This document shows, piece by piece, positions 1 through 64,000 of a DNA stretch of 64,000 nucleotides. The DNA is from Turneriella sp. GTDB lineage: Bacteria > Spirochaetota > Leptospiria > Turneriellales > Turneriellaceae. The translations under genes and the position numbers were made by a program. The stretch spans positions 2,976,001-3,040,000 of the forward strand of contig CBDIID010000003.1 in the NCBI GenBank assembly GCA_965279515.1, read 5' to 3'. The notes under the pieces were generated by a model, which worked only from the letters and a program-made list of their open reading frames with translations, was not told where the DNA came from and did no database searches. Position 1 is the stretch's first letter; every line of letters starts with the position of its first letter.

Positions 1-255
1 GCCGTTGCGTTCGGCAAAATGCCGTTCCGCGTCATCGGCCTTGATGGCCGTAGAGTAATAGACGTGCGCACCGGGGGAGATCCCACCGGGGTTTGAGCCT
101 ACCCAGGTCTGGATGCCCTTCTCAGCCAGCTTTTGCAGATACGGCGAATCGTTTTTGTCAGATGCCGTGATCTCGGCGCCCATACGTTTCAGCAGCAACG
201 CGAGGCCGCTCATGCCGACGCCGCCGGCGCCGATGATGTGGATCTTGGGGGTCAC
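1..255 (-). CDS. murC: UDP-N-acetylmuramate--L-alanine ligase, N-terminal part (runs off the window edge)
   Basis: Manual translation: (V/M)TPKIHIIGAGGVGMSGLALLLKRMGAEITASD...VYYSTAIKAD, the MurC GxGGxGMSxLA Rossmann motif. The GTG at 255 overlaps the upstream TGA (GTGA). Not in the ORF track. Confidence 0.9.
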   Translation of the reverse strand, partial: MTPKIHIIGAGGVGMSGLALLLKRMGAEITASDKNDSPYLQKLAEKGIQTWVGSNPGGISPGAHVYYSTAIKADDAERHFAERNG

Positions 256-578
256 TGCCACGGGTCGAGTACGCAGCCGTAACGATCGCCGGTGTAACGC
301 GCCGTGGTCGTGACAAACATGCCTTTGACTGTCACGCTGCGTTTTTCCTGGTCGAGCTGAAAACTTTGGATCGGCACCCACTGCCGCGCGAAGTTATGGC
401 ATTCATCGACGGTGCCTTCTGTTACAAAGAAGCAGGAGCAGAATTCCTTACTGTAAAACGCGGAAATAATTTTCGGAAACGCCGCCGTATGTTTGAAGTT
501 GATGAGCAGGTAGACGGCGATGACAGCGAGCAATAAGCCCAATGCCTGGAAGAATCGCTTGAAGATTTTCTTAATCAT
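252..578 (-). CDS. Small membrane-anchored Cys-containing protein, partner of the adjacent serine hydrolase
   Basis: N-terminal TM helix and a CSC...C...C pattern. Start and stop overlap both neighbours. Confidence 0.7.
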   Translation of the reverse strand: MIKKIFKRFFQALGLLLAVIAVYLLINFKHTAAFPKIISAFYSKEFCSCFFVTEGTVDECHNFARQWVPIQSFQLDQEKRSVTVKGMFVTTTARYTGDRYGCVLDPWQ

Positions 579-1768
579 GGCGTGTTCTCCAGGATGTTTT
601 TGAGAAGGCCCAGGTACTTGTTTTTATCAAACGAACCATCGCGGTCGTCGGCCAGCCGTACGGCGATGATGTCGAGCGATGGTATCACATAGAGGGATTG
701 CCCCCAGTGCCCCAGAGCCGCAAATGTATCGGGCGGTGCATCGGGCCAGGGCGGCTTTTGCCCGCGTTCGGGTATGCCCTGGTTGATATACCACTGTGCG
801 CCTGGGTTATCCTTCGCGTCTTCTTCATTGAGTTGCGTGGTATAATACGCAGGGGCCATCGTCGCAGTATAACGCACCCACTTCTCAGGCAGCAGGCGCC
901 GGCCTTGCCAGACACCGTCGTGCAGGTAGAGATAGCCAAAACGCGCGAGGTCGCGGCCCGTCGTGTAGAGGTATGATGAGCCGACTGGCGTGCCGGCACC
1001 GTCGCGCTCGAAGGTCGTAAAACGCATGCCGATGGTTTTGAAGAGGCGGTTGAAGACAAGGTCCTCAAATTGATTGCCATAGATATTCTTCACCATCGCC
1101 GTTAGCATATTACTGGTGCCACTCGAATAATACCAAAATGTTCCCGGCGGGTGCATGACATCCTGAGAAGCCGCGAAGGCTGCCGTGTCGTTGCGGCCCC
1201 GCGTGTAGAGCATGGCGACGACGCTCGATTTGAGAGGCGACGCTTCGTAGCCTTCAGACCAGTGAAGCCCCGAACTCATGCGCAGCAGGTGGTCGATCTG
1301 GATGCTGTCTTTCCCTGGCACAGCGAGCGGCGGGTAATATTTCGCCGCCGGTTCTTCGATCTTCAGTTTATTGTCGAGTACGGCCATGCCCACGAAAGTA
1401 TTTACAAAACTCTTCGTCACCGACCAGGCCAGGTGCTTGCGGTTTTTATGGAACTCGCGGCCATACCGTTCGTAAACAATATTGCCGCCGCGCACCAGTA
1501 CAAAAATATCCGTGCGAATGCCCTTGCGTTCTGTCTCTTTTCCCGTTGTGGTAAAGAGGTATTGCTCGAGGTTCTTCAGCTTCTCACGGTTAATACCGGC
1601 CTTCTCAGGCGAGAGCTCAGGCCACTCAGCGCCGGGGTAGGCATTGATTTTCGCCGTGGTCTCAAAAGTGGCGGGTAATGCCTCGCGCTGCTGCGCGGGC
1701 AGAAGCGGCTTTTTCGCGCACGCAACCAGAAGGGGGATGGCAATCAGCGCCAAAAGCATCTGCTTCAT
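575..1768 (-). CDS. Serine hydrolase, beta-lactamase class C-like lipoprotein
   Basis: SxxK (WSVTKS), YSS and LGHWGQ motifs, plus HLLRMSSGL. Likely start MKQMLL at 1768 with lipobox LLVAC. Confidence 0.9.
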   Translation of the reverse strand: MKQMLLALIAIPLLVACAKKPLLPAQQREALPATFETTAKINAYPGAEWPELSPEKAGINREKLKNLEQYLFTTTGKETERKGIRTDIFVLVRGGNIVYERYGREFHKNRKHLAWSVTKSFVNTFVGMAVLDNKLKIEEPAAKYYPPLAVPGKDSIQIDHLLRMSSGLHWSEGYEASPLKSSVVAMLYTRGRNDTAAFAASQDVMHPPGTFWYYSSGTSNMLTAMVKNIYGNQFEDLVFNRLFKTIGMRFTTFERDGAGTPVGSSYLYTTGRDLARFGYLYLHDGVWQGRRLLPEKWVRYTATMAPAYYTTQLNEEDAKDNPGAQWYINQGIPERGQKPPWPDAPPDTFAALGHWGQSLYVIPSLDIIAVRLADDRDGSFDKNKYLGLLKNILENTP

Positions 1769-1848
1769 GGTACAAGGATGCACCGAGATCGGCGGCGACA
1801 AGAATGTTAATGGCTGCCGGTTTTCCGTGGCGGAATGGTGCTGCAAAT

Positions 1849-2325
1849 CTATTCGAGGCGGGCGATTTCGCCGATGAGTTTTTCCAGGACAGGATTTTTT
1901 ACGGGTGTATTTGCGGCTACGCCCGTAAGTATCGGTTCAGTGACTTCTTTTTTACTCCAATCGATGCGCCGCGAGGCCTGGGGAATAATCTTTACGGTGA
2001 TGCCATAACGGGCAGTGATTTTTTTCTCTACGACTGGTGCAATCATCTTGAGTTCATTGGCGAAGGTATTATGATCACAGGCAACAATGAGATTTCTGCC
2101 CTTCAAAGCTTCGGGTACCGAATGCGTTGCAAGCAGGGGGCTGGCGAGTTCAGCCCAGTCCTGGTGGAAGCGCGCGAGCAGGTATTCGCGTTCGGCCGAT
2201 TCGGCCTGCGAGGGATGCACGACGCGAAGAATTTCTACCCAGTCGCGGTTCTTCAGCCGCTCGGCGTCGCGTTCGAGTTCGTCGGGCGAGCTATGGCGGC
2301 GGAATAACGGGCGCAGGGGGCGCAT
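1849..2325 (-). CDS. DUF721/DciA-family protein (putative helicase-loader-like)
   Basis: W-x-E-L...LATHSVP...G-x-LIVACD...FANELKM...KKI pattern typical of DUF721. Confidence 0.7.
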   Translation of the reverse strand: MRPLRPLFRRHSSPDELERDAERLKNRDWVEILRVVHPSQAESAEREYLLARFHQDWAELASPLLATHSVPEALKGRNLIVACDHNTFANELKMIAPVVEKKITARYGITVKIIPQASRRIDWSKKEVTEPILTGVAANTPVKNPVLEKLIGEIARLE

Positions 2326-2328
2326 AGC

Positions 2329-5052
2329 CTACTGCTTGATCAGCACAAACCTGCGTGAATATTGTTTCACGACATTCTGCGGTTTCATGGGCAGGGGCAG
2401 GTTCTTTACCTCGGTAAAGAGCGGAATCATATCGTCATAGTGTTTCGATTCGGCATTGCCTGAAACGCCCATATGAACCATCAGTTGCGCCGGTTCTTCC
2501 TGTGAGAAATCGACGATGAAGCGCATCGCCGGTATCAGCCAGATATCGTTGGAATCTCCCCACAGGTTGCCGGCCTGGCTGAGCGTATGCAGGTCGCCGC
2601 CCGCCGCGTGTGGCCCGCGGTTCAGGTAGCCCTTGAGAAACCCTGCCTTTTTGGTGAATTCGTGGCGCCAGTAATACTGGTGAATCTTGCCCCAGGCCCA
2701 GTCGCCGCGCGTCGAACCCATTTGCTTTTCAGAAAGTGTCACGGCTTCGGCGAGTGCCGCAGCGAAGATCATTGCCTTGGTTTCTTTTTCGGGCGTCGCC
2801 GTATTATCCCAGAACGGGCTATCGGCGCGGCCCAGCAGGTGATCCTGCACGGCGTTATAAGAACGTTTGTTGATGGCCTGAAAGTTCGTCCATAGTTGCG
2901 AGCCCTTGCCACCGAGTTCATCCGCAAAAGTGAGGATTGCCACTGCAGCAGCAAAATTCTCGTAAATCGCGGCGGCGGCCGAATTTTTGTCGAGGCTGCC
3001 GTCGAACTTGCGGAAGATTTCGAGAGCTTCCTGCGCCTTGATATTTTCCGCTGCAGGCAATTGTTCGATCGCCTGTGTCAGCTCGGCGCTGAAGCCCGGT
3101 GCGAACAGTAGCTCTTTGACACGCCTCGCGGTATGCGAGAATACATCGCCCTGGAACTTCGCCATATCGGCCGCAGTGTGCTGCGTTCCCTGCGCCAGCA
3201 GTTCTCTCGCGCGGCCGGCCCGGTCTTCACCATAGTATGAAGATGAAACCCAGAGTTCGCTGGAATCGTCCCAGACGCGGTGGTTGGCTGTAGCGAGGTA
3301 GCCTTCCTTGGGGTTTAGGGCCGATGGGTTTTCCGACGGGGCGTATGCGCCATCCCAATCGTCTTCACCCGTCCAGCCGATGCGCGGAAAAAGGCCCGTA
3401 GCACCCTTACGCGCCGGGTACTTACCTGTTGCTACCCAGCCGATATTTTTTTCATCCGCGTATACAATGTTGAGATAGATGCCTGTGACTTTGTCGAGCG
3501 CCGCGCGCGCCTCTTTCATGGTCTTCGCAGACGCCATTTCGAAGATACCGTTCATGGTGGTTTCACGGGCGCCCACCGTGGTGCGGTAGGCGAGGCCGTA
3601 ATCGCTCTTGATGCTGAGCGCCAGGTGCGGGTCGGGGAAAGCATGTGAAAAGGCAGAGTTCAGCAGCACGCCGTGCCGGGTGCGTATGCGTTTAAATTCG
3701 TGGGTCTTGCCGCCGCGGATACCGATCGTCTCGGGCGTCACCGTCGCGTCTTCCCATTTGCCTTTGTAGAGGTACTGGGTTTTACCCCCCTCTTCGCGGG
3801 TCTGTTCGAGAAAGATATCCTGGTTATCGGCCATGACCATCGTTGCGCCCCAGGCGATCGTGCCATTGGTGCCCAGTGCGACGATCGGCGTGCCGGGCAG
3901 CGCTACGCCTGCTGCACGGTATTCGGGGCATTCGAGGTTCATCATGTACCACATCGCGGGTACAGTCATCTGCAGGTGCGTGTCGTTCGCAAGCAGCGAC
4001 TTGCCATTCTTCGCGCGTGAGGGCGCGACGATCCAGTTATTCGATGCGGGCAGGGACGGCGTCGGAATCAGGTTTTGCCAGAGTTCGCCGGCTTTACCGA
4101 GCTCTGCCTTCAGCTGGGCATCGCCGTTGGTGATTTTTTTCAGGTCGATGTCCTTGAGGTGGCTCGCCTGTTCAAACGGAATCGCTTCGTCGTCGTAGAT
4201 CGGGAACAGCCAAGCCGCTTTCTCGAGGCCGAGATTTGCTGCAAACTTGAGGAATGTCACTTCTTCGACATGGTTCGTCGCGAGCAGCAATGAAAACAGC
4301 TGGTAGAGCGCGAGTGAGTCTTCAGGTTTCCATTCTTCGGCCTTCAGCCCCAACAGCAGGAATTCAAATTGTTTATCGGGGTAGGCCGCGCGCTGCGCAT
4401 TGATACCCGCCGCGAACGACGTCAGCATGCCTTGTAATTTGGGATTAATGATACGGAAGTTTTTCTGCGTCAGTTCGGCAAAACCCAGCGAGCGCATGTA
4501 GACATCGACACCCACGGTTTCATCGCCTAAGACCTCGGAGAGGCGGCCATACGCCATGCGGCGCAGAAATTCGATCTGGAAGTTGCGGTCTGAAGCCATC
4601 GCAAAGCCGACACCGAATGCCATGTCGTTCAGGTTCTGAGCCTTGATGTGGGGCACGCCATAGTCGTCGCGGCTGATGGTCACGTCGGCTGAAATGGCCT
4701 GAACCGTCACAGCGCCCTCTTCGGGTACGAGGCTCTTTTTCAGCCGGCTGCGCAGCCAGATATAACCCCCGAGACCGGCGACAATGAGAATGAGTGCCGC
4801 CCAGGTCAGAATGCGGCGTTTTTTGCGCGGGCGAATCTCCGGCTCATAGGTATCAAGAACAGGCTGCTTGCCTTCAGCTTTGCGCGTCTCTTCAGTCTCG
4901 CTGGCCTGGAAAAGTGCGCTGAGTTCTGCTTCCGAAGTCGGGTCGCCCTCTTTCAGCCGGGCGCTGGTCGCGGCCGATTGCCTGCGGATCGGTGGTTTTT
5001 TGGTTTTTTTTGCCGGAGTCGTTTTTTTCGAGGTCGGTTTTTTGCGCGCCAT
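2329..5052 (-). CDS. Penicillin acylase family Ntn-hydrolase (possible acyl-homoserine-lactone acylase), membrane anchored
   Basis: RDDYGVPHI, ASNNW (nucleophile Ser), LLANDTHL, TANH and GVSGN...HYDD motifs. Likely start MARKK at 5052, followed by a TM helix. Confidence 0.92.
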   Translation of the reverse strand: MARKKPTSKKTTPAKKTKKPPIRRQSAATSARLKEGDPTSEAELSALFQASETEETRKAEGKQPVLDTYEPEIRPRKKRRILTWAALILIVAGLGGYIWLRSRLKKSLVPEEGAVTVQAISADVTISRDDYGVPHIKAQNLNDMAFGVGFAMASDRNFQIEFLRRMAYGRLSEVLGDETVGVDVYMRSLGFAELTQKNFRIINPKLQGMLTSFAAGINAQRAAYPDKQFEFLLLGLKAEEWKPEDSLALYQLFSLLLATNHVEEVTFLKFAANLGLEKAAWLFPIYDDEAIPFEQASHLKDIDLKKITNGDAQLKAELGKAGELWQNLIPTPSLPASNNWIVAPSRAKNGKSLLANDTHLQMTVPAMWYMMNLECPEYRAAGVALPGTPIVALGTNGTIAWGATMVMADNQDIFLEQTREEGGKTQYLYKGKWEDATVTPETIGIRGGKTHEFKRIRTRHGVLLNSAFSHAFPDPHLALSIKSDYGLAYRTTVGARETTMNGIFEMASAKTMKEARAALDKVTGIYLNIVYADEKNIGWVATGKYPARKGATGLFPRIGWTGEDDWDGAYAPSENPSALNPKEGYLATANHRVWDDSSELWVSSSYYGEDRAGRARELLAQGTQHTAADMAKFQGDVFSHTARRVKELLFAPGFSAELTQAIEQLPAAENIKAQEALEIFRKFDGSLDKNSAAAAIYENFAAAVAILTFADELGGKGSQLWTNFQAINKRSYNAVQDHLLGRADSPFWDNTATPEKETKAMIFAAALAEAVTLSEKQMGSTRGDWAWGKIHQYYWRHEFTKKAGFLKGYLNRGPHAAGGDLHTLSQAGNLWGDSNDIWLIPAMRFIVDFSQEEPAQLMVHMGVSGNAESKHYDDMIPLFTEVKNLPLPMKPQNVVKQYSRRFVLIKQ

Positions 5053-5074
5053 CGCGGGAAGTTTGGCCCTTAGC

Positions 5075-6319
5075 TCAACTTGGCAACTCAATTTCAAAGG
5101 CGATCAGATCGGCTGTCTCGCGCCCTTCGTTTTCAAAGTCGCGTATCGTGGTGCAGCGGATGTCGCCCCTGTGCATTTGGACGATTTTCTCGACGAATGT
5201 CAATCCCAGCCCGTATTCGAGCGTTCCGTACTGCTCGTGCACGACGCGCGACAGGCGGAAAAATGGTTCGAAAATGATACGGCGGAACTCTTCGGGTATA
5301 CCGGCTGGTTCGTCGACACTGCCGGGCAGGGGCATATTGAGGATAGTCACCTGCACGCGGGTATAAAGATATTCAACAAGCACAGTCACCGTCGACCCCG
5401 GGGGTGAAAATTTCATGGCATTGAGCAGTAGTTCCTTGAGCCCCTTACGCATGAATTCCCAGTTGAGCTTCAGGTGGCCGCCGCTGAAGCGCGGATTGAG
5501 TTCGCTGAGTACGACGCGGTTTCCCTGAAGGTCGGCCTGCGGTTTTAATTCATAGATCGTATCGCGGATGATGCTGTGGAATTCCCCGAGCGTCACGTCG
5601 AAGAGGACGAAGTCCTGCGACACCAGGAGCTGCAGCTCGCCGAACATGCCGATCATATCATTCACGGCCGTCTGGTTATCGAGAATCATGTCGAGGATGT
5701 CCGTCGGTATAAGATAGTTTTTACCGTCCGGGGCTTTCTGCGAACCCGCAAGCATCGAGACGAGCGTGGTCATGGCGCCGACGCCCTTGCCCTGCGTGAA
5801 CGAGGTGTGGATGTTGCCAAACAGGGCCTTGGCAAACTTGTCGTTTTGCCGCCGCATGAGGCCCTCGGCGACACGTTTGGTGGCGAGCTGGGTCTCCAAG
5901 CGCTGTACCCGGTCTTTTTCCGTATTGCGCAAAAGTTCGTCGGAGTGCGCGTGGTCGAAGGCATTCGTCACAATCTGCTGCAGCTCTTTCGCCTCGGCTG
6001 GCTTCAGCACATAGTCGTAGGCGCCGAGGCGCAGTGTATCAATGATCTGCCGGATGCCGTTTTCGACAGTCAGCATGATGACAACCGGCGGTTTCGGCTT
6101 TTCCATCAGCCGTTTGAGAATCTCTGTTCCGGAAATGTCTCCCGGCAGGTGTACGTCGCAGATCACGACCTTATGGTTTAATTTTTCGAAGGCATCGAGT
6201 GCCTCAGTGGCATTGCCGGTAATCGTCAGGGCATAGGGCATCCCCGTTAGGATACGCTCCAGCAAGGCCTGTTGTACAGGGTCGTCGTCGACAATTAGCA
6301 GGGGTTCACGGGCGAGCAT
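5075..6319 (-). CDS. Hybrid receiver-domain / histidine-kinase-like (HATPase) protein
   Basis: REC motifs IVDDD, CDVHLP and YVLKP. N box ELLLNAMKFS, F box IFEPFFR, G2 box GLGL. Confidence 0.88.
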   Translation of the reverse strand: MLAREPLLIVDDDPVQQALLERILTGMPYALTITGNATEALDAFEKLNHKVVICDVHLPGDISGTEILKRLMEKPKPPVVIMLTVENGIRQIIDTLRLGAYDYVLKPAEAKELQQIVTNAFDHAHSDELLRNTEKDRVQRLETQLATKRVAEGLMRRQNDKFAKALFGNIHTSFTQGKGVGAMTTLVSMLAGSQKAPDGKNYLIPTDILDMILDNQTAVNDMIGMFGELQLLVSQDFVLFDVTLGEFHSIIRDTIYELKPQADLQGNRVVLSELNPRFSGGHLKLNWEFMRKGLKELLLNAMKFSPPGSTVTVLVEYLYTRVQVTILNMPLPGSVDEPAGIPEEFRRIIFEPFFRLSRVVHEQYGTLEYGLGLTFVEKIVQMHRGDIRCTTIRDFENEGRETADLIAFEIELPS

Positions 6320-6388
6320 ACGAAACCTGTTAGATTATCGGCTTCGCGGCAGGGGGTTGTTGAGGGGAAGATAGCCTTCCCCGGAAAA

Positions 6389-7270
6389 TCATACGATGTG
6401 TATGTCGATCCGCTTGCTTGAGGTCGCACTGCCGTTTTGCAGCTCGATCTCGTACTTGCCCACAGACAGTTGCGAGAACCAGGCAAAATCGTCGCGCAGT
6501 GGTATAGACTGCAGCAGGCGGCCCTGGCGGCGCAGGTTAATGAATTTCGGGCGCGGTCGGTAGTTCTGCAGTTTCACCGTGAGCATCACAGTTTCATTGC
6601 CGTCTTTAACTACCTGGTAAAACAGGTCTCCCTGCTTTTCTTCGCTCGTCATGAATTGCAGGGCGCCGGTTGCACCGCCAGCGGCGGTGGCCATATCAGA
6701 GCCGCGTACTGCAACCATCTCATCGCTGTTGGTCAGGTTATAGAGGTCGTGTATATGGCCGGCAATTAGGCGCAGGCCGTCTTTGAGGCGAATGACGATC
6801 GTCGATTCTTCTTCGGCGGGGGCCGCAGCATAGATGCGGTTCATGACGATTTGTTTGAGGTATGCCGGGGTTGGAATCATAGGGCGGTCGCCCCAGGTGA
6901 ACAGGAATGCGAGCGTGTCTTGAAACAGCCCAAAATCAGCATTGTTGGCCTTTATAGTTTGCCAGATTTTGCTCTTTGAAAGTTCTTTCTCAATAATGCG
7001 CGGATCATCCACGGAGAAGAATTTCTCAGCGACTTCGACGATTTCATGGATGGGTAATTTAAAGCCGGTCGTTTCGACGGTCGCGCCCTGCCGTTTATTG
7101 ACGGCGACCATGGTTTCGAATTGCACAAGCATCTCGAGGGCAGATAAATTTTCAGAGGCCAGGTTCAGGGCTTCACCATGCTTTTTATCGTCTAGATATA
7201 GCTTTAACAGACGCGAATATTCAGCGGGCGTCAGCTTCTTCAGGCTTTCTCTGCTACCTTTAGTTTCCAC
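6389..7270 (-). CDS. Hypothetical protein
   Basis: 293-aa ORF with natural composition, collinear with downstream genes. No recognised motif. Confidence 0.75.
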   Translation of the reverse strand: METKGSRESLKKLTPAEYSRLLKLYLDDKKHGEALNLASENLSALEMLVQFETMVAVNKRQGATVETTGFKLPIHEIVEVAEKFFSVDDPRIIEKELSKSKIWQTIKANNADFGLFQDTLAFLFTWGDRPMIPTPAYLKQIVMNRIYAAAPAEEESTIVIRLKDGLRLIAGHIHDLYNLTNSDEMVAVRGSDMATAAGGATGALQFMTSEEKQGDLFYQVVKDGNETVMLTVKLQNYRPRPKFINLRRQGRLLQSIPLRDDFAWFSQLSVGKYEIELQNGSATSSKRIDIHIV

Positions 7271-7392
7271 AAGTATCTCCCACAGGCTTCCCGCCTGTTT
7301 TATATAGTATAGACGACGCAGCGAGCATTATCTTTACGACAAGAAAATATCCGTATTTCCCACAATGTTTCTGTGGGAGCTACGTAAGCGCC

Positions 7393-8190
7393 ATGAAACT
7401 CATCACCATATCTGTCAGCCATTACGTTGAAAAGGTCAAATGGGCCCTGAAAATCAGTGGCATTCCCTTTGAGGAAGAAAGCCACTTGCCGGGCATCCAT
7501 GCGGCCGTAACGCTCTGGCTGACCCGGGGCGCACACCGCTCAACCCCGGTCTTAATCGACGGTAATCAGGTCATAGCTGATTCGACGCGCATCTTACGCC
7601 ATCTCGCGACAAAATACCGGCAAAAATGGCTGTACCCGATTCCACAGGTACTCGAACTCGAAGAACGTTTCGACAAAAATATCGGTCCACATACGCGGCG
7701 TTTTATCTACCAGCAGCTCTTCGACAACGGTTTCTCGGTCGCGGAGTTTTTCGACCAGGACGTTGCGATACCCTGGCAAAAGGCGATCCTGCCCCTGGTT
7801 GCACCTGCATTGAAAGAAGTGATGATCCGTGATATGGCGATCAACCCCGCCTCGGCAGAGAATTCGCGCGCGGTTTTTGAAGCCGAGTTTGATTTTGTCG
7901 AAAAGCGCCTGAAAGACGGTCGGATGTACCTCTGCGGCGATACACTGACCGCCGCCGACATCACGTTTGCCGCGCTTTCAGCCCCCGTTATTTTACCTGA
8001 AGGTTATGGCGCGCGGCTGCCTAAGCTCGAAGATGCCCCTGAAGGGTCGCCTGTTCGGGCTCTTGTGGAGGGTTACCGTGCGCGTCCGGCGGGGCAGTTT
8101 GTGCTGCGCCTGTATAAAGAGAACAGGCATACGCGTCTTGAGCCACCGGGAGCGCGCGATTCTTCAGCGAGCGGCTCCGGAATTCCATAG
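7393..8190 (+). CDS. Glutathione S-transferase family protein
   Basis: SHYVEKVKWAL, STPVL...IADST and YLCGDTLTAADITFAAL. Confidence 0.9.
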   Translation: MKLITISVSHYVEKVKWALKISGIPFEEESHLPGIHAAVTLWLTRGAHRSTPVLIDGNQVIADSTRILRHLATKYRQKWLYPIPQVLELEERFDKNIGPHTRRFIYQQLFDNGFSVAEFFDQDVAIPWQKAILPLVAPALKEVMIRDMAINPASAENSRAVFEAEFDFVEKRLKDGRMYLCGDTLTAADITFAALSAPVILPEGYGARLPKLEDAPEGSPVRALVEGYRARPAGQFVLRLYKENRHTRLEPPGARDSSASGSGIP

Positions 8191-8253
8191 CATAGCCGGG
8201 ATATTCGCTACCGAAAACTATTGACATCCCCCGCAAAAAACAGGGCATCACTC

Positions 8254-9249
8254 ATGGCCGATAGTTATTACACCGTGATCCGCGGTAAGAAGTATGACCG
8301 CAGAATGCTTGAGCTCGCCGATGGGCTTACCAAGGGCAAGGGTGACGGCCGCATCTCTGTCGCCGATGCGAAGAATCTGCTGCGCGTTGTCAAAGATTCG
8401 AACAACTATTCGGCGACTGAAAAGGCGACGATGGAATATATCCGTAAGCGCTATAAATTCACCAAAGAAGGTGACGAATATTTCCGCTCTGAGATCCGCA
8501 AGTGGGCGGGCGGCAAGGGCAAAAAAGCCGCACCCAAAGAAAAAAAAGCCGCAGCTAAAGAAAGTGCGCCTGTGCCTGCAGCGCCGACGCCCGTCGTCGC
8601 GGCAGAGCCTTATTCCGCACCTGCGGCAGAAAAAAAACGATCGCCCTGGAAAGAAATCTTCATCGGTTTGATCCTGCTTATCGCTGCCAGTGCGCTGTTC
8701 TATTTCATTGCCTTTAAGACCAGTTGCGGTAAGGCGATGCTCGAGAAAAAATCTACGCCGGTAACAGAAGCTCCGAAACCCGCAGCGCCGCCCGTAGCGG
8801 CTGAAACAGCCAAACCTACAGAGCCACCTGTACCCGCTGAAACGGCTAAGCCTGCTACGGCGGCTCCGGTGGCGGCAAAAACGGCTGCGCGTGATGTCCC
8901 GACAGATCTCAAAAACTTTGTCGAGAAAACCCAGCTGATCTTCATCGCTGAAAAAACGGACCTGACTCCGACGACCGTCAAAAAACTGGATGCTCTGGCC
9001 GCGCGGCTGAAGGGAGAGAATCTCCGTCTGCAACTGACCGGGCATACGTGTTCGCTCGGGCCAAAAGAGCTGAATCAAAAAATTTCGGAGAAACGGGCAA
9101 GTGTCGCCAAAGCGGCACTCGTGGCGCGTGGTGTACCCGCGGCAAGTATCGAAACGCGCGGCATCGCCGACAGTGAAACAATCGGCGATCAGAAGACCGT
9201 CGCGGGCCGCGTCGCCAGCCGCCGCGTGACATTCAAAGTATTACAATAA
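8254..9249 (+). CDS. OmpA-like peptidoglycan-binding protein with an N-terminal soluble domain, one TM helix and a Pro/Ala-rich linker
   Basis: C-terminal TGHTCSLG...NQKISEKRA...RGIA...SRRV OmpA_C motif and a central TM helix. ATG at 8254 preferred over TTG at 8221. Confidence 0.85.
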   Translation: MADSYYTVIRGKKYDRRMLELADGLTKGKGDGRISVADAKNLLRVVKDSNNYSATEKATMEYIRKRYKFTKEGDEYFRSEIRKWAGGKGKKAAPKEKKAAAKESAPVPAAPTPVVAAEPYSAPAAEKKRSPWKEIFIGLILLIAASALFYFIAFKTSCGKAMLEKKSTPVTEAPKPAAPPVAAETAKPTEPPVPAETAKPATAAPVAAKTAARDVPTDLKNFVEKTQLIFIAEKTDLTPTTVKKLDALAARLKGENLRLQLTGHTCSLGPKELNQKISEKRASVAKAALVARGVPAASIETRGIADSETIGDQKTVAGRVASRRVTFKVLQ

Positions 9250-9270
9250 ATTCGACAAGGTGGTAACTCA

Positions 9271-10941
9271 ATGAAGCGTATGAAATTAACATTAGGATTG
9301 TTGTCGGTTACGGCATTATTTTCTTCCGGATTGATTTTTGCAGAGCAGGTTAAGGCTGTGCCAAAACCCGGTGCGAAAACAGAACTCGTAAAACCCGATG
9401 CCACCAAGGCCAAAACCCCTGATGCTTCGACCGAACATGCAGCGCCCGTCGCGGTAGGCGGTGAAACTCACACTCCGGCTGCCGTCACGGGCCATGCCGC
9501 CGTTGATCCGCAAAAAGAGCTGGGTAAGAAATTATCTATCCTGACGTTGATACCATTTGTCATCATTCTGCTGGCGATTGCCGTGTTACCACTGGTGATT
9601 CCCCACCTCTGGGAATCGAATCTGGTCAAGGCCGTCATCAGCGTCCTCTTGGCCCTGATTACCGCGGGTTATCTTGCCACGCAGGGCCACCTGGGTGTTG
9701 AGGTGATTGTCGAAACACTCAAAGAATATTATGCCTTCATTTGTCTGCTCGTTGCATTGTTCACGATTTCAGGCGGCATCTATGTCGAAGGTGACATGAA
9801 AGCGACTCCGCTGACGAATACCACGATTCTCGGCATTGGTGCTGTCATCGCGAGCTTCATTGGTACCACAGGCGCTTCGGTATTGCTGATTCGTCCCCTG
9901 ATCCGTACGAATAAAGAGCGCAAGCACACGATGCATATTTTTGTCTTCTTTATCTTGCTCGTTTCTAACGTCGGTGGTGTGCTGCTCCCGGTGGGAGATC
10001 CCCCGCTCTTTATGGGTTACCTCTATGGCGTGCCGTTCTTCTGGACGCTGATTAAACTCTGGCCGATCTGGCTGACGGCGGTCGCAATTCTGCTGATTAT
10101 CTTTTTTGTCTGGGATATGATTGCCTATAGCAAAGAGAACAAGGCCGATCTCGCGAAAGACGCCACACAACAAAGCAAGCTGCGCATTCAGGGCGGTATC
10201 AACTTTGCGCTGATCGGTGGCGTGCTCCTGGCGGTTGTCTTTCTCAAGGATTATAAAACTGAACACGGCGACCTTGGCTTGGCTTGGTTGCAGCAGCCTG
10301 TGATGCTGGGTTTTGCATTGCTTTCTTTCGTCATCGATCACATAGCCAAAACGAAGAAAACCAAAGCGCACGAAGAGGTGCTGCTGGCAAAATTAGAAAA
10401 AGAAGGCAAGGTGACCGCGAATATGCGCGTACTCACCCACTATAAGCCGCACACACCGCGCGATAAAAACAATTTTAGCTTCGGCCCGATCATCGAGGTC
10501 GCCGCGCTGTTTATCGGTATCTTTATTACCATGATTCCCGCGCTCTGTATTCTGAAGGCGCGCGGCGCCGAAACAGGTGTCACACAGCCCTGGCAGTTTT
10601 ATTGGATTACCGGGGCGCTCAGTTCGTTCCTCGATAATGCTCCGTCGTATGCGACGTTCTTTGCGCTGGGCCAGGGTGTAACGGCGAACATGGGCGCGGC
10701 TGCTGGTGCAGTCGTCACCGCGGCAACCGGCGCGATCAACGAAACCATTCTGATCGGTATCTCGGTCGGTGCCGTATTTTTCGGCGCCAATACCTATATC
10801 GGTAACGCTCCCAACTTTATGGTGAAGGCGATGTGCGAAGAATCGAAGATCAAGATGCCTTCGTTCTTCGGATATATGGTTTATACGATTCTGATTCTCG
10901 TGCCGGTACTGGCGCTGGTACACCTCATTTTCCTGCGCTAA
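9271..10941 (+). CDS. Putative sodium:proton antiporter / ion transporter (IT) superfamily permease
   Basis: Many TM helices. Motifs IGTTGAS, SNVGG-x-L-x-PVGDPPL, LSSFLDNAP and TYIGNAPNFMVK. Confidence 0.88.
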   Translation: MKRMKLTLGLLSVTALFSSGLIFAEQVKAVPKPGAKTELVKPDATKAKTPDASTEHAAPVAVGGETHTPAAVTGHAAVDPQKELGKKLSILTLIPFVIILLAIAVLPLVIPHLWESNLVKAVISVLLALITAGYLATQGHLGVEVIVETLKEYYAFICLLVALFTISGGIYVEGDMKATPLTNTTILGIGAVIASFIGTTGASVLLIRPLIRTNKERKHTMHIFVFFILLVSNVGGVLLPVGDPPLFMGYLYGVPFFWTLIKLWPIWLTAVAILLIIFFVWDMIAYSKENKADLAKDATQQSKLRIQGGINFALIGGVLLAVVFLKDYKTEHGDLGLAWLQQPVMLGFALLSFVIDHIAKTKKTKAHEEVLLAKLEKEGKVTANMRVLTHYKPHTPRDKNNFSFGPIIEVAALFIGIFITMIPALCILKARGAETGVTQPWQFYWITGALSSFLDNAPSYATFFALGQGVTANMGAAAGAVVTAATGAINETILIGISVGAVFFGANTYIGNAPNFMVKAMCEESKIKMPSFFGYMVYTILILVPVLALVHLIFLR

Positions 10942-10947
10942 GTTTCG

Positions 10948-11961
10948 ATGTTCGGCATCCGTTTCATCAAGTTCGATGCGATGACCTATGTCATCCATCA
11001 TAAGAGGGGGCGGATTAAGCGCGAGGGCCGCGGGCTCTCGTTCTATTATTACGAGCCATCAAGTTCGATTGCCGCGATTCCCCTGGGGTCGAACGATGTG
11101 CCGTTTATCTTTAACGAAACGACGCTCGACTACCAGACAGTCTCCATTCAGGGGCAGATCTCGTACCGCGTCAGCGACGCGAAAAAACTCTCCGAAGTGC
11201 TTGATTTCACCGTCGATGCCGAAGGCAGCTACAAAAAAGATGAAAGTGAGAAGCTGACACAGCGGATTATCAACGAGGCACAGACGGCGACGTCGGCGCT
11301 CATCCACTCATTGCCGCTGAAAGAGGCACTGCGCAGCGCCCAGGCATTCGAAGAGAAGATTTCAGGCGGATTAAAATCGGCGGTGGCCGTCAATGCGCTC
11401 GGTCTGGATATTTTATCCGTGAATGTGCTGGCGGTGAAGGCAACTCCCGAAATGGAGCGGGCGCTCGAGACCGAGACGCGCGAAGGCATTCAGCAGGGCG
11501 CCGACCAGGCGATTTACGCGCGGCGTAATTTTGCCGTCGAGCAGGAACGCAAGATCAAGGAATCGGAACTGAGTACCGAGATTGCCGTCGAAGAGAAAAA
11601 GAAACAGATCGTTGAAAAAAAGGCTGAGACCGAAGTTCTCAATGCCGAGAACAACAAAAAGCTGCGCGAGATGAAAATCAGGGCCGATATCTCGGTCGAA
11701 ACCGAGCGGCAGAAACTCATCGACACGCGCGTACTGAACTCGCGCAAAGAAGCTGACGCACAGGGATATACGATTGAAACCCTGCTGAAACCCTACCGTA
11801 CCATGGACTGGAAGACGCTCGCCGCGATCGGCAAAGATTTTAACGCCAACTCACAGGTGGCGATGGCGTTTCGCCTTCTGGCCGAAAATGCCGAGAAGAT
11901 CGGTACACTGAATATTACGCCCGATTTGTTACAGTCGTTGACGGAGAAAAAAGACGCATGA
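10948..11961 (+). CDS. SPFH/Band 7 domain protein (NrtX-like)
   Basis: Band 7-like N-terminus, coiled-coil AVEQERKIKE, and C-terminal ENAEKIGTLNITPDLL. Confidence 0.85.
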   Translation: MFGIRFIKFDAMTYVIHHKRGRIKREGRGLSFYYYEPSSSIAAIPLGSNDVPFIFNETTLDYQTVSIQGQISYRVSDAKKLSEVLDFTVDAEGSYKKDESEKLTQRIINEAQTATSALIHSLPLKEALRSAQAFEEKISGGLKSAVAVNALGLDILSVNVLAVKATPEMERALETETREGIQQGADQAIYARRNFAVEQERKIKESELSTEIAVEEKKKQIVEKKAETEVLNAENNKKLREMKIRADISVETERQKLIDTRVLNSRKEADAQGYTIETLLKPYRTMDWKTLAAIGKDFNANSQVAMAFRLLAENAEKIGTLNITPDLLQSLTEKKDA

Positions 11962-11962
11962 T

Positions 11963-12033
11963 CGGTCACTTCGACTCCGCTCAGTGACCGGGGCGATTTT
12001 GGTCGTTGAGCGGGGTCGAAACGCCCAAAATCG
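11963..12033. repeat. REP-like palindromic doublet
   Basis: CGGTCACT...AGTGACCG hairpin. TTCGACTCCGCTCA (11970-11983) is inverted as TGAGCGGGGTCGAA (12007-12020) with one mismatch. Confidence 0.75.
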
Positions 12034-12038
12034 TAACC

Positions 12039-12953
12039 ATGCTCGAATACGCCATCATTGTCCGCTCGAAGACCCGCCGCGAGCTTCTGCAAGACAAGTT
12101 CCAAACCCACGCCCAGGCTAAATTTTATGTCGAGCGCTCAGGTGGCCGCATCGACGACATTGACGCCGAGCATGACGAGTTTTACCGCAGCCTCGAGGCG
12201 GTGCAGGCACAGCTCTCAGGCAAACTGAAGTTCAAGATTATCGACCGTAGTTTTCTGCCTTCGTTCCTGTTTGCTGAAAACCATCTGATTATCACGGTCG
12301 GGCAAGATGGCCTCGTCGCCAATACGGCGAAATATGCCAAGGGCCAGCCGATCATTGGCGTGAATCCCGACCCTGCGCGCTTTGACGGTGTACTGCTCAG
12401 AACCCAGGTGAAGACCTTTGCCCAGCATCTGCAGCATGCACTTTCAGGTGGCGCGGTACTTTCCGAGATCACGATGGCCGAGCTGACACTCAATGACGGC
12501 CAGAGGCTGCTTGCTTTTAACGACTTTTTTATCGGTCCCTCGTCGCATATCTCTGCGCGTTACATCATCTCGCAGGGTGAAAAGCGCGAAGAGCATTCTT
12601 CATCGGGTATTCTCGTCGCCACCGGCGCGGGTAAGACGGGGTGGATGAGTTCGGTGCTCAATATGGTCGCGGGAATCTCGGGCAAGGCCGACCTTGCGCG
12701 CTATAAGAACCTGACGTGGAACTCCCCCGAGCTGATCTATGCGGTGCGCGAACCCTTTATCAGCAAGCAGTCGCAGGCATCGATGGTCTGGGGTATGATC
12801 GACCGGAAAAAACCCCTGGTGCTTGAATCGCGCATGGCGCAGAACGGCGTCATCTTCAGCGACGGTGTCGAGCGTGACTTTCTGCAATTTAACTCAGGGG
12901 CGATTGCCACGGTCGGCGTTGCGTCAGAAAAGGCGAGGCTCGTAACCGGTTAA
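12039..12953 (+). CDS. NAD-kinase-fold protein (NrtY-like)
   Basis: VGQDG (variant of GGDG), IIGVN, AFND and SSGILVATGAGKTGW. ATG at 12039. Confidence 0.85.
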   Translation: MLEYAIIVRSKTRRELLQDKFQTHAQAKFYVERSGGRIDDIDAEHDEFYRSLEAVQAQLSGKLKFKIIDRSFLPSFLFAENHLIITVGQDGLVANTAKYAKGQPIIGVNPDPARFDGVLLRTQVKTFAQHLQHALSGGAVLSEITMAELTLNDGQRLLAFNDFFIGPSSHISARYIISQGEKREEHSSSGILVATGAGKTGWMSSVLNMVAGISGKADLARYKNLTWNSPELIYAVREPFISKQSQASMVWGMIDRKKPLVLESRMAQNGVIFSDGVERDFLQFNSGAIATVGVASEKARLVTG

Positions 12954-12990
12954 TAGTTGACGGATCGAAAAGCCGGGGGTTCACAACGCC

Positions 12991-13977
12991 ATGAAGCAGA
13001 GTGCCGCTGAAGTTCCCGTCCACAGTTACCAGCGCAAGGCCGCCATCGTCTCAGGCGGTATTGCCGATCATTCCGGCAAGGTGCAGGTACGCCCCATTGA
13101 AAATTTTGACCTGAACCGCACGATTTTCAACACGCTTGAGGGTGCATTGCCGCGCCTCGTCATACAGACGCGCATCGCCAAAGATGTAAAGTGGGATGCC
13201 CCCGTTGCAGAAGCTATCGACAAACAATATGTACAAAAGTCTGCAGAAAAGAAACTGCCACCGATCAGCCCTGAACTGTTACGGTTTTTGAGTGAAGAAT
13301 GCGATTTTGACGTCGAGCATGCCGATGGTTCTTTTCTCGACCATCTTTATTACTGCTACGAGTACACGCACTACTATCTGCCGCAGCATTCTGCGCTGGT
13401 GATGCTTTTGCATTCGATATTGGGTACAGGTACCAACACCTTCGCCATGACGAAGGAAAAAATTCCCCGGTTGAAGCCGCTGATGAGCGAGTTCGAATGG
13501 ACGCATGTTGAGGCATTTCCTTCGGTTCTGCGTTTACTCTACGATGTGAACCTGCTGAAAGAACTGGAAAACAATCGTACCCGGCTCGACGAACTTAAAG
13601 AAATCCATTTCCACCGTGTGATCGACAATGAGCCGCTGAAGATGTCCGGCAAAGATTTCTGGATACAGCTCAATTACCAGCTGATTCACCTGACAGATTT
13701 TATCCCTGTGAGCAACTGGTCGGCGCATTCGAACGATTCTGCCTTTATTCTATTCCGCCGCCTGTTTCCGTTTCTCGAGAAGACAGGCAAACTCGAGGCG
13801 AAGGTCAGTTACAAGCCACCTTTCCCGTTTGCGCCGGTTACGGGCGAGCAGCTGCCGATCGCCGGTTGGCTTTTGACGCTCTTACCATCGGGTCTGAGCG
13901 AACGCATGACCGCGCAATCGATCCGTAATTTTTCCAAAGCGATCGGCCACGATCTGAGTTACAAGCTCGTGTTCTAG
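12991..13977 (+). CDS. Hypothetical protein with an HD-like/DUF6817-like His motif
   Basis: EHADGSFLDHL...LLHSILGT. Confidence 0.65.
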   Translation: MKQSAAEVPVHSYQRKAAIVSGGIADHSGKVQVRPIENFDLNRTIFNTLEGALPRLVIQTRIAKDVKWDAPVAEAIDKQYVQKSAEKKLPPISPELLRFLSEECDFDVEHADGSFLDHLYYCYEYTHYYLPQHSALVMLLHSILGTGTNTFAMTKEKIPRLKPLMSEFEWTHVEAFPSVLRLLYDVNLLKELENNRTRLDELKEIHFHRVIDNEPLKMSGKDFWIQLNYQLIHLTDFIPVSNWSAHSNDSAFILFRRLFPFLEKTGKLEAKVSYKPPFPFAPVTGEQLPIAGWLLTLLPSGLSERMTAQSIRNFSKAIGHDLSYKLVF

Positions 13978-13992
13978 CGGGCGCGGCAAGAG

Positions 13993-15111
13993 ATGGTCTG
14001 GGTATTTCTCTTTGCCGCTTTCGGGGCAGCCCTGGTGGCGCTCGGCCAGATTTTCTATCTGAAGAACAGTAAAAACCGTGTGGCGTTCTTTATGTATGTC
14101 TGCATGGCATATATTCTCATTTATTTCAAGCTCGCCTTCGATCTCACCATGGTCTCGTATGGGCATCTCTACCTGACAGGTAATATCGCGGGAATCGCCG
14201 CCGCATGCCTTATCTACTTTCATGTGCGCAGCGTTTCGGATAGTTCGTTCGTTTTTGGCTGGCGGCACGGCGCCGTGATTTTGGGATGTATCACTGCCTA
14301 CGCGCTGACGCTGCTGCCGTTCTGGCTGCTTTCCGCACCGGAAAAAGGCGAGTTGCTGCGCAAGATGATTACCAGCGGATTTCTCTACTGGAATGAACCG
14401 GAAATTCTCGGGGTTTCTGTCTTTAAGATCAGCAATGCTGTTTTTGCTGTAAATTCTATTACTTTCATCGGCCTCGCCACGCTGCGCCTGATCCGTTCGA
14501 TCGAGCCGGAACGCATTTGGCGTAATTTCTATTTTTATCTCAGCGTCATCATTGGCATCGGTTTTATCGCGACATTGATTGGCAGTTATGGGGTTTATGT
14601 CGGTTCCGTGTTTATGGTAGAAATACTCGGGGGCATTCTCGGCGCCTGTATCTTCGGCTTCTATCTCGTGGGCCAGGCTTTTCCCTGGGCGCTCTATGAG
14701 AGGCCGAATCTCGGGGACACTGAATCTGTAGCCGATGCCTCCCCCGGTCGGTCACGGTTGAAAGACGAAGACGTGCAAAAGATTTCCGAAAAGCTGGATA
14801 TCCTGCTGAGCCAAAATAAGCTCTTTAAACGCAGCGATCTTTCACTGCCGGTTCTCGCCGCCGAAGTGGGGGTAACGCCGCACCAGCTTTCGGAGTATCT
14901 CAACCGTTTCGTTAAAAAACGCTTCACCGCGTTTGTGAATGGTTACAGGGTCGAAGAAGCGAAGCGGCTTTTTGCGGCGGATACCCGTACCAATAACATT
15001 ATCGTGGCGCGCGAAACGGGCTTTAACAGCGACACGCATTTCCATTTTGTTTTCCAGAATATGACCGGTATCAGTCCGGGGGAATTCCGCCGTTCGGCAG
15101 TAAAAGCCTGA
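13993..15111 (+). CDS. Membrane-embedded AraC-family transcriptional regulator
   Basis: About 7 TM helices, then LSLPVLAAEVGVTPHQLSEYLN...FVNGYRVEEAK...ETGFNS...F...TGISPGEFR. Confidence 0.92.
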   Translation: MVWVFLFAAFGAALVALGQIFYLKNSKNRVAFFMYVCMAYILIYFKLAFDLTMVSYGHLYLTGNIAGIAAACLIYFHVRSVSDSSFVFGWRHGAVILGCITAYALTLLPFWLLSAPEKGELLRKMITSGFLYWNEPEILGVSVFKISNAVFAVNSITFIGLATLRLIRSIEPERIWRNFYFYLSVIIGIGFIATLIGSYGVYVGSVFMVEILGGILGACIFGFYLVGQAFPWALYERPNLGDTESVADASPGRSRLKDEDVQKISEKLDILLSQNKLFKRSDLSLPVLAAEVGVTPHQLSEYLNRFVKKRFTAFVNGYRVEEAKRLFAADTRTNNIIVARETGFNSDTHFHFVFQNMTGISPGEFRRSAVKA

Positions 15112-15180
15112 AATATTCATAAGTTATAACTTCGTAAGCATTGTTTGAGCCGCTTTTTGCCGTGCTGCGTATAATAGCTG

Positions 15181-16140
15181 GTGGAAAAGGCACGCGCAAT
15201 GTACCGGGCACGTTTACAGTATTATGTCGCTTTCTGTTTGCTGGCCTTGCCGTCGGTTTTTGCGGCTCCCGTCGAAACGACGCAGCAGCGCAAAAAGCTG
15301 ATTTTCGTGAATTTTTATAATGCCACGGGCAACAAGAACATCGCCTACCTCGAAAGTTCGATCGTCGATTCGATCCATGAACTCATTAAGAACAAGTATG
15401 CCTATGACCGGGTAACCGCCGAAGAGTGGAAAAAATTCATTACCTACAGCGACTTCTCTGAGGCAGATTATTACGATCCCGAAAAGCTACAAAAGATCGG
15501 CATGCATTTTCATGCCGATGGTATTATCTTTGGCAAGCTCTCCAACCACCCGAACGGGATTCTCATCACCGGCAAGATTCTTTCCGTGATCGAAAAAGAA
15601 GTCATCGCCGAAAAGGAACTCGTCGCGCCGCTCACCGCCGAGATGTTCGAGAGTGTCAATAGCATCTCTGAAGCTCTGGCAGTCAAAATCAAAGACCTGT
15701 TCATTCCCTCGGACTTAGGTGCGCTGCGGCGCTCGGCAATGCTACCGGGCTGGGGCCAGTTTTACAAGCAGCGCAAGAAGTGGGGCTATATCTGGGGGAT
15801 TTCTGTTGGGGTCGCATTTCTCACATCTTCGTATTTCACCTACGCTTACATAAAGAATAACAACGCTTACAGAAACGCTGAGCCTCAGGATGATCCGGCG
15901 AGCCTGTACAGTAAGGCAGATTCAAGCTACACTGCGATGCAGATCGGCTGGTATGTGACGCTTGGTCTCTATGTTCTCAATCTTGCAGACGCGTATTTTT
16001 TCCATGGCGACTACAATCTCGCGGCACCTGGCAAGACTGCCATGTTGCCCGAGAATATATCGATAGCCGTGAACCGGATACTGTCGCCATTCGGGCAGGC
16101 GGAGACGGCGGTGAATATTCTATGGAGGCAGCCTTTATGA
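15181..16140 (+). CDS. Secreted TolB_N/FlgO/CsgG-like protein with a DUF5683-like C-terminal region
   Basis: Signal peptide, LIFVNFYNATGNKNIAYL...ADGIIFGK, and SAMLPGWGQFY. Confidence 0.7.
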   Translation: MEKARAMYRARLQYYVAFCLLALPSVFAAPVETTQQRKKLIFVNFYNATGNKNIAYLESSIVDSIHELIKNKYAYDRVTAEEWKKFITYSDFSEADYYDPEKLQKIGMHFHADGIIFGKLSNHPNGILITGKILSVIEKEVIAEKELVAPLTAEMFESVNSISEALAVKIKDLFIPSDLGALRRSAMLPGWGQFYKQRKKWGYIWGISVGVAFLTSSYFTYAYIKNNNAYRNAEPQDDPASLYSKADSSYTAMQIGWYVTLGLYVLNLADAYFFHGDYNLAAPGKTAMLPENISIAVNRILSPFGQAETAVNILWRQPL

Positions 16141-18545
16141 AAGTATCAGCTCGTGCGTTGACTATTATATTCGCCTTAGGGGCGGTTACACAGTGTATTT
16201 TCCAGAGACCGGAGAAAAACAGCAGCTATGACGTCAACTGCGGCGGTGTCTCGATCGACAGCGCCGAAAGTTGTTTCAAGCTCGAGGTGATGGATATTGT
16301 CGCCATCGTACCGTCGACATTTACCGCGGCAAACCAACCCAAAACAATCGACTACTATTACAAAACTACGGATAACTGCAGTCGCGATCGTTTGACCGGT
16401 ATAGCCAGAGCGGATGTTGCACAACCAGGAGGGGAGGTTTGCACGAAGGTTCCGCATGCATCGAAACTTTCTGCATTGACCTCGATTGTCGTCACGTTTG
16501 TCGCCAACTGCTCAGGGCAGGGTAATTTTACCGGAAATCCCGGAGAATTTCAATCATCAGGGAATCCGACAAATGGAGCATGCAGCATCGAGCTACGGGC
16601 CGACGGGGGCTTCAAAGGTAAGAGTCTTACCACAACCGCCGTATTAAGCGTGAATATTGGTGTAACCCAGATTAATGGCGGTCAGCCGATGAACGTACGC
16701 GTATCTGACAGAGTTAACTGCGATGCTGATATCAAGACGACGTATGGATCAGGTTCGCTGATCCAATACACAGACGGGTTAACGACGGCGATGCCCGCAA
16801 CGGGTACTTGGTCTTATGTCGGCAGCGGCGGGTCTGTGGATTCGGCGGGTGTATTTACGCCAAGCGGGGCAAATGGCAATTTCTCGGGGACGGTGACTTA
16901 CACGGGCGTGACGACGAAGAACGTTACCGTTGCTTTGACTTTTCCGGTCACTATCAGTGACGGGGTATATGTAACACCAGGGGGTTCTGGAAATGGCTGC
17001 CAGAATAAACCTCAGGGTACGCTGCATTCTGGCATTGCGACAGCAAATGCGCTCTCTCCCAAAAGAACAGTCTATGCTGCGGTCGGTGACTATAGCTTTA
17101 ACTCACAGGGAGCCGGTTCGATCGCCTTACAGGAAGGTGTTTCGATACGCGGTGGCTATAACCTGACTTTTACCGGAAACCCTACACCGCTGGGGTACAC
17201 GCGTACCTGTAATGCGGCCACGATGAGCTGTCTCGTCGATACCTCGACCGTTACTGCATTCAACCGGGTAATCACCTTCGGATCCGGAATCACCGCGGCG
17301 ACGGTTGTTGACGGATTTTTCATTGCCGGAACTTCTTCGCAGAACAACGTCGCTGGCACGACGAACAGCGCGATCTATAGCACGGGGGGAACTCCCACTA
17401 TTCAAAACAACACAATATTCGGCGGAGCACCCATCAACGGTACGGGCAATTTTACGCTGGCAGCGATTGAAGCGCAATCAGCAGTCATCATTAAGAATAA
17501 TTTTATTATCGGCGGCGTCGGACCCGCCACCGCCAGCAGTTCGACGGTGCGTGCTATCTATTCCGTCAACGGCTTAAATGGCCTCATCGCCAACAATGTT
17601 ATCGATGCAGGAAGCAATGCTGCACGAACGACTACGTATGCATTGCAACTCACGAATGGTTGCCATCCGACACTGACAAACAATACGATCGTTTCGGCAT
17701 GGGGTAGCGCGGTTTTTATGGAAGACTATGGCGGTAGCGTCAATGCCTTCGACGGTAAAATCACCAACAATCTCATCGCCTGGGGGGGCACCGCTACCAA
17801 CTACGCGCTGCACGAAACACATCTGAAGGGTGGGCCTCGCTCGATAGAGAATAATGCATTTTACCCGCTCAACGGTACGGCGACAACGATGTATAACAGG
17901 GCTACGGGTTCGTCTACTATCGCCAATCTGGAAGTCTATGCGTCGACGGGTGGCAGTGACAAAACGCGCGGTAATATTCTGCTACCGTCGACAGGAAAGC
18001 CCTTCGTCAATTTTCCCCGGGTGATCGACAAGACTACGGGTGCAGGGGCCACAAACACCTTAATTGTAACGGGGCCGGCCAATCTCTATAACGATAATGA
18101 TTATGTTGAAGTGAACGGTGACAATATTCCGCGTCAGGTTACCTGCGGCGGTACACCTTGCAGTTCCCTGACATTGACGATTACGAGCGGTCCGCTTGCA
18201 ACAGCAAGTACGGCGAACATGGAAGTGCGTAGCTGGGGGACAAATAACAATGCTTCCGGTACCGCCTATAACATTAACTATAATTTAGCCCTTACGCAAG
18301 GCGCTAGCGGGCTCACCGCCCAGCTTTATAACAACCTGCGTTACGGTGGTAAAGACACGTCAGGCGATGTATGTGGCGCGCCGTCGGGCGGCCCAGGCAC
18401 AGGCCCTGGCGGCGAAAGCTGCGGGCAAATCACCACGGATTTTCGGACACCGACGAGGACCGCGGTTAACGGCAACCTAGCGGATAATACAACGAATAGC
18501 GCCGTTCCCGGTGGTTATTCGATGGGTGCGAATGAGAGGGATTAA
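16137..18545 (+). CDS. Large Gly/Thr/Asn/Cys-rich surface (lipo)protein with right-handed beta-helix repeats
   Basis: ATG at 16137 overlaps the upstream TGA. Signal ends AVTQC. Contains VYVTPGG...G (DUF1565-like), VYAAVGDY, GVSIRGGY and repeated I-x-NN-x-I strands. Confidence 0.8.
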   Translation: MKVSARALTIIFALGAVTQCIFQRPEKNSSYDVNCGGVSIDSAESCFKLEVMDIVAIVPSTFTAANQPKTIDYYYKTTDNCSRDRLTGIARADVAQPGGEVCTKVPHASKLSALTSIVVTFVANCSGQGNFTGNPGEFQSSGNPTNGACSIELRADGGFKGKSLTTTAVLSVNIGVTQINGGQPMNVRVSDRVNCDADIKTTYGSGSLIQYTDGLTTAMPATGTWSYVGSGGSVDSAGVFTPSGANGNFSGTVTYTGVTTKNVTVALTFPVTISDGVYVTPGGSGNGCQNKPQGTLHSGIATANALSPKRTVYAAVGDYSFNSQGAGSIALQEGVSIRGGYNLTFTGNPTPLGYTRTCNAATMSCLVDTSTVTAFNRVITFGSGITAATVVDGFFIAGTSSQNNVAGTTNSAIYSTGGTPTIQNNTIFGGAPINGTGNFTLAAIEAQSAVIIKNNFIIGGVGPATASSSTVRAIYSVNGLNGLIANNVIDAGSNAARTTTYALQLTNGCHPTLTNNTIVSAWGSAVFMEDYGGSVNAFDGKITNNLIAWGGTATNYALHETHLKGGPRSIENNAFYPLNGTATTMYNRATGSSTIANLEVYASTGGSDKTRGNILLPSTGKPFVNFPRVIDKTTGAGATNTLIVTGPANLYNDNDYVEVNGDNIPRQVTCGGTPCSSLTLTITSGPLATASTANMEVRSWGTNNNASGTAYNINYNLALTQGASGLTAQLYNNLRYGGKDTSGDVCGAPSGGPGTGPGGESCGQITTDFRTPTRTAVNGNLADNTTNSAVPGGYSMGANERD

Positions 18546-18598
18546 GCGCTGCCCAGTATAGTTACTTTACATCCCCTTTCAGGCAGCCACACCGGCGT

Positions 18599-19351
18599 AT
18601 GAATATCCGCCTTTTTGGCATCAAATACTCGCCCTGGACCGTTCAGGCCCGCTGGGCCCTCGATCACCACGTTATCCGCTACCACTACACCGAGCACATT
18701 CCCATGATCACGAACCCGCTGATGCGCCTCGCTGCCCGGCGGTTTACTGGAAAGCTGTCGGCGCCCCTGCTCATTACACCCGACCGCGTCTACGACGACT
18801 CGTGGCTGATTGCCACGTATGCAGACCGTATTGGTCACCGTGAAAAACTTATTCCGCTGGATATGGTCGATGAGATTCGCGCATGGCATGATACCTGCGA
18901 CATCGCCAACAAGGCAAACCGTATTATCGCCACCGACGCGACAGCGCACAACGAAGATGCCAAGCGCGAAAATTTACCCGATTTTTTTCCGGAATTTACC
19001 AAGAATGTCCTGACGCCGCTCGCCGATCTGGGTGTGGCCTACCTCGGCATGAAGTATGATTTCCGCCACTCGATCATCGCCGAAGAAAAAAAGAAAACCC
19101 GCGAGGTTCTGAATAAGATCCGCAAGGCTTTAGCCGGTAAGAAATTTATCTACGATCATTTCACTTATGCAGATATTACGGCCGCGGGCACGCTCAACTT
19201 CGTGCGGCCCGTGAGTGATCGCTACGTGCAACTAAAACCGGCAATGCGGGAGGTCTTCACGCAAAACGATCTCGCCAGCGAGTTTGCCGACCTGATCGAA
19301 TGGCGCGACGCTTTATACGCCGACAAACGCGGCGAATCGCACGTGGTGTGA
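18599..19351 (+). CDS. Glutathione S-transferase family protein
   Basis: YSPWTVQARWAL, SAPLL, DDSWLIA and FTYADITAA. Confidence 0.85.
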   Translation: MNIRLFGIKYSPWTVQARWALDHHVIRYHYTEHIPMITNPLMRLAARRFTGKLSAPLLITPDRVYDDSWLIATYADRIGHREKLIPLDMVDEIRAWHDTCDIANKANRIIATDATAHNEDAKRENLPDFFPEFTKNVLTPLADLGVAYLGMKYDFRHSIIAEEKKKTREVLNKIRKALAGKKFIYDHFTYADITAAGTLNFVRPVSDRYVQLKPAMREVFTQNDLASEFADLIEWRDALYADKRGESHVV

Positions 19352-20499
19352 AAACAACGCCCCACCCCCTAACCCCCTCCCCAAGTCTGGGGAGGGGAAA
19401 GCATGGGCTCCCTTCCCCCAGACTTGGGGGAAGGGCCGGGGATAGGGGCGGATTCGGCAGAAATTTTCTGCTTTCTGTGATTATTTTTTCCACAACACTT
19501 TCTCCGGTTTCCTCCGTCAGCGAAATCTATTCCGGCAGCAGAAAGAAGCGGGATGTTGTCCATCCCGACCTGCTCATGCACCATCCGAAAATTACGCCCG
19601 AGTTTTTATCGGCGTTTAAACCGACGCCACTGGACTTTGAAATGGAATGGGTGATCGTCGACCAGAGTGCGCGCAAGTATCCCTCGCAGATCACCGCCGA
19701 TGACCTGAGAAAGGCGCCAACGACCAAACCCCCGGCGCGCGGCGAGAAACCGCGCATCGCCAACCGCGGCGAATTCCTGTGGTCCGAAGGGCCGAACGAT
19801 CTCGCGACTTCCAAAAACAACGAAGGCCTGGCATTCGTGCTGGCGAACGATATGGACCGCGCGCGCGAAATCTTCGAAGAGTTGCGTGCAAAAGAGCCGC
19901 AGTTTTTTCCGGGCCGCTTTAATCTCGGCCGCGTCTACCTCTACTTCAAACAGCACCGCGAGGCGATTGCCGAGTTCGAAAAATGCGCGCAGCTCGTGCC
20001 GCAGTACAGCAAGAACTATTATTACCTGGGCAAGGGGTATGAGCTCGGCGCGCAGCGTGATGCTGCTGACTACAATTACCTGCGCGCCTACCGCTACGAC
20101 ATCTATAACCTCGAATCGCTGGTGGCGCTCGGGGACTCGCTGCTCGAGCAGAAGCGCACGATCGAGGCCCTGAACACATTCAAACACTGCCTGAAGCAGG
20201 ACCAGGGTTTCAATGATGCCCTGATCGGCATGGGTAAAGTCGCGTATACGCTGCGGAAATATTACGATGCGACGCTCTGGTTCCGCAGCGTCGATACGCG
20301 GCGCACATATAAGAAAGAACTGCATTATTATTACGGGGAATCCTCATTTTATGCGCAGGATTACCAGACAGCCTCACGCCAATACCAGACAATGCTTAAT
20401 TTTCCGCAGGACGCCATCTATTCGAAAGTGTCGCTGATTCGGATGCGAAAACGGCTTGAACAGACAAAACGCCTGCTCAATCAGACGGTCGACCAATGA
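19348..20499 (+). CDS. Tetratricopeptide repeat protein
   Basis: Tandem TPRs (FNLGRVY...AIAEF, YYYLGKGY, LVALGDSL, LIGMGKVAY). Probable GTG start at 19348 overlaps the GST stop; the start is uncertain. Confidence 0.85.
   Translation: MKTTPHPLTPSPSLGRGKHGLPSPRLGGRAGDRGGFGRNFLLSVIIFSTTLSPVSSVSEIYSGSRKKRDVVHPDLLMHHPKITPEFLSAFKPTPLDFEMEWVIVDQSARKYPSQITADDLRKAPTTKPPARGEKPRIANRGEFLWSEGPNDLATSKNNEGLAFVLANDMDRAREIFEELRAKEPQFFPGRFNLGRVYLYFKQHREAIAEFEKCAQLVPQYSKNYYYLGKGYELGAQRDAADYNYLRAYRYDIYNLESLVALGDSLLEQKRTIEALNTFKHCLKQDQGFNDALIGMGKVAYTLRKYYDATLWFRSVDTRRTYKKELHYYYGESSFYAQDYQTASRQYQTMLNFPQDAIYSKVSLIRMRKRLEQTKRLLNQTVDQ
19360..19449. repeat. GC-rich REP-like palindromic element (CCCTCCCC...GGGGAGGG family), copy 1
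   Basis: Two hairpins, CCCCTCCCCA..TGGGGAGGGG and CCCTTCCCCCA..TGGGGGAAGGG, inside a C-rich/G-rich outer inverted repeat. Confidence 0.8.
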
Positions 20500-21944
20500 T
20501 TAAGAAGATACTCATCGCTAACCGCGGCGAAATCGCGCGCCGTATCATGCGTACTGCGCATGCCATGGGGATATCCACCGTGGCCATCTATGAAGACGAA
20601 GACAAAACTTCGCTCTACGTGAAAGAAGCCGGTACCGCGCATTTTTTGCCCGCCGGTTTTTTAGATCAGGAGACGATACTCGACATCTGCCGGCGGGAAA
20701 ATGCGGATGCTATCCACCCTGGCTATGGCTTTTTATCAGAGAATGCCGCCTTTGTACGCAAGGTCGAAGCAGCGGGCATCACCTTTATCGGCCCGTCGGC
20801 GGCCGCGATGGACCGCATGGGTGACAAGACTGCGGCACGTCTTGAGGCAAAGGCCGCGAAGGTGCCGCTTTTGCCGGGAGCAGAGCTCGACGATGCCTCG
20901 GGCCTGAAATCTGCAGAGCGAAAAAAAATTGTTCTCGAGGTCGGATTGCCGGTTGTGCTGAAGGCCGCCGCGGGCGGCGGTGGTAAGGCGCAGGCGATCA
21001 TCGAAGAAGAGTCGGAGATTGATGCGGCTTTCGATAAAGTGCTGCGCGAGGCCGATCGGTTATACAAAAGCCAGGCATTGGTGGTCGAACGTTACCTGCT
21101 CGAGGCACGGCACGTCGAGGTACAGATTCTCGGCAATGCCGCAAAAAAGAATTTTTCGCTGTTTGATCGCGACTGCAGCGCGCAGCGCAACAACCAGAAA
21201 ATTATCGAAGAGGCCCCCGCGCCGAATCTGCCCGACAAGGTGCGGGCATCGCTACACGCTTCAGCGGTTCGTCTGGCCGATCATGTGGGTTACGCGAATG
21301 CCGGTACGATGGAATACCTGTATGATCCCAAACGCGAAGAATGTTATTTTCTTGAGATGAACACGCGCCTGCAGGTGGAACATACAGTGACCGAAATGAT
21401 CACGGGACTTGACCTCGTGCGCGAGCAGATTTTGGTTGCGCAGGGTGCGACAACGGATTATTCTGGTTTAAAGATCAATGGGCACGCGATTCAGGCACGC
21501 ATCTGCGCCGAGAAGAGTGATGGCAGCTACCAGCCTTCAACGGGTGAAATTGTGCAGTATATTGAACCTATGGGTTTGGTCCGCATTGATACCGGCATCG
21601 CCGTGGGTTCGGTGGTCTCGGGCAAGTACGACAACATGCTGGCAAAACTCATCGTACACAGCGCCGATCGCGACACAGCGATTCGCCTGCTCGTCGAAAA
21701 ACTCGCAGAATACATTATCAACGGCATTCACACAAATATTCCGCTGCTGCGCCATTTGCTGAAAGATGAAAAATTCCGCGCGGTGACGCATTACACGCGT
21801 TATCTGCAACGCGAGTTCACGCCGCCCGTGAACGACCCCGAACGCGCAGCTTCGATTGCCGCCATCGTGCTCTATGAACTCGAAAAGCGGGAGAGTGAGC
21901 GGCGTTATGGCGCGCTTGCGGGATTTTCCAATACGCGTGCTTAG
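20496..21944 (+). CDS. Biotin carboxylase (acyl-CoA carboxylase alpha-type, no biotinyl domain)
   Basis: KILIANRGEIA, IHPGYGFLSEN, KAAAGGGGK, RDCSAQR and FLEMNTRLQVEH. Confidence 0.95.
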   Translation: MIKKILIANRGEIARRIMRTAHAMGISTVAIYEDEDKTSLYVKEAGTAHFLPAGFLDQETILDICRRENADAIHPGYGFLSENAAFVRKVEAAGITFIGPSAAAMDRMGDKTAARLEAKAAKVPLLPGAELDDASGLKSAERKKIVLEVGLPVVLKAAAGGGGKAQAIIEEESEIDAAFDKVLREADRLYKSQALVVERYLLEARHVEVQILGNAAKKNFSLFDRDCSAQRNNQKIIEEAPAPNLPDKVRASLHASAVRLADHVGYANAGTMEYLYDPKREECYFLEMNTRLQVEHTVTEMITGLDLVREQILVAQGATTDYSGLKINGHAIQARICAEKSDGSYQPSTGEIVQYIEPMGLVRIDTGIAVGSVVSGKYDNMLAKLIVHSADRDTAIRLLVEKLAEYIINGIHTNIPLLRHLLKDEKFRAVTHYTRYLQREFTPPVNDPERAASIAAIVLYELEKRESERRYGALAGFSNTRA

Positions 21945-22542
21945 ATTTTTCGCCGGAATTTGCCCGGCTGTATTTTTGATTTTCTTCGGCTGTGCCACGC
22001 TGGGCAGCGGTGTCGGCGAAATCGATTCGACACCCCTCACCGATGAGTATAAAAAATTTCGCGGCAAGAAGCGTCTGCTCTATATCCAGAATTTTGACAA
22101 CCGCACCTATTCGCCGCAGCTGACGGGAAGGCTGAAGGAGAAGCTACAGTTTGCCTTCGCCCGCAGTGCTTCGCTCAATGTCATCACAGAAAAGAACGAA
22201 GCCGACCTGATACTCTACGGGAAAATTGAGCTTTACGCCGAAGAGCCCGGCGTCTATGACCGGGGATCGATGCCGCTGACTTACAATCTGACGATTATCG
22301 TCTCGACAAGAATGCGCGCGCGCGAGCGGAATATCCCTGCGAAAACCAAAAAAGCCGAAAGCGAATCCGAGTCGATGTATGAGCAGCATGACATCCGCTA
22401 TATGACAAGCTACAATGTCGGCGAACCGCTCTTTGAAACGCGCTACATGGCTGAAGAGCGCATGCTCGACGGCCTCGCCGACCGCATCGTGAATGCGATG
22501 TATGAGCCGGCGAGCCTCAATGCCGGGGAAGTGCAGAAATGA
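21937..22542 (+). CDS. LptE-like lipoprotein
   Basis: Lipobox IFFGC, LYIQNFDNRT, EADLILYGKI and a C-terminal helix LADRIVNA. GTG at 21937 inferred. Confidence 0.6.
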   Translation: MLRFFAGICPAVFLIFFGCATLGSGVGEIDSTPLTDEYKKFRGKKRLLYIQNFDNRTYSPQLTGRLKEKLQFAFARSASLNVITEKNEADLILYGKIELYAEEPGVYDRGSMPLTYNLTIIVSTRMRARERNIPAKTKKAESESESMYEQHDIRYMTSYNVGEPLFETRYMAEERMLDGLADRIVNAMYEPASLNAGEVQK

Positions 22543-23000
22543 TTCTCGCAACCCTGTGTTATGTGCGGGTGGGTGGCAAGACGCTGATGATGCACCGGAA
22601 CAAGCGGGCCGACGATGTGCATTTGGGAAAATACAACGGGCTCGGCGGCAAGTTCGAACCGGGCGAGTCCCCTGAAGAGTGTGTGATCCGCGAGGTGCTG
22701 GAAGAGAGCAATCTGACGATTGAGCCCCACTTGCGGGGAGTCCTGACCTTTCCGCAGTTCGCGAAGGGCCGTGACTGGTATTGCTTTCTCTATACTGCGG
22801 AAAAATATTCGGGCGAAGTGAAAAAAGAATGCCCCGAAGGCGACCTGGTTTGGGTGCCCAATGAAGAAGTTTTGAAGCTTCCGCTGTGGCCGGGAGATAA
22901 GATTTTTCTCAAATGGTTAGAGCAGCCGAAGTTTTTTTCGGCGAAGTTTACGTATGAGAAGGGCAATCTCGTAGATCATGAGGTAACCTTTTATGATTAG
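22539..23000 (+). CDS. NUDIX hydrolase, 8-oxo-dGTP diphosphatase (MTH1/MutT-like)
   Basis: YNGLGGKFEPGESPEECVIREVLEESNL Nudix box, plus LWPGD. Confidence 0.92.
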   Translation: MILATLCYVRVGGKTLMMHRNKRADDVHLGKYNGLGGKFEPGESPEECVIREVLEESNLTIEPHLRGVLTFPQFAKGRDWYCFLYTAEKYSGEVKKECPEGDLVWVPNEEVLKLPLWPGDKIFLKWLEQPKFFSAKFTYEKGNLVDHEVTFYD

Positions 23001-23021
23001 ATCGACTGGCTTGTATGCCAA

Positions 23022-23077
23022 ACCCCACCCCGCCTCTGGCACCCCTCCCCTAATAGGGGAGGGGTTGGGGGAGGGGT
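23022..23077. repeat. REP-like palindromic element, copy 2 (single hairpin)
   Basis: ACCCCTCCCCTA-A-TAGGGGAGGGGT hairpin, flanked by CCCCACCCC and GGGGGAGGGG. Confidence 0.75.
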
Positions 23078-23078
23078 A

Positions 23079-24380
23079 ATGTCCGAACAGGAAAAACTCA
23101 CGACCTCGGCATTCGGCCGCTTTCTCAAAATGGGCGCCCTCGCCGGCCGGGTCGGCTTTTCACTTGTGGGTGAAAAAGCGCTCGGTCTCTTTCTCAGCGA
23201 AGATTCGCACGAGATGCGCATGGCAAAATCCTGGGCAAAGAATGCCGAAAAAATTGCCGAGACTTTGGGCCGCCTCAAGGGTGGTGCGATGAAGATCGGC
23301 CAGATGCTTTCGGTTCAAGAGGCGCTCCTGCCTAAAGAACTGACTTTCGTGCTGAAGAGCCTGCAACGCAATGCACCCACGGTTGCAGCGAACGTGATGT
23401 TCGAGACGCTCGACGGGGATATCCCGCACTGGAAAAGCCTCGTGCGTGAAATCGATCACAAACCCCTCGCAGCGGCGTCGATCGGGCAGGTGCACCGCGC
23501 AGTCATGAACGACGGCCGCGAAGTCGCCGTGAAGATACAATATCCTAAAATCGACCAGGTGATTTTTTCCGATCTCAAGAATCTCCGTCGTTTGTTTGAG
23601 ATGATCCTGGAGACGGTCATGTCGTCTAACCTCGACCACCTGTTTGCCGAAATCGAAAGCCGTTTGAGTGAAGAGGTGGATTACCGCCGCGAGGCGAAGC
23701 GGATTGAAGAGTTCCGCGCCTTCTATGCCCCGCGTGAAGACGTGCTTATACCCGAACTGGTGCCCGAGCTTTCGTCGCAGCGCGTTCTGACCACAGCGCT
23801 GACTCTCGGCCTTTCGATCGAAGAAGCCCGCACGCACGACCAGGGCCGCAAAGACGAATGGGGCAAGCTGCTGTTTCGGGCACTGGTCGAGCAGTTGCTG
23901 GTTTTCCGGAAATTGCAGTCCGATCCGAATCCAGCCAATTACGCCTTCTGCGCCGATGGCAAGATTATCCTCTACGATTTTGGCAGCATAAAGGAACTAC
24001 CAGACTGGCTGCACGGCGGTTATATGGATGTGCTCGCGGCCTGCCGCGAAGACCGTTTTGGCGATATCCGCGACATTGCCACGCGCATGCATGTGAGCAT
24101 GAAGAACGGCGACCCGGTGCCGCAAAAACATGTGGATCTATTCCACGAAGCGCTGGCGCCCGTGTTCGTGGAACGGCCGTATCGTTTTAACACCGAACGC
24201 GATCCGATCAAGAAAATTGTCGCCTTCAACCGCGAGAATTTCAACGAATTGAAGGATATCACGTTTCCGGGCGATGTGCTGTTTATCGACCGCGCCATCG
24301 TTGGCCTCGTTGGTAACCTTACTGCGCTGGGCGCCGAAGCAAACTGGACCGATGAACTGACGGCGGCGCTGAACGCCTGA
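23079..24380 (+). CDS. ABC1/UbiB (AarF) atypical kinase
   Basis: LKGGAMKIGQ, AAASIGQVH, VAVKIQYP, DPNPAN and DFG. Confidence 0.93.
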   Translation: MSEQEKLTTSAFGRFLKMGALAGRVGFSLVGEKALGLFLSEDSHEMRMAKSWAKNAEKIAETLGRLKGGAMKIGQMLSVQEALLPKELTFVLKSLQRNAPTVAANVMFETLDGDIPHWKSLVREIDHKPLAAASIGQVHRAVMNDGREVAVKIQYPKIDQVIFSDLKNLRRLFEMILETVMSSNLDHLFAEIESRLSEEVDYRREAKRIEEFRAFYAPREDVLIPELVPELSSQRVLTTALTLGLSIEEARTHDQGRKDEWGKLLFRALVEQLLVFRKLQSDPNPANYAFCADGKIILYDFGSIKELPDWLHGGYMDVLAACREDRFGDIRDIATRMHVSMKNGDPVPQKHVDLFHEALAPVFVERPYRFNTERDPIKKIVAFNRENFNELKDITFPGDVLFIDRAIVGLVGNLTALGAEANWTDELTAALNA

Positions 24381-26588
24381 TTATTTTTTCAGGTTCTTTT
24401 TCAGGTACGTGTAATATTTCACTTCGAGCGTGTTGATCAGGTAACGGTAGAATTCCTGCTCGAATTCCTTAAGGTTTGGCTTAAAGATCTGCCGGTATTC
24501 TTCGGCAATTTTCGTGCGTGTCTGGTCATTGGCGAAATCTTTATAATTGATGTAGAGCGCGGGAGGCACCTTGTTCAGTGATTTCTTCACAATCTCCGTC
24601 GGGATAACGATACACACAGCGTCTTCACGCAGCGCCTCGTAAGTCGCCTCTTCGAGTGCCCGACCTTCAAGACCCGCGAGTTCGGGAACGCTCTTCTTGA
24701 TTTCGGGCGCGGCCATCTTGACCTTTTTCTGAAACTCATCTTCGGTGAGTACACGCTCCGAATGCCGCTGCGGAGTGAACGGGAAGACCATCGCCGAGCC
24801 ATAGGTGGCGATTTTCTGCTTGGTGATGGCTGCCTGCTCTTGCATCTGCTTCGCGGCGGAGTCGAATGCCGCCGAGCTGTCGGCAGAGGGAGCCTGCTCT
24901 GACAACACGCTCTTTGTCTTATGCTTCGGCTGAAAATTAAAGCGGTAGAATGCCAGAACCGATACCAGGGTCAGCGGGAAAACCAGCCAGAACAGCTGTG
25001 TCGAATAGAACATCGCCGCCGCAAATAGGATCGCCGAAATCAGCGAAACCAGGATTCCCTGCGGCAAATTATAACGATTCGCCCGGTGTTCCAGCTGTTT
25101 CGATTCCGTATGTTTGTTGAGGTTGTGTGCGCGCAGCTGCGACAGGTTGATACGCTCTTCGGCAGAGAGTCCCTGGTCGAGTGCCGGATCTTTGCGTTTC
25201 GCCAGTTGTTCATAGATCTGGCTGGCTATCTCAAAACGCTCTGCGGCACCCGCATCGGTTTTCATCTGCCGGCTGAGGTTTTCGAGCACCGAGCTCATAT
25301 GCTTCTGGTCGACGAAATAGTACAGGTTCGAGCCGTCGCTGGATGAAACCTTATAAGAACCGAAGCGGGTAGTCAGGCGCTTTTCAAAATCATTTTCCAT
25401 CGTCATGGCCTGCGCTTCGTCTTTGACCGCGCGCAGAATTTCGCGGCGCAGATCTATCTGGAAGAGATCGAGATTTTGTTTGGTATGCGACTGGATCATG
25501 TTCTCGATCTTCTGCAGCAGGTTGTCCACACCCTGTTGCTGTTTGCGGCTCACGAGCCGGTCTTTTTTTTCGATGAGCACACCCAGCCATGACAGCAAGT
25601 CGTTCATCTTTTCGCGTATGGAGTTATTCTCTTTGTCCTGGATACGGTCGTAGGGATACTGCTGCGCGAGCTGCATCAAAGCATCAACTTTTTCCTTATT
25701 TTGCTTCCGGCCCGGCTCGGCCGTGACGACATGCGCGGCCCGAAAACTTTCCAGCTGCGCGACATACGCCGCAGCCCCGCCCTTTTTAGCCTTGTCGTAG
25801 AGTACGTTGAGGACGAATTTTTCGAGCCCGTCGGCGAGCACGCGGTAATGGCGTATGACTTCCGGCACGCGCGCATAGTTGCCCGTCTCATCGAGCATCA
25901 GCTGGTCGATGACGATATGGTAGCGGTCGCCAATACGATCGACGAGATCGGAGGATCGGGAAAAAAAACTACGCAGGTCTTCGAAGAAGTCGGGTATCTC
26001 GATATAGGGCAGTTGCAGTTTGTCGTAGCTTTTCTTCAGAAGCCGGCGGAAATCATACTCAAGCGAAAAGAAATCCGGATAAAAACGTGCACCCTTGCTG
26101 CCGTCGAGTTTGATCAGCGCCGCACCCGGATCTTCTTCTTCGATCTCTGTGGGTTTCGCGCGCTTCGCTTCGAGCAGCGAACGGATCAGCGGCTCAGATT
26201 TAGCGATCGCAGCACGCCGCAGCGGCCCGGCATCGCGCACTGCGCTTTGATTTTTGGGGGGATAAAACAAAAACAGCTGGAACGCGGGTTTAGAATGGTG
26301 TGAGACGAGCATCGGGTAGAGATAGGCGATGCGGTTCTTGCCGCCGTTCTGCATGTCGGTAACTTTTTTGATCGCACTTTCAAGTGCATTCGCGTTGGCG
26401 ACCGAGACATGGTCGAGTGCGAGATAATATGTCGGGTCGTTAACTCCGACTTTTTTTTGCTCGATGAAGCGCAGCTTCTCGTCGAGCTTCGCCATGATTT
26501 CCATGTCGGCGCTGTTCGGCGCGGTCAGCGAAGAGCGGTCCTGAACAACAATGGCACTCTGTGAATATTCTGAAGGTCCGTCTTCCAT
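24381..26588 (-). CDS. Large hypothetical protein, mostly helical, with two TM helices near the C-terminus
   Basis: 735-aa ORF with a hydrophobic hairpin at about residues 512-552. Confidence 0.8.
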   Translation of the reverse strand: MEDGPSEYSQSAIVVQDRSSLTAPNSADMEIMAKLDEKLRFIEQKKVGVNDPTYYLALDHVSVANANALESAIKKVTDMQNGGKNRIAYLYPMLVSHHSKPAFQLFLFYPPKNQSAVRDAGPLRRAAIAKSEPLIRSLLEAKRAKPTEIEEEDPGAALIKLDGSKGARFYPDFFSLEYDFRRLLKKSYDKLQLPYIEIPDFFEDLRSFFSRSSDLVDRIGDRYHIVIDQLMLDETGNYARVPEVIRHYRVLADGLEKFVLNVLYDKAKKGGAAAYVAQLESFRAAHVVTAEPGRKQNKEKVDALMQLAQQYPYDRIQDKENNSIREKMNDLLSWLGVLIEKKDRLVSRKQQQGVDNLLQKIENMIQSHTKQNLDLFQIDLRREILRAVKDEAQAMTMENDFEKRLTTRFGSYKVSSSDGSNLYYFVDQKHMSSVLENLSRQMKTDAGAAERFEIASQIYEQLAKRKDPALDQGLSAEERINLSQLRAHNLNKHTESKQLEHRANRYNLPQGILVSLISAILFAAAMFYSTQLFWLVFPLTLVSVLAFYRFNFQPKHKTKSVLSEQAPSADSSAAFDSAAKQMQEQAAITKQKIATYGSAMVFPFTPQRHSERVLTEDEFQKKVKMAAPEIKKSVPELAGLEGRALEEATYEALREDAVCIVIPTEIVKKSLNKVPPALYINYKDFANDQTRTKIAEEYRQIFKPNLKEFEQEFYRYLINTLEVKYYTYLKKNLKK

Positions 26589-26649
26589 GGGCTAGGCGTT
26601 TTTTTGCCGTGCACATAAGCGGCAAATTTGAAAACAACGTCAAGGCAAT

Positions 26650-27174
26650 TCAATGTTTCGGGGTGTTTGCCGCGCCGCCGTTGAGAGAGCGGCAGGCCTC
26701 GTCCACGGTGGCTATCCGCCCCTGATTGCGTGAAGAATGCGAGGCAAGACCTGCCAAAGCTACCCCAAGGCCCGATTGGCCACCCCAGACAACATCCGTG
26801 AGCTTCGGGTGGCGTGTTTCGTCGTAACGGAAAATGAAGTAGTAGTGACTCGTGTCAGGCAGTTTTATCAGGCGGAAGTCCCAAAACGAGTCATAATAAA
26901 AAGCGGCGTGGGCGCAAAAAGATGCACCGGAAAAATCGGGTAAGCGTTCTAACCCAGGTTCCGTAACCCTGATGGTGTTTTTCTCCCGGCTGATAGCACG
27001 CAGGGTTTCGAAAAGGCTCTGGGTCGCTTCTGGCTGAAGTTCTGCGACGGGCGCAAAGGCAGTGAAATTGTCGGCTTTCGCGGCGGCATAGAGCTGTCGG
27101 ATTTTCCGCTCATGCGCCGAAGCGCAGCCGATTACGATGATGGCGCAGAGGGCGCTTGCAGGCAAGAATCGCAT
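26650..27174 (-). CDS. Hypothetical lipoprotein
   Basis: Signal ending IVIGC. Confidence 0.65.
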   Translation of the reverse strand: MRFLPASALCAIIVIGCASAHERKIRQLYAAAKADNFTAFAPVAELQPEATQSLFETLRAISREKNTIRVTEPGLERLPDFSGASFCAHAAFYYDSFWDFRLIKLPDTSHYYFIFRYDETRHPKLTDVVWGGQSGLGVALAGLASHSSRNQGRIATVDEACRSLNGGAANTPKH

Positions 27175-27258
27175 TGCTTACCCGATGGGGCCGCCGCTCT
27201 ACCTCCGTCAACAATATACACTTGCGCCGCCACGCGGCCCGGTTAAACCGGCTGAGGC

Positions 27259-28512
27259 ATGAACTACAACAGGCTGAAAAAAGAAACAGATCTCTGGGTC
27301 GCGGAAAACCTGATTACCGCTGCGCAGGCGGAAAAGATTCTCGCGCGCTATTCGGGGGAAGTGCCCGCTTACAAACGCATGAGCTTTTGGCTCAAATGCG
27401 TCGCCGGAATACTCGGCGGCCTGGCGTTTTTTCTCGTCATCTCAGAAAACTGGCAACGCATGGGCTGGCTGACACAGTCACTCGTCGCCGCATTGCCGCT
27501 TTTAGGTGCGCAGCTTTACGCGATCTGGCAGGAGAAAAAAGGCAATATGCTCGCTGCAGAGGTGGCATGGCTTCTGGCGTCACTGGGGCTGGGCGCCAAT
27601 ATCATGCTGCAGGCGCAGATCTTCCACATCAGCGCCTACTATCCGAACGGAGTACTGTTCTGGGTTATCGGTATTCTGCCGGTCATGCTGTGGCGCGCGA
27701 GCACCGTGAATTTCTTACTCGCGGCGGTTTTATTTTTTACCTATCTCATGATGCAGTTAACGCATCACCAGTTCTCTTTTATTTCGTTGTTACCCCTGGC
27801 AGCGCTCACCTGGTTCACCTGGTCGCGGCAGCATGTCTACACGGTGTTGCCTTTGCTCTGGATCGTCTATATGTTTCTCGCAACGATTCTCGAAAAATGG
27901 GGCGCTCACCAAAAGGGCATCGTCTGGGACTTCACGATGCTGATTTTTGCCACGGCATTTCTGCAGCAATTTGCGAGACTTAAAGAAGACTGGCTGCGCC
28001 GCATTCTCTGCCTGGCATTCGGATTAACGGCGTTTCTGAACATGCTTTTGACCTTCAGTTTTTTTGCCCACCGTGTGCATATTGGCTCGGATTCCGTCGT
28101 GGCGCTGGCCATCGTCGGTATCTCGTTCCTTTCACTCATTCTCGCGCGCAACACACTGCGTTTTCCGGCAATCACCTGGCTTACGGTTGCGAATATTCTT
28201 GTGATTCTCGTTTGCGTGACGGCGCAGAGTTACCTCATCAGGGAAAAAGAGGCCGAAGATCACCCGCATTATTTTATGCGGATCGCCGCAAACCTGGTTT
28301 ACCTCGGCTCGACGGTTTTTTTGCTTTTCCGGGCGATCCGCTTGCGCGAGAAATCGGTATTCATGATCTCGGTGGGAATGTTCCTGCTCTGGGCGCTTAT
28401 CCGTTATATAGACCTCTTCAAGAATTATCTCATCACAGCGCTGATTTTTGCACTGTCGGCGCTGGCACTGGTGCTTTTAAACCGGCTGTGGGAGAAAAAA
28501 TATGAAAAATAA
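27259..28512 (+). CDS. DUF2157 membrane protein
   Basis: WVAENLITAAQAEKI, ISENWQ, LGANIMLQAQIFHI and many TM helices. Confidence 0.88.
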   Translation: MNYNRLKKETDLWVAENLITAAQAEKILARYSGEVPAYKRMSFWLKCVAGILGGLAFFLVISENWQRMGWLTQSLVAALPLLGAQLYAIWQEKKGNMLAAEVAWLLASLGLGANIMLQAQIFHISAYYPNGVLFWVIGILPVMLWRASTVNFLLAAVLFFTYLMMQLTHHQFSFISLLPLAALTWFTWSRQHVYTVLPLLWIVYMFLATILEKWGAHQKGIVWDFTMLIFATAFLQQFARLKEDWLRRILCLAFGLTAFLNMLLTFSFFAHRVHIGSDSVVALAIVGISFLSLILARNTLRFPAITWLTVANILVILVCVTAQSYLIREKEAEDHPHYFMRIAANLVYLGSTVFLLFRAIRLREKSVFMISVGMFLLWALIRYIDLFKNYLITALIFALSALALVLLNRLWEKKYEK

Positions 28513-29068
28513 TATGTGGAGCCGCATCACTCTCGCCGTAGTTCCCTGGCTGATTCTCGCGGGCATGGTGATCGGCGCCTACCTGCCGGTTTTCCGCGGG
28601 CAGAAATACCTGCTGCCGGTCATTCCGCGCGATCCGCGGGATTTCTTTCGTGGCAACTATGTTGACCTGCAATACGAGTTTTCGAATCTCAGCCGCGAGA
28701 ACATCCACATGGGTGTTGATCCTGAAAAAATCTACCGCTTTGGTGACCAGCTGTTCCTCGATCTGAAAAAAGAAAATGATTCCCTGAAGGCGGTGGGCCT
28801 TTACGACAGCGCGGAAAAGGCGAAGAACATCAGGCTCAAGGTGCAGCCGCGCTGGAACCTGGAAAAAGGCAACATTGTTTTCGATCTGGTGACGGGTCTC
28901 GAATCGTATTTTGCCCCTAAAGAGGCGGCCGAAGAGTGGGAAAAAGCTTTGCGCGAGCGCCTGGTTTTTGCCGAAGTCGCCATCGATGCTGGCGGTAATG
29001 CCCGGCTGACACGGCTGGTCAAAAAAGAGAAACCGGTACCAGCAAAAAAAACTGAGGATGAACAATAA
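28502..29068 (+). CDS. GDYXXLXY-domain protein
   Basis: PRDPRDFFRGNYVDLQY and GLESYF. This family usually partners DUF2157. Confidence 0.88.
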   Translation: MKNNMWSRITLAVVPWLILAGMVIGAYLPVFRGQKYLLPVIPRDPRDFFRGNYVDLQYEFSNLSRENIHMGVDPEKIYRFGDQLFLDLKKENDSLKAVGLYDSAEKAKNIRLKVQPRWNLEKGNIVFDLVTGLESYFAPKEAAEEWEKALRERLVFAEVAIDAGGNARLTRLVKKEKPVPAKKTEDEQ

Positions 29069-29765
29069 TATGCGAAAAATAATTCTTCCAGGTGTCTGTG
29101 TCGCCGTCTTTTTAGCGGCCTGCTCCACTTCAAAAATATCCATCCGCAAAGACGCGATAAAACAGATGAAGACCATCGCGGTGATGCCGTTTACTTCCGC
29201 CGTCGCCGATGCGAAGGTAACGCGCGAATGTACCGAGCTCTTCCGCGGCAGTATGCTGACGGGCGGTTTTCAGGTGGTCGAGCGCGAGAAAATCGATAAG
29301 ATTCTGAAAGAGAAAGAACTCGCGCAGTCAGGCCTCGTCGATAACAAGGCGCTCGAAGCCGGTCAGTTCCTCGGTGCCCAGGGGACCATGCTGGGTGAAA
29401 TTACCGCGCATGAAGTGAAATCCGACACGATGGAATCAGAACTACCCGTCGACGGCCCCGGTAAATACGACCCCCGCCTCGACAAGGGCGATGGTGTTTT
29501 TTTCCAGCGCGAAATTAAACCGGGTGAAAAGCGCTGGTACAAGAGAGACAAGCGCGATACCTTCCAGTTCCAGCTTGTCGTGCGCCTGATCTCGAATGTC
29601 GACGGGCAGACGGTACTCACGCTGCAAAATGAGTACCCGGTCCGCACCTATACAGCCGATAGCGGTTCGCTGCGCCCTGCCAATCTCGACCAGTTTCGCG
29701 CGCAGGTGCTCGCACAGATGGGCAAAGACATAGAGAAAGCGCTTAAAGAAGCCCGCGAGCCATAA
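29058..29765 (+). CDS. CsgG/HfaB-like lipoprotein
   Basis: Lipobox FLAAC, IAVMPF, and FQVVEREKIDKILKE..LAQSGLVD...GQFLGA. Confidence 0.8.
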   Translation: MNNNMRKIILPGVCVAVFLAACSTSKISIRKDAIKQMKTIAVMPFTSAVADAKVTRECTELFRGSMLTGGFQVVEREKIDKILKEKELAQSGLVDNKALEAGQFLGAQGTMLGEITAHEVKSDTMESELPVDGPGKYDPRLDKGDGVFFQREIKPGEKRWYKRDKRDTFQFQLVVRLISNVDGQTVLTLQNEYPVRTYTADSGSLRPANLDQFRAQVLAQMGKDIEKALKEAREP

Positions 29766-29793
29766 CCGCCGGCGCTGAACGACAGCCGCTGCG

Positions 29794-30366
29794 ATGAGTC
29801 GTTTTTCCGCGAATCATCATATCCGGCTGCCGCAAGTAGATGTTTTAAGATATGTCGAGGCGTTTCTTTGGAATGATCTGGCAACTTTCGATGTCAGAAT
29901 TCTTCCGCTCAGTAGTGATCCGCCTTTTTTTCCCGAAGAAGTTGCCACTGCGGAAAAACTGCTTTCCCGGCATTGGCTCATCTCACCGACCGACGCCTCT
30001 GGCTGGACAGCGCTGTGGGGTGATTGGGGTGCCTGGCCGGATGAATCGTTGATTGCCTACATCGCCGCCGAAGCAGGGTGTAATGCTCTCTACGGCCACA
30101 ACAACGACCAGACCGACAATTGGCGCTGGATCGAATTCTCGCAAGGTAAACGTCATGCCGAGTATTGGTACACGGGACAGCTTTGGTATCGTTTTCCAGA
30201 CCGATACCCGCCTGAAGCACCGACGCTACCGGAGGTATTTCAAAAAGCGGGCAGGCAATACCTGCATGAAACACCGGAGTCCATGGCCTATCAGCTCTGG
30301 TTTAACAAAGATAGTGGATTTCAGGATTGGCGGCAATGCCTTTGGCAGTATGAGGTGCGCACGTAA
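29794..30366 (+). CDS. Hypothetical Trp-rich protein
   Basis: 190-aa ORF filling the gap on the + strand. Confidence 0.6.
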   Translation: MSRFSANHHIRLPQVDVLRYVEAFLWNDLATFDVRILPLSSDPPFFPEEVATAEKLLSRHWLISPTDASGWTALWGDWGAWPDESLIAYIAAEAGCNALYGHNNDQTDNWRWIEFSQGKRHAEYWYTGQLWYRFPDRYPPEAPTLPEVFQKAGRQYLHETPESMAYQLWFNKDSGFQDWRQCLWQYEVRT

Positions 30367-30414
30367 ATCCATCCCCATTTCGCGCAGCGCGCACGCACCG
30401 CCAATCCCCGGCCA

Positions 30415-31872
30415 CTACCGGTACTGCACAATCAACGCATTGGAACCCGAATAAACGGCGGTGACCGTTTGCCCTTCATAGACATAGCTTCCCGCGGCAT
30501 TGGGATTACCCACTGCAAACAGGCGGGCGTCTTTGCTGAGCGCAAGGCCATTGAGAACCTGGGTTGAACCTGCGGGGCTCGAGGTGGGCAGCCTTGCCCA
30601 CTCGCCGGGCCCCGAGGGATCATACTTCAATACAATGGCCTGCTGCTCGGTCGTGCTCTTGGGCACTAATAGACCGCCGTAGTTCGCGGTAAGATTTCCC
30701 GATTGGATACCTGAAACATAAATCTTACCGCGCCCGTCCGTGGCGACTCCCGTAAAACTAGTCAACGCTACGTCACCCAGCTGCGCCGCTAACACCGTAC
30801 CAGTCGTACTGAACTTGAGCAAGACGCCTTTGGTGGTGCCGTTGGCAGGGGTTAATGTAAAACCGCCATAGCTCGCCGGTCCTATCTGAGGACCCACGAC
30901 ATAGATGTTATTATTCTTATCAATAGCGACATCGCTGAATTGGCATGAAGTACCTCCACCGGGATTTACTGCCGAAAATACCCATTGCACTATGCCAGAA
31001 CTCGAGTACTTAATAACAATGGATCGCACGGTCGTGCTGGCTGGAATTATCGCCCCCCCGGGATAAGTCACAGCACAAGTACCCTGAAGGCCGACCGCGT
31101 AAACATCGCCGAAACTATCTGCCGCGACTGCCCTAAAGGCACTAATGCAAGTGCTTGTAGTGGTGGAGGTTCCCCACTGCGCTACACCTGCGGAATCATA
31201 TTTCACCAAAAGTACGTTATTACCAGAAGCATAACCCGAGTTCACCGTCTGTGAGCCATAGGTGCATGAGGCGACGTCTTGATTACCAACAGCGTAGACG
31301 AAATTGCCTGCGCTCGCTGCCACGCGGTAGAATATGCTGGTACAAGCCGCAGCCGAGGTTGCAGCCCACTCCGCGACGCCAGCGGGATTATATTTAACGA
31401 GTAAAGGACCATTACCCGTAAAGTTTACGGTCGAAAATGTAAATGTGCCAGTACCGCTAATATCTCCGGAGGCGTAGATACTATCGCTACTGTCGACGGC
31501 AACGCCGCGGAAAGCTACATTAATATTGGTGCCAGTAGCCGACTGCGCCCAGACCGCATTACCGTTCGTGTCGTACTTCACGATCAGCGGGTAGCTGCCG
31601 CTACCGCCGCCCGTTACCGACTGGCTACCAAAAACAAAAGGAAGGGTGCCGCTGATGGTTCCGACCGCATACGCATTACCAGCGCTATCCGGTGCTACAC
31701 TTAAAAACGCCGATGAGTTAGGTGCGGTAGTTGGGCTGCGCCCCCAGGCAAATATACCCTGGTTGGTGGGTATATCATCGATTTCCCAAAATTTGCCCCA
31801 GGATTGGCAGTGGAGAAAGAGCATAGCCGGTAAAAAAGCTATGCATAGGTTCTTTTTGGTAAGCGTTCTCAT
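30415..31872 (-). CDS. Beta-propeller (SBBP-type repeat) surface lipoprotein
   Basis: Signal ending LFLHC. Repeated F-x-x-VA-x-D-S-x-G-N-x-Y-A-V-G ... IVKY-D-x-x-G-x-x-x-W units. Confidence 0.85.
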   Translation of the reverse strand: MRTLTKKNLCIAFLPAMLFLHCQSWGKFWEIDDIPTNQGIFAWGRSPTTAPNSSAFLSVAPDSAGNAYAVGTISGTLPFVFGSQSVTGGGSGSYPLIVKYDTNGNAVWAQSATGTNINVAFRGVAVDSSDSIYASGDISGTGTFTFSTVNFTGNGPLLVKYNPAGVAEWAATSAAACTSIFYRVAASAGNFVYAVGNQDVASCTYGSQTVNSGYASGNNVLLVKYDSAGVAQWGTSTTTSTCISAFRAVAADSFGDVYAVGLQGTCAVTYPGGAIIPASTTVRSIVIKYSSSGIVQWVFSAVNPGGGTSCQFSDVAIDKNNNIYVVGPQIGPASYGGFTLTPANGTTKGVLLKFSTTGTVLAAQLGDVALTSFTGVATDGRGKIYVSGIQSGNLTANYGGLLVPKSTTEQQAIVLKYDPSGPGEWARLPTSSPAGSTQVLNGLALSKDARLFAVGNPNAAGSYVYEGQTVTAVYSGSNALIVQYR

Positions 31873-31935
31873 TTTGGTTCCATGCCGGGTTTTTTACCTC
31901 TGCCGTTCCCCGGATTATAACGAGAAAAACTGGTG

Positions 31936-31963
31936 TTGTCGCCCCAGATTATATTCTGGGGCG
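31936..31963. promoter_or_regulatory. Divergent copy of the conserved upstream motif / 9-bp inverted repeat
   Basis: TTGTCGCCCCAGATTATATTCTGGGGCG. CGCCCCAGA/TCTGGGGCG is a perfect inverted repeat, and it shares TTGTCGCC.CA.AT.AT with the 42041 copy. Confidence 0.5.
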
Positions 31964-31966
31964 CCT

Positions 31967-33607
31967 TTAGGCTTTGGGCGGTACTTGGAAAGCGCGCATA
32001 CGAAACTCCTGAGGCGTCTCACCGGCAATGCGCTTAAACTCACGGTTGAAGGCGTTCTTAGACCCGAAACCCGTTTCAAACGCGATATCCAGCACAGTTC
32101 TGTTGGGATCTTTAATGAGCAGTGATTTTGCCTCTTCCACGCGATATGCATTCGTATAGTATGTAAAACTTTGCTTTCGATGCGCGTTCACAAGTTCTGA
32201 CAGTTGGTGCCGTGAGAGACCGAGTTGTTCTGCCGCTTTCTCGAGATTAAACGCGTCGTCATGGTAGGGTTTCTCGTTTGCCATGAACGCCTCGAGCTCT
32301 GTGAGTTTCTCTGTAATGTTTACAGCCTCGAGCTTCGATCTGTAATATTGCGCTCCTTCCTTAGAAGAGCGAAACGCACTGCCGCGCAGGTTTTCTGCTC
32401 TTTCTTCGATAAGATCCCGATACTTCTGAAAAAGATTGAAGAGCAAAAAAAACAAATCCACAGGTAATGCGAAAACCAGGCCGTACTTGATGATTGGCGA
32501 ATAGGAAAGGATACCTGCCAGGTAGGCTGCGAAAGGATAACCGACAATGAAAAAGATACTCCAGCTCAGGACAAAGAACAATACTTGCCTGCCGACCTTG
32601 AAATAGATGCGGATTCCCGCGATCAGGAACAAGGGAACCGCAATCAGGTAGATCACCGAACTCACACCTGCAAAAAAGCGGTTCGTTGTAGTCACAAGTA
32701 CGCCGATCGCGCACATGGCCGAAACCAGGGAAAAAAACAGGAAAATCTTATCGATAACTGGGGTATGTTTGCGTGTGCCCAGAAAAACGCGCGCAAACTG
32801 AAACGAGAGAGGAATGGCGAGTGCGACAAAGAACAGGTTGGCGCGACTTTGCCACCAAATTGCTTCTGGCCAGAAATAATGAAAGGCATTGCCATGGTTG
32901 GCGTTAATCCACATGGTTTGGCTCAAGACATACCCCGCGTAGAGAATAAACTCGGGCAGGCGAAAAACCCAGAATTGAAACAGTGCAATGAGAAACATCA
33001 CTAAGCAGAGCCCGAGAATTAACCAATTGATGGCCGCCTCTAATAGAATTTCGCGCAAGAATTCCGATTCTGAAAGCGAATAGATGGGAAAAGAAATCAG
33101 CGAAGCGGATTGAATACGAATATAGAAGTAAGTATCCTGTGTCGGCTTGTGTCCCGGAATGCGGAAAGCCGGATCTAAGGATTCTGGTACAGCCCAGAAT
33201 CGTTTAGGTACGGTATCACCGGTTTTATGTTCTTCGTAGCCACCTTTGTCATCGGGATAAAACAAAATTGCCGAATCGAGCACCTTCGAAGGCAGCGTCA
33301 GAATGCGCCCTGGGGCAAATGCCGGATCACCCGTTTTTCCCCTGAGCCAGATAATATCCTTCGTGAACTGAAAATTCATGCTCGGTTTCTCAAACCGCTG
33401 CCATGCCGGTGCCGAACGTACGTCTTCAATGCCGAGATTTTGCGTAGCATCCCTCAAAAATTCGAAGCGTGTCGTAGAAGTCAGCTTCGCAGGTTCAGTT
33501 TCGGGCAGGGCATTGAGGGGTAGGCCTGTTAAGCCCAGACAGAAGATCAGGATCAGCGGCTTCGCGGTTAGGTAGTCGGGCACGGCTGCGCCGAGTGCGC
33601 AGTCCAA
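31967..33607 (-). CDS. 7TM-DISM sensor fused to an AraC HTH regulator
   Basis: Periplasmic 7TMR-DISMED2-like part (FLRDAT...F..DIIWLR), 7 TM helices (FHYFWP), and a C-terminal AraC domain (HQLSELVN, YRVEEAK, DIAFETGFGSK..FNREFK). Start uncertain. Confidence 0.9.
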   Translation of the reverse strand: MDCALGAAVPDYLTAKPLILIFCLGLTGLPLNALPETEPAKLTSTTRFEFLRDATQNLGIEDVRSAPAWQRFEKPSMNFQFTKDIIWLRGKTGDPAFAPGRILTLPSKVLDSAILFYPDDKGGYEEHKTGDTVPKRFWAVPESLDPAFRIPGHKPTQDTYFYIRIQSASLISFPIYSLSESEFLREILLEAAINWLILGLCLVMFLIALFQFWVFRLPEFILYAGYVLSQTMWINANHGNAFHYFWPEAIWWQSRANLFFVALAIPLSFQFARVFLGTRKHTPVIDKIFLFFSLVSAMCAIGVLVTTTNRFFAGVSSVIYLIAVPLFLIAGIRIYFKVGRQVLFFVLSWSIFFIVGYPFAAYLAGILSYSPIIKYGLVFALPVDLFFLLFNLFQKYRDLIEERAENLRGSAFRSSKEGAQYYRSKLEAVNITEKLTELEAFMANEKPYHDDAFNLEKAAEQLGLSRHQLSELVNAHRKQSFTYYTNAYRVEEAKSLLIKDPNRTVLDIAFETGFGSKNAFNREFKRIAGETPQEFRMRAFQVPPKA

Positions 33608-33726
33608 ATTACTGTGTCACGCAGAAACGGGTTACCTGAGCAAACCGCCATGTTTATTGAACCTTTAAGTAAGCCAATAGGCAGGCAAAAATTGGAGAAG
33701 CCTGTGCTGCAATAAAAAAAATATTC

Positions 33727-34950
33727 TCATTTTGCGCAGCGCGCACGCATCGCCGTGCCCGTTGAAGATGACCAGGTAATCTGGCTGTTCGAATAATCCA
33801 TGATAAAATTGCCGACATTGTTCCAGCCATAAAAACAACAATTGACCAAGCCCCATGACTGGGCAGCTTCGCGCGTCCAGTATTGCCCGCTGAAGTTTGC
33901 GGGGAAAAGCGCATTCACCGACGGTGCTGCGTAGTTGCCGGCACCGCAGTTTCCAATCTCCGTTAGACCACTGTTTTGGGATGTTGGATATGTCTTGTCG
34001 CTGCAGTGTAGGGTCAAGTGCGCCTGGTAGATCTGCGACTGCAGATTCCAGCCCGACCCGATTGCATTGCAGGCCGTGTTCGCAGCGGCAACGGAATAGG
34101 TACCGGGGCTGCCCGAGCAGGTGTTCGTCGCCGCTTGCCAGGTTTGCCCTAAACTGCATTTCTGGAAGATCACGGTCATTCCCGGAGTATAACCCGGTGG
34201 CGGTGTCGATGAAGAAAGCAAATAAGAAACAGTTCCGTCGCCGTTATCGGTCGCCGTCGCCCACGAATAGACTACCTTGCCGAAAGCCAGTGTGACAGAG
34301 GTTGAAGCTGTCTGTACACCGTCTGAGGCCGTCATGGTATATGTCGTGGGGCCCGTCACCGCGGGGGTGGCTCCGGAAATCGCGCACGTCGCATTGTTCA
34401 ATGAAATGCCTGCGGGCAATGAGGGGCTTATCGAACACGAAACGATTGGGGTAAGGGATGTTGGTGTGATCGGAGTGATGGCTGCTATGATGGCGCTGTC
34501 GTAGCTTGCCTGGGCAAACGCTAACGTTGAATTTACAATCAAGTTGATACTCGCCTGCGCCGATCCATATTCATTTTTTGCTGAAATTGTGTGCAGCGTC
34601 GCCAGCTGGGAAACTGTTGGTGTTCCCGACAAGGCACAGGTTTTTGGATTTAAGGATAACCCGCCCGGCAGCGCGGGGCTCGCCGAGCAGCTTTCGACTG
34701 TGCCTGAAAACGATGCCGTGACTGGCGGCAGCGCTGAATTCACGGTGAGCACGAGATCGTTTGCCGAAAGCACCAGGTTTTTGGGTTTGAGCTTGTCGGC
34801 GATATAATCCTGGGTATTTTCCCGGCCCGTGGTGGCGCTGGTGCAGGCGAAGAGCGACGCAGCTAATAGCCCGGCAGCCGCAGGGAATATGACGTGGCAG
34901 TTTTTCCTTAGCAACTGAGCCCCCTTTCGATTCGTGAATTCACTAGTCAT
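33727..34950 (-). CDS. Lipoprotein with two putative Ig (He_PIG-like) repeats and a C-terminal DUF1566/Lcl (C-type-lectin-like fold) domain
   Basis: Lipobox SLFAC, PALPGGLSLN..TCALSGTP repeats, and DNGDGTV...KCSLGQTW...C.G...FP...YW...RC. ATG at 34950 preferred over 35022. Confidence 0.82.
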   Translation of the reverse strand: MTSEFTNRKGAQLLRKNCHVIFPAAAGLLAASLFACTSATTGRENTQDYIADKLKPKNLVLSANDLVLTVNSALPPVTASFSGTVESCSASPALPGGLSLNPKTCALSGTPTVSQLATLHTISAKNEYGSAQASINLIVNSTLAFAQASYDSAIIAAITPITPTSLTPIVSCSISPSLPAGISLNNATCAISGATPAVTGPTTYTMTASDGVQTASTSVTLAFGKVVYSWATATDNGDGTVSYLLSSSTPPPGYTPGMTVIFQKCSLGQTWQAATNTCSGSPGTYSVAAANTACNAIGSGWNLQSQIYQAHLTLHCSDKTYPTSQNSGLTEIGNCGAGNYAAPSVNALFPANFSGQYWTREAAQSWGLVNCCFYGWNNVGNFIMDYSNSQITWSSSTGTAMRARCAK

Positions 34951-34955
34951 TTGTA

Positions 34956-36170
34956 TTACGGCCCTGTGGCAATGCAGCGCACATGGTAGACCCAGCCGCC
35001 GCCTGTCGTGGCAGCAGACCATATGCCTGCCTGCGCGCTGGCGTTTAGGGCAAAGCTAATCCAGTAGGTAAATGAAGTCAACGGTGGCACGTTGATGTTG
35101 ATGCTATCGCTGGCCCAATAGCGCCCACAGTGCCCGCTGCTACAGGCGGCGGTAATCTCCGTATTGGGAAAAAGGGAATTGACTGACGGAGCGCTGCCGT
35201 TACCAGCACCACAGCCACTTGCACCATAGCTGACTTTGGATTTGTTAGTGCAATGAACCATGGCCGACAGTTCTAATCCCGTAGGCATGCGCCAGCTTCC
35301 GCTGCCTCTGCCCGCAAAACTCAGCGTGCCACAGTTTCCACCAAAGACGCCATAGACACCGGCGCCATATGTCGGGGCTGTGCCGGTGCCCGTACAGTCA
35401 TTGGTTGCTGAGTTCCATGCCTGACCCTGGCTGCATTTCATGAAAACCAGATTCATACCGGCATACCCATCCGCTGTTCCCGTGAATGAAACTGTTCCAT
35501 TCATGTTGTCGCGAAAGCAACCGCGCAAATAACATTCATCGACGCGTATGTTAATGGTTGCGGATGCACTGCCTAAGGCATTGCTTGCAGTGATTGTATA
35601 ATCGACCGGATTCTGGTAATTCGTTGCCGTGCCCGTGATTGCGCAGGTCGTATTATTCAAAGACAGGCCCGCGGGTAGTGCCGGGGTGGATGAACACGAG
35701 GTGACGGTTCCGTTTACGGTTGGCGTAATGGTCCCGACGGATGAGTAATTGGAAAAGGTGAAGGGATTTCCGGCATAGGCGAGATTTGAAGGCGGCGGAA
35801 TATAGATGCGGATGCCGATTTCGGTCGAGGAGAAACCAAAGTCGTTACTGCCTGTAATCGTATATTTGACTTCAGCCTGCGCTGTCAGTGGTGTACCCGA
35901 AATGGCGCAGGTCTCGGCGTTCAATGTCAAACCTGCGGGTAGTGCCGGAGAACTCACGCAACGAGTCAGGCCCTTGCGAACAGAAACGGAAGGAACCTGA
36001 GCCGTGACAGCGATACCCTCGTAAAACGTGACGGTACTTTGATCGTACTGAAGATTTGCGGGTGCAAATCCATCGACGTAATTTTGCATATTTTCACGCC
36101 CTGTGTTTGCGTTCACGCAGGCACCCAGCAGCGCGATGGTGGCGCAAATGATAGATCTGTAAGCTACCAT
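34956..36170 (-). CDS. Paralogous Ig-repeat plus DUF1566/Lcl lipoprotein
   Basis: Lipobox LLGAC, PALPAGL(T/S)LN..TCAI(S/T)GT twice, and DNMNGTV...KCSQGQAW...WRMPT..EL...YW...VRC. Confidence 0.85.
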   Translation of the reverse strand: MVAYRSIICATIALLGACVNANTGRENMQNYVDGFAPANLQYDQSTVTFYEGIAVTAQVPSVSVRKGLTRCVSSPALPAGLTLNAETCAISGTPLTAQAEVKYTITGSNDFGFSSTEIGIRIYIPPPSNLAYAGNPFTFSNYSSVGTITPTVNGTVTSCSSTPALPAGLSLNNTTCAITGTATNYQNPVDYTITASNALGSASATINIRVDECYLRGCFRDNMNGTVSFTGTADGYAGMNLVFMKCSQGQAWNSATNDCTGTGTAPTYGAGVYGVFGGNCGTLSFAGRGSGSWRMPTGLELSAMVHCTNKSKVSYGASGCGAGNGSAPSVNSLFPNTEITAACSSGHCGRYWASDSININVPPLTSFTYWISFALNASAQAGIWSAATTGGGWVYHVRCIATGP

Positions 36171-38131
36171 ACCCTTACTCCTAACTGCAAGCCTACGGAA
36201 TGCTGTAAAATATACGGTTCGCTCGGAATGTAAACAAAATCCGCATGGTAGCGGATGCCCGCCTGCAAGCGTTCGCCCAATTCATAGTAGCAGTTGATAC
36301 CCGCAATCGCCCCGGGGCCGATCGTGCTCAATAGGTTGATCGGTGCCGAAGAGCGCAGCGACACGTAGCGCGCACCCACACCACCAAAGGCAACGAGACG
36401 GGTCTTTTCCAGGAAACTTCCCGGTAACCGAAAGGGATATCCCGCAAGCGCGTTGAGGCCAATGCCGTGGTAAGAGAGCGTATGTCCCGATTCGACAAAG
36501 ATACCCCTGCTCGTGTATAAATCCGCCGTGCCCTGAAAGTATGTATACGTGGCCTCGCCGCCGACGAGAATATTGTAGCGCAGATAATATTTTGCCCAGT
36601 AACCGGCCGTGACCGAGAAGCGGCCCGAAAGTGCGTTGAGCGGAAAACTCGCATCGGGCCGCAGGTTTTCGGCGCGGGCGTTGTTCCCCTGCATGATCGG
36701 GTAACTTCCCGAAACGGTCAGCCAATGCTGCAGCTTCGGCATGCAGTAGAGGCGCAGTGACACGGCTTTCCCCGAGACGCGCGCCGGGGGGCTTACAAAA
36801 TCACATTGCTGCGGCGGTTGCGCGGGCAGCTTCGTGATCTGCAGGCGCAAGGGTTCGAAATCTTCGAGCGTGTCGGGAAAACGAAACGCCGCATTTTCGC
36901 TGAGAGTGACAGCTTCTGCGTCGCCGAGTTTCACGGCAACCTCACCGCCCTTGAGGCCCTCGACTGTGCCCGCGACGGCATAACGCTTCGTGATGCAGAC
37001 GGCAGTCGCATGGTTGATGCCGGTAATCGTCGTCTTACCCGAGCCGTTGACCACAAAGCAGCGCTGCGAAGGTTTTACCGGTTCTTCGGCGAGTGTAAAA
37101 TCATAGGCCGCACCGAGTGCGACCTCGCTGCCGAAGGCGAGCTCGCCATTGGCGGATGTTTCGCGTTTCTTGAGGCCGGCGTATTCGATGTTGAGATCTT
37201 TTCCCTTGAGGCCTTCAACCTGAATCTTCGCGTCGAATTTCCAGGTGCGGATAAACCCCGCGACGAGCTGCGCGGCAGCGGCAAGCGCGGCGTCTTCTGT
37301 TTCGCCTTCGCCGGTGAATGACACGAGCGCCGCCGGCTTCAGCGGCGAATAGAGTTGTACTTCGGTTGAGAATTTTTCCCCGGCTTTGGAGGTACGGGCG
37401 ATGATTGCGTAGGCCGCATGGTCGGCGCGCATGAGTTCGGCGGCGAGGCGCGCCTGCTCCTCTTTCGTGCCCGGCAGCGGTGCTGTAAGCGGCTGATAAT
37501 TAAAATCTCGCGTATCGGGGTCGGCAAGAATCGATGTAATTTTTGCGCCGATGCCTTTTACCTGCGTTTCGGCATAAAAGAGCAGGCGCGGCGCAAAGGG
37601 AATGAAGAGCGCGGGCTTGTGTGCTCCCGCAGGTTTACCCTTTCCCATGCGCGCGACCGATGCGGCAGCCGATTTATCGACGGCGGGAAAAAGCTGGCTG
37701 CTGTCGATCGAGGCCGGTTGCCGCGCGAGCACCTCGAGGCTGTTGTTCTTTGCGTAGTAGAGCTGTGACTCGATCACGAGCGCCTCGCCGCCAGAAGGAG
37801 AAAAACTGCCGCCAAGTACAATATCCGCTCCCGTGAGTGCCGAGAACACCTGGTAGCGCATCTTGCCGGCAACCTTGTACTCCGCAATCAGCTCGAGTGC
37901 CTTTGTGGTCTTCTCTTCGGCAACATCGGTGTACTGGTAGTGGCGGCGCAGTTCGTTCTTGTAGCTGTCGACGAACAGGTTCGATATCCAGTCGACATTG
38001 GGGTTGGGGGTGCGGTTTTCGAACGGGAGAATGGCCACTTTGAGTAGGCTGTCAAAATTCTGGGCGCTGAGAGGATAAAAAAGCCCGCAAATAGCTAATA
38101 AGATCAGAAAAACCTTACGCGGAGGGCGCAT
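36164..38131 (-). CDS. Secreted TolB_N/FlgO-like protein with beta-sandwich repeats and a putative C-terminal beta-barrel
   Basis: Signal peptide, VAILPFENRT.N.N.DWIS, two (V)EGLKG...P..P.Q.C....G......C repeats, and amphipathic strands ending GLQLGVRVW. Confidence 0.72.
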   Translation of the reverse strand: MRPPRKVFLILLAICGLFYPLSAQNFDSLLKVAILPFENRTPNPNVDWISNLFVDSYKNELRRHYQYTDVAEEKTTKALELIAEYKVAGKMRYQVFSALTGADIVLGGSFSPSGGEALVIESQLYYAKNNSLEVLARQPASIDSSQLFPAVDKSAAASVARMGKGKPAGAHKPALFIPFAPRLLFYAETQVKGIGAKITSILADPDTRDFNYQPLTAPLPGTKEEQARLAAELMRADHAAYAIIARTSKAGEKFSTEVQLYSPLKPAALVSFTGEGETEDAALAAAAQLVAGFIRTWKFDAKIQVEGLKGKDLNIEYAGLKKRETSANGELAFGSEVALGAAYDFTLAEEPVKPSQRCFVVNGSGKTTITGINHATAVCITKRYAVAGTVEGLKGGEVAVKLGDAEAVTLSENAAFRFPDTLEDFEPLRLQITKLPAQPPQQCDFVSPPARVSGKAVSLRLYCMPKLQHWLTVSGSYPIMQGNNARAENLRPDASFPLNALSGRFSVTAGYWAKYYLRYNILVGGEATYTYFQGTADLYTSRGIFVESGHTLSYHGIGLNALAGYPFRLPGSFLEKTRLVAFGGVGARYVSLRSSAPINLLSTIGPGAIAGINCYYELGERLQAGIRYHADFVYIPSEPYILQHSVGLQLGVRVW

Positions 38132-38164
38132 TTTGCATCCTCCTCATAACCGAAATCCGTGCTT

Positions 38165-38192
38165 TTGTCGACTCAAATGATCATTTAAGACC
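38165..38192. promoter_or_regulatory. Conserved palindromic upstream motif (putative operator)
   Basis: TTGTCGACTCAAATGATCATTTAAGACC, 25/28 identical to 42041-42068, with the perfect palindrome AAATGATCATTT. Confidence 0.7.
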
Positions 38193-40572
38193 CTTTTTCC
38201 GCAAATATCGGCCGCTGGGCAAGCCACTGCGGTACCTTCGATCTCTCCAAATAAGCCTCAGCGATACTCTGGCGTCCGAAGACATAAGGACGGCCTTGGA
38301 TGTGCATGTTTCTCACCCACTGCTCCCTGCCTGCCCCGCCGACCTCAAAAGCCACCGAATTTCCGAAAAGGCCGCTCGCTACGTTATCAGGGTTTTGTAT
38401 GACCGTGCAGTCGGGTGGCCCGCTGCAAAAATACGGCGTGGCATTCTCATCATGCCTGGTGATACCCGTAGCAGAACCATAGAAAACATAGGCAGCACCT
38501 TTCGTTGCTGCACCGGCAGTTTGGCCGCCTGCGGCGGAGGTACCGTTGTTCTGCTTGGCCCCGACGAACACATCGGGATAACCATCGCCATTCACATCAC
38601 CCGCAAACGCGACCGCGAAGCCGAAATTGCCGGTCGAGTTATCGGGGTTCTGTATGACCGTGCAATCGGGCGGGCCGCTGCAATAGTAGGGAGTCGCATT
38701 CTCGTCATGCTTTGTGATGCCTGAAGCAGAACCGTAGAAGATATAGGCTGCACCCTTGTTGGGATTTCCCGGAGTCTGCCCGCCAGCGGAATTCGCACCA
38801 TTGTTACCGAATGCCCCAACGATGACGTCGCTATAGCCGTCGCCGTTGACGTCACCGGCAAAGGCAACGGAGTTTCCGTAAAATGCCGAGATTCGGTCGT
38901 CTGGGTTTTGTATGACAGTACAATCGGGGGGGCCGCTGCAGTAGTAGGCTGTCATATTCTCGTGATGCTTTGTGATGCCCGAAGCGGAGCCATAGAATAG
39001 ATAAGCCGCACCCTTGTTTGTCTGACCTATGCCCTGCCCGCCAGTAGCACCTGCGCCGTTATTAAACGATGCCCCTACGATAACATCTGCATACCCATCA
39101 CCGTTCACGTCACCCGCATAAGCAACGGAAAAACCGAAGAAGCCGCCCGTTGCGTTATCGGGGTTTTGCACCACGGTGCAATCGGGTGGCCCGCTGCAGT
39201 AATACGCCGTCGCATTCTCGTCATGCTTTGTAATGCCTGAAGCAGAACCGTAGAAGATGTAGGCTGCCCCTTTGTTTGGAACACCGGCAGTTTGCCCACC
39301 AGCGGCATTCATACCGTAGTTTTGCTTGGCGCCAATGATAACATCTGCAAAGCCATCGCCATTCACATCACTGGCAAAGGCGACTGAATTTCCGAAAAAG
39401 CCGCTGGCCGCCGGGTTATCAGGATTTTGTATCACGGTGCAGTCCGGTGGCCCACTGCAGTAATACGCCGTCGCATTCTCGTCATGGTTAGTGATGCCTG
39501 CAGCAGAACCATAGAATATGTAGGATGCACCCTTGCCGGTCGCACCCGCGGTTTGTCCGCCAGCGGCATTGGAACCATTGTTTTGGTATGCGCCGATGAC
39601 GATATCGGCATAGCCGTCGCCATTCACATCGCCCGCAGAGGCTACGGAGTAACCGAAGAAACCCGCCGCGTTATCGGGATTTTGTACGACCGTGCAATCG
39701 GGCAGCCCGCTGCAATAATAGGGCGTGGCATTTTCGTCGTGCCGTGTGATGCCCGCCGCAGAACCATAAAACACATAGGCAGCCCCTTTATTCGTCGCAC
39801 CCACAATTTGACCACCTGCCGCACTCGAACCATTGTTCTGGTATGCTCCCACAACGATGTCGGCATAGCCATCGCCGTTGACATCGCCTGCAAAGCTTGC
39901 CGAGAATCCAAAAAGCCCGGCCGAATTATCGGGGTTTTGTATGACGGTGCAATCGGGTGGCCCGCTGCAATAATAGGGCGTCGCATTCTCTGCATGTCTT
40001 GTGACGCCCGCTGCCGACCCGTAAAATACATAGGCGGCGCCTTTGTTTCCTGCGCCGCTTGCGCTTTGCCCGCCCGCCGCAGAGGCTCCATTGTTTTGGG
40101 GTGCTCCGACGATGACATCGGCATAGCCATCGGCATTGACATCTTTGTTCGTTTGCCGGGTAAAAGTGACATTGACTGTATCGCTCTGCGTATTGCCATT
40201 CGCATCGAACGGGCGCAGTTTCAGCGTATGCTTCGACCCCACCTGCCAGCGGTCTTTCCCGGCCGCTGCCTCGGCGCCTGCGGGAATAAATAACCTCCAA
40301 GTTTGCCCGCTGACTATGGCCGACTTATAGGCGCCATCGTCGAACGAGCCCTTCACCTCGCTCGCACCGGCGGTCAAGGTTCCAGTGACAACTCCACTGT
40401 AGAGTTCCCCGGCATGGCCCGAAGTCACGTTCTTGAGATTCGTCAGCGTGAGACCGCTGCCAAATTTGTCGAGAAACGAAGCCGGGGTCGAGAATTTGCA
40501 GGTGGCGCATATTAACATAGTTGCGATCGATAATGCGACGCCGAAGACTCTACGGATCTTATGGGATGACAT
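38185..40572 (-). CDS. FG-GAP (integrin-alpha-like) seven-repeat beta-propeller surface lipoprotein
   Basis: Seven repeats of about 86 aa, DVNGDGYAD(I/V)(I/V)VGA...KGAAY(V/I)FYGS...FG.SVA. N-terminal signal ICATC. Confidence 0.92.
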   Translation of the reverse strand: MSSHKIRRVFGVALSIATMLICATCKFSTPASFLDKFGSGLTLTNLKNVTSGHAGELYSGVVTGTLTAGASEVKGSFDDGAYKSAIVSGQTWRLFIPAGAEAAAGKDRWQVGSKHTLKLRPFDANGNTQSDTVNVTFTRQTNKDVNADGYADVIVGAPQNNGASAAGGQSASGAGNKGAAYVFYGSAAGVTRHAENATPYYCSGPPDCTVIQNPDNSAGLFGFSASFAGDVNGDGYADIVVGAYQNNGSSAAGGQIVGATNKGAAYVFYGSAAGITRHDENATPYYCSGLPDCTVVQNPDNAAGFFGYSVASAGDVNGDGYADIVIGAYQNNGSNAAGGQTAGATGKGASYIFYGSAAGITNHDENATAYYCSGPPDCTVIQNPDNPAASGFFGNSVAFASDVNGDGFADVIIGAKQNYGMNAAGGQTAGVPNKGAAYIFYGSASGITKHDENATAYYCSGPPDCTVVQNPDNATGGFFGFSVAYAGDVNGDGYADVIVGASFNNGAGATGGQGIGQTNKGAAYLFYGSASGITKHHENMTAYYCSGPPDCTVIQNPDDRISAFYGNSVAFAGDVNGDGYSDVIVGAFGNNGANSAGGQTPGNPNKGAAYIFYGSASGITKHDENATPYYCSGPPDCTVIQNPDNSTGNFGFAVAFAGDVNGDGYPDVFVGAKQNNGTSAAGGQTAGAATKGAAYVFYGSATGITRHDENATPYFCSGPPDCTVIQNPDNVASGLFGNSVAFEVGGAGREQWVRNMHIQGRPYVFGRQSIAEAYLERSKVPQWLAQRPIFAEKGS
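38345..40145 (-). repeat. Intragenic tandem repeat, 7 units of about 255-261 bp
   Basis: The DVNGDG-coding unit recurs at roughly 258-bp spacing. Units differ mainly at third codon positions. Confidence 0.9.
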
Positions 40573-42013
40573 ATTCGACTCCTAGACTCGCTCTGAAATA
40601 CGTGAGGTTCTGCCCCTGGTAAAGATAACTGCCGGCCATGAGGGATAACATGAGATGCCACGGAGATTTCTGCCCCAAACGATAAAATTGGTTGAGACCT
40701 ATCTCGGGGTTGATTGCCATGATGCTGTAGGCGCCAGAGCTCAGGTCGCGAAAAAAATTCTGGTATTGCACATAGACGCCGATCACCGGCGAAAGCGAAT
40801 AGCGCTTCCCGAAATCAAAGGGCCGGTCAAAACGCAATCCGCCACCGGCAGAGAAGAGATGGATTCTGCTCTTGGTCGGGTTATCTGCCAGGTATTGCGC
40901 GGCATCTCCGCTGCCATAAGTGAATTGTGTCGCCAAAGCCCAGCGCATCTTCGCCGGCAAGAATTGCCAGCGTCCCGGCAAAATTCCCGCTTCGAGGGTT
41001 GCATAGCCGCGCATCGCATCGAAGGTAAAGCCGCTGCCGGCAGTGAGCGCCGCGGGGTTTGACATACCCGCTACCGAAAGACTTGTCATGTACGGATACC
41101 CGGCTGTCACCCACCAGCGCGCCAAGACTGGCCCGCGCGGGTCGGGGTAATGCATACGCACCGTATACTTTATCGCATCGGGTTTTTCTGTGTATGCGAG
41201 GTTCAAAACCGGTTCCGTCGATTCGGCAACGCACTCTTCGCCGTTACATTTGAATCCGGTCGTCGTGATATGCGGATTAAGACGTTTACGCAGGTATTCA
41301 TAAGTAAAGCGGATGGTTTTATTTTCAGCCGCTTCTTCGTAATTCAGATATACATCATATTCGTAACGATCGATGTCAAATGCCGGTCGCAGTACGAGGT
41401 TCTTTATGCTCAACGAATCGAGAAAACCTTTAGGCGGATGTTCCAGGCGGTAAATGAGCAACTCGAGTTTGTTATCTCGCTTGAATTCGCTTGCATCGAG
41501 TGGTCGTAATTTCTGGTTCAGCTCATCGGAGATATTGAGCGCGAGTTTGCCCAGCGTGTCGAAAATTTCCCCACCGGTCGCGGTTTCCTCATTTTTCGTG
41601 ACCACGGAAATATCTTCGAGCGCGTCGACAGCTTCGGCCTCTATTCTGACCATTTGTTGCTGGTCTTTTTTCGACACAGAAAACCGGCCAATAACGGCAA
41701 CTTCGCAATTCAGGCGTTTGGCAAATGCCGCCGCATTCTGCGGCGTGAGGTTCGCAAACTGCATGCCGGCATCGATTTTGCGTAGCAGCGTGACATCCAA
41801 AACTTCATAGCGCTCCGTTTTCAAAAGTTCGGCCTTGAGATTGTCTGCCATCGAATCAGACATCCAGTTGAAGTTCTTGTTATTCTGCAGGTTATCGAAG
41901 GGGAGAACAAGGACGCGGCGCTTCAGGATTTCCGCTTCTGCCGCGGATATGCAAAATAAATAGAAAATCGCCAGAAAGCCGAATCGTGAAACCCGGATGC
42001 AATCCTTAGACAC
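40559..42013 (-). CDS. Secreted TolB_N/FlgO-like protein with a cadherin-like segment and a putative C-terminal beta-barrel
   Basis: Signal ..SAAEA, VLVLPFDNLQNNKNFNWMS, LDSLSIKN.VL.PAF....YEY.V, and terminal FRASLGVEY. Confidence 0.72.
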   Translation of the reverse strand: MSKDCIRVSRFGFLAIFYLFCISAAEAEILKRRVLVLPFDNLQNNKNFNWMSDSMADNLKAELLKTERYEVLDVTLLRKIDAGMQFANLTPQNAAAFAKRLNCEVAVIGRFSVSKKDQQQMVRIEAEAVDALEDISVVTKNEETATGGEIFDTLGKLALNISDELNQKLRPLDASEFKRDNKLELLIYRLEHPPKGFLDSLSIKNLVLRPAFDIDRYEYDVYLNYEEAAENKTIRFTYEYLRKRLNPHITTTGFKCNGEECVAESTEPVLNLAYTEKPDAIKYTVRMHYPDPRGPVLARWWVTAGYPYMTSLSVAGMSNPAALTAGSGFTFDAMRGYATLEAGILPGRWQFLPAKMRWALATQFTYGSGDAAQYLADNPTKSRIHLFSAGGGLRFDRPFDFGKRYSLSPVIGVYVQYQNFFRDLSSGAYSIMAINPEIGLNQFYRLGQKSPWHLMLSLMAGSYLYQGQNLTYFRASLGVEYVIP

Positions 42014-42040
42014 CGGTTTTTATAACTGTTTTTGGGCATC

Positions 42041-42068
42041 TTGTCGCCTCAAATGATCATTCGAGACC
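42041..42068. promoter_or_regulatory. Conserved palindromic upstream motif (putative operator)
   Basis: TTGTCGCCTCAAATGATCATTCGAGACC, lying between the AraC gene stop and the start at 42013. Confidence 0.7.
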
Positions 42069-42073
42069 ATTTT

Positions 42074-43669
42074 TTACGATTTTTCGAGGTTTTTATCCCG
42101 GAACTCCATAGCTGTCATGCCTGTATAGCGCTTGAATTCATTTGAAAATACCGCCTTGGAGCCGAAACCCGTGGCAAAGGCGATTTCCAGGACATTCTGT
42201 TCAGGCGATTGCACCAACAAACTTTGGGCCTCCTGCACCCTGTATTCATTAATAAAATTGGCAAAATTCTTTCCAAAGTGGGAATTCAAGAGTTCCGAAA
42301 GCTGGGTGCGATTGAGTCCAAGCGCTTTGGCGAGGTCTGGCAGGCGCAAATCTTCAATCAGGTAGATTTTTTCCTCTTTCATGAGGATGTCTAACCGCGA
42401 GAGAATTTCTTTCAGATCGATCTCGGCGAGCGAAGATTTCTGGTATTTGGATTTCGCAGAGAGGGCAGCCATTTTTTCTTCGAGCAGACGTAACCGTTCC
42501 CGATCGGCGCCGCGTTGTTTTTCCCATACTGCCATAAAGAAAAACAGGATATCCACAGGCAGCGCGAACATAACACCATAGACATAAAAATTACTGAATG
42601 GCAAGAGATTCAAAATATAGAGAACGTGAAACATCGCGAAGAAAAACAGGATTCCCCAGCCGATGATAAAAAGCCGGATATGCGGCCGTGAATTCTTAAG
42701 GAGTATCACGCCGATTGCAAAGAACGCAGGGATAGAGATCAGGTAAACCAGCGAGATCAGGCGCGAAAAAATAACGACAGGTATGGTAGTGAGCGTTAGC
42801 GGAATGCTCAACAGGCAGATGATGGCGACGACTTTGCAAACCAGATCGACTCTGGGCATCAGCCGGGGAAAGTCGAGCAGGCGCCGCAGAAACAACATGG
42901 TGAACAGCACCTGCGCGCCCATAAAAGTGAAACCTGCACGGTTTTGCCACCATGTCGCCTCGGGCCAAAAGATATCGAACCCGTTACCGAATATCGTTGT
43001 AAACGCCAGGCTCACCGTCACGATATAGGCGATGTATAGCGGATAATTCATATCGCGGGAAACGATGTAGAGAAAAAGCGCGAATGCAACGAGAATCAGT
43101 ATCACGGTAGAATAGGCGAAGATCAACGTGACCTCGCGCTTCAGGTCGCGCAGGTAGGCGACCTCTGACTTTATGAAGATGGGAAAATTCATCAATGAAG
43201 TCGAAGTCAGACGGATGAAGAAAATCCCCCCCGAAACCCGCTCGGGCACAATCTCTACCGCGGGAAAGTGAGCCTCAGGCAGCGACCACTGCGACTTCGG
43301 ATACGCGTCACCGGCAATCTGTTTTTGTGTATCGCCTGAAGTATCGCGGTAGAACAGCTCTAAGGAATCAAGGGGTTTCCATTCGAAGACAGTATAGATC
43401 TTCTTTAGCGCGGCGAAATCGGGCAGCTCGCGCAGATCGAAACGGAACCAGAAGGCCGATTTGGAGAAGGCAAAGCGTGTCGCATCGAGACCGATCTTGC
43501 GCCATTTTTCCTGTGGCACGGCTGCGACATCGCCAAAACCCAGTTTGCCCGATGCGTCCTCAAGATAGTTCACGCCGGCAGTAAAATTCTGCTTTCGTGT
43601 TTCTGCGGTCAGGGGAGAAAGTGCCGCGGTGACTAAAAACAACCTAAGATAGACACGCACTACCGGCAT
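42074..43669 (-). CDS. 7TM-DISM sensor fused to an AraC HTH regulator
   Basis: YLEDASG...FAFSKSAFWFR, 7 TM helices (FDIFWP), then QLSELLN, YRVQEAQ and EIAFATGFGSK..F...FK. Confidence 0.92.
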   Translation of the reverse strand: MPVVRVYLRLFLVTAALSPLTAETRKQNFTAGVNYLEDASGKLGFGDVAAVPQEKWRKIGLDATRFAFSKSAFWFRFDLRELPDFAALKKIYTVFEWKPLDSLELFYRDTSGDTQKQIAGDAYPKSQWSLPEAHFPAVEIVPERVSGGIFFIRLTSTSLMNFPIFIKSEVAYLRDLKREVTLIFAYSTVILILVAFALFLYIVSRDMNYPLYIAYIVTVSLAFTTIFGNGFDIFWPEATWWQNRAGFTFMGAQVLFTMLFLRRLLDFPRLMPRVDLVCKVVAIICLLSIPLTLTTIPVVIFSRLISLVYLISIPAFFAIGVILLKNSRPHIRLFIIGWGILFFFAMFHVLYILNLLPFSNFYVYGVMFALPVDILFFFMAVWEKQRGADRERLRLLEEKMAALSAKSKYQKSSLAEIDLKEILSRLDILMKEEKIYLIEDLRLPDLAKALGLNRTQLSELLNSHFGKNFANFINEYRVQEAQSLLVQSPEQNVLEIAFATGFGSKAVFSNEFKRYTGMTAMEFRDKNLEKS

Positions 43670-43697
43670 CTTAAGGGATTTTCATCCTGTGGCAATC

Positions 43698-45020
43698 TTA
43701 AAGAGATCTGCGGAAATAAAAATAGAGCGGAATGCCCAGCGCGATGACGCCCAGACCCAGTGCCGTCAGTTGCGGCGTTGCCACTACGGCATAACCGATG
43801 AAAGCCGCTGAACAGAGCAAGAATAACGCGGGAAGCACAGGGTAGAGCGGCGTTCTGAAAACCGTGTTGTGCCCGCCGGGATCCATCCGCCTGACCTTGA
43901 AGATCGCCGCTGCGGTCAGGCCGTAAAAGATCCAGGAGGCAAAGACAACAGAATCTGTGAGCTGGTCGAAGGTGCCCGAAAGCGCAAGAATCGCCGCGAT
44001 CACACCCTGCGTGAGAGTCGATATGACCGGGATGGAATTTTTTGCCGAAAGGCGTGCCAGCGGTTTGAAGAAGACACCGTCGACCGCCATGGCATAGGGC
44101 ACGCGCGCGCTCGCGAGAATCGAACCATTCATTGCCCCCAGCGCCGAGATCACGAGCAGCACCGCCACGATTTTGACGCTGGCGCCTGAGATGCTCTTCG
44201 CCAGTGCCGCCGTTGCCACGGGCTGCGCCGCCGTATGCAGCGACGGGTTAGCCGCGAGAATTTCAGAAAAACCCAAAACACGAAAAAACGCCAGGTTAAC
44301 GATGAGGTAGACGGCGATCACGACTCCCATGCCGATGGCGAGGGCGAGCGGCAGGTTGCGCTGCGGGTTCTTGACCTCGCCGCCGAGCATCGGCAGATTA
44401 TTCCAGCCGTCGTATGCCCAGAGCGCGGCCATGAGCGCCGCCGAAAACGAGACCATGCCCGGCCAGTGTGCGGGCGGGGTTGCTGCGGCCGAGGCGGGCG
44501 TGAAGAGAAAAAGCAGGATGACAATCACGGCAAGGCTCAGGATCTTGATGGCGGTCAGGCTCACCTGCACCGAGGCGCTGACAAAAATCGTCAGGCTGTT
44601 GATAAACGTGAACAGCAGAATAAAAAACACCGCCATCTGCCAGATGCGGATGCCCATCGCTTCATACGGTACCACGACATGTAAAAACGTCGCTGCCCCG
44701 ACCGCGTAAGAGGCGGCGCTGCCCGGCGCGCCGATGGTGAAGCGCATCCAGCCGTACATGTATGCCGGAAAGCGGCCATAGCTGTTGCGGATAATCGCAT
44801 ACTCGCCGCCGGCCGCGGGCATACGCGAGCAGAGTTCTGCATAGGTGAGTGCTCCTGCGTAAGAGAGCAATCCTGCTACCAGCCAGGCGGTCAGCACGAG
44901 CGCAACACTGCCCGCGTGTGAAGCCATGATCGCGGGCTTGAGAAACACACCGGTGCCAATCATGCAGCCCGCGACGAGGCTGATGCAGGTGATCAGGCCG
45001 ATGGTTTGTTTCTGCGGCAC
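43698..45020 (-). CDS. APC-family amino acid permease
   Basis: MIGTGVF, YAELCSRMP.AGGEY, LWAYDGW and ARVPYAMA.DG. Confidence 0.95.
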   Translation of the reverse strand: MPQKQTIGLITCISLVAGCMIGTGVFLKPAIMASHAGSVALVLTAWLVAGLLSYAGALTYAELCSRMPAAGGEYAIIRNSYGRFPAYMYGWMRFTIGAPGSAASYAVGAATFLHVVVPYEAMGIRIWQMAVFFILLFTFINSLTIFVSASVQVSLTAIKILSLAVIVILLFLFTPASAAATPPAHWPGMVSFSAALMAALWAYDGWNNLPMLGGEVKNPQRNLPLALAIGMGVVIAVYLIVNLAFFRVLGFSEILAANPSLHTAAQPVATAALAKSISGASVKIVAVLLVISALGAMNGSILASARVPYAMAVDGVFFKPLARLSAKNSIPVISTLTQGVIAAILALSGTFDQLTDSVVFASWIFYGLTAAAIFKVRRMDPGGHNTVFRTPLYPVLPALFLLCSAAFIGYAVVATPQLTALGLGVIALGIPLYFYFRRSL

Positions 45021-45032
45021 CGGGTTCGCGTG

Positions 45033-45494
45033 TTAGAATTTTACCGCGATGCCGGCTTTGCGGATCTGTGCCGCGGTTTCGGGAAAACTGGCAGCAAAGG
45101 TTTTTTTGCGTTTTAGCCAGCCGCGCGCTTCGGATAGCCCCGGAGCCAGGACTTTCAGCTCAGGGGCGGTCAGCGGTGCAATTGCTGCGGCGAGTTTTTT
45201 GTCACCAACGCGCTCGGCAACTTCGTATATATGGAAGTAGTGAAAATAAGCGCCCGAAGTATCCAGTTTGTCTATCAGGCGGATGAACTGCGTGAAATCG
45301 GCCGGCGCTCCATCGATAGCGGCGTCGAGTTTTCCGCCATAGTCTATCCCCGCGTCGGTTGCCTGAATTTGTGTCTCGTCGGCGATTTTGACACGCCCCG
45401 AATAGGGTTTGGCGGCAAGGTGTGTGAGAACCAGAACCCAAAGCAGCAGAATTGCGCGCATATACCCGAAATAAGGCCTTTTTGGTCGCGGCAA
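45033..45494 (-). CDS. Hypothetical exported protein
   Basis: Signal-like MRAILLLWVLVLTHLAA. The true start may be the second Met. Confidence 0.55.
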   Translation of the reverse strand: MPRPKRPYFGYMRAILLLWVLVLTHLAAKPYSGRVKIADETQIQATDAGIDYGGKLDAAIDGAPADFTQFIRLIDKLDTSGAYFHYFHIYEVAERVGDKKLAAAIAPLTAPELKVLAPGLSEARGWLKRKKTFAASFPETAAQIRKAGIAVKF

Positions 45495-45580
45495 GTGCTA
45501 AAGGCGGGCATAACCGCCTATTCTGATCTTCACCTTGCCACGCCATGTGCCGATAATTAAAAGGGATAAAACGCCCACCT

Positions 45581-46783
45581 ATGTTCCAGATTGCTAATTT
45601 TCAGCAGAATGCCTTTGTTATCGTGGAAGGCAAGGCAGCCCCGGGGTTTTACATTGTAAGACAAGGTAAGGTTCGGCTTACGGCCGAGATGCCGATTCCT
45701 GGCGAAGAAGCGAACCTGATGCTGAATCCCGGAGATTTTTTCGGCGTCGTCTCGGCCATGAGTGGCCATCCCCATATCGAAACCGCCCAGTGCCTCGCCG
45801 GCACATCGATGATCAATGTCGGTCGCGACCAGTTCGGCGTGCTTATCCAGAAAAACGCGCCGATCGCGATGAAGATCATCCGCTATTTTTCGCAGCGCCT
45901 GCGCATCATCGACCGGGCGATCACAAAACTGACATTCCATAGCACCGTTGAAGAAGATCCGCAAATGATGTTTAACATCGCGCAGTTCTACAACGGCAAA
46001 CAAGAGATGAAGCATGCCGCGTATGCGTACCAGCGTTACCTGCAATTTTATCCGACCGGCGCCTTTGCCGCGCAGGCCAAGATGGCGCTGCAAAACATGA
46101 ATGCGCCGATGTCGGTGCCGCCCCCTGCGGGCAATGCCCTCGCGCGCTCTTTTGCCGACGGGCAGATGATCTTTATCGAGCACGAACCGGGCAATGAACT
46201 CTATATTATTCAGGGCGGTAAGGTCAAGATCACCAAGGTCGTGAATGAAAACGAAGTCTTGCTCGCGGTGTTAAATCCCGGCGATATTTTCGGCGAGATG
46301 GCCTTATTGGAAAATAAACCGCGCTCAGCATCTGCTGCGGCTTTTGGCAATGTCACAACACTTGCGATCAATAAGCAAAACTTCGAGGGCATGGTACAGG
46401 CGCAGCCGCAGCTGGCTACGAAACTCATCACACTGCTCAGCGAGCGCATCTGGCTTGCGTATCGCCAGCTCGCAAACCTGCTGATCACCGACCCGGTTGG
46501 GCGCATGTACGATACCCTGCTGACACAGGTGCAGAAGAAGAAGGTGGCGATTCAGCCAAAGACCAGTTATGTTTTCGATATCGGTTCGCAGGAAATTCTC
46601 AAGATGCTGGGATACCCCCCGGACAGGGGTGAAGAATATCTCATCACGATGCTCGGCGACAAGAACCTGCGCCTCGACCAGGGCAAGTTCATCTGCAAAG
46701 ATTTAGCTGAGCTCGAGAAACAAGTGCAGTTTATCCGCAAGCGTGCAGCCGCAGAGCGCCAGCGCGAAGCCGCGAAGAATTAG
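45581..46783 (+). CDS. Protein with two cyclic-nucleotide-binding domains separated by a TPR-like segment (Crp-like)
   Basis: FYIVRQGKV...PGDFFG and LYIIQGGKV...PGDIFGEMALLENKPRSASA. Confidence 0.9.
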   Translation: MFQIANFQQNAFVIVEGKAAPGFYIVRQGKVRLTAEMPIPGEEANLMLNPGDFFGVVSAMSGHPHIETAQCLAGTSMINVGRDQFGVLIQKNAPIAMKIIRYFSQRLRIIDRAITKLTFHSTVEEDPQMMFNIAQFYNGKQEMKHAAYAYQRYLQFYPTGAFAAQAKMALQNMNAPMSVPPPAGNALARSFADGQMIFIEHEPGNELYIIQGGKVKITKVVNENEVLLAVLNPGDIFGEMALLENKPRSASAAAFGNVTTLAINKQNFEGMVQAQPQLATKLITLLSERIWLAYRQLANLLITDPVGRMYDTLLTQVQKKKVAIQPKTSYVFDIGSQEILKMLGYPPDRGEEYLITMLGDKNLRLDQGKFICKDLAELEKQVQFIRKRAAAERQREAAKN

Positions 46784-47658
46784 ATTACGTCGGCTGTCGC
46801 CATGATGCCGAGAAATTTTGCAATTTCCTGGTTCAGCGACTCTTTTAAGAATCCCAGCGACTGCATCGCCGACTCGAAAGCGCCTTTGCGGTCGTAGTTC
46901 AGTTTTTCAGGTTTGGCTTCTGCAGTGAAACGTTCGATCATCACAATCAGGTCGAGGCTGCCGTTGAATACCGCGAACATCTCGCCGGCGAGCAAATAGG
47001 CCATACAGTAGCGTTTTTGTTTTTCGGGATCGAGCTTCTCAACGTACTTTTTGCAGTTCCGGTCGATTTGCCCCAGGTAACTCGCGAGCGGCTTGGGGAA
47101 ACGCAGGAACTCCACCACCATCGCCTGCACGCGCCCGGCATGCGCGGCGAGGTCGCGCTCATAGGTGTTCGTGAGCTCCAGAATCGCATCATGCTGGTTG
47201 CCGTCTTTCATGTCTTCGAGCACCGACGACATCTTCAGGCTCTGTATGAGACCGCGGTAACGTTCACCGTTGCGCTGCATCTCACGTTCTGCATTGAGCA
47301 AAAACGGATGTAACTCAGAGTCGCGCGTATCGGGTTCGATGTTGAGGGCCGGTAACCATGTCGGTAGTTTCATCGGCTGCGGATGTACACGGCGCTCACC
47401 GCGATTTTCCGTTGCTGTAGCTGTGGGCGACGAAGACAATTCACCAGGTTTGACAGTACCCGAGAGCCGCTTGGCTAGAACGGCTTCTTCGCGCCCCAGC
47501 GCGATCGGTATGATTTCTACCTTGTGCGTGCGCAGGTTGAAGCGCGTCGCAAACCGCCGGCCCTGCGCGTCGATATAGCGGTTTTCAATGCCCTTCAGGG
47601 TAATGCGGCCCGTGTCTATGTCCGAAACCGATTCGATGCGGAGATAGTGGCGGCGCAT
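46780..47658 (-). CDS. Hypothetical protein
   Basis: 292-aa ORF starting 3 nt after the phosphatase stop. Confidence 0.75.
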   Translation of the reverse strand: MRRHYLRIESVSDIDTGRITLKGIENRYIDAQGRRFATRFNLRTHKVEIIPIALGREEAVLAKRLSGTVKPGELSSSPTATATENRGERRVHPQPMKLPTWLPALNIEPDTRDSELHPFLLNAEREMQRNGERYRGLIQSLKMSSVLEDMKDGNQHDAILELTNTYERDLAAHAGRVQAMVVEFLRFPKPLASYLGQIDRNCKKYVEKLDPEKQKRYCMAYLLAGEMFAVFNGSLDLIVMIERFTAEAKPEKLNYDRKGAFESAMQSLGFLKESLNQEIAKFLGIMATADVI

Positions 47659-47661
47659 ATT

Positions 47662-49626
47662 TTAAGTGAGGCCCTCCCGCAGGCGGCGCGCTTTGGCGTT
47701 CAGGGGGTCAACGGTCAGAATTTCGTCGAGCACGTAGTTGGCTTTATCGCGCTCGTTCAGCGTCGAGTAGATGTCAGCGAGCAGGTTCAGGTTCATCATA
47801 TTGGGATTCGGATCAATGCTGCGGATTTTTTCTGCATAGTGGAGCGCCTTGTCGAGATGATTCAGCCGACGCTCGGCAAATGCCGCGAGGTACAGGACTT
47901 CGGTGTCGTCGCCCTGCAATTTCAGCGATTTTTCTGCGATGCTCACCGAAAGGCTGTATTCCTTGATCTGCATCGCCAGGTTGAGCGCCGCCCGCAATGC
48001 CCGCGGCCCGGCCGAGGGGGAGTTAAATGCACGGCGCAGTAACCCAGCCGCTTCGGCTGCCTCGCCTGCGTCGACACGCTGTTTCGCGTCACGCAGCAGT
48101 GTCGAGGCGGTCTGCGCCTCTTTTACGGTGGTTTTTTCACGCGCTGCATGGTATTGCACACGCACCAATGACAGGTCGTCGGTGATTTCGCCCGATGCGG
48201 CGATGAGCTCGTACATCTCTTGCAGGCGGGCATCCGCAGTTTCGACGTGTTTCAGGAAGATGCTTTCGTCTTCATTGATCACACGCACGTTGCCTTCATG
48301 CCCCGGCAAGGCCACGTCGTCGCGGCCGTCGGAGCCCAGGATAATAATATCGCCGGGCTTGAGTTGCATGTGGTCAACGGCGATTTCGTCTTGCAGCCCG
48401 GGAGTACCGAGTTTGCGGTAATAGCTGCGGTTCTGTAGAAAGACGGCCTTGCCGTCGCGGTAGAGCACTCCCCAGGGATGCTCGGCATTCAGGTAATAAA
48501 GTTTGCCGGTATTGTTTTCGAGAACGGCGATGTAGACTGAAACCAGCATCGAGCAGTCGAAACTCTCGAAAACTTTTTGCAGCTCGAGAAAAATATTCTT
48601 GAGCCAGCGTTCGGGTTCCACATTCGTTTCGAGGCGCGTGCGTTCGATAATTGACTGGAAAACAGCGCCCAGAACCAGGGAGCCTCCCGCGCCCTGCATC
48701 GATTTGCCCATCGCGTCGGCGTTGAGGAAAACCGTCACGGGGCCCGTGGCAAACTGCAGCGAATGCGCGATCGAAATATCGCCGCCGATGCTGCGCTTGT
48801 GATTTTTGAATTCAAAATGTTTTTTCTGTTTCGTGAAAAAATCCACGTCGACGTTAAAACCTTCGTCAGCGGCATTCACTCCTAATGGATTTAACAGCAG
48901 CGAGGTCAGGTAATAATCCCCGTCTTGTTGCGTTTTGAGTTCGTTGACGAGATCAAGACTGGTTTTGAGTTTCTTTGAAGCGGTGATCACCTGCTCTTTT
49001 TCTTCCAGCAGGCTGAGTTCAGAACGGATCAGTTCTACCCGGCGCTCATAATCCTTGAGGCAGAGGAAGGTCAAAACCCCCAGATAAGGGAGCACCATGC
49101 CACCGAGAATCAATGAGCCGACGTCGCCGGCCAGAAAAAAGAAGTAGAATGTGATCGGTAAAAGCCAGGGAACAGCAAAAAGTAAAAACGTGAAACGGTT
49201 GCAGGCGAACGTGAATGCGGCCGCTCCGGTGACGCCGATAATGAGACTGAACGATGTGAGTTTCATGCTCGGATTCTTAATTTCGGGAAGCTGAAAAAAG
49301 AAACCGATGCCCATCAGCGTGGCAATGGTGAAAGCCTGGCCGTTGGCAAACATGGATTTTTTGCGGGGGTCTTGAATCCAGTCTTCGCCGAAAAAATAGA
49401 AGATAACGATCGGAACGCCTACAGCGAACTCGGCGATGAACCAGCCCAAATGGTGCTGTATGCCGGTATCGATCATCAGCATGGTATAATACAGCAGCAT
49501 CGCGCCCAGGAGGCCGACAACCGCCAGGCGCACATTCCAGAACATCTCACGCGTGAGTGTGGCCTCTACGTGCTCTACAAATTCCGGTTTGACGAGTTTC
49601 TCTATCGGACGCGCGAATATATTCAT
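47662..49626 (-). CDS. Membrane-bound SpoIIE/PP2C-type phosphatase with a C-terminal TPR region
   Basis: About 6 TM helices, then GGDI, NADAMGKS, NAEHP, SDGRDD and DDLSL, then TPR-like helices. Confidence 0.9.
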   Translation of the reverse strand: MNIFARPIEKLVKPEFVEHVEATLTREMFWNVRLAVVGLLGAMLLYYTMLMIDTGIQHHLGWFIAEFAVGVPIVIFYFFGEDWIQDPRKKSMFANGQAFTIATLMGIGFFFQLPEIKNPSMKLTSFSLIIGVTGAAAFTFACNRFTFLLFAVPWLLPITFYFFFLAGDVGSLILGGMVLPYLGVLTFLCLKDYERRVELIRSELSLLEEKEQVITASKKLKTSLDLVNELKTQQDGDYYLTSLLLNPLGVNAADEGFNVDVDFFTKQKKHFEFKNHKRSIGGDISIAHSLQFATGPVTVFLNADAMGKSMQGAGGSLVLGAVFQSIIERTRLETNVEPERWLKNIFLELQKVFESFDCSMLVSVYIAVLENNTGKLYYLNAEHPWGVLYRDGKAVFLQNRSYYRKLGTPGLQDEIAVDHMQLKPGDIIILGSDGRDDVALPGHEGNVRVINEDESIFLKHVETADARLQEMYELIAASGEITDDLSLVRVQYHAAREKTTVKEAQTASTLLRDAKQRVDAGEAAEAAGLLRRAFNSPSAGPRALRAALNLAMQIKEYSLSVSIAEKSLKLQGDDTEVLYLAAFAERRLNHLDKALHYAEKIRSIDPNPNMMNLNLLADIYSTLNERDKANYVLDEILTVDPLNAKARRLREGLT

Positions 49627-49742
49627 GGCAAAGGCTCCTATGTCATAATATCGGCAGATGGGGTCTGTAAATGCAAATTTGGACGCGTGGAGACAGCGCG
49701 TAAAGCTAAAATGAACACATGTTCACTTATGCGAATAGAAAA

Positions 49743-50039
49743 TTAAGATGGTTTCTTTTTGTGCTCGGCTTCAGTCACCACTTTGAGGCTCTTTTTGAAG
49801 TTCCATTTGCGGTAAACTGACAGCGCATCCATGCGCGCATTGGGCAGAAAAAAATAATTTGAGCCGTATTGTACGATGGCACCTTTATAGTCGGAGTGTT
49901 TGCCGCGGAAATCGACTTTACCGATCTCTTTGACCTGGTTCCAGTTTTCGACGTTCTTCAACACCGGCATCTGATAAAGATGCAACTCGCGGATGCTGCC
50001 ATCCTGCAGTGCACGAACCATCAACTGCGACCAATCCAT
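49743..50039 (-). CDS. Small hypothetical protein
   Basis: 98-aa ORF with natural composition. Confidence 0.65.
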   Translation of the reverse strand: MDWSQLMVRALQDGSIRELHLYQMPVLKNVENWNQVKEIGKVDFRGKHSDYKGAIVQYGSNYFFLPNARMDALSVYRKWNFKKSLKVVTEAEHKKKPS

Positions 50040-50105
50040 CGATATATTCTCGGAGTTTGCGAACGTGAAGTCAAGTTTTTTCAGGTATTCAGCGTTTGGC
50101 CCGGT

Positions 50106-51296
50106 TTAGAAGGTCAGGTGACCGGCGACCCGAATGAAAAAATTGAAGCGTTCGCGCCCGCGCGTGTCTTCTGCATACGTCACCGTGAAGAAGCCCTGCA
50201 CAGCATCGGTGTTCACCAGCGCCATCATCTTAAAGCCCCGGTCTTTGATGCGCATGGCCGTCGATTGCAGCAAAACCGACGAATACCAGTCTGAGGGGAA
50301 TATTACCGGCTCGAGCGGCTGTTCGCTGTAGAGGGTATAATGCCCGCCGCCGAGGAAAATGAAGTCCGCATAACCGAAACCGGCAAGCGTCTGCAGCGAA
50401 CCGTCGACGCCGGCCGTGGCGCCGCTGCGCAGGTGAAAACCTGTTGCACTGTTGCGCAGCGAAATGCCCGCTAACTGCGACTTTTCTTCATACACGGCGA
50501 CCGCAGTCAGGTATTCGCCAGCAAAGCGCAGCATGCCGAAACGGGTGTCGGTCTGAAAGTACTGCGCGAACCAGCTTGCCGAGAAGAACTGGGCGGCGAT
50601 GCCCTCTTTGGCCGCGTAAATACCGCTGGCGAGCGGACCCTCCGCGCTGCGTTTGAAAGCCAAGGCGCGCAGCGTAAAGTCGCCAGTGTACCGGCCATGC
50701 AGAAGATAGTTTCCCGTGCCAGCGAAGTCGGCGCCGCCTTTAAAACCCAAGTGCTCTTCGCGGTCACCCAAGAGAATTGCCGCCAGGGGGATCGCCTGCT
50801 GTGCTAGTTCGACGTTCTGTGTCGCGGCCCCGCCCGAGATTTTGAGCCATGCGAGCGGTGTAATGCAGAAATTTGCCGTGGCCAGGTTCTGCGCCTCGTG
50901 CTGGTAATACGCGGCCTCGGCCCCCGCGTACTTGAATACATATCCCGTGCGGATGCCGATGGGCTCGGCGAAGGCGAAATTTTTCGTCCAGGGCAGGTAG
51001 GCGCCGTTGCTGATGACAAAACCCTGATCGAGAGATTTCTCCCTCTGGCCCAATTCAAGAATGAACGGGCTTTGTGTCGAGGAATACGAAGCGACGACGC
51101 CCTGCACGTCGGGTGCCGTGAAGGCGCCGATACGGTAGGGACCGTGTTTGTAGGTGGCAACGCCAAAATCGACAGACGGGCCGATATCGTTGCGCAGCAA
51201 ACCCGTCTGTACGCTGACTTCGTGGGCCGCGATTTCCCTAAGAACCAAAAGCAGCAAAACGGCGACGAGCGCCTGTACAGATTTCATGAGCGGCAT
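50106..51296 (-). CDS. Hypothetical secreted beta-rich (putative outer-membrane) protein
   Basis: Signal peptide, Gly/aromatic-rich strands and a terminal Phe (RVAGHLTF). Confidence 0.65.
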   Translation of the reverse strand: MPLMKSVQALVAVLLLLVLREIAAHEVSVQTGLLRNDIGPSVDFGVATYKHGPYRIGAFTAPDVQGVVASYSSTQSPFILELGQREKSLDQGFVISNGAYLPWTKNFAFAEPIGIRTGYVFKYAGAEAAYYQHEAQNLATANFCITPLAWLKISGGAATQNVELAQQAIPLAAILLGDREEHLGFKGGADFAGTGNYLLHGRYTGDFTLRALAFKRSAEGPLASGIYAAKEGIAAQFFSASWFAQYFQTDTRFGMLRFAGEYLTAVAVYEEKSQLAGISLRNSATGFHLRSGATAGVDGSLQTLAGFGYADFIFLGGGHYTLYSEQPLEPVIFPSDWYSSVLLQSTAMRIKDRGFKMMALVNTDAVQGFFTVTYAEDTRGRERFNFFIRVAGHLTF

Positions 51297-52231
51297 TCCC
51301 AGTGGTGGCGCTTGAGCGCGGCCTGCGCCGCAGCGCTGAGAGCGCAGATGTCTTTTTCACGCGCGTACTGCAGCGCCTCGACGGGGGTGAGTCCCCACTT
51401 TACCAGGGTGGCGAACGCCGGTACCGTTTGCGGTTTTTTCGGCGTTGGTTTTTTTGTCTCTGCTGGTACTGCCTGCAGAACCGGTTCTGCGCTTTCGCTG
51501 TGTTCGACCTGAATACTGTAGCTGAGCGAAAATTCCCAGTAGGTTTCACTGCCCGGTGCAAGGCGCATGAGCGAGCGCAGCTGCAGATGTTCGACCGGCT
51601 TCAGCCACAGGCCTGCGCGGGCCCGCACGGAGACGGGTTCATACCCCAGAATCAATCCGCCGTATTTGCTGACGAAGGCAAAGACATTCGCCGACCAGCG
51701 GTAAGGCTGCGAATAGAGTGCTTCAAATTCCGTGTTGAATTCGAGCGGTATGCCCGGGCGAACCAGGAATGCCAGCGTGGCCCGCGTCAGCTTTGCCGAG
51801 GCGGCGATGTCTGTGCGAAAAACAGGGTGATGCCAGCTGAGGCCAGCCGCCGGTAAAAAATCGGCCGGTTCCGTGCTGCGCGTGTTCAACTTTTGCTGTC
51901 TGAAATGTGCGCCGAGGCCCAAATAAAAAGCATGATCGCCGAAACGTTTGCCCGCCTGCATCAGCGCAGCGGCGTTCGTGAGTATGCGGTCGCCGCTCAG
52001 GTCATGGCGCCGCGCAAAGACCGCATAACCCCAGTGATCGGTGGTGTCTTCGACTTCGAGACTGTCGCTCAGCGCAGCGCGGGCCGCGTTGCCGTTACCG
52101 CCGTCATGCGTCAGCCGCGCGCTCAGCGCATGCCCGGGCCGAGCGACTATCAGGTAGATAGTGGCCGCCGCAACCGTCAGAAGAAAATCCGCTAAACCGT
52201 TCCAACGGCCGCGAGAGGGTTTTTGCCCCAT
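51284..52231 (-). CDS. Hypothetical secreted beta-rich protein with a short C-terminal helical domain
   Basis: Likely start MGQKP at 52231. Strands end WEFSLSYSI, followed by a Pro/Lys linker. Confidence 0.6.
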   Translation of the reverse strand: MGQKPSRGRWNGLADFLLTVAAATIYLIVARPGHALSARLTHDGGNGNAARAALSDSLEVEDTTDHWGYAVFARRHDLSGDRILTNAAALMQAGKRFGDHAFYLGLGAHFRQQKLNTRSTEPADFLPAAGLSWHHPVFRTDIAASAKLTRATLAFLVRPGIPLEFNTEFEALYSQPYRWSANVFAFVSKYGGLILGYEPVSVRARAGLWLKPVEHLQLRSLMRLAPGSETYWEFSLSYSIQVEHSESAEPVLQAVPAETKKPTPKKPQTVPAFATLVKWGLTPVEALQYAREKDICALSAAAQAALKRHHWECRS

Positions 52232-52362
52232 ACATACTCCGCACGTTATTCCGGGGGATATCCCCCTGTACTTATTAAATACCAGAAAACGCCGGTTTTT
52301 TCTCACGCTGACATAAAAAAGCAATGTCCTTGACAGAGCCTTTCTGCGAGCACCTTTGATGC

Positions 52363-52584
52363 GTGACGAAGAAGCTGCGGTTAGAAGTGCCTGCCGAGCG
52401 CGTGAAGGAGCCCTTCATGTACCGCATGGTGACCGAGTATAACCTACAGCCGAACATTCTCGAGGCAAACCTCAGCCCCAACCGCAGCGGCTCGATGGTG
52501 ATCGAACTTTCGGGCAAACCGCAGGATATCGAGAGCGGGATCTTGTCGCTGCGCGAAGCGGACATCGATGTGGAAGAAATATAG
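52363..52584 (+). CDS. Stand-alone NIL-domain protein
   Basis: EPFMYRMVTEYNLQPNILEANL...G.MVIELSG...I..L....IDVE. Confidence 0.85.
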   Translation: MTKKLRLEVPAERVKEPFMYRMVTEYNLQPNILEANLSPNRSGSMVIELSGKPQDIESGILSLREADIDVEEI

Positions 52585-52609
52585 CTCTGCCACCCCTTAA
52601 GGGTGTGTG

Positions 52610-53368
52610 TTAAATTGCCACGAGGCCGAGCTTTGCTGAAACGAAGCTGATGATACTGAGCACGATGAATCCGGTCAGGCCCATGAGCACCCAGACGAGA
52701 ATATGGCTGAGACGGTAGATCTTATAATGGCTGTCGCTGATGTTCAGCAAGGTACGCGCGCCGAAAAAAAGCTGGCGGTAATGCCAGAATAAACCCAGAA
52801 CAATGATCGGCACGCCGACGACCGGCAAAAAGGCGCCGATTGATAAAAAACTCACAATCAACGACGAGAACAGCGCGACGCGCATGCCGCTCTGCGGCGA
52901 AAAGCGGCCGCCCGAAAGTTCTGCACTCTCTTCGGCGATGACACCCAGAATAAAAATATAGGCGGCATAGATGCCGGTGAAGACCGGCAGCGCAATGAAG
53001 GTGTGGCGCAGAAACAGCGAGAGGTTGAGATAATGCAACAGTTCGCGCGCCGCGAAGAAAAAGTAAAAGGGGATTAACAGCGGCAGGTGGTATTTGCGGA
53101 ACAAACTCCAGAATGAGCCGTGCTCTTCGCGGTTGATTTCTTCCCAGGTTTCGGGAGTATTGTGCAGCAATTTTTTCAGGCGATAGCCGATGAGTTCGAA
53201 GCCGGCCTTGGTCTCGAGGGGTAATCCACCGAGCTGCATACGGAAGTCGGGCGTAACACTCTGCACAGTTTTCTTTTCGGGTACGGTGAAAAATTCTTTG
53301 CCCGAAGATGGCGCCTTAGCGGGCGCTTTTTTCGGCTGCGGTACGTGCTTTTGCGGAACTTTGGCCAT
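52610..53368 (-). CDS. Yip1-like membrane protein
   Basis: P.ETWEEI..E followed by about 5 TM helices. Confidence 0.6.
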   Translation of the reverse strand: MAKVPQKHVPQPKKAPAKAPSSGKEFFTVPEKKTVQSVTPDFRMQLGGLPLETKAGFELIGYRLKKLLHNTPETWEEINREEHGSFWSLFRKYHLPLLIPFYFFFAARELLHYLNLSLFLRHTFIALPVFTGIYAAYIFILGVIAEESAELSGGRFSPQSGMRVALFSSLIVSFLSIGAFLPVVGVPIIVLGLFWHYRQLFFGARTLLNISDSHYKIYRLSHILVWVLMGLTGFIVLSIISFVSAKLGLVAI

Positions 53369-54582
53369 TAATCTTCTTCTTTCCGTTTCTTCTTTTTCCG
53401 TTTTTTCTTTTTTACTTTTTTCGCGGGTTCTTCGCTGGCCGCGCCGCGCTTGTGGTTCAGCAGCGCATTGGCACGGTATTCAACGCCGTTTTCTTTGTAA
53501 ACAATTTCCAGGACGCTGAGCCGTTTCTTCGAAGGCACGACGTGCACTGTCATCTTGCCGCTCTTGGGTTCGTATTCAAATTCGCGCGGCGTTGAGAACA
53601 CACGGACTTTGAAATTTTCACGGTTCAGATTTGCGGGAACCTTGAACTTGAGGGCCGTCTCGCCTTCAATGATCGCGCCCGGTTCGCTGTTGAGATAACC
53701 CAGCGGCAGCGAACGCGCGAGTGTTTTCTGTTCGAAGACTTTTTCGCTGTCGCCTTTGACGATCAGGTAGCGGCGCAGCAGGTAGGGGTTCTCACCGACC
53801 TGGTTGCCGCCGTGGAATGTCGTATGCGCCGATTCATAACCGGCTTCTTTGAGCAGGCGCAGGCTGCTGCTGTTGTAGATGCCGAAGGGATACGCGAGGT
53901 GTTTTACGTTGGCGCCGCCCTTCTCGTCAAGGTTACGCTTCGAATCGACAAACTGCGCCTTCTGCTCCGCGTCAGTCATGGTGCTGAGCATCGGGTGCCA
54001 CATCGTGTGGCTTTCGATCGCGTGGCCGGCTTTGCGCACCGCATTGATCTGAGCCCAGGTGAGCGAGCGTGGCTTGTGCGCGAAGATATAGGTGGGATAG
54101 ATAAAGAGCACGCCTTTGAAGTTATGTTTGTCGAGCACCTTCTGTGCGTGATCGACAAAGTCGTTGTTGCCGTCGTCGAAGGTCAAGACGATCGGGCGCT
54201 TGCCGTTGAACTCGAGTTTCTTTTCGCCGCGCACGTAGGCCAGCAGCTCATCAGGGAGAATGGTATAGAAGTTGTTCTCCGCCAAAAATTCCATCTGTTC
54301 GCGGAACTGTGTGGTGGTGACTGCATAGGGCGTTGGCCGCTCGCGGTATTTTTCTTCGGTGACGATCTGATGGTAACACAGCACGGGCACACCCAAATCA
54401 CTGCGCCAGTCGGAGGATGGATTTCCGCTTACAGTAGCCGGCTCAGTCTTCGGCAAAGTTTTTTTCACCTGAGGTTCGGTGTTTTTTCCGCTGAGCGGGC
54501 CGCCCTGCAGATACGCGATTAATCCCACGACGCCGAAAATCAGCACTGTCAGAAAAATGAACGCTTTATAGCGTGAATACAT
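53368..54582 (-). CDS. Polysaccharide deacetylase (CE4/NodB family), membrane anchored
   Basis: PVLCYH, LTFDDG, ESHTMWH and LAYPFG. Confidence 0.92.
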   Translation of the reverse strand: MYSRYKAFIFLTVLIFGVVGLIAYLQGGPLSGKNTEPQVKKTLPKTEPATVSGNPSSDWRSDLGVPVLCYHQIVTEEKYRERPTPYAVTTTQFREQMEFLAENNFYTILPDELLAYVRGEKKLEFNGKRPIVLTFDDGNNDFVDHAQKVLDKHNFKGVLFIYPTYIFAHKPRSLTWAQINAVRKAGHAIESHTMWHPMLSTMTDAEQKAQFVDSKRNLDEKGGANVKHLAYPFGIYNSSSLRLLKEAGYESAHTTFHGGNQVGENPYLLRRYLIVKGDSEKVFEQKTLARSLPLGYLNSEPGAIIEGETALKFKVPANLNRENFKVRVFSTPREFEYEPKSGKMTVHVVPSKKRLSVLEIVYKENGVEYRANALLNHKRGAASEEPAKKVKKKKRKKKKRKEED

Positions 54583-54679
54583 GCGACATAATTTATGCGG
54601 CGCACAGGGTGAAAAGAAGAGCGTGGAATGAATTAATTATTATTTCCGGAAGGAATAGGATTTTCTGTGATGCCCCTCT

Positions 54680-57600
54680 GTGTCGTTCCGTAAAGAAATC
54701 AACACCTATCAAGAAGGCCTCAAAGACCTAGCTGACACCGGTGGGTTGTTCGTCGAACGGGACACGGAACGGCTATTTGCCAATCTCTTAGGTGATATAT
54801 CAAAAAAGAATGGGTATTTCATCCGGTCGGATTACCGGCACACCACGGAGTCGAATACCGAAATTCGCTTTGATACCGCCGTGTTTACGGGGGTGGGCAT
54901 CGTTTACGGAATTCACGAAGCAAAGAAGCATGACGTCGATCTTGAAACAGCCATAGAAGAAAAGAAATCGGCCGGATATCCGTTCTACAACATCATATTT
55001 GAAAACTCGCATCAAGTTATACTTTTTCAAAACGGCAAACAGTACAATGGCGCTGTCGAGGTTGAGGACAAGAAGGCCTTTGAGGCGCTGCTCGAAAAAT
55101 TCTTTTCTTATACCTCAAAGGATATTCAAGAGTACAACCGCAGCCAGGCAGAGTTCTTCGAGCATATACCCGATCTGATAAAAGAGATTCGATTGTATCT
55201 CGACGAGGCGGATAAAGACAGCAAGTACAAAGAGAAGATACAGCAATTCGAAAATGTACTCAAGAAAGCGATCAATCCGAATATCACGCGTTTTGAAACG
55301 CGCGAGATCATCGTACAGCATTTACTCACCATCGATATTTTTAACAGCGTATTCAGCGAGTTCGATTTTGCGAAGTACAACCCTGTCGCGCAAGAGATCA
55401 ACGAGCTGACGTCGAGCGTGCTCAACCAAGGGATTCAAAGGAAGTTCTTGAATCGGGTCGAAGGTTATCTCAGCATCGTCAAAAAGACCGCGCAGAACAT
55501 TCGGGATTTTTCTCTCAAAAAGCAGTTTCTCATCAACTTCTATGAACAATTCTACAAGGCGTATAACCCGAAGGGCGCCGACCGTCTGGGCATAGTCTAC
55601 ACCCCCGAGCCGGTGGTGAAGTTCATGATTGAGAGTACCGACTATCTGCTCGATAAACATTTTGGCAAGAGCCTCGTCGACAGGGGCGTCGATATTTTGG
55701 ACCCTGCGACGGGCACGGGCACCTACATCTGCGCGCTGCTGGAATATCTGTTCGACCAGAAGAAGGGTAAAGAGCATATCACCAAAGTTAAGAACAAATA
55801 TAAGCATGAAATCTGGGCGAATGAGATTTCGATTCTGCCGTACTACATCGCGAGTTTGACGATTGAGCGAATTTACAGCGAAAAAACGGACGGTGAATAT
55901 GAAACCTTCGAGGGTATCATTTATCAGGACACGCTGGATAATATCACCTACAAAGACCGGCCCGATTCATACAGCAACACCGAACAACCGGCAGATGGCC
56001 TCTTCGCCGACATCAGCGAGGCAAACCTCGAACGGCGAGAGAAACTCGACAAGAAAAAAATTTCGGTGATTATCGGCAACCCGCCGTATAATGCCAACCA
56101 GCAAAACGAGAACGACAATAACAAGAACCGCGAATACCCGGTGATCGATAAGCGGATTAAAGAGACGTACATAAAAGAGAGTACTGCACAAAAAACGAAA
56201 CTCTTCGATATGTATGCCCGCTTCATTCGCTGGGCATCGGATCGGGTGGGCGATGAAGGCATGATTGCGTTCATTACCAATAATAGCTTCATCGATAGCC
56301 GGACCTTTGACGGTTTTCGCAAGATAGTCGCAAAGGAGTTCAATAATATCTACATCATCAACCTCGACGGCGACGTGCGCAAAAATACGAAACTCAGCGG
56401 GACCAAAAACAACGTTTTCGGAATACAAACGGGCGTTGCGATCAGCTTTCTGATCAAGACAGGCAAAGCCAAGAAAGCCGAGATCAAATACCATTATGCC
56501 ACGCACCCCATGGCAACGAAAGAAGAGAAATATGATTTTCTGGCGCAAAATGCCATTGCGGATATTAAATTTGAAAAAATCACGCCTAATGAGAAGGGTT
56601 ATTGGCTCGATGTCGTGGATTCTGATTTCGAAGACTTCATCCCGACGGTCAATAAAGACAAGGCGGTTAAGTCAATTTTTGAAATGTCATGTCTCGGCGT
56701 GGCAACAAATCGAGATAGTTGGGTGTATGATTTTGCAGAGGATAATCTGATAGCCAAAACCAAATTCTTTATTGAATCATATAACAAATTATTAGAAACC
56801 TATCGAGGTAAGAAGAGCAAAGATGCCGCCTTTTACTCACCAGAAATTAAATGGAGCCGTGACTTGCGAGAACGACAATTCCTGCGCGATCATTCTATTC
56901 ATGCATATAGCAAAAATAAAATTCAGATCGCACTATATCGACCGTTCTGCCGAATGTTCCAGTATGCCGAACAAAAAATGAACGATGTGCTCACTGGTCA
57001 GCATTATGCAATGTTTGGCCAAGCCCTGGATAAGTCGAATCTGGCAATATCCTTTTCTGGTCTTTCAAGTTCGCGAGATTTTCAGTCCCTTGTTCATAAT
57101 TCTCTCATTAGCTTAGATTTTCTTGAAAAGACGAACACATTCGCTTTATATGGCTATCAGGAAAAGATCCGCCGCGACAACATCACCGACTGGGCACTTG
57201 AGCAGTTTCAAAAATACTACAAAGCCCCAAAACTAACCAAGCTAGACATCTTCCACTACGTCTACGCCGTCCTCAACAAGCCCGACTACGTAGAAAAATA
57301 CAAAGTCGAACTCACACGCGACTACCCGCGCATCCCCTTCTATAAAAACTTCCATGAAATGGCAGCTCTAGGCAAAGAACTGATGCAGATGCATATCGAG
57401 TTTGAAAAGGTAGAAAAACACAAGGCAATAAAACTCGTCGAAGATAAGGCGAAGAAAAGTAAAAATGAGCTACAGCGCGTGACACCGATCATGAAGATCG
57501 ATAAGGGCGACCATTCTACGGTACACCTCGATGCCGAGACCCGGCTCGAAGGCATACCTATCGAAGCATACAACTACAAGCTCGGCCTGCGCTCGCCCAT

Positions 57601-57814
57601 CGAGTGGGTGCTCGACCAGCACCAACTCGCCCGCCCGTCGGAAAAAGAAAAACAGAACTATGGCGTAATTTTTGAGAAGTTTAATACACCTGAGAACGAG
57701 CTGCGGCGGTATGAGACGATCAGCCGGCCACTGCTCATTGATCTTATCCCACGGCTGGCGACGCTGAGTTTGAAGACGTTGGAAATCAGAGGGAAGCTAC
57801 AAGGCTTACAATGA
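54680..57814 (+). CDS. Single-chain restriction-modification enzyme: nuclease, N6-adenine methyltransferase and Type ISP-like C-terminal specificity domain, without a helicase (Type IIG-like)
   Basis: RFD...HEAK nuclease motif, GIVYTP, ILDPATGTG (motif I) and IIGNPPY (motif IV). C-terminal GVATNRD.WVY, YRPF, IFHYVYAVL, PRIP and RSPIEW. Confidence 0.9.
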   Translation: MSFRKEINTYQEGLKDLADTGGLFVERDTERLFANLLGDISKKNGYFIRSDYRHTTESNTEIRFDTAVFTGVGIVYGIHEAKKHDVDLETAIEEKKSAGYPFYNIIFENSHQVILFQNGKQYNGAVEVEDKKAFEALLEKFFSYTSKDIQEYNRSQAEFFEHIPDLIKEIRLYLDEADKDSKYKEKIQQFENVLKKAINPNITRFETREIIVQHLLTIDIFNSVFSEFDFAKYNPVAQEINELTSSVLNQGIQRKFLNRVEGYLSIVKKTAQNIRDFSLKKQFLINFYEQFYKAYNPKGADRLGIVYTPEPVVKFMIESTDYLLDKHFGKSLVDRGVDILDPATGTGTYICALLEYLFDQKKGKEHITKVKNKYKHEIWANEISILPYYIASLTIERIYSEKTDGEYETFEGIIYQDTLDNITYKDRPDSYSNTEQPADGLFADISEANLERREKLDKKKISVIIGNPPYNANQQNENDNNKNREYPVIDKRIKETYIKESTAQKTKLFDMYARFIRWASDRVGDEGMIAFITNNSFIDSRTFDGFRKIVAKEFNNIYIINLDGDVRKNTKLSGTKNNVFGIQTGVAISFLIKTGKAKKAEIKYHYATHPMATKEEKYDFLAQNAIADIKFEKITPNEKGYWLDVVDSDFEDFIPTVNKDKAVKSIFEMSCLGVATNRDSWVYDFAEDNLIAKTKFFIESYNKLLETYRGKKSKDAAFYSPEIKWSRDLRERQFLRDHSIHAYSKNKIQIALYRPFCRMFQYAEQKMNDVLTGQHYAMFGQALDKSNLAISFSGLSSSRDFQSLVHNSLISLDFLEKTNTFALYGYQEKIRRDNITDWALEQFQKYYKAPKLTKLDIFHYVYAVLNKPDYVEKYKVELTRDYPRIPFYKNFHEMAALGKELMQMHIEFEKVEKHKAIKLVEDKAKKSKNELQRVTPIMKIDKGDHSTVHLDAETRLEGIPIEAYNYKLGLRSPIEWVLDQHQLARPSEKEKQNYGVIFEKFNTPENELRRYETISRPLLIDLIPRLATLSLKTLEIRGKLQGLQ

Positions 57815-57907
57815 AAAATCTTGACCCGGGTGCAGCCCGGGATGCAACTGGCCGATAAACGAATTACAGCGTGTCTGAGACCGAAAAAGAGGCATAGAGG
57901 AGGGCCA

Positions 57908-58066
57908 ATGGCAGCATATGTTTTTCCAGCAATTCCAGAACTAACCGGTAAAGAAGCGGCAGCTTTCATCAAAAAAGCCGAAAATCCTACGCCCGTCCGG
58001 CTGTCCCCCGAAGCAGAAGCGATGTATAAAAAGCTGATTCAACAGCCCTCTACCAAGAAAGCTTGA
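57908..58066 (+). CDS. 52-aa putative antitoxin of the downstream GNAT
   Basis: Strong RBS GAGGAGG 4 nt before the ATG at 57908. Sequence MAAYVFPAIPELTGKEAAAFIKKAENPTP.... Its stop overlaps the GNAT start (TTGA). Confidence 0.65.
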   Translation: MAAYVFPAIPELTGKEAAAFIKKAENPTPVRLSPEAEAMYKKLIQQPSTKKA

Positions 58067-58596
58067 TCGAGCTCGATTCCGGTTTCTCCGTTCAATCCTT
58101 GCCTGAATCGAATCTGGCAGATTTTCACTGCGCCGAGAATTTGTTTAAGTTCTTCCGGGATGACGCCCAGGATACCGAAGATGAGCTGATTGCAAAAACC
58201 TATTTTTTGCATCTTGAAAACGTTCCTGAACCTTTAGTCGGCTTCTGCGTCAGCAATTCGGCAATCAGAGCAAACAATGATGTAGACATGACACTACCCG
58301 AGAATGTGAGGCATAAGGACTATCCCGCAGTCCTTCTCGGTAAATTAGCTACCCATACCAAGCATGGTGGCAAGGCCTATGGGCGAAGGGTAATTGACTT
58401 TCTCAAGATTTGGTTTGTTACACAGAATAAGACGGGTTGTCGCTATTTGATAGCCGACTCGGTGCCGGAAGCCGTAGGTTTTTATGAGAAATGTGGTTTT
58501 GAAACATACCCGATTCAAAAATCTTCGCAAACGAAGCTGATGTTTTTCGATCTTAAAGCATATGAAATTGCGCTGAGGCAAAAATTTGTGGAGTGA
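58063..58596 (+). CDS. GNAT acetyltransferase, AtaT/TacT-toxin-like
   Basis: FHC...KFF..DA, YPAVLLGKLA......GKAYG and GCRYLIADS...AVGFYEKCGF. Confidence 0.8.
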   Translation: MIELDSGFSVQSLPESNLADFHCAENLFKFFRDDAQDTEDELIAKTYFLHLENVPEPLVGFCVSNSAIRANNDVDMTLPENVRHKDYPAVLLGKLATHTKHGGKAYGRRVIDFLKIWFVTQNKTGCRYLIADSVPEAVGFYEKCGFETYPIQKSSQTKLMFFDLKAYEIALRQKFVE

Positions 58597-58797
58597 TTCT
58601 CTCCGCATTGGAGAGAGCCGTGGATAGTGGCGAACCTGGCGTCTCGCTTGCCGATCTCGCCCATAAAACGAAAAAAAGGTTTGCAGGCCTGGCCTATAAA
58701 CCCGCCGCCAATTTATGTATTAATACCCCCGCCGCCAAATTTTTGTGATTCGTAACTTTTCGCCCACCCTTGCCGGTTTTATTAATCTTGCAAGGTA

Positions 58798-59850
58798 ATG
58801 CCAACCCTCTTTGACCCGATAAAAATCGGCGACCTCGAACTCAAAAACCGTATCATCATGTCACCGCTCACGCGCTGCCGCGCCGTCGACGACCGCGTGC
58901 CCAACGCTCTCATGGCCGAGTATTACGAACAACGCGCCTCGGCGGGCATGATCATCAGCGAAGCGACGGCGGTGACGCCGATGGGCGTGGGGTATCCCGA
59001 CACGCCGGGCATCTGGTCGCCAGCGCAGACCGAAGCCTGGAAAAAGATCACCGCTGCCGTACATGCGAAGGGCGGCAAGATGCTGCTGCAACTCTGGCAT
59101 GTTGGTCGCATTTCTGATCCCTTTTACCTGAACGGAGAAACTCCCGTGGCACCGAGCGCGATTGCAGCGGGCGGTCATGTGAGTTTGATGCGGCCCAAGC
59201 AGGCCTATGTCACGCCGCGCGCTCTGGAGCTCCATGAAATTCCGGGAATCATCGAGGCATACCGTAAGGGCGCCGAGAACGCCAAAGCCGCGGGTTTCGA
59301 CGGTGTGGAGATCCACGGTGCAAACGGTTACCTGCTCGACCAGTTTCTGCAAGACAGCACCAACCACAGGACTGACCGTTATGGCGGCTCGCTCGAAAAC
59401 CGCGCGCGGCTGATGCTCGAAGTGGTCGACGCGGTTTTATCTGTCTGGCCCGCAGGCCGAGTGGGATTACACCTCGCGCCGAAGGGTGATTCCCATTCCA
59501 TGGGTGATTCGAATCTCGGCGAGACTTTTGTTTACATCGCGCGCGCCATGAAGAAGCGCGGTATTGCCTTTATCTGCACGCGCGATTACGTGGGTGAGGG
59601 CCATTTGGGCGCCGAGATTAAACGCGAATTCGGCGGCGTCTATATCGCGAACGAAAAATTCACCCAGGAAACCGCCGCTGAATTTGTCGCCATTGGCAAG
59701 GCGGATGCTGTCGCTTTTGGCAAACTCTTCATCGCCAACCCCGACCTCGTGCGACGGTTCCGGGAGAACCTGCCGCTCAATACGCCGGATGCTGCGACCT
59801 TTTATGCGCAGGGCGCGAAAGGCTACACAGACTATCCTTTTTACAGCTAG
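58798..59850 (+). CDS. Old yellow enzyme family alkene reductase (NemA/XenB-like)
   Basis: NRIIMSPLTR, QLWHVGR, GFDGVEIHGANGYLLDQF and GYTDYP. Confidence 0.95.
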   Translation: MPTLFDPIKIGDLELKNRIIMSPLTRCRAVDDRVPNALMAEYYEQRASAGMIISEATAVTPMGVGYPDTPGIWSPAQTEAWKKITAAVHAKGGKMLLQLWHVGRISDPFYLNGETPVAPSAIAAGGHVSLMRPKQAYVTPRALELHEIPGIIEAYRKGAENAKAAGFDGVEIHGANGYLLDQFLQDSTNHRTDRYGGSLENRARLMLEVVDAVLSVWPAGRVGLHLAPKGDSHSMGDSNLGETFVYIARAMKKRGIAFICTRDYVGEGHLGAEIKREFGGVYIANEKFTQETAAEFVAIGKADAVAFGKLFIANPDLVRRFRENLPLNTPDAATFYAQGAKGYTDYPFYS

Positions 59851-59974
59851 ACGGCGAGGTTACAAACTGCCGTGCCGGAAACTCCCCGGGCTCCCCGGGA
59901 ATTCTCCTAATTCACTTGACGACAAGTGATTACGACAGATGCCCTTATCCAAATTTTTTTTCGGAGGAAACAGG

Positions 59975-60454
59975 ATGAAGAAATTATTTGTATTAGGGGC
60001 AGCGTTATTTTTTGCCGCTTCTATCAGCGCAGTATGGTATCCCCATGAGGGTTCGGGTGTCACAGTGGATATTCCCAAAAGCTGGAAAGTCGATGGCACC
60101 AAGAATTCACTGCAGGCAACAAGCAAGCCGGGCAATGCGTTTGTTGTCATGAGAGTTTTAAAGGATGAGAAGACCGACGCAGTCCTTGCTCATCTCGACG
60201 AACAGCTGGAAACCCTGCTGAAAAACATTCAGCACGGCGCCTCAGAGCAGCTCGACTTGAATGGCCTGCAGGCGCACTGGACTGAAGGTACCGGCGAACT
60301 CAATGGCACCGCTGTCGAGTTTGATGTCGTTGTCGTCGCGACGCCGAGCGGCAAATATCTTCTGGTCATTGGTATGATCGCGGTAGATGCGGCGAAGAAA
60401 GAGCGTAAGGGTATCACACGAATTCTGCGCAGCGTAAAGGCGATCGAACAATAG
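59975..60454 (+). CDS. Hypothetical exported protein
   Basis: MKKLFVLGAALFF signal peptide, with GGAGG upstream of the ATG at 59975. Confidence 0.75.
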   Translation: MKKLFVLGAALFFAASISAVWYPHEGSGVTVDIPKSWKVDGTKNSLQATSKPGNAFVVMRVLKDEKTDAVLAHLDEQLETLLKNIQHGASEQLDLNGLQAHWTEGTGELNGTAVEFDVVVVATPSGKYLLVIGMIAVDAAKKERKGITRILRSVKAIEQ

Positions 60455-60461
60455 TCGAAAC

Positions 60462-60491
60462 TTCGGGGAATCCTGCCTGGAGTTCCCCGAA
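60462..60491. terminator. Putative bidirectional terminator hairpin
   Basis: TTCGGGGAA...TTCCCCGAA inverted repeat between convergent genes. Confidence 0.55.
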
Positions 60492-60506
60492 AATTTCAAT
60501 CGAAAG

Positions 60507-61868
60507 TTAACCCGTTAGCTTAAACGTTCCGAGGAACTCGGGCAGGTCGTTCAGGTCGAAGTGTGTCACCGACTTCGAGATCACCTTGCCTGTGCGCAGG
60601 TTCTTCACCTCGCCGAAACACGTGGTGTGTGAATACTGCAGGTTCCATGGATAGATCTGCTGCTTCTCGCCGACATACTGGTACGGTTCACCGTCGACCG
60701 TGAAGTCGAACGTGTAGCGGATCTTTTGATCTTGAATGTAACGCAGCTGCAGTGTGCCATAAACCGGCATATTCTCACACATGCCACCGATGGTCACGGT
60801 GCCTGCTAGTTCACTCAGCAAAAATTTCTGGTCATTGGCGGGATTCAAAAAATCGACGAGATTCTTCGGACCCCAGTCTGCCTTAAATTCAAACTTATGT
60901 TTGCCCGCAGGGCCGGCGCCGTCGACGAACTCATGTTCCCCAGACATGATCTCATGGATCTGGAAACCTTTTTCAGGGATGCCTTTTTTGGCGGTATCGA
61001 AGATCGAGCTGAGGATGCCACCTACGGCATCGACGACTTTGCCGAGGCCTAGGGATTCCTGCTGTTGTTTTGACATGAACGTATGCGTCATTTTATCCAT
61101 GACGTCTGCGGCGGAAGGCGCCACGCGGATATATTTGAAGAACTGGTTGAGTATGCTCACCATCTCGACATCTTTATCTTCTTTGACAGAGTCGAAAATC
61201 ATCTTCGCCACGGTTTCGGGTTTATCAGAATAGAGCGGCATGAACATAAAGAAGAGTTTTTCACCGATCGAGTTCGCTGTCGCCGTGTCATAGAAACCGG
61301 TGTTGACCAGGAATGGATAGACCGTCGTGACTTTGACATTATCGCGCGCGACTTCGACGTTCAGAATCTCTGACATCGCTCCGATTGCGAGTTTAGTCAC
61401 CGAATACGCACCCCAGGTCGGCGCACGGAAGTAAGCCTGGCCGCTCGAGACGTTGACGATATGGCCCGACTTTTTGTTTTTCATGTAAGGCAAAAAGGTC
61501 TGTATATGGTAGAGGGGTGCCCAGAAGTTGATATTCATCAGCTGCTGCCATTTCGCGAGCGGTGTGTCGGCGATTTCGGCGTTGTAACCGATGCCGGCGT
61601 TGTTAATGAGGATATCCACTCCGCCAAATTTGGCGGCGACGTCGACGGCCAGCTGCTCGACAGCCTTGAGGTCGGTCACATCGACGACCCGGGTCATGAT
61701 TTCGATGTCGTGTTTTGCCAGGCGCTGCTTCGCGTTTTCGAGTGCGAGCTCGTTGATGTCTGTCAGCACGAGGCGTGTTTTGGCCTCAGCGAAAAATCCG
61801 GCGGTGTTCAGGCCAATACCGCCACCCGCGCCGGTGATCAGTACGACTTTATTTCTGAGTTCTTTCAT
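60507..61868 (-). CDS. Short-chain dehydrogenase/reductase with an extra C-terminal beta-rich domain
   Basis: TGAGGGIG, NNAG, NVSS and YSVTK motifs, plus about 180 extra residues. Likely start MKELRN at 61868. Confidence 0.9.
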   Translation of the reverse strand: MKELRNKVVLITGAGGGIGLNTAGFFAEAKTRLVLTDINELALENAKQRLAKHDIEIMTRVVDVTDLKAVEQLAVDVAAKFGGVDILINNAGIGYNAEIADTPLAKWQQLMNINFWAPLYHIQTFLPYMKNKKSGHIVNVSSGQAYFRAPTWGAYSVTKLAIGAMSEILNVEVARDNVKVTTVYPFLVNTGFYDTATANSIGEKLFFMFMPLYSDKPETVAKMIFDSVKEDKDVEMVSILNQFFKYIRVAPSAADVMDKMTHTFMSKQQQESLGLGKVVDAVGGILSSIFDTAKKGIPEKGFQIHEIMSGEHEFVDGAGPAGKHKFEFKADWGPKNLVDFLNPANDQKFLLSELAGTVTIGGMCENMPVYGTLQLRYIQDQKIRYTFDFTVDGEPYQYVGEKQQIYPWNLQYSHTTCFGEVKNLRTGKVISKSVTHFDLNDLPEFLGTFKLTG

Positions 61869-62089
61869 AGGCCAAAGGTAATAATAGGTGAACGCGGCGT
61901 CAATAAAAAATGACATCGATGTCAGTAAGTGCGGCTTTGACCGTTTCTGTGGAAGTGACATAACAAAGGTATATCCCACCAAACCCCTAAAAAAACGGCA
62001 TGAAATTTGTTGTCCGGTTTTTGATTGACCACACGTCGTGAAAGACCGTCATTTCTTACGCCTCGTGTAATTACACCGGGCGATTAAAA

Positions 62090-62569
62090 ATGTTTAATAT
62101 CGAGGAAAATGTCGTTTATCCGATGCATGGCGTCGGTAAGATCATGGAAATCGCCACGAAGACGATTCTCAATAAAAAGAAAAAGTATTACGTTGTAGAG
62201 CTCATAAATACCAAAATGCGGGTCATGGTACCCGTCGATAATGCCGAGACCATTGGCCTCAGGCATATCATGGATAAAAAACAGATCCCCAAGATCGCCA
62301 AACTTCTTCAGGAAGAATATGTCGAACAGGAAGAAGACTGGAAGATACGCTACCAGAATAACCTGACCAAAGTAAAGTCAGGCTCTATTACCGCCGTTGC
62401 GGAGGTCTGTCGCAATCTTTATAAAAGAGCGCGGGATAAAGAGCTTTCAGTAATGGAGCGTAAGCTGTACGAATCGGCTTATTCTCTGATGATCAATGAA
62501 GTGGCGCTGGCGAAAGGCATTACTGCCGAAGACGCAAGCAACATGATCTCAGATATCCTTTCGAAATAG
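62090..62569 (+). CDS. carD: CarD/CdnL family RNA-polymerase-binding regulator
   Basis: [17 protein letters not shown]...IGLR and WK.RY..N..K.KSG. Confidence 0.93.
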
Positions 62570-62608
62570 GATTCAAAACGGCTTTTCCTCCTTTTATAAG
62601 GAGGGAAC

Positions 62609-63502
62609 ATGAAAAATTCCCAAATCATGGCCGGCGCTCACCAAGGCGCAGCCAAAAGTTCATTGCCCTATGTATTGGGCGCGCTTGCCGGCATCGTTGC
62701 CGCGGGCTCACTTTATCCGTATCTCAAAGATATTCCGCAGGCCGCCACATACGGCGTACTCGCGTTATTAACTATAGCAAGCTCCATCGGTTTTGGCATT
62801 CTCTGGCCACAGCCGCAAAAAGTGCAGGTCGTGCCGAGCGTCACCGCCGCTGCGGCAAAGGTTGAAAAGCTGGATGTGGATGGCAAACCGGTTGTGACCA
62901 TCGAATCCAAGACCAAGATTCTCGATACTTCGATCATCATCGACGGCCGGATTATCGACATTGCTGCAACCGGCTTTCTCGAACCGCCTTTTCTTGTGCC
63001 GAACTTTGTTCTGCGTGAGATTCAGCTGATCTCCGATTCACCCGACGCGATCAAACGCAACCGCGGCCGCCGCGGTCTCGACATGCTGAACCAGCTGCAG
63101 AAGCGCAGCGATCTCGAAGTGAAGATCTCTTATAAAGACTACACCGAAACACGCGAAGTAGACCAGAAACTCATTCGCCTCGCGAAAGATACCGGTGGTT
63201 ACCTTGTGACCAACGACTTCAACCTCAACAAAGTCGCAGAACTGCAGGGCATCCGCGTACTCAACATGAACAACCTCGCGAACGCGCTGAAACCGGTCGT
63301 GTTGCCAGGTGAAGAACTCGAACTGCAGGTCGTTAAAGAAGGCAAAGACGAGAACCAGGGCATTGCCTACCTCGAAGACGGCACGATGGTCGTCGTCGAA
63401 GGCGGCGGCAAACTCATCGGCAAAAAAGTGAAGATCAACGTCACATCGGTTATTCAGACGAATGCCGGTAAGATGGTTTTCACGAAGTTAGCACAGAAGT
63501 GA
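62609..63502 (+). CDS. Membrane-anchored PIN/TRAM domain protein (YacL-like)
   Basis: [30 protein letters not shown] and [15 protein letters not shown]. Confidence 0.93.
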
Positions 63503-63600
63503 CCCCTCCCCGGCCTACGGCCACCCCTCCCCACTAACGTGGAGAGGGGACTTCGGGTACCCCCTCTCCATGTAATGGGGCGGGGGTTAGGGGGTGGGGC
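63503..63600. repeat. REP-like palindromic element, copy 3 (double hairpin)
   Basis: CCCCTCCCCAC..GTGGAGAGGGG and CCCCTCTCCAT..ATGGGGCGGGG, ending GGGGGTTAGGGGGTGGGGC. That end is the reverse complement of GCCCCACCCCCTAACCCCC in copy 1. Confidence 0.8.
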
Positions 63601-64000
63601 GTGAACGCATTACTCTTACTCATGGGTGGCTCCGGAGAACGCTTCGGCGGTGCTATGCCCAAACAGTTTCTGGAAATCGAATTCGAAGGCGCAAAGCGCC
63701 CCCTGTTCGAAGTTACGGCGCGCAAACTTCTCGCGGCGCTGCCCCTCGATATTGTTATCTTTGTTTCGCCCAAAAACACGATGGGCGCATCTGTGGTAAA
63801 TCCCGTGATCGAACGCCTGACGGCGGATTTCCCCGGGCGGAAAATGCAATATGCCGCAGCCGGCGCGACGCGCTACGGTAGTTTCGGTAATGGCATCGCC
63901 GCGGCTGCAAAATTCGATGGCCTTGAGCGCGTGCTGGTGCACGACGCCAATCGGCCTTATCTTCAAGTCGCATTTTTAGAACGTGTGGCATCCCACCTGA
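63601..64000 (+). CDS. ispD: 2-C-methyl-D-erythritol 4-phosphate cytidylyltransferase, 5' part (runs off the window edge)
   Basis: Manual translation from GTG 63601: MNALLLLMGGSGERFGGAMPKQFLEI...AGATRYGS...VLVHDANRP. Canonical position after carD and PIN/TRAM. Confidence 0.9.
   Translation, partial: MNALLLLMGGSGERFGGAMPKQFLEIEFEGAKRPLFEVTARKLLAALPLDIVIFVSPKNTMGASVVNPVIERLTADFPGRKMQYAAAGATRYGSFGNGIAAAAKFDGLERVLVHDANRPYLQVAFLERVASHL

Follow-up and report, generated by a model that had tools for sequence, protein, structure and literature searches.

Genomic Organization of the Block

The window, that is, the whole stretch of 64,000 nucleotides analyzed from Turneriella sp., contains a block in which all eight open reading frames lie on the minus strand, as the initial annotation had described (table 1). 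The overlaps reported there between each partner gene and its cargo gene were also recovered, at 14 nt (40559-40572) and 7 nt (36164-36170), and the true start of cargo B2 is probably near 34950.

Table 1. Positions and Assignments of the Features of the Block in the Window
Feature	Position	Strand	Description	Basis
Sensor 1	42074..43669	-	7TMR-DISMED2 + 7TM + AraC HTH, 531 aa	Pfam
Palindromic element, first copy	42041..42074	.	Candidate operator of partner A and FG-GAP genes (putative function)	
Partner A	40559..42013	-	484 aa	AlphaFold2, Foldseek
Cargo A lipoprotein	38185..40572	-	Seven FG-GAP repeats, 795 aa	Pfam; lipobox by heuristic
Cargo A tag, Cys+1 to +11	40468..40500	-		
Palindromic element, second copy	38165..38198	.	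Upstream of partner B	
Partner B	36164..38131	-	655 aa	AlphaFold2, Foldseek
Cargo B1 lipoprotein	34956..36170	-	Two He_PIG Ig domains and weak Lcl_C; GREN tag at 36066-36119	
Cargo B2	33727..35022	-	Paralog of cargo B1; GREN tag as in B1, at 34792-34845	
Sensor 2	31967..33607	-	7TMR-DISMED2 + 7TM + AraC HTH, 546 aa	Pfam
Palindromic element, third, diverged copy	31936..31969	.	Upstream of propeller lipoprotein	
Propeller lipoprotein	30415..31872	-	SBBP/LipL53-like (below cut-off); C-x-SWGKFW tag at 31786-31809	

The domain assignments of the initial annotation stood in part. Pfam placed 7TMR-DISMED2, 7TMR-DISM_7TM, and HTH_18 above the cut-off in both sensors, and detected FG-GAP in cargo A (E 5e-50) and He_PIG in both Ig genes. 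The DUF1566/Lcl_C call, on the other hand, was below the cut-off in cargo B1 (E 1.6e-4) and without a Pfam match in cargo B2, where it rests on 33% identity with the neighboring gene. SBBP in the propeller gene was likewise below the cut-off, both in Pfam (E 0.011) and for the NCBIfam model Lepto_SBBP_lipo (E 1.3e-24, 86.7 of 400 bits).

Predicted Folds of the Partner Proteins

No family name was returned for either partner by Pfam and NCBIfam, and in the ESM Atlas partner A led to unnamed Spirochaetota clusters and the partner B barrel to generic barrel clusters. The N-terminal motif that had been noticed in both partners aligned between them (E 4e-6), and the W(W/L).T..(G/S)YP strand begins a barrel that is homologous in the two proteins (hhalign probability 96.5%, E 9e-10). 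The architecture proposed for them, a TolB_N/FlgO/CsgG-like N-terminal fold followed by a transmembrane barrel, was predicted in both by AlphaFold2 and structure comparison, the barrel being 8-stranded and OmpA/NspA-like.

In the partner A model (pLDDT 86.6), a signal helix precedes a TolB-N/CsgG-fold domain (aa 30-170), a beta-sandwich (aa 200-288), and the eight barrel strands (aa 298-483), for which NspA was the best match (Z 17.0, rmsd 2.5 over 152). Its N-domain superposes on TolB residues 35-160 (Z 13.3, rmsd 2.6, 123 aligned) and also resembles the ring-formers PelC (Z 11.8), CsgG (Z 11.4), and the flagellar LPHT-ring chain 8z5n_5 (Z 13.2). The partner B model (pLDDT 79.5) comprises a signal helix, two alpha/beta domains of which the first is TolB-N-like, two Ig-like sandwiches, and an 8-stranded barrel (aa 468-654), with Foldseek matches to OmpA (E 5.6e-7) and TolB (E 9.2e-6). 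The predicted models exhibit the signal peptide, the eight antiparallel strands, and the aromatic residue near the C-terminus that characterize OmpA/NspA-type proteins. Among the partner paralogs, three gave weak PF13505 matches and two matched CsgG above the Pfam cut-off, and a search with the paralog g632 returned 2 proteins. The predicted outer loops of partner A showed conservation of 0.41-0.70, which is not above that of strands or periplasmic turns. Stretches predicted to face the periplasm are conserved, one following strand 2 (0.60) and one within the linker (0.80), and the barrel strands hold conserved charged residues that would fit a filled lumen.

Pairing of Partners with Lipoprotein Genes

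The genome encodes 39 N-domain genes, 28 of them membrane-anchored. In agreement with the expectation that partner homologs neighbor lipoproteins, a lipoprotein gene lies next downstream of 20 of the 28 anchored partners and of 300 of 3656 other genes (Fisher p 5.6e-16), with lipoproteins called by an in-house heuristic and the 28 partners selected by C-terminal domain after their neighbors had been viewed. The same heuristic caller found no downstream lipoprotein at the other 8 of the 28, and none of the 11 N-domain proteins lacking a membrane domain is followed by such a gene. At 28 loci from other Spirochaetota families, 11 of 12 membrane-anchored types precede a lipoprotein, as assessed by eye. 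Locus L378 harbors a partner B with no downstream lipoprotein. The pairs are known from free-living spirochaetes related to Leptospira. In open-licence PubMed Central and bioRxiv main texts, we found no account of the pairing or of a tag code.

A Post-Cysteine Tag Follows the Barrel Subfamily

As judged from sequence comparison, about ten residues past the lipid cysteine of the cargo form a tag that tracks the membrane domain of the partner and neither the partner N-domain nor the cargo body. In partner-A cargoes the tag has the family pattern C-x-x-x-x-P-x-x-[FL]-[LF]-[DEN]. Among 132 cargoes, pairs with non-homologous bodies reached a mean tag score of 17.6, with 17.7% at 25 or more, within the same partner cluster (n=316), versus 11.9 and 0.3% between different clusters (n=7940), where the bodies were clipped at locus ends and some pairs counted as non-homologous may be distant relatives. 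None of 2000 label shuffles equaled the within-cluster score, a test that overstates significance because the pairs have common ancestry. Conversely, homologous bodies under different partners scored 12.4, with 0 of 105 at 25 or more. Partners unlike in the N-domain and alike in the C-terminal domain gave a tag score of 19.3 (n=41), versus 11.8 for those alike in the former and unlike in the latter (n=287). Two clusters gave little tag signal between unrelated bodies: cluster 0, in which 111 pairs averaged 12.9 and 3% scored 25 or more, and cluster 5, with an average of 10.2 over 11 pairs. Dozens of distinct tags were recognized, each tied to one barrel subfamily and changing with the barrel; a barrel subclade with 100/100 support, for instance, has an altered tag. 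A subfamily-specific tag tying partner to cargo does not appear in the initial annotation.

The idea of interchangeable cargo held up at a syntenic locus (L376), where the sensor 1 and sensor 2 genes are 84% and 80% identical, respectively, to those of the window. The cargo there is an Lcl_C protein with no blastp match to the FG-GAP lipoprotein, yet it carries a tag of the same family as that of cargo A.

A pattern of this kind could also arise without any functional link, if recombination shuffled the bodies and the 5' end of the cargo gene hitchhiked with the adjoining 3' end of the barrel gene; the genes do overlap or abut, and the tag is near the barrel coding end in most loci. We consider this extremely unlikely, and the following observations largely refute it. 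The selection effect amounted to 1.77 SD in the tag. For the signal peptide, which is nearer to the barrel gene and is not conserved, it was 0.11 SD. In 16 partner-A cargoes, picked for having the tag, with three members of the subclade that bears the altered tag and two chance neighbors omitted, tag identity was 0.62 at codon positions 1 and 2 and 0.30 at position 3, and both flanks of the tag had identities of 0.27-0.33. By these codon comparisons the tag is conserved as protein while its silent sites are saturated. Moreover, it is kept where the cargo gene precedes the partner gene or comes second in order (L007, L009, L383, L385, L387, L375, L377, and cargo B2).

The propeller lipoprotein stands apart from the paired cargoes: it adjoins no partner, and its tag is common to 20 scattered lipoproteins in the genome, which span nine body families and likewise have no adjacent partner. 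Within 1.5 kb of SWGKFW lipoproteins, a barrel partner was present at 0 of 30 loci. A g570-type barrel is a candidate trans partner of these lipoproteins, at three loci only. The SWGKFW set would suit a general sorting process in which the tag is read by a T2SS/GspN-like machine or an LPS translocon, the barrel being a co-regulated yet independent surface protein. Post-cysteine sorting motifs are known (PMC12802150), and the genome encodes a T2SS secretin (GspD) above the cut-off; LptD gave no match in the genome with PF19838 or PF04453, both of which a divergent LptD could escape. This explanation nevertheless leaves the dozens of tags that follow and change with one barrel subfamily unaccounted for. 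The T2SS motifs, as far as the cited account presents them, are rich in G/S or N/D, unlike the tags here, which did not match GGG or ND(N/D) at +2 to +4 (PMC12802150). General sorting is therefore very unlikely in our estimation.

Sensors and the Palindromic Element

Three genes in the window have upstream of them a palindrome that covers a −35-like hexamer, and in five relatives this palindrome is found after 7TM-AraC genes. The first copy overlaps the −35-like GCGACA, 17 nt ahead of TATAAA; the second is 88% identical to it; and the third places GCGACA 17 nt ahead of TATAAT, with a counterpart at L376:10009. As a sequence feature, this conserved site over a −35 hexamer, linked to a regulator gene, is what an AraC-controlled unit exhibits. 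It is thus plausible, from the arrangement of these sites, that a 7TM-AraC sensor controls the pair in this cassette and in some relatives.

The proposal of one-component sensor control accordingly gains a local candidate operator but is not supported for partners in general: of the 28 partners, only the two in the window have an AraC gene directly upstream, and among 215 loci of other genomes and metagenomes AraC genes occur in 8. Among 31 AraC genes, only the two window sensors have the site downstream. A genome-wide AraC regulon was considered and rejected: a matrix built from the three window sites gave 14 matches at 16 bits or more, 4 of them training hits, versus 3-8 in shuffles.

Proposed Role of the Paired Genes

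The literature cited here treats as unsettled how spirochaete lipoproteins get to the surface and remain there (PMC7857515, PMC13721041), and a claim for Borrelia LptD is described as challenged (10.64898/2026.10.03.756453). The best reading of our data, to which we give an even chance, is that the barrel docks its own tagged cargo at the surface, the cargo being exported by another route. The partner would be a small outer-membrane barrel whose own lipoproteins, having probably crossed the membrane by a general route, would be bound through the tag just past their lipid anchor and so kept at the surface, the docking site probably being the barrel rim or outer loops, outside the lumen. The T2SS secretin encoded in the genome speaks for this reading. 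Against it speak the partners that have no downstream lipoprotein, the two clusters with little tag signal, the ordinary conservation of the outer loops of partner A, the SWGKFW loci, and the lack of a match to the two LptD models. The TolB-N domain and spacer would sit in the periplasm, because an even-stranded barrel has its two ends in that compartment, and the shared N-domain may give many barrels a periplasmic task in common, for instance forming oligomers, chaperoning, or contacting an assembly machine. Precedents for this reading are LptQ, which has 8 strands and anchors LptR, a surface lipoprotein, through its outer loops (10.64898/2026.10.03.756453), and the Glt barrels, which retain CglB although it gets to the surface without them (PMC9946355), as these systems are outlined in the cited sources.

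The partner might instead itself carry its tagged cargo through the outer membrane, performing the job of Slam with another fold, either through BAM co-assembly, as proposed for RcsF/OmpA, or through a multi-barrel pore held by CsgG/PelC-like rings of N-domains. Eight-stranded OmpA/NspA-type barrels are likely too narrow to pass folded or hairpinned long chains, here of 400-2000 residues, and the conserved strand charges would suit a filled lumen; general lipoprotein routes (LptD, T2SS) have also been reported in the sources consulted. The resemblance of the N-domain to ring-forming proteins speaks for such export, as do the one-to-one gene coupling, the overlaps, and the specificity tag, which recall Slam1/Slam2 specificity, and a review considers the spirochaete flippase still undiscovered (PMC7857515, in the portions cited). 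The Slam model PF04575 did not match the partners, nor did it match the genome in a search whose control had no match anywhere either. On balance we hold dedicated export to be doubtful. A broader version, which we offer only tentatively and rate low, posits an undescribed spirochaete display system in which a shared periplasmic adaptor is combined with swappable membrane modules (8-stranded barrel or DUF5683), each reading its own tag, and the partner both exports and holds the lipoprotein; orphan tagged lipoproteins would be handled in trans, with the DUF5683 branch acting likewise on N-x-x-D-P-tagged lipoproteins of Leptospira. If true, this addressable system would be a missing route for spirochaete surface lipoproteins.

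It is unlikely, in our view, that the cargo stays on the inner leaflet with its tag docked to the periplasmic rim of the barrel, the complex receiving a solute, relaying a signal, or bracing the envelope. Membrane crossing would then be unnecessary, the tag would be at the membrane edge whichever side is occupied, and the conserved stretches of partner A do face the predicted periplasm. The cargo bodies, however, consist of typical extracellular modules (FG-GAP, Ig, Lcl_C, DUF1554, FGE-like, and Kelch), some exceeding 1500 aa, and cargo B1 weakly matches the model of the surface adhesin Lsa25 (E 0.003); these domain types suggest a surface location. Unrelated bodies under one barrel are also ill-suited to a fixed transport partnership.

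The paired genes and a 10-residue tag make the question of spirochaete surface lipoproteins directly testable. The tag rule would predict which lipoproteins are displayed and by which partner, and suggests that the adhesin set is renewed by exchanging bodies behind a constant tag; if the tags are orthogonal, a surface-display toolkit is possible.

Comparison with Known Systems

The analogy to Slam-like or two-partner translocation drawn in the initial annotation is weak, given a barrel of 8 strands and not 14 or 16. Slam cargoes have a common C-terminal barrel domain, whereas the cargo bodies here are unrelated and share the N-terminal tag. Slam itself combines TPRs with a 14-stranded barrel, and two-partner secretion (TpsB/Omp85) POTRA domains with 16 strands, in contrast to the TolB-N fold and 8 strands, with neither TPR nor POTRA, in the predicted models. 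Similarities to Slam/type XI are an N-terminal periplasmic domain and, according to the cited descriptions, an outer-membrane barrel gene adjoining its own lipoprotein gene and paralog-specific cargo (PMC7857515, PMC13721041).

The LptQ-LptR pair of the Bacteroidota LPS translocon likewise joins an 8-stranded barrel to a surface lipoprotein anchored on its outer loops (10.64898/2026.10.03.756453). LptQ, however, belongs as a subunit to a fixed machine and has a single partner, and the part of that source used here describes no TolB-N domain, paralog array, or tag code for LptQ. For our pairs, a complex of barrel and lipoprotein is suggested by genomic co-variation. In Myxococcus, the GltA/B/H/K barrels recruit and retain the adhesin lipoprotein CglB, exported without them, and a predicted model inserts a CglB strand between barrel strands (PMC9946355, PMC11761067); as portrayed there, this is a multi-subunit motility machine with one adhesin, unlike single fused partners with many swappable cargoes. 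RcsF-OmpA at BAM is another 8-stranded barrel complexed with a lipoprotein (PMC7857515), but concerns one stress sensor and general porins, with no dedicated adjacent gene or tag family in the account cited. Finally, the T2SS/GspN motif (PMC12802150) and the Bacteroidota LES also place information in the first residues past the lipid cysteine. Those signals, as given in the cited material, are compositional and genome-wide (G/S- or N/D-rich, or net negative), whereas here many sequence-specific tags each go with one partner subfamily.

Organization and predicted structure of the block

The eight genes of the block were recovered as minus-strand open reading frames at the coordinates of the initial annotation, and the partner–cargo overlaps of 14 and 7 nt were confirmed. 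The domain calls for the sensors, FG-GAP and Ig exceeded the Pfam cut-offs, whereas those for Lcl_C and SBBP fell under the cut-off or were missing. Partners A and B align at the N-terminal motif described as common to both, and their strand-rich C-termini proved to be related, the two barrels being homologous (probability 96.5%). The 32-nt direct repeat listed in the table is possibly a terminator or a small repeat element.

Structure prediction yielded the anticipated N-terminal TolB_N-like fold and C-terminal barrel in both partners. The AlphaFold2 model of partner A (pLDDT 86.6, 34 sequences) comprises a signal helix, an alpha/beta domain matching TolB (Z 13.3), PelC and CsgG, a beta-sandwich, and eight C-terminal strands matching NspA (Z 17.0, rmsd 2.5, 152 aligned) as well as OmpA, OprF and OmpW. 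In the model of partner B (pLDDT 79.5, 14 sequences), two alpha/beta domains are followed by a pair of sandwiches and eight strands. The relative domain positions are uncertain in both models because the pTM is low (0.56, 0.58).

Coordinates and loci of the features
Feature	Location	Strand	Details
Partner A	window 40559-42013	-	484 aa
Partner B	window 36164-38131	-	655 aa
CsgG-family lipoprotein	window 29058-29765	+	E 1.1e-10; N-domain fold, no barrel; just outside block, opposite strand
Direct repeat, 32 nt (88%)	window 30371-30402, 33723-33754		ends of propeller gene and cargo B2
Cassette 3	window 13993-18545	+	
AraC regulator, cassette 3	window 13993-15111	+	
Partner, cassette 3	window 15181-16140	+	N-domain + DUF5683-like; overlaps lipoprotein by 19 nt
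Beta-helix lipoprotein, cassette 3	window 16122-18545	+	807 aa
Fixed partner–lipoprotein pair	G000:C3:810214-811803		orthologues across genus
Barrel without N-domain	G000:C3:4450247-4458876		followed by two giant lipoproteins
DUF5683-type partner + lipoprotein	G000:C3 645897, 2108419, 2114570, 2120792, 4602032, 795673, 1269879		
Tandem cassettes (L387)	G007:C1:476500-496000		three partner–cargo cassettes; cargoes up to 1549 aa
Cargo gene upstream of partner-A homologue	L380:3600-3900 (G014)		looks frameshifted near start; assembly error or pseudogene
Leptospira-type DUF5683 loci	L327, L331, L336, L337, L338, L341, L344		
R-x-N-x-x-D-P loci of G042	L077, L148, L150, L151, L168, L170-L173		

Pairing of membrane-anchored partners with lipoproteins

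An iterated profile search detected 39 N-domain genes in the genome, 28 of them membrane-anchored by the C-terminus (the majority barrel-like, the remainder with a DUF5683-like segment). A lipoprotein gene directly follows 20 of these 28 partners, which were selected after their neighbors had been seen, versus 300 of 3656 other genes, as called by our own heuristic, which probably over-calls since it marks 525 of 4322 genes; the expected enrichment of downstream lipoproteins was thereby upheld. None of the 11 other N-domain genes is followed by a lipoprotein. Of 73 genes that have an outer-membrane-like C-terminus but no N-domain, 15 precede lipoproteins, so pairing may not need the N-domain.

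The N-domain profile matched 118 of 201 Spirochaetota genomes (E 1e-8), with at least 21–33 matches per genome within the genus and one or two in most genomes of a large family (f8). Among 28 loci of other families, 12 appeared membrane-anchored, and 11 of these were followed by a lipoprotein as judged by eye. The three tandem cassettes of locus L387 indicate that cassette clustering recurs. Throughout the genus, one partner subfamily is invariably paired with a single downstream lipoprotein of 130 residues, a fixed pair in contrast to the swappable ones.

Correspondence between cargo tags and partner membrane domains

N-domain ORFs were collected (287), those with a C-terminal part of at least 100 aa (253) were clustered on that part, and 132 had a downstream lipoprotein. 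The partner clusters differ in the pattern following the cargo's lipid cysteine. Among cargo pairs without blastp body similarity, which are not independent of one another and in which bodies cut at locus ends may conceal homology, positions +2 to +17 scored on average 17.6 within a cluster (n = 316) versus 11.9 across clusters (n = 7940), a score reached by 0 of 2000 label shuffles; the control segment +41 to +56 gave 13.2 versus 11.8. Homologous bodies under different partners scored 12.4 (n = 105). The tag tracks the partner's membrane domain, with scores of 21.0 where N- and C-domains were alike (n = 154), 19.3 for C alone (n = 41), 11.8 for N alone (n = 287) and 11.9 for neither (n = 7592). 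Clusters 0 and 5 showed nearly no tag signal. That the tag is a general sorting signal appears very unlikely.

Within the 22-barrel partner-A tree, a four-member subclade (100/100) bears a different tag in all three loci showing cargo. A GREN tag occurs on partner B cargoes in four of five loci, the fifth being without cargo; the evidence is weaker in this family because the first Ig domain of its cargoes is homologous.

Across 16 partner-A cargoes, selected because they have the tag, C+1 and P+6 never vary; within the tag, codon positions 1+2 reach an identity of 0.62 and position 3 one of 0.30, with both flanks at background. Hitchhiking of the tag with the end of the barrel gene is highly improbable, since the effect is only 0.11 SD in the signal peptide, which lies nearer that gene, versus 1.77 SD in the tag (0.58 SD at +18 to +33), and cargoes encoded ahead of the partner or in second position retain the tag. 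The bodies carrying the partner-A tag include FG-GAP, Lcl_C, CHB_HEX_C + Big_5 + Lcl_C, He_PIG + FGE-like and FGE-like alone, in agreement with the proposed interchangeability of cargo. At locus L376, where gene order is as in the block (sensors 80–84% and partners 53–60% identical), the first cargo position is taken by an Lcl_C protein that gives no match to FG-GAP yet bears the partner-A tag.

Other tags and DUF5683-type partners

The propeller lipoprotein carries C-x-SWGKFW, a tag found on 20 scattered lipoproteins of nine body families (shuffles expect none); among 34 genomes of the order it occurred in 10, all belonging to the genus. No barrel was found within 1.5 kb of SWGKFW lipoproteins in 30 loci. 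A barrel subfamily present in every genus genome searched, mostly without adjacent cargo, has a neighbor with a related aromatic tag in three loci; that it serves the SWGKFW lipoproteins in trans is a lead only.

Behind the lipid cysteine, lipoproteins paired with DUF5683-type partners, some of about 2000 aa, carry N-C-[LI]-N-x(4)-C. Two of the lipoproteins with this tag are orphans, and a further family of the phylum shows the tag type too (L347). Following the DUF5683-type partners of genome G042, from another family, lipoproteins of nine body families carry R-x-N-x-x-D-P. Leptospira-type genomes harbor DUF5683-like genes with other N-terminal domains (LIC11435 family, caspase-like), which precede lipoproteins in about 7 of 20 regions by eye, four with N-x(1,3)-[LFM]-D-P or a similar D-P tag. 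By gene numbering, the neighbor in L327 is probably the orthologue of LIC11436, a protein listed among fibronectin-binding proteins (PMC11350617).

AraC sensors and a palindromic element

An AraC gene lies directly upstream of only 2 of 28 partners, both within the window, and AraC genes occur in 8 of 215 other loci (about 3.4 kb each). They are thus no defining feature of the family, and the suggested sensor control is not supported as general. Locally it is plausible, given a shared 34-nt palindrome, a candidate operator, upstream of both partner genes and of the propeller gene. This element ends in GCGACA or TCGACA, 17 nt ahead of a -10-like hexamer. Copies of it stand immediately after AraC genes in L001, L376 (twice), L382 and L380 (where the AraC gene was located upstream only after the element had been seen at the locus edge), and another lies within AraC-bearing L128; L384 has a weaker copy, under threshold. 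The sensors may bind this element. In a scan with a matrix trained on the window sites, none of 4291 other genes was followed within 120 nt by a site of 16 bits, and there was no wider regulon. No palindrome was found after the AraC gene of cassette 3.

Proposed mechanism and comparison with known systems

The tag would contact the membrane domain directly at the membrane edge, the simplest arrangement for a short segment that is under selection, adjoins the lipid anchor and corresponds to the partner's membrane domain. An eight-stranded barrel is too narrow to pass large cargo, which argues against dedicated export by the partner, one of the roles initially proposed and here considered unlikely. 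A partner–cargo complex in the periplasm, where barrel topology would place the partners' N-terminal domains, is likewise rather doubtful. To docking of separately exported cargo on the partner barrel we assign about an even chance. The genome encodes a T2SS secretin, and a profile search of it detected no LptD. Small barrels holding a surface lipoprotein exported by another route are described for LptQ–LptR (10.64898/2026.10.03.756453) and Glt–CglB (PMC9946355; PMC11761067).

The pairing of barrels with tag-matched lipoproteins is real and apparently undescribed in print, no account of it having been found in the main text of open-licence papers of PubMed Central and bioRxiv. The export routes listed in PMC7857515 and PMC13721041 are Slam, T2SS, BAM and autotransporters, the spirochaete route being called open there, and the T2SS motif as given in PMC12802150 differs from these tags. 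The initial analogy to Slam or two-partner secretion failed at the level of fold, the partners combining an eight-stranded barrel with a TolB-like N-domain and lacking the fold features of either system. Gene organization is similar to that of Slam operons, and in its proposed working the paired system resembles barrel anchors.
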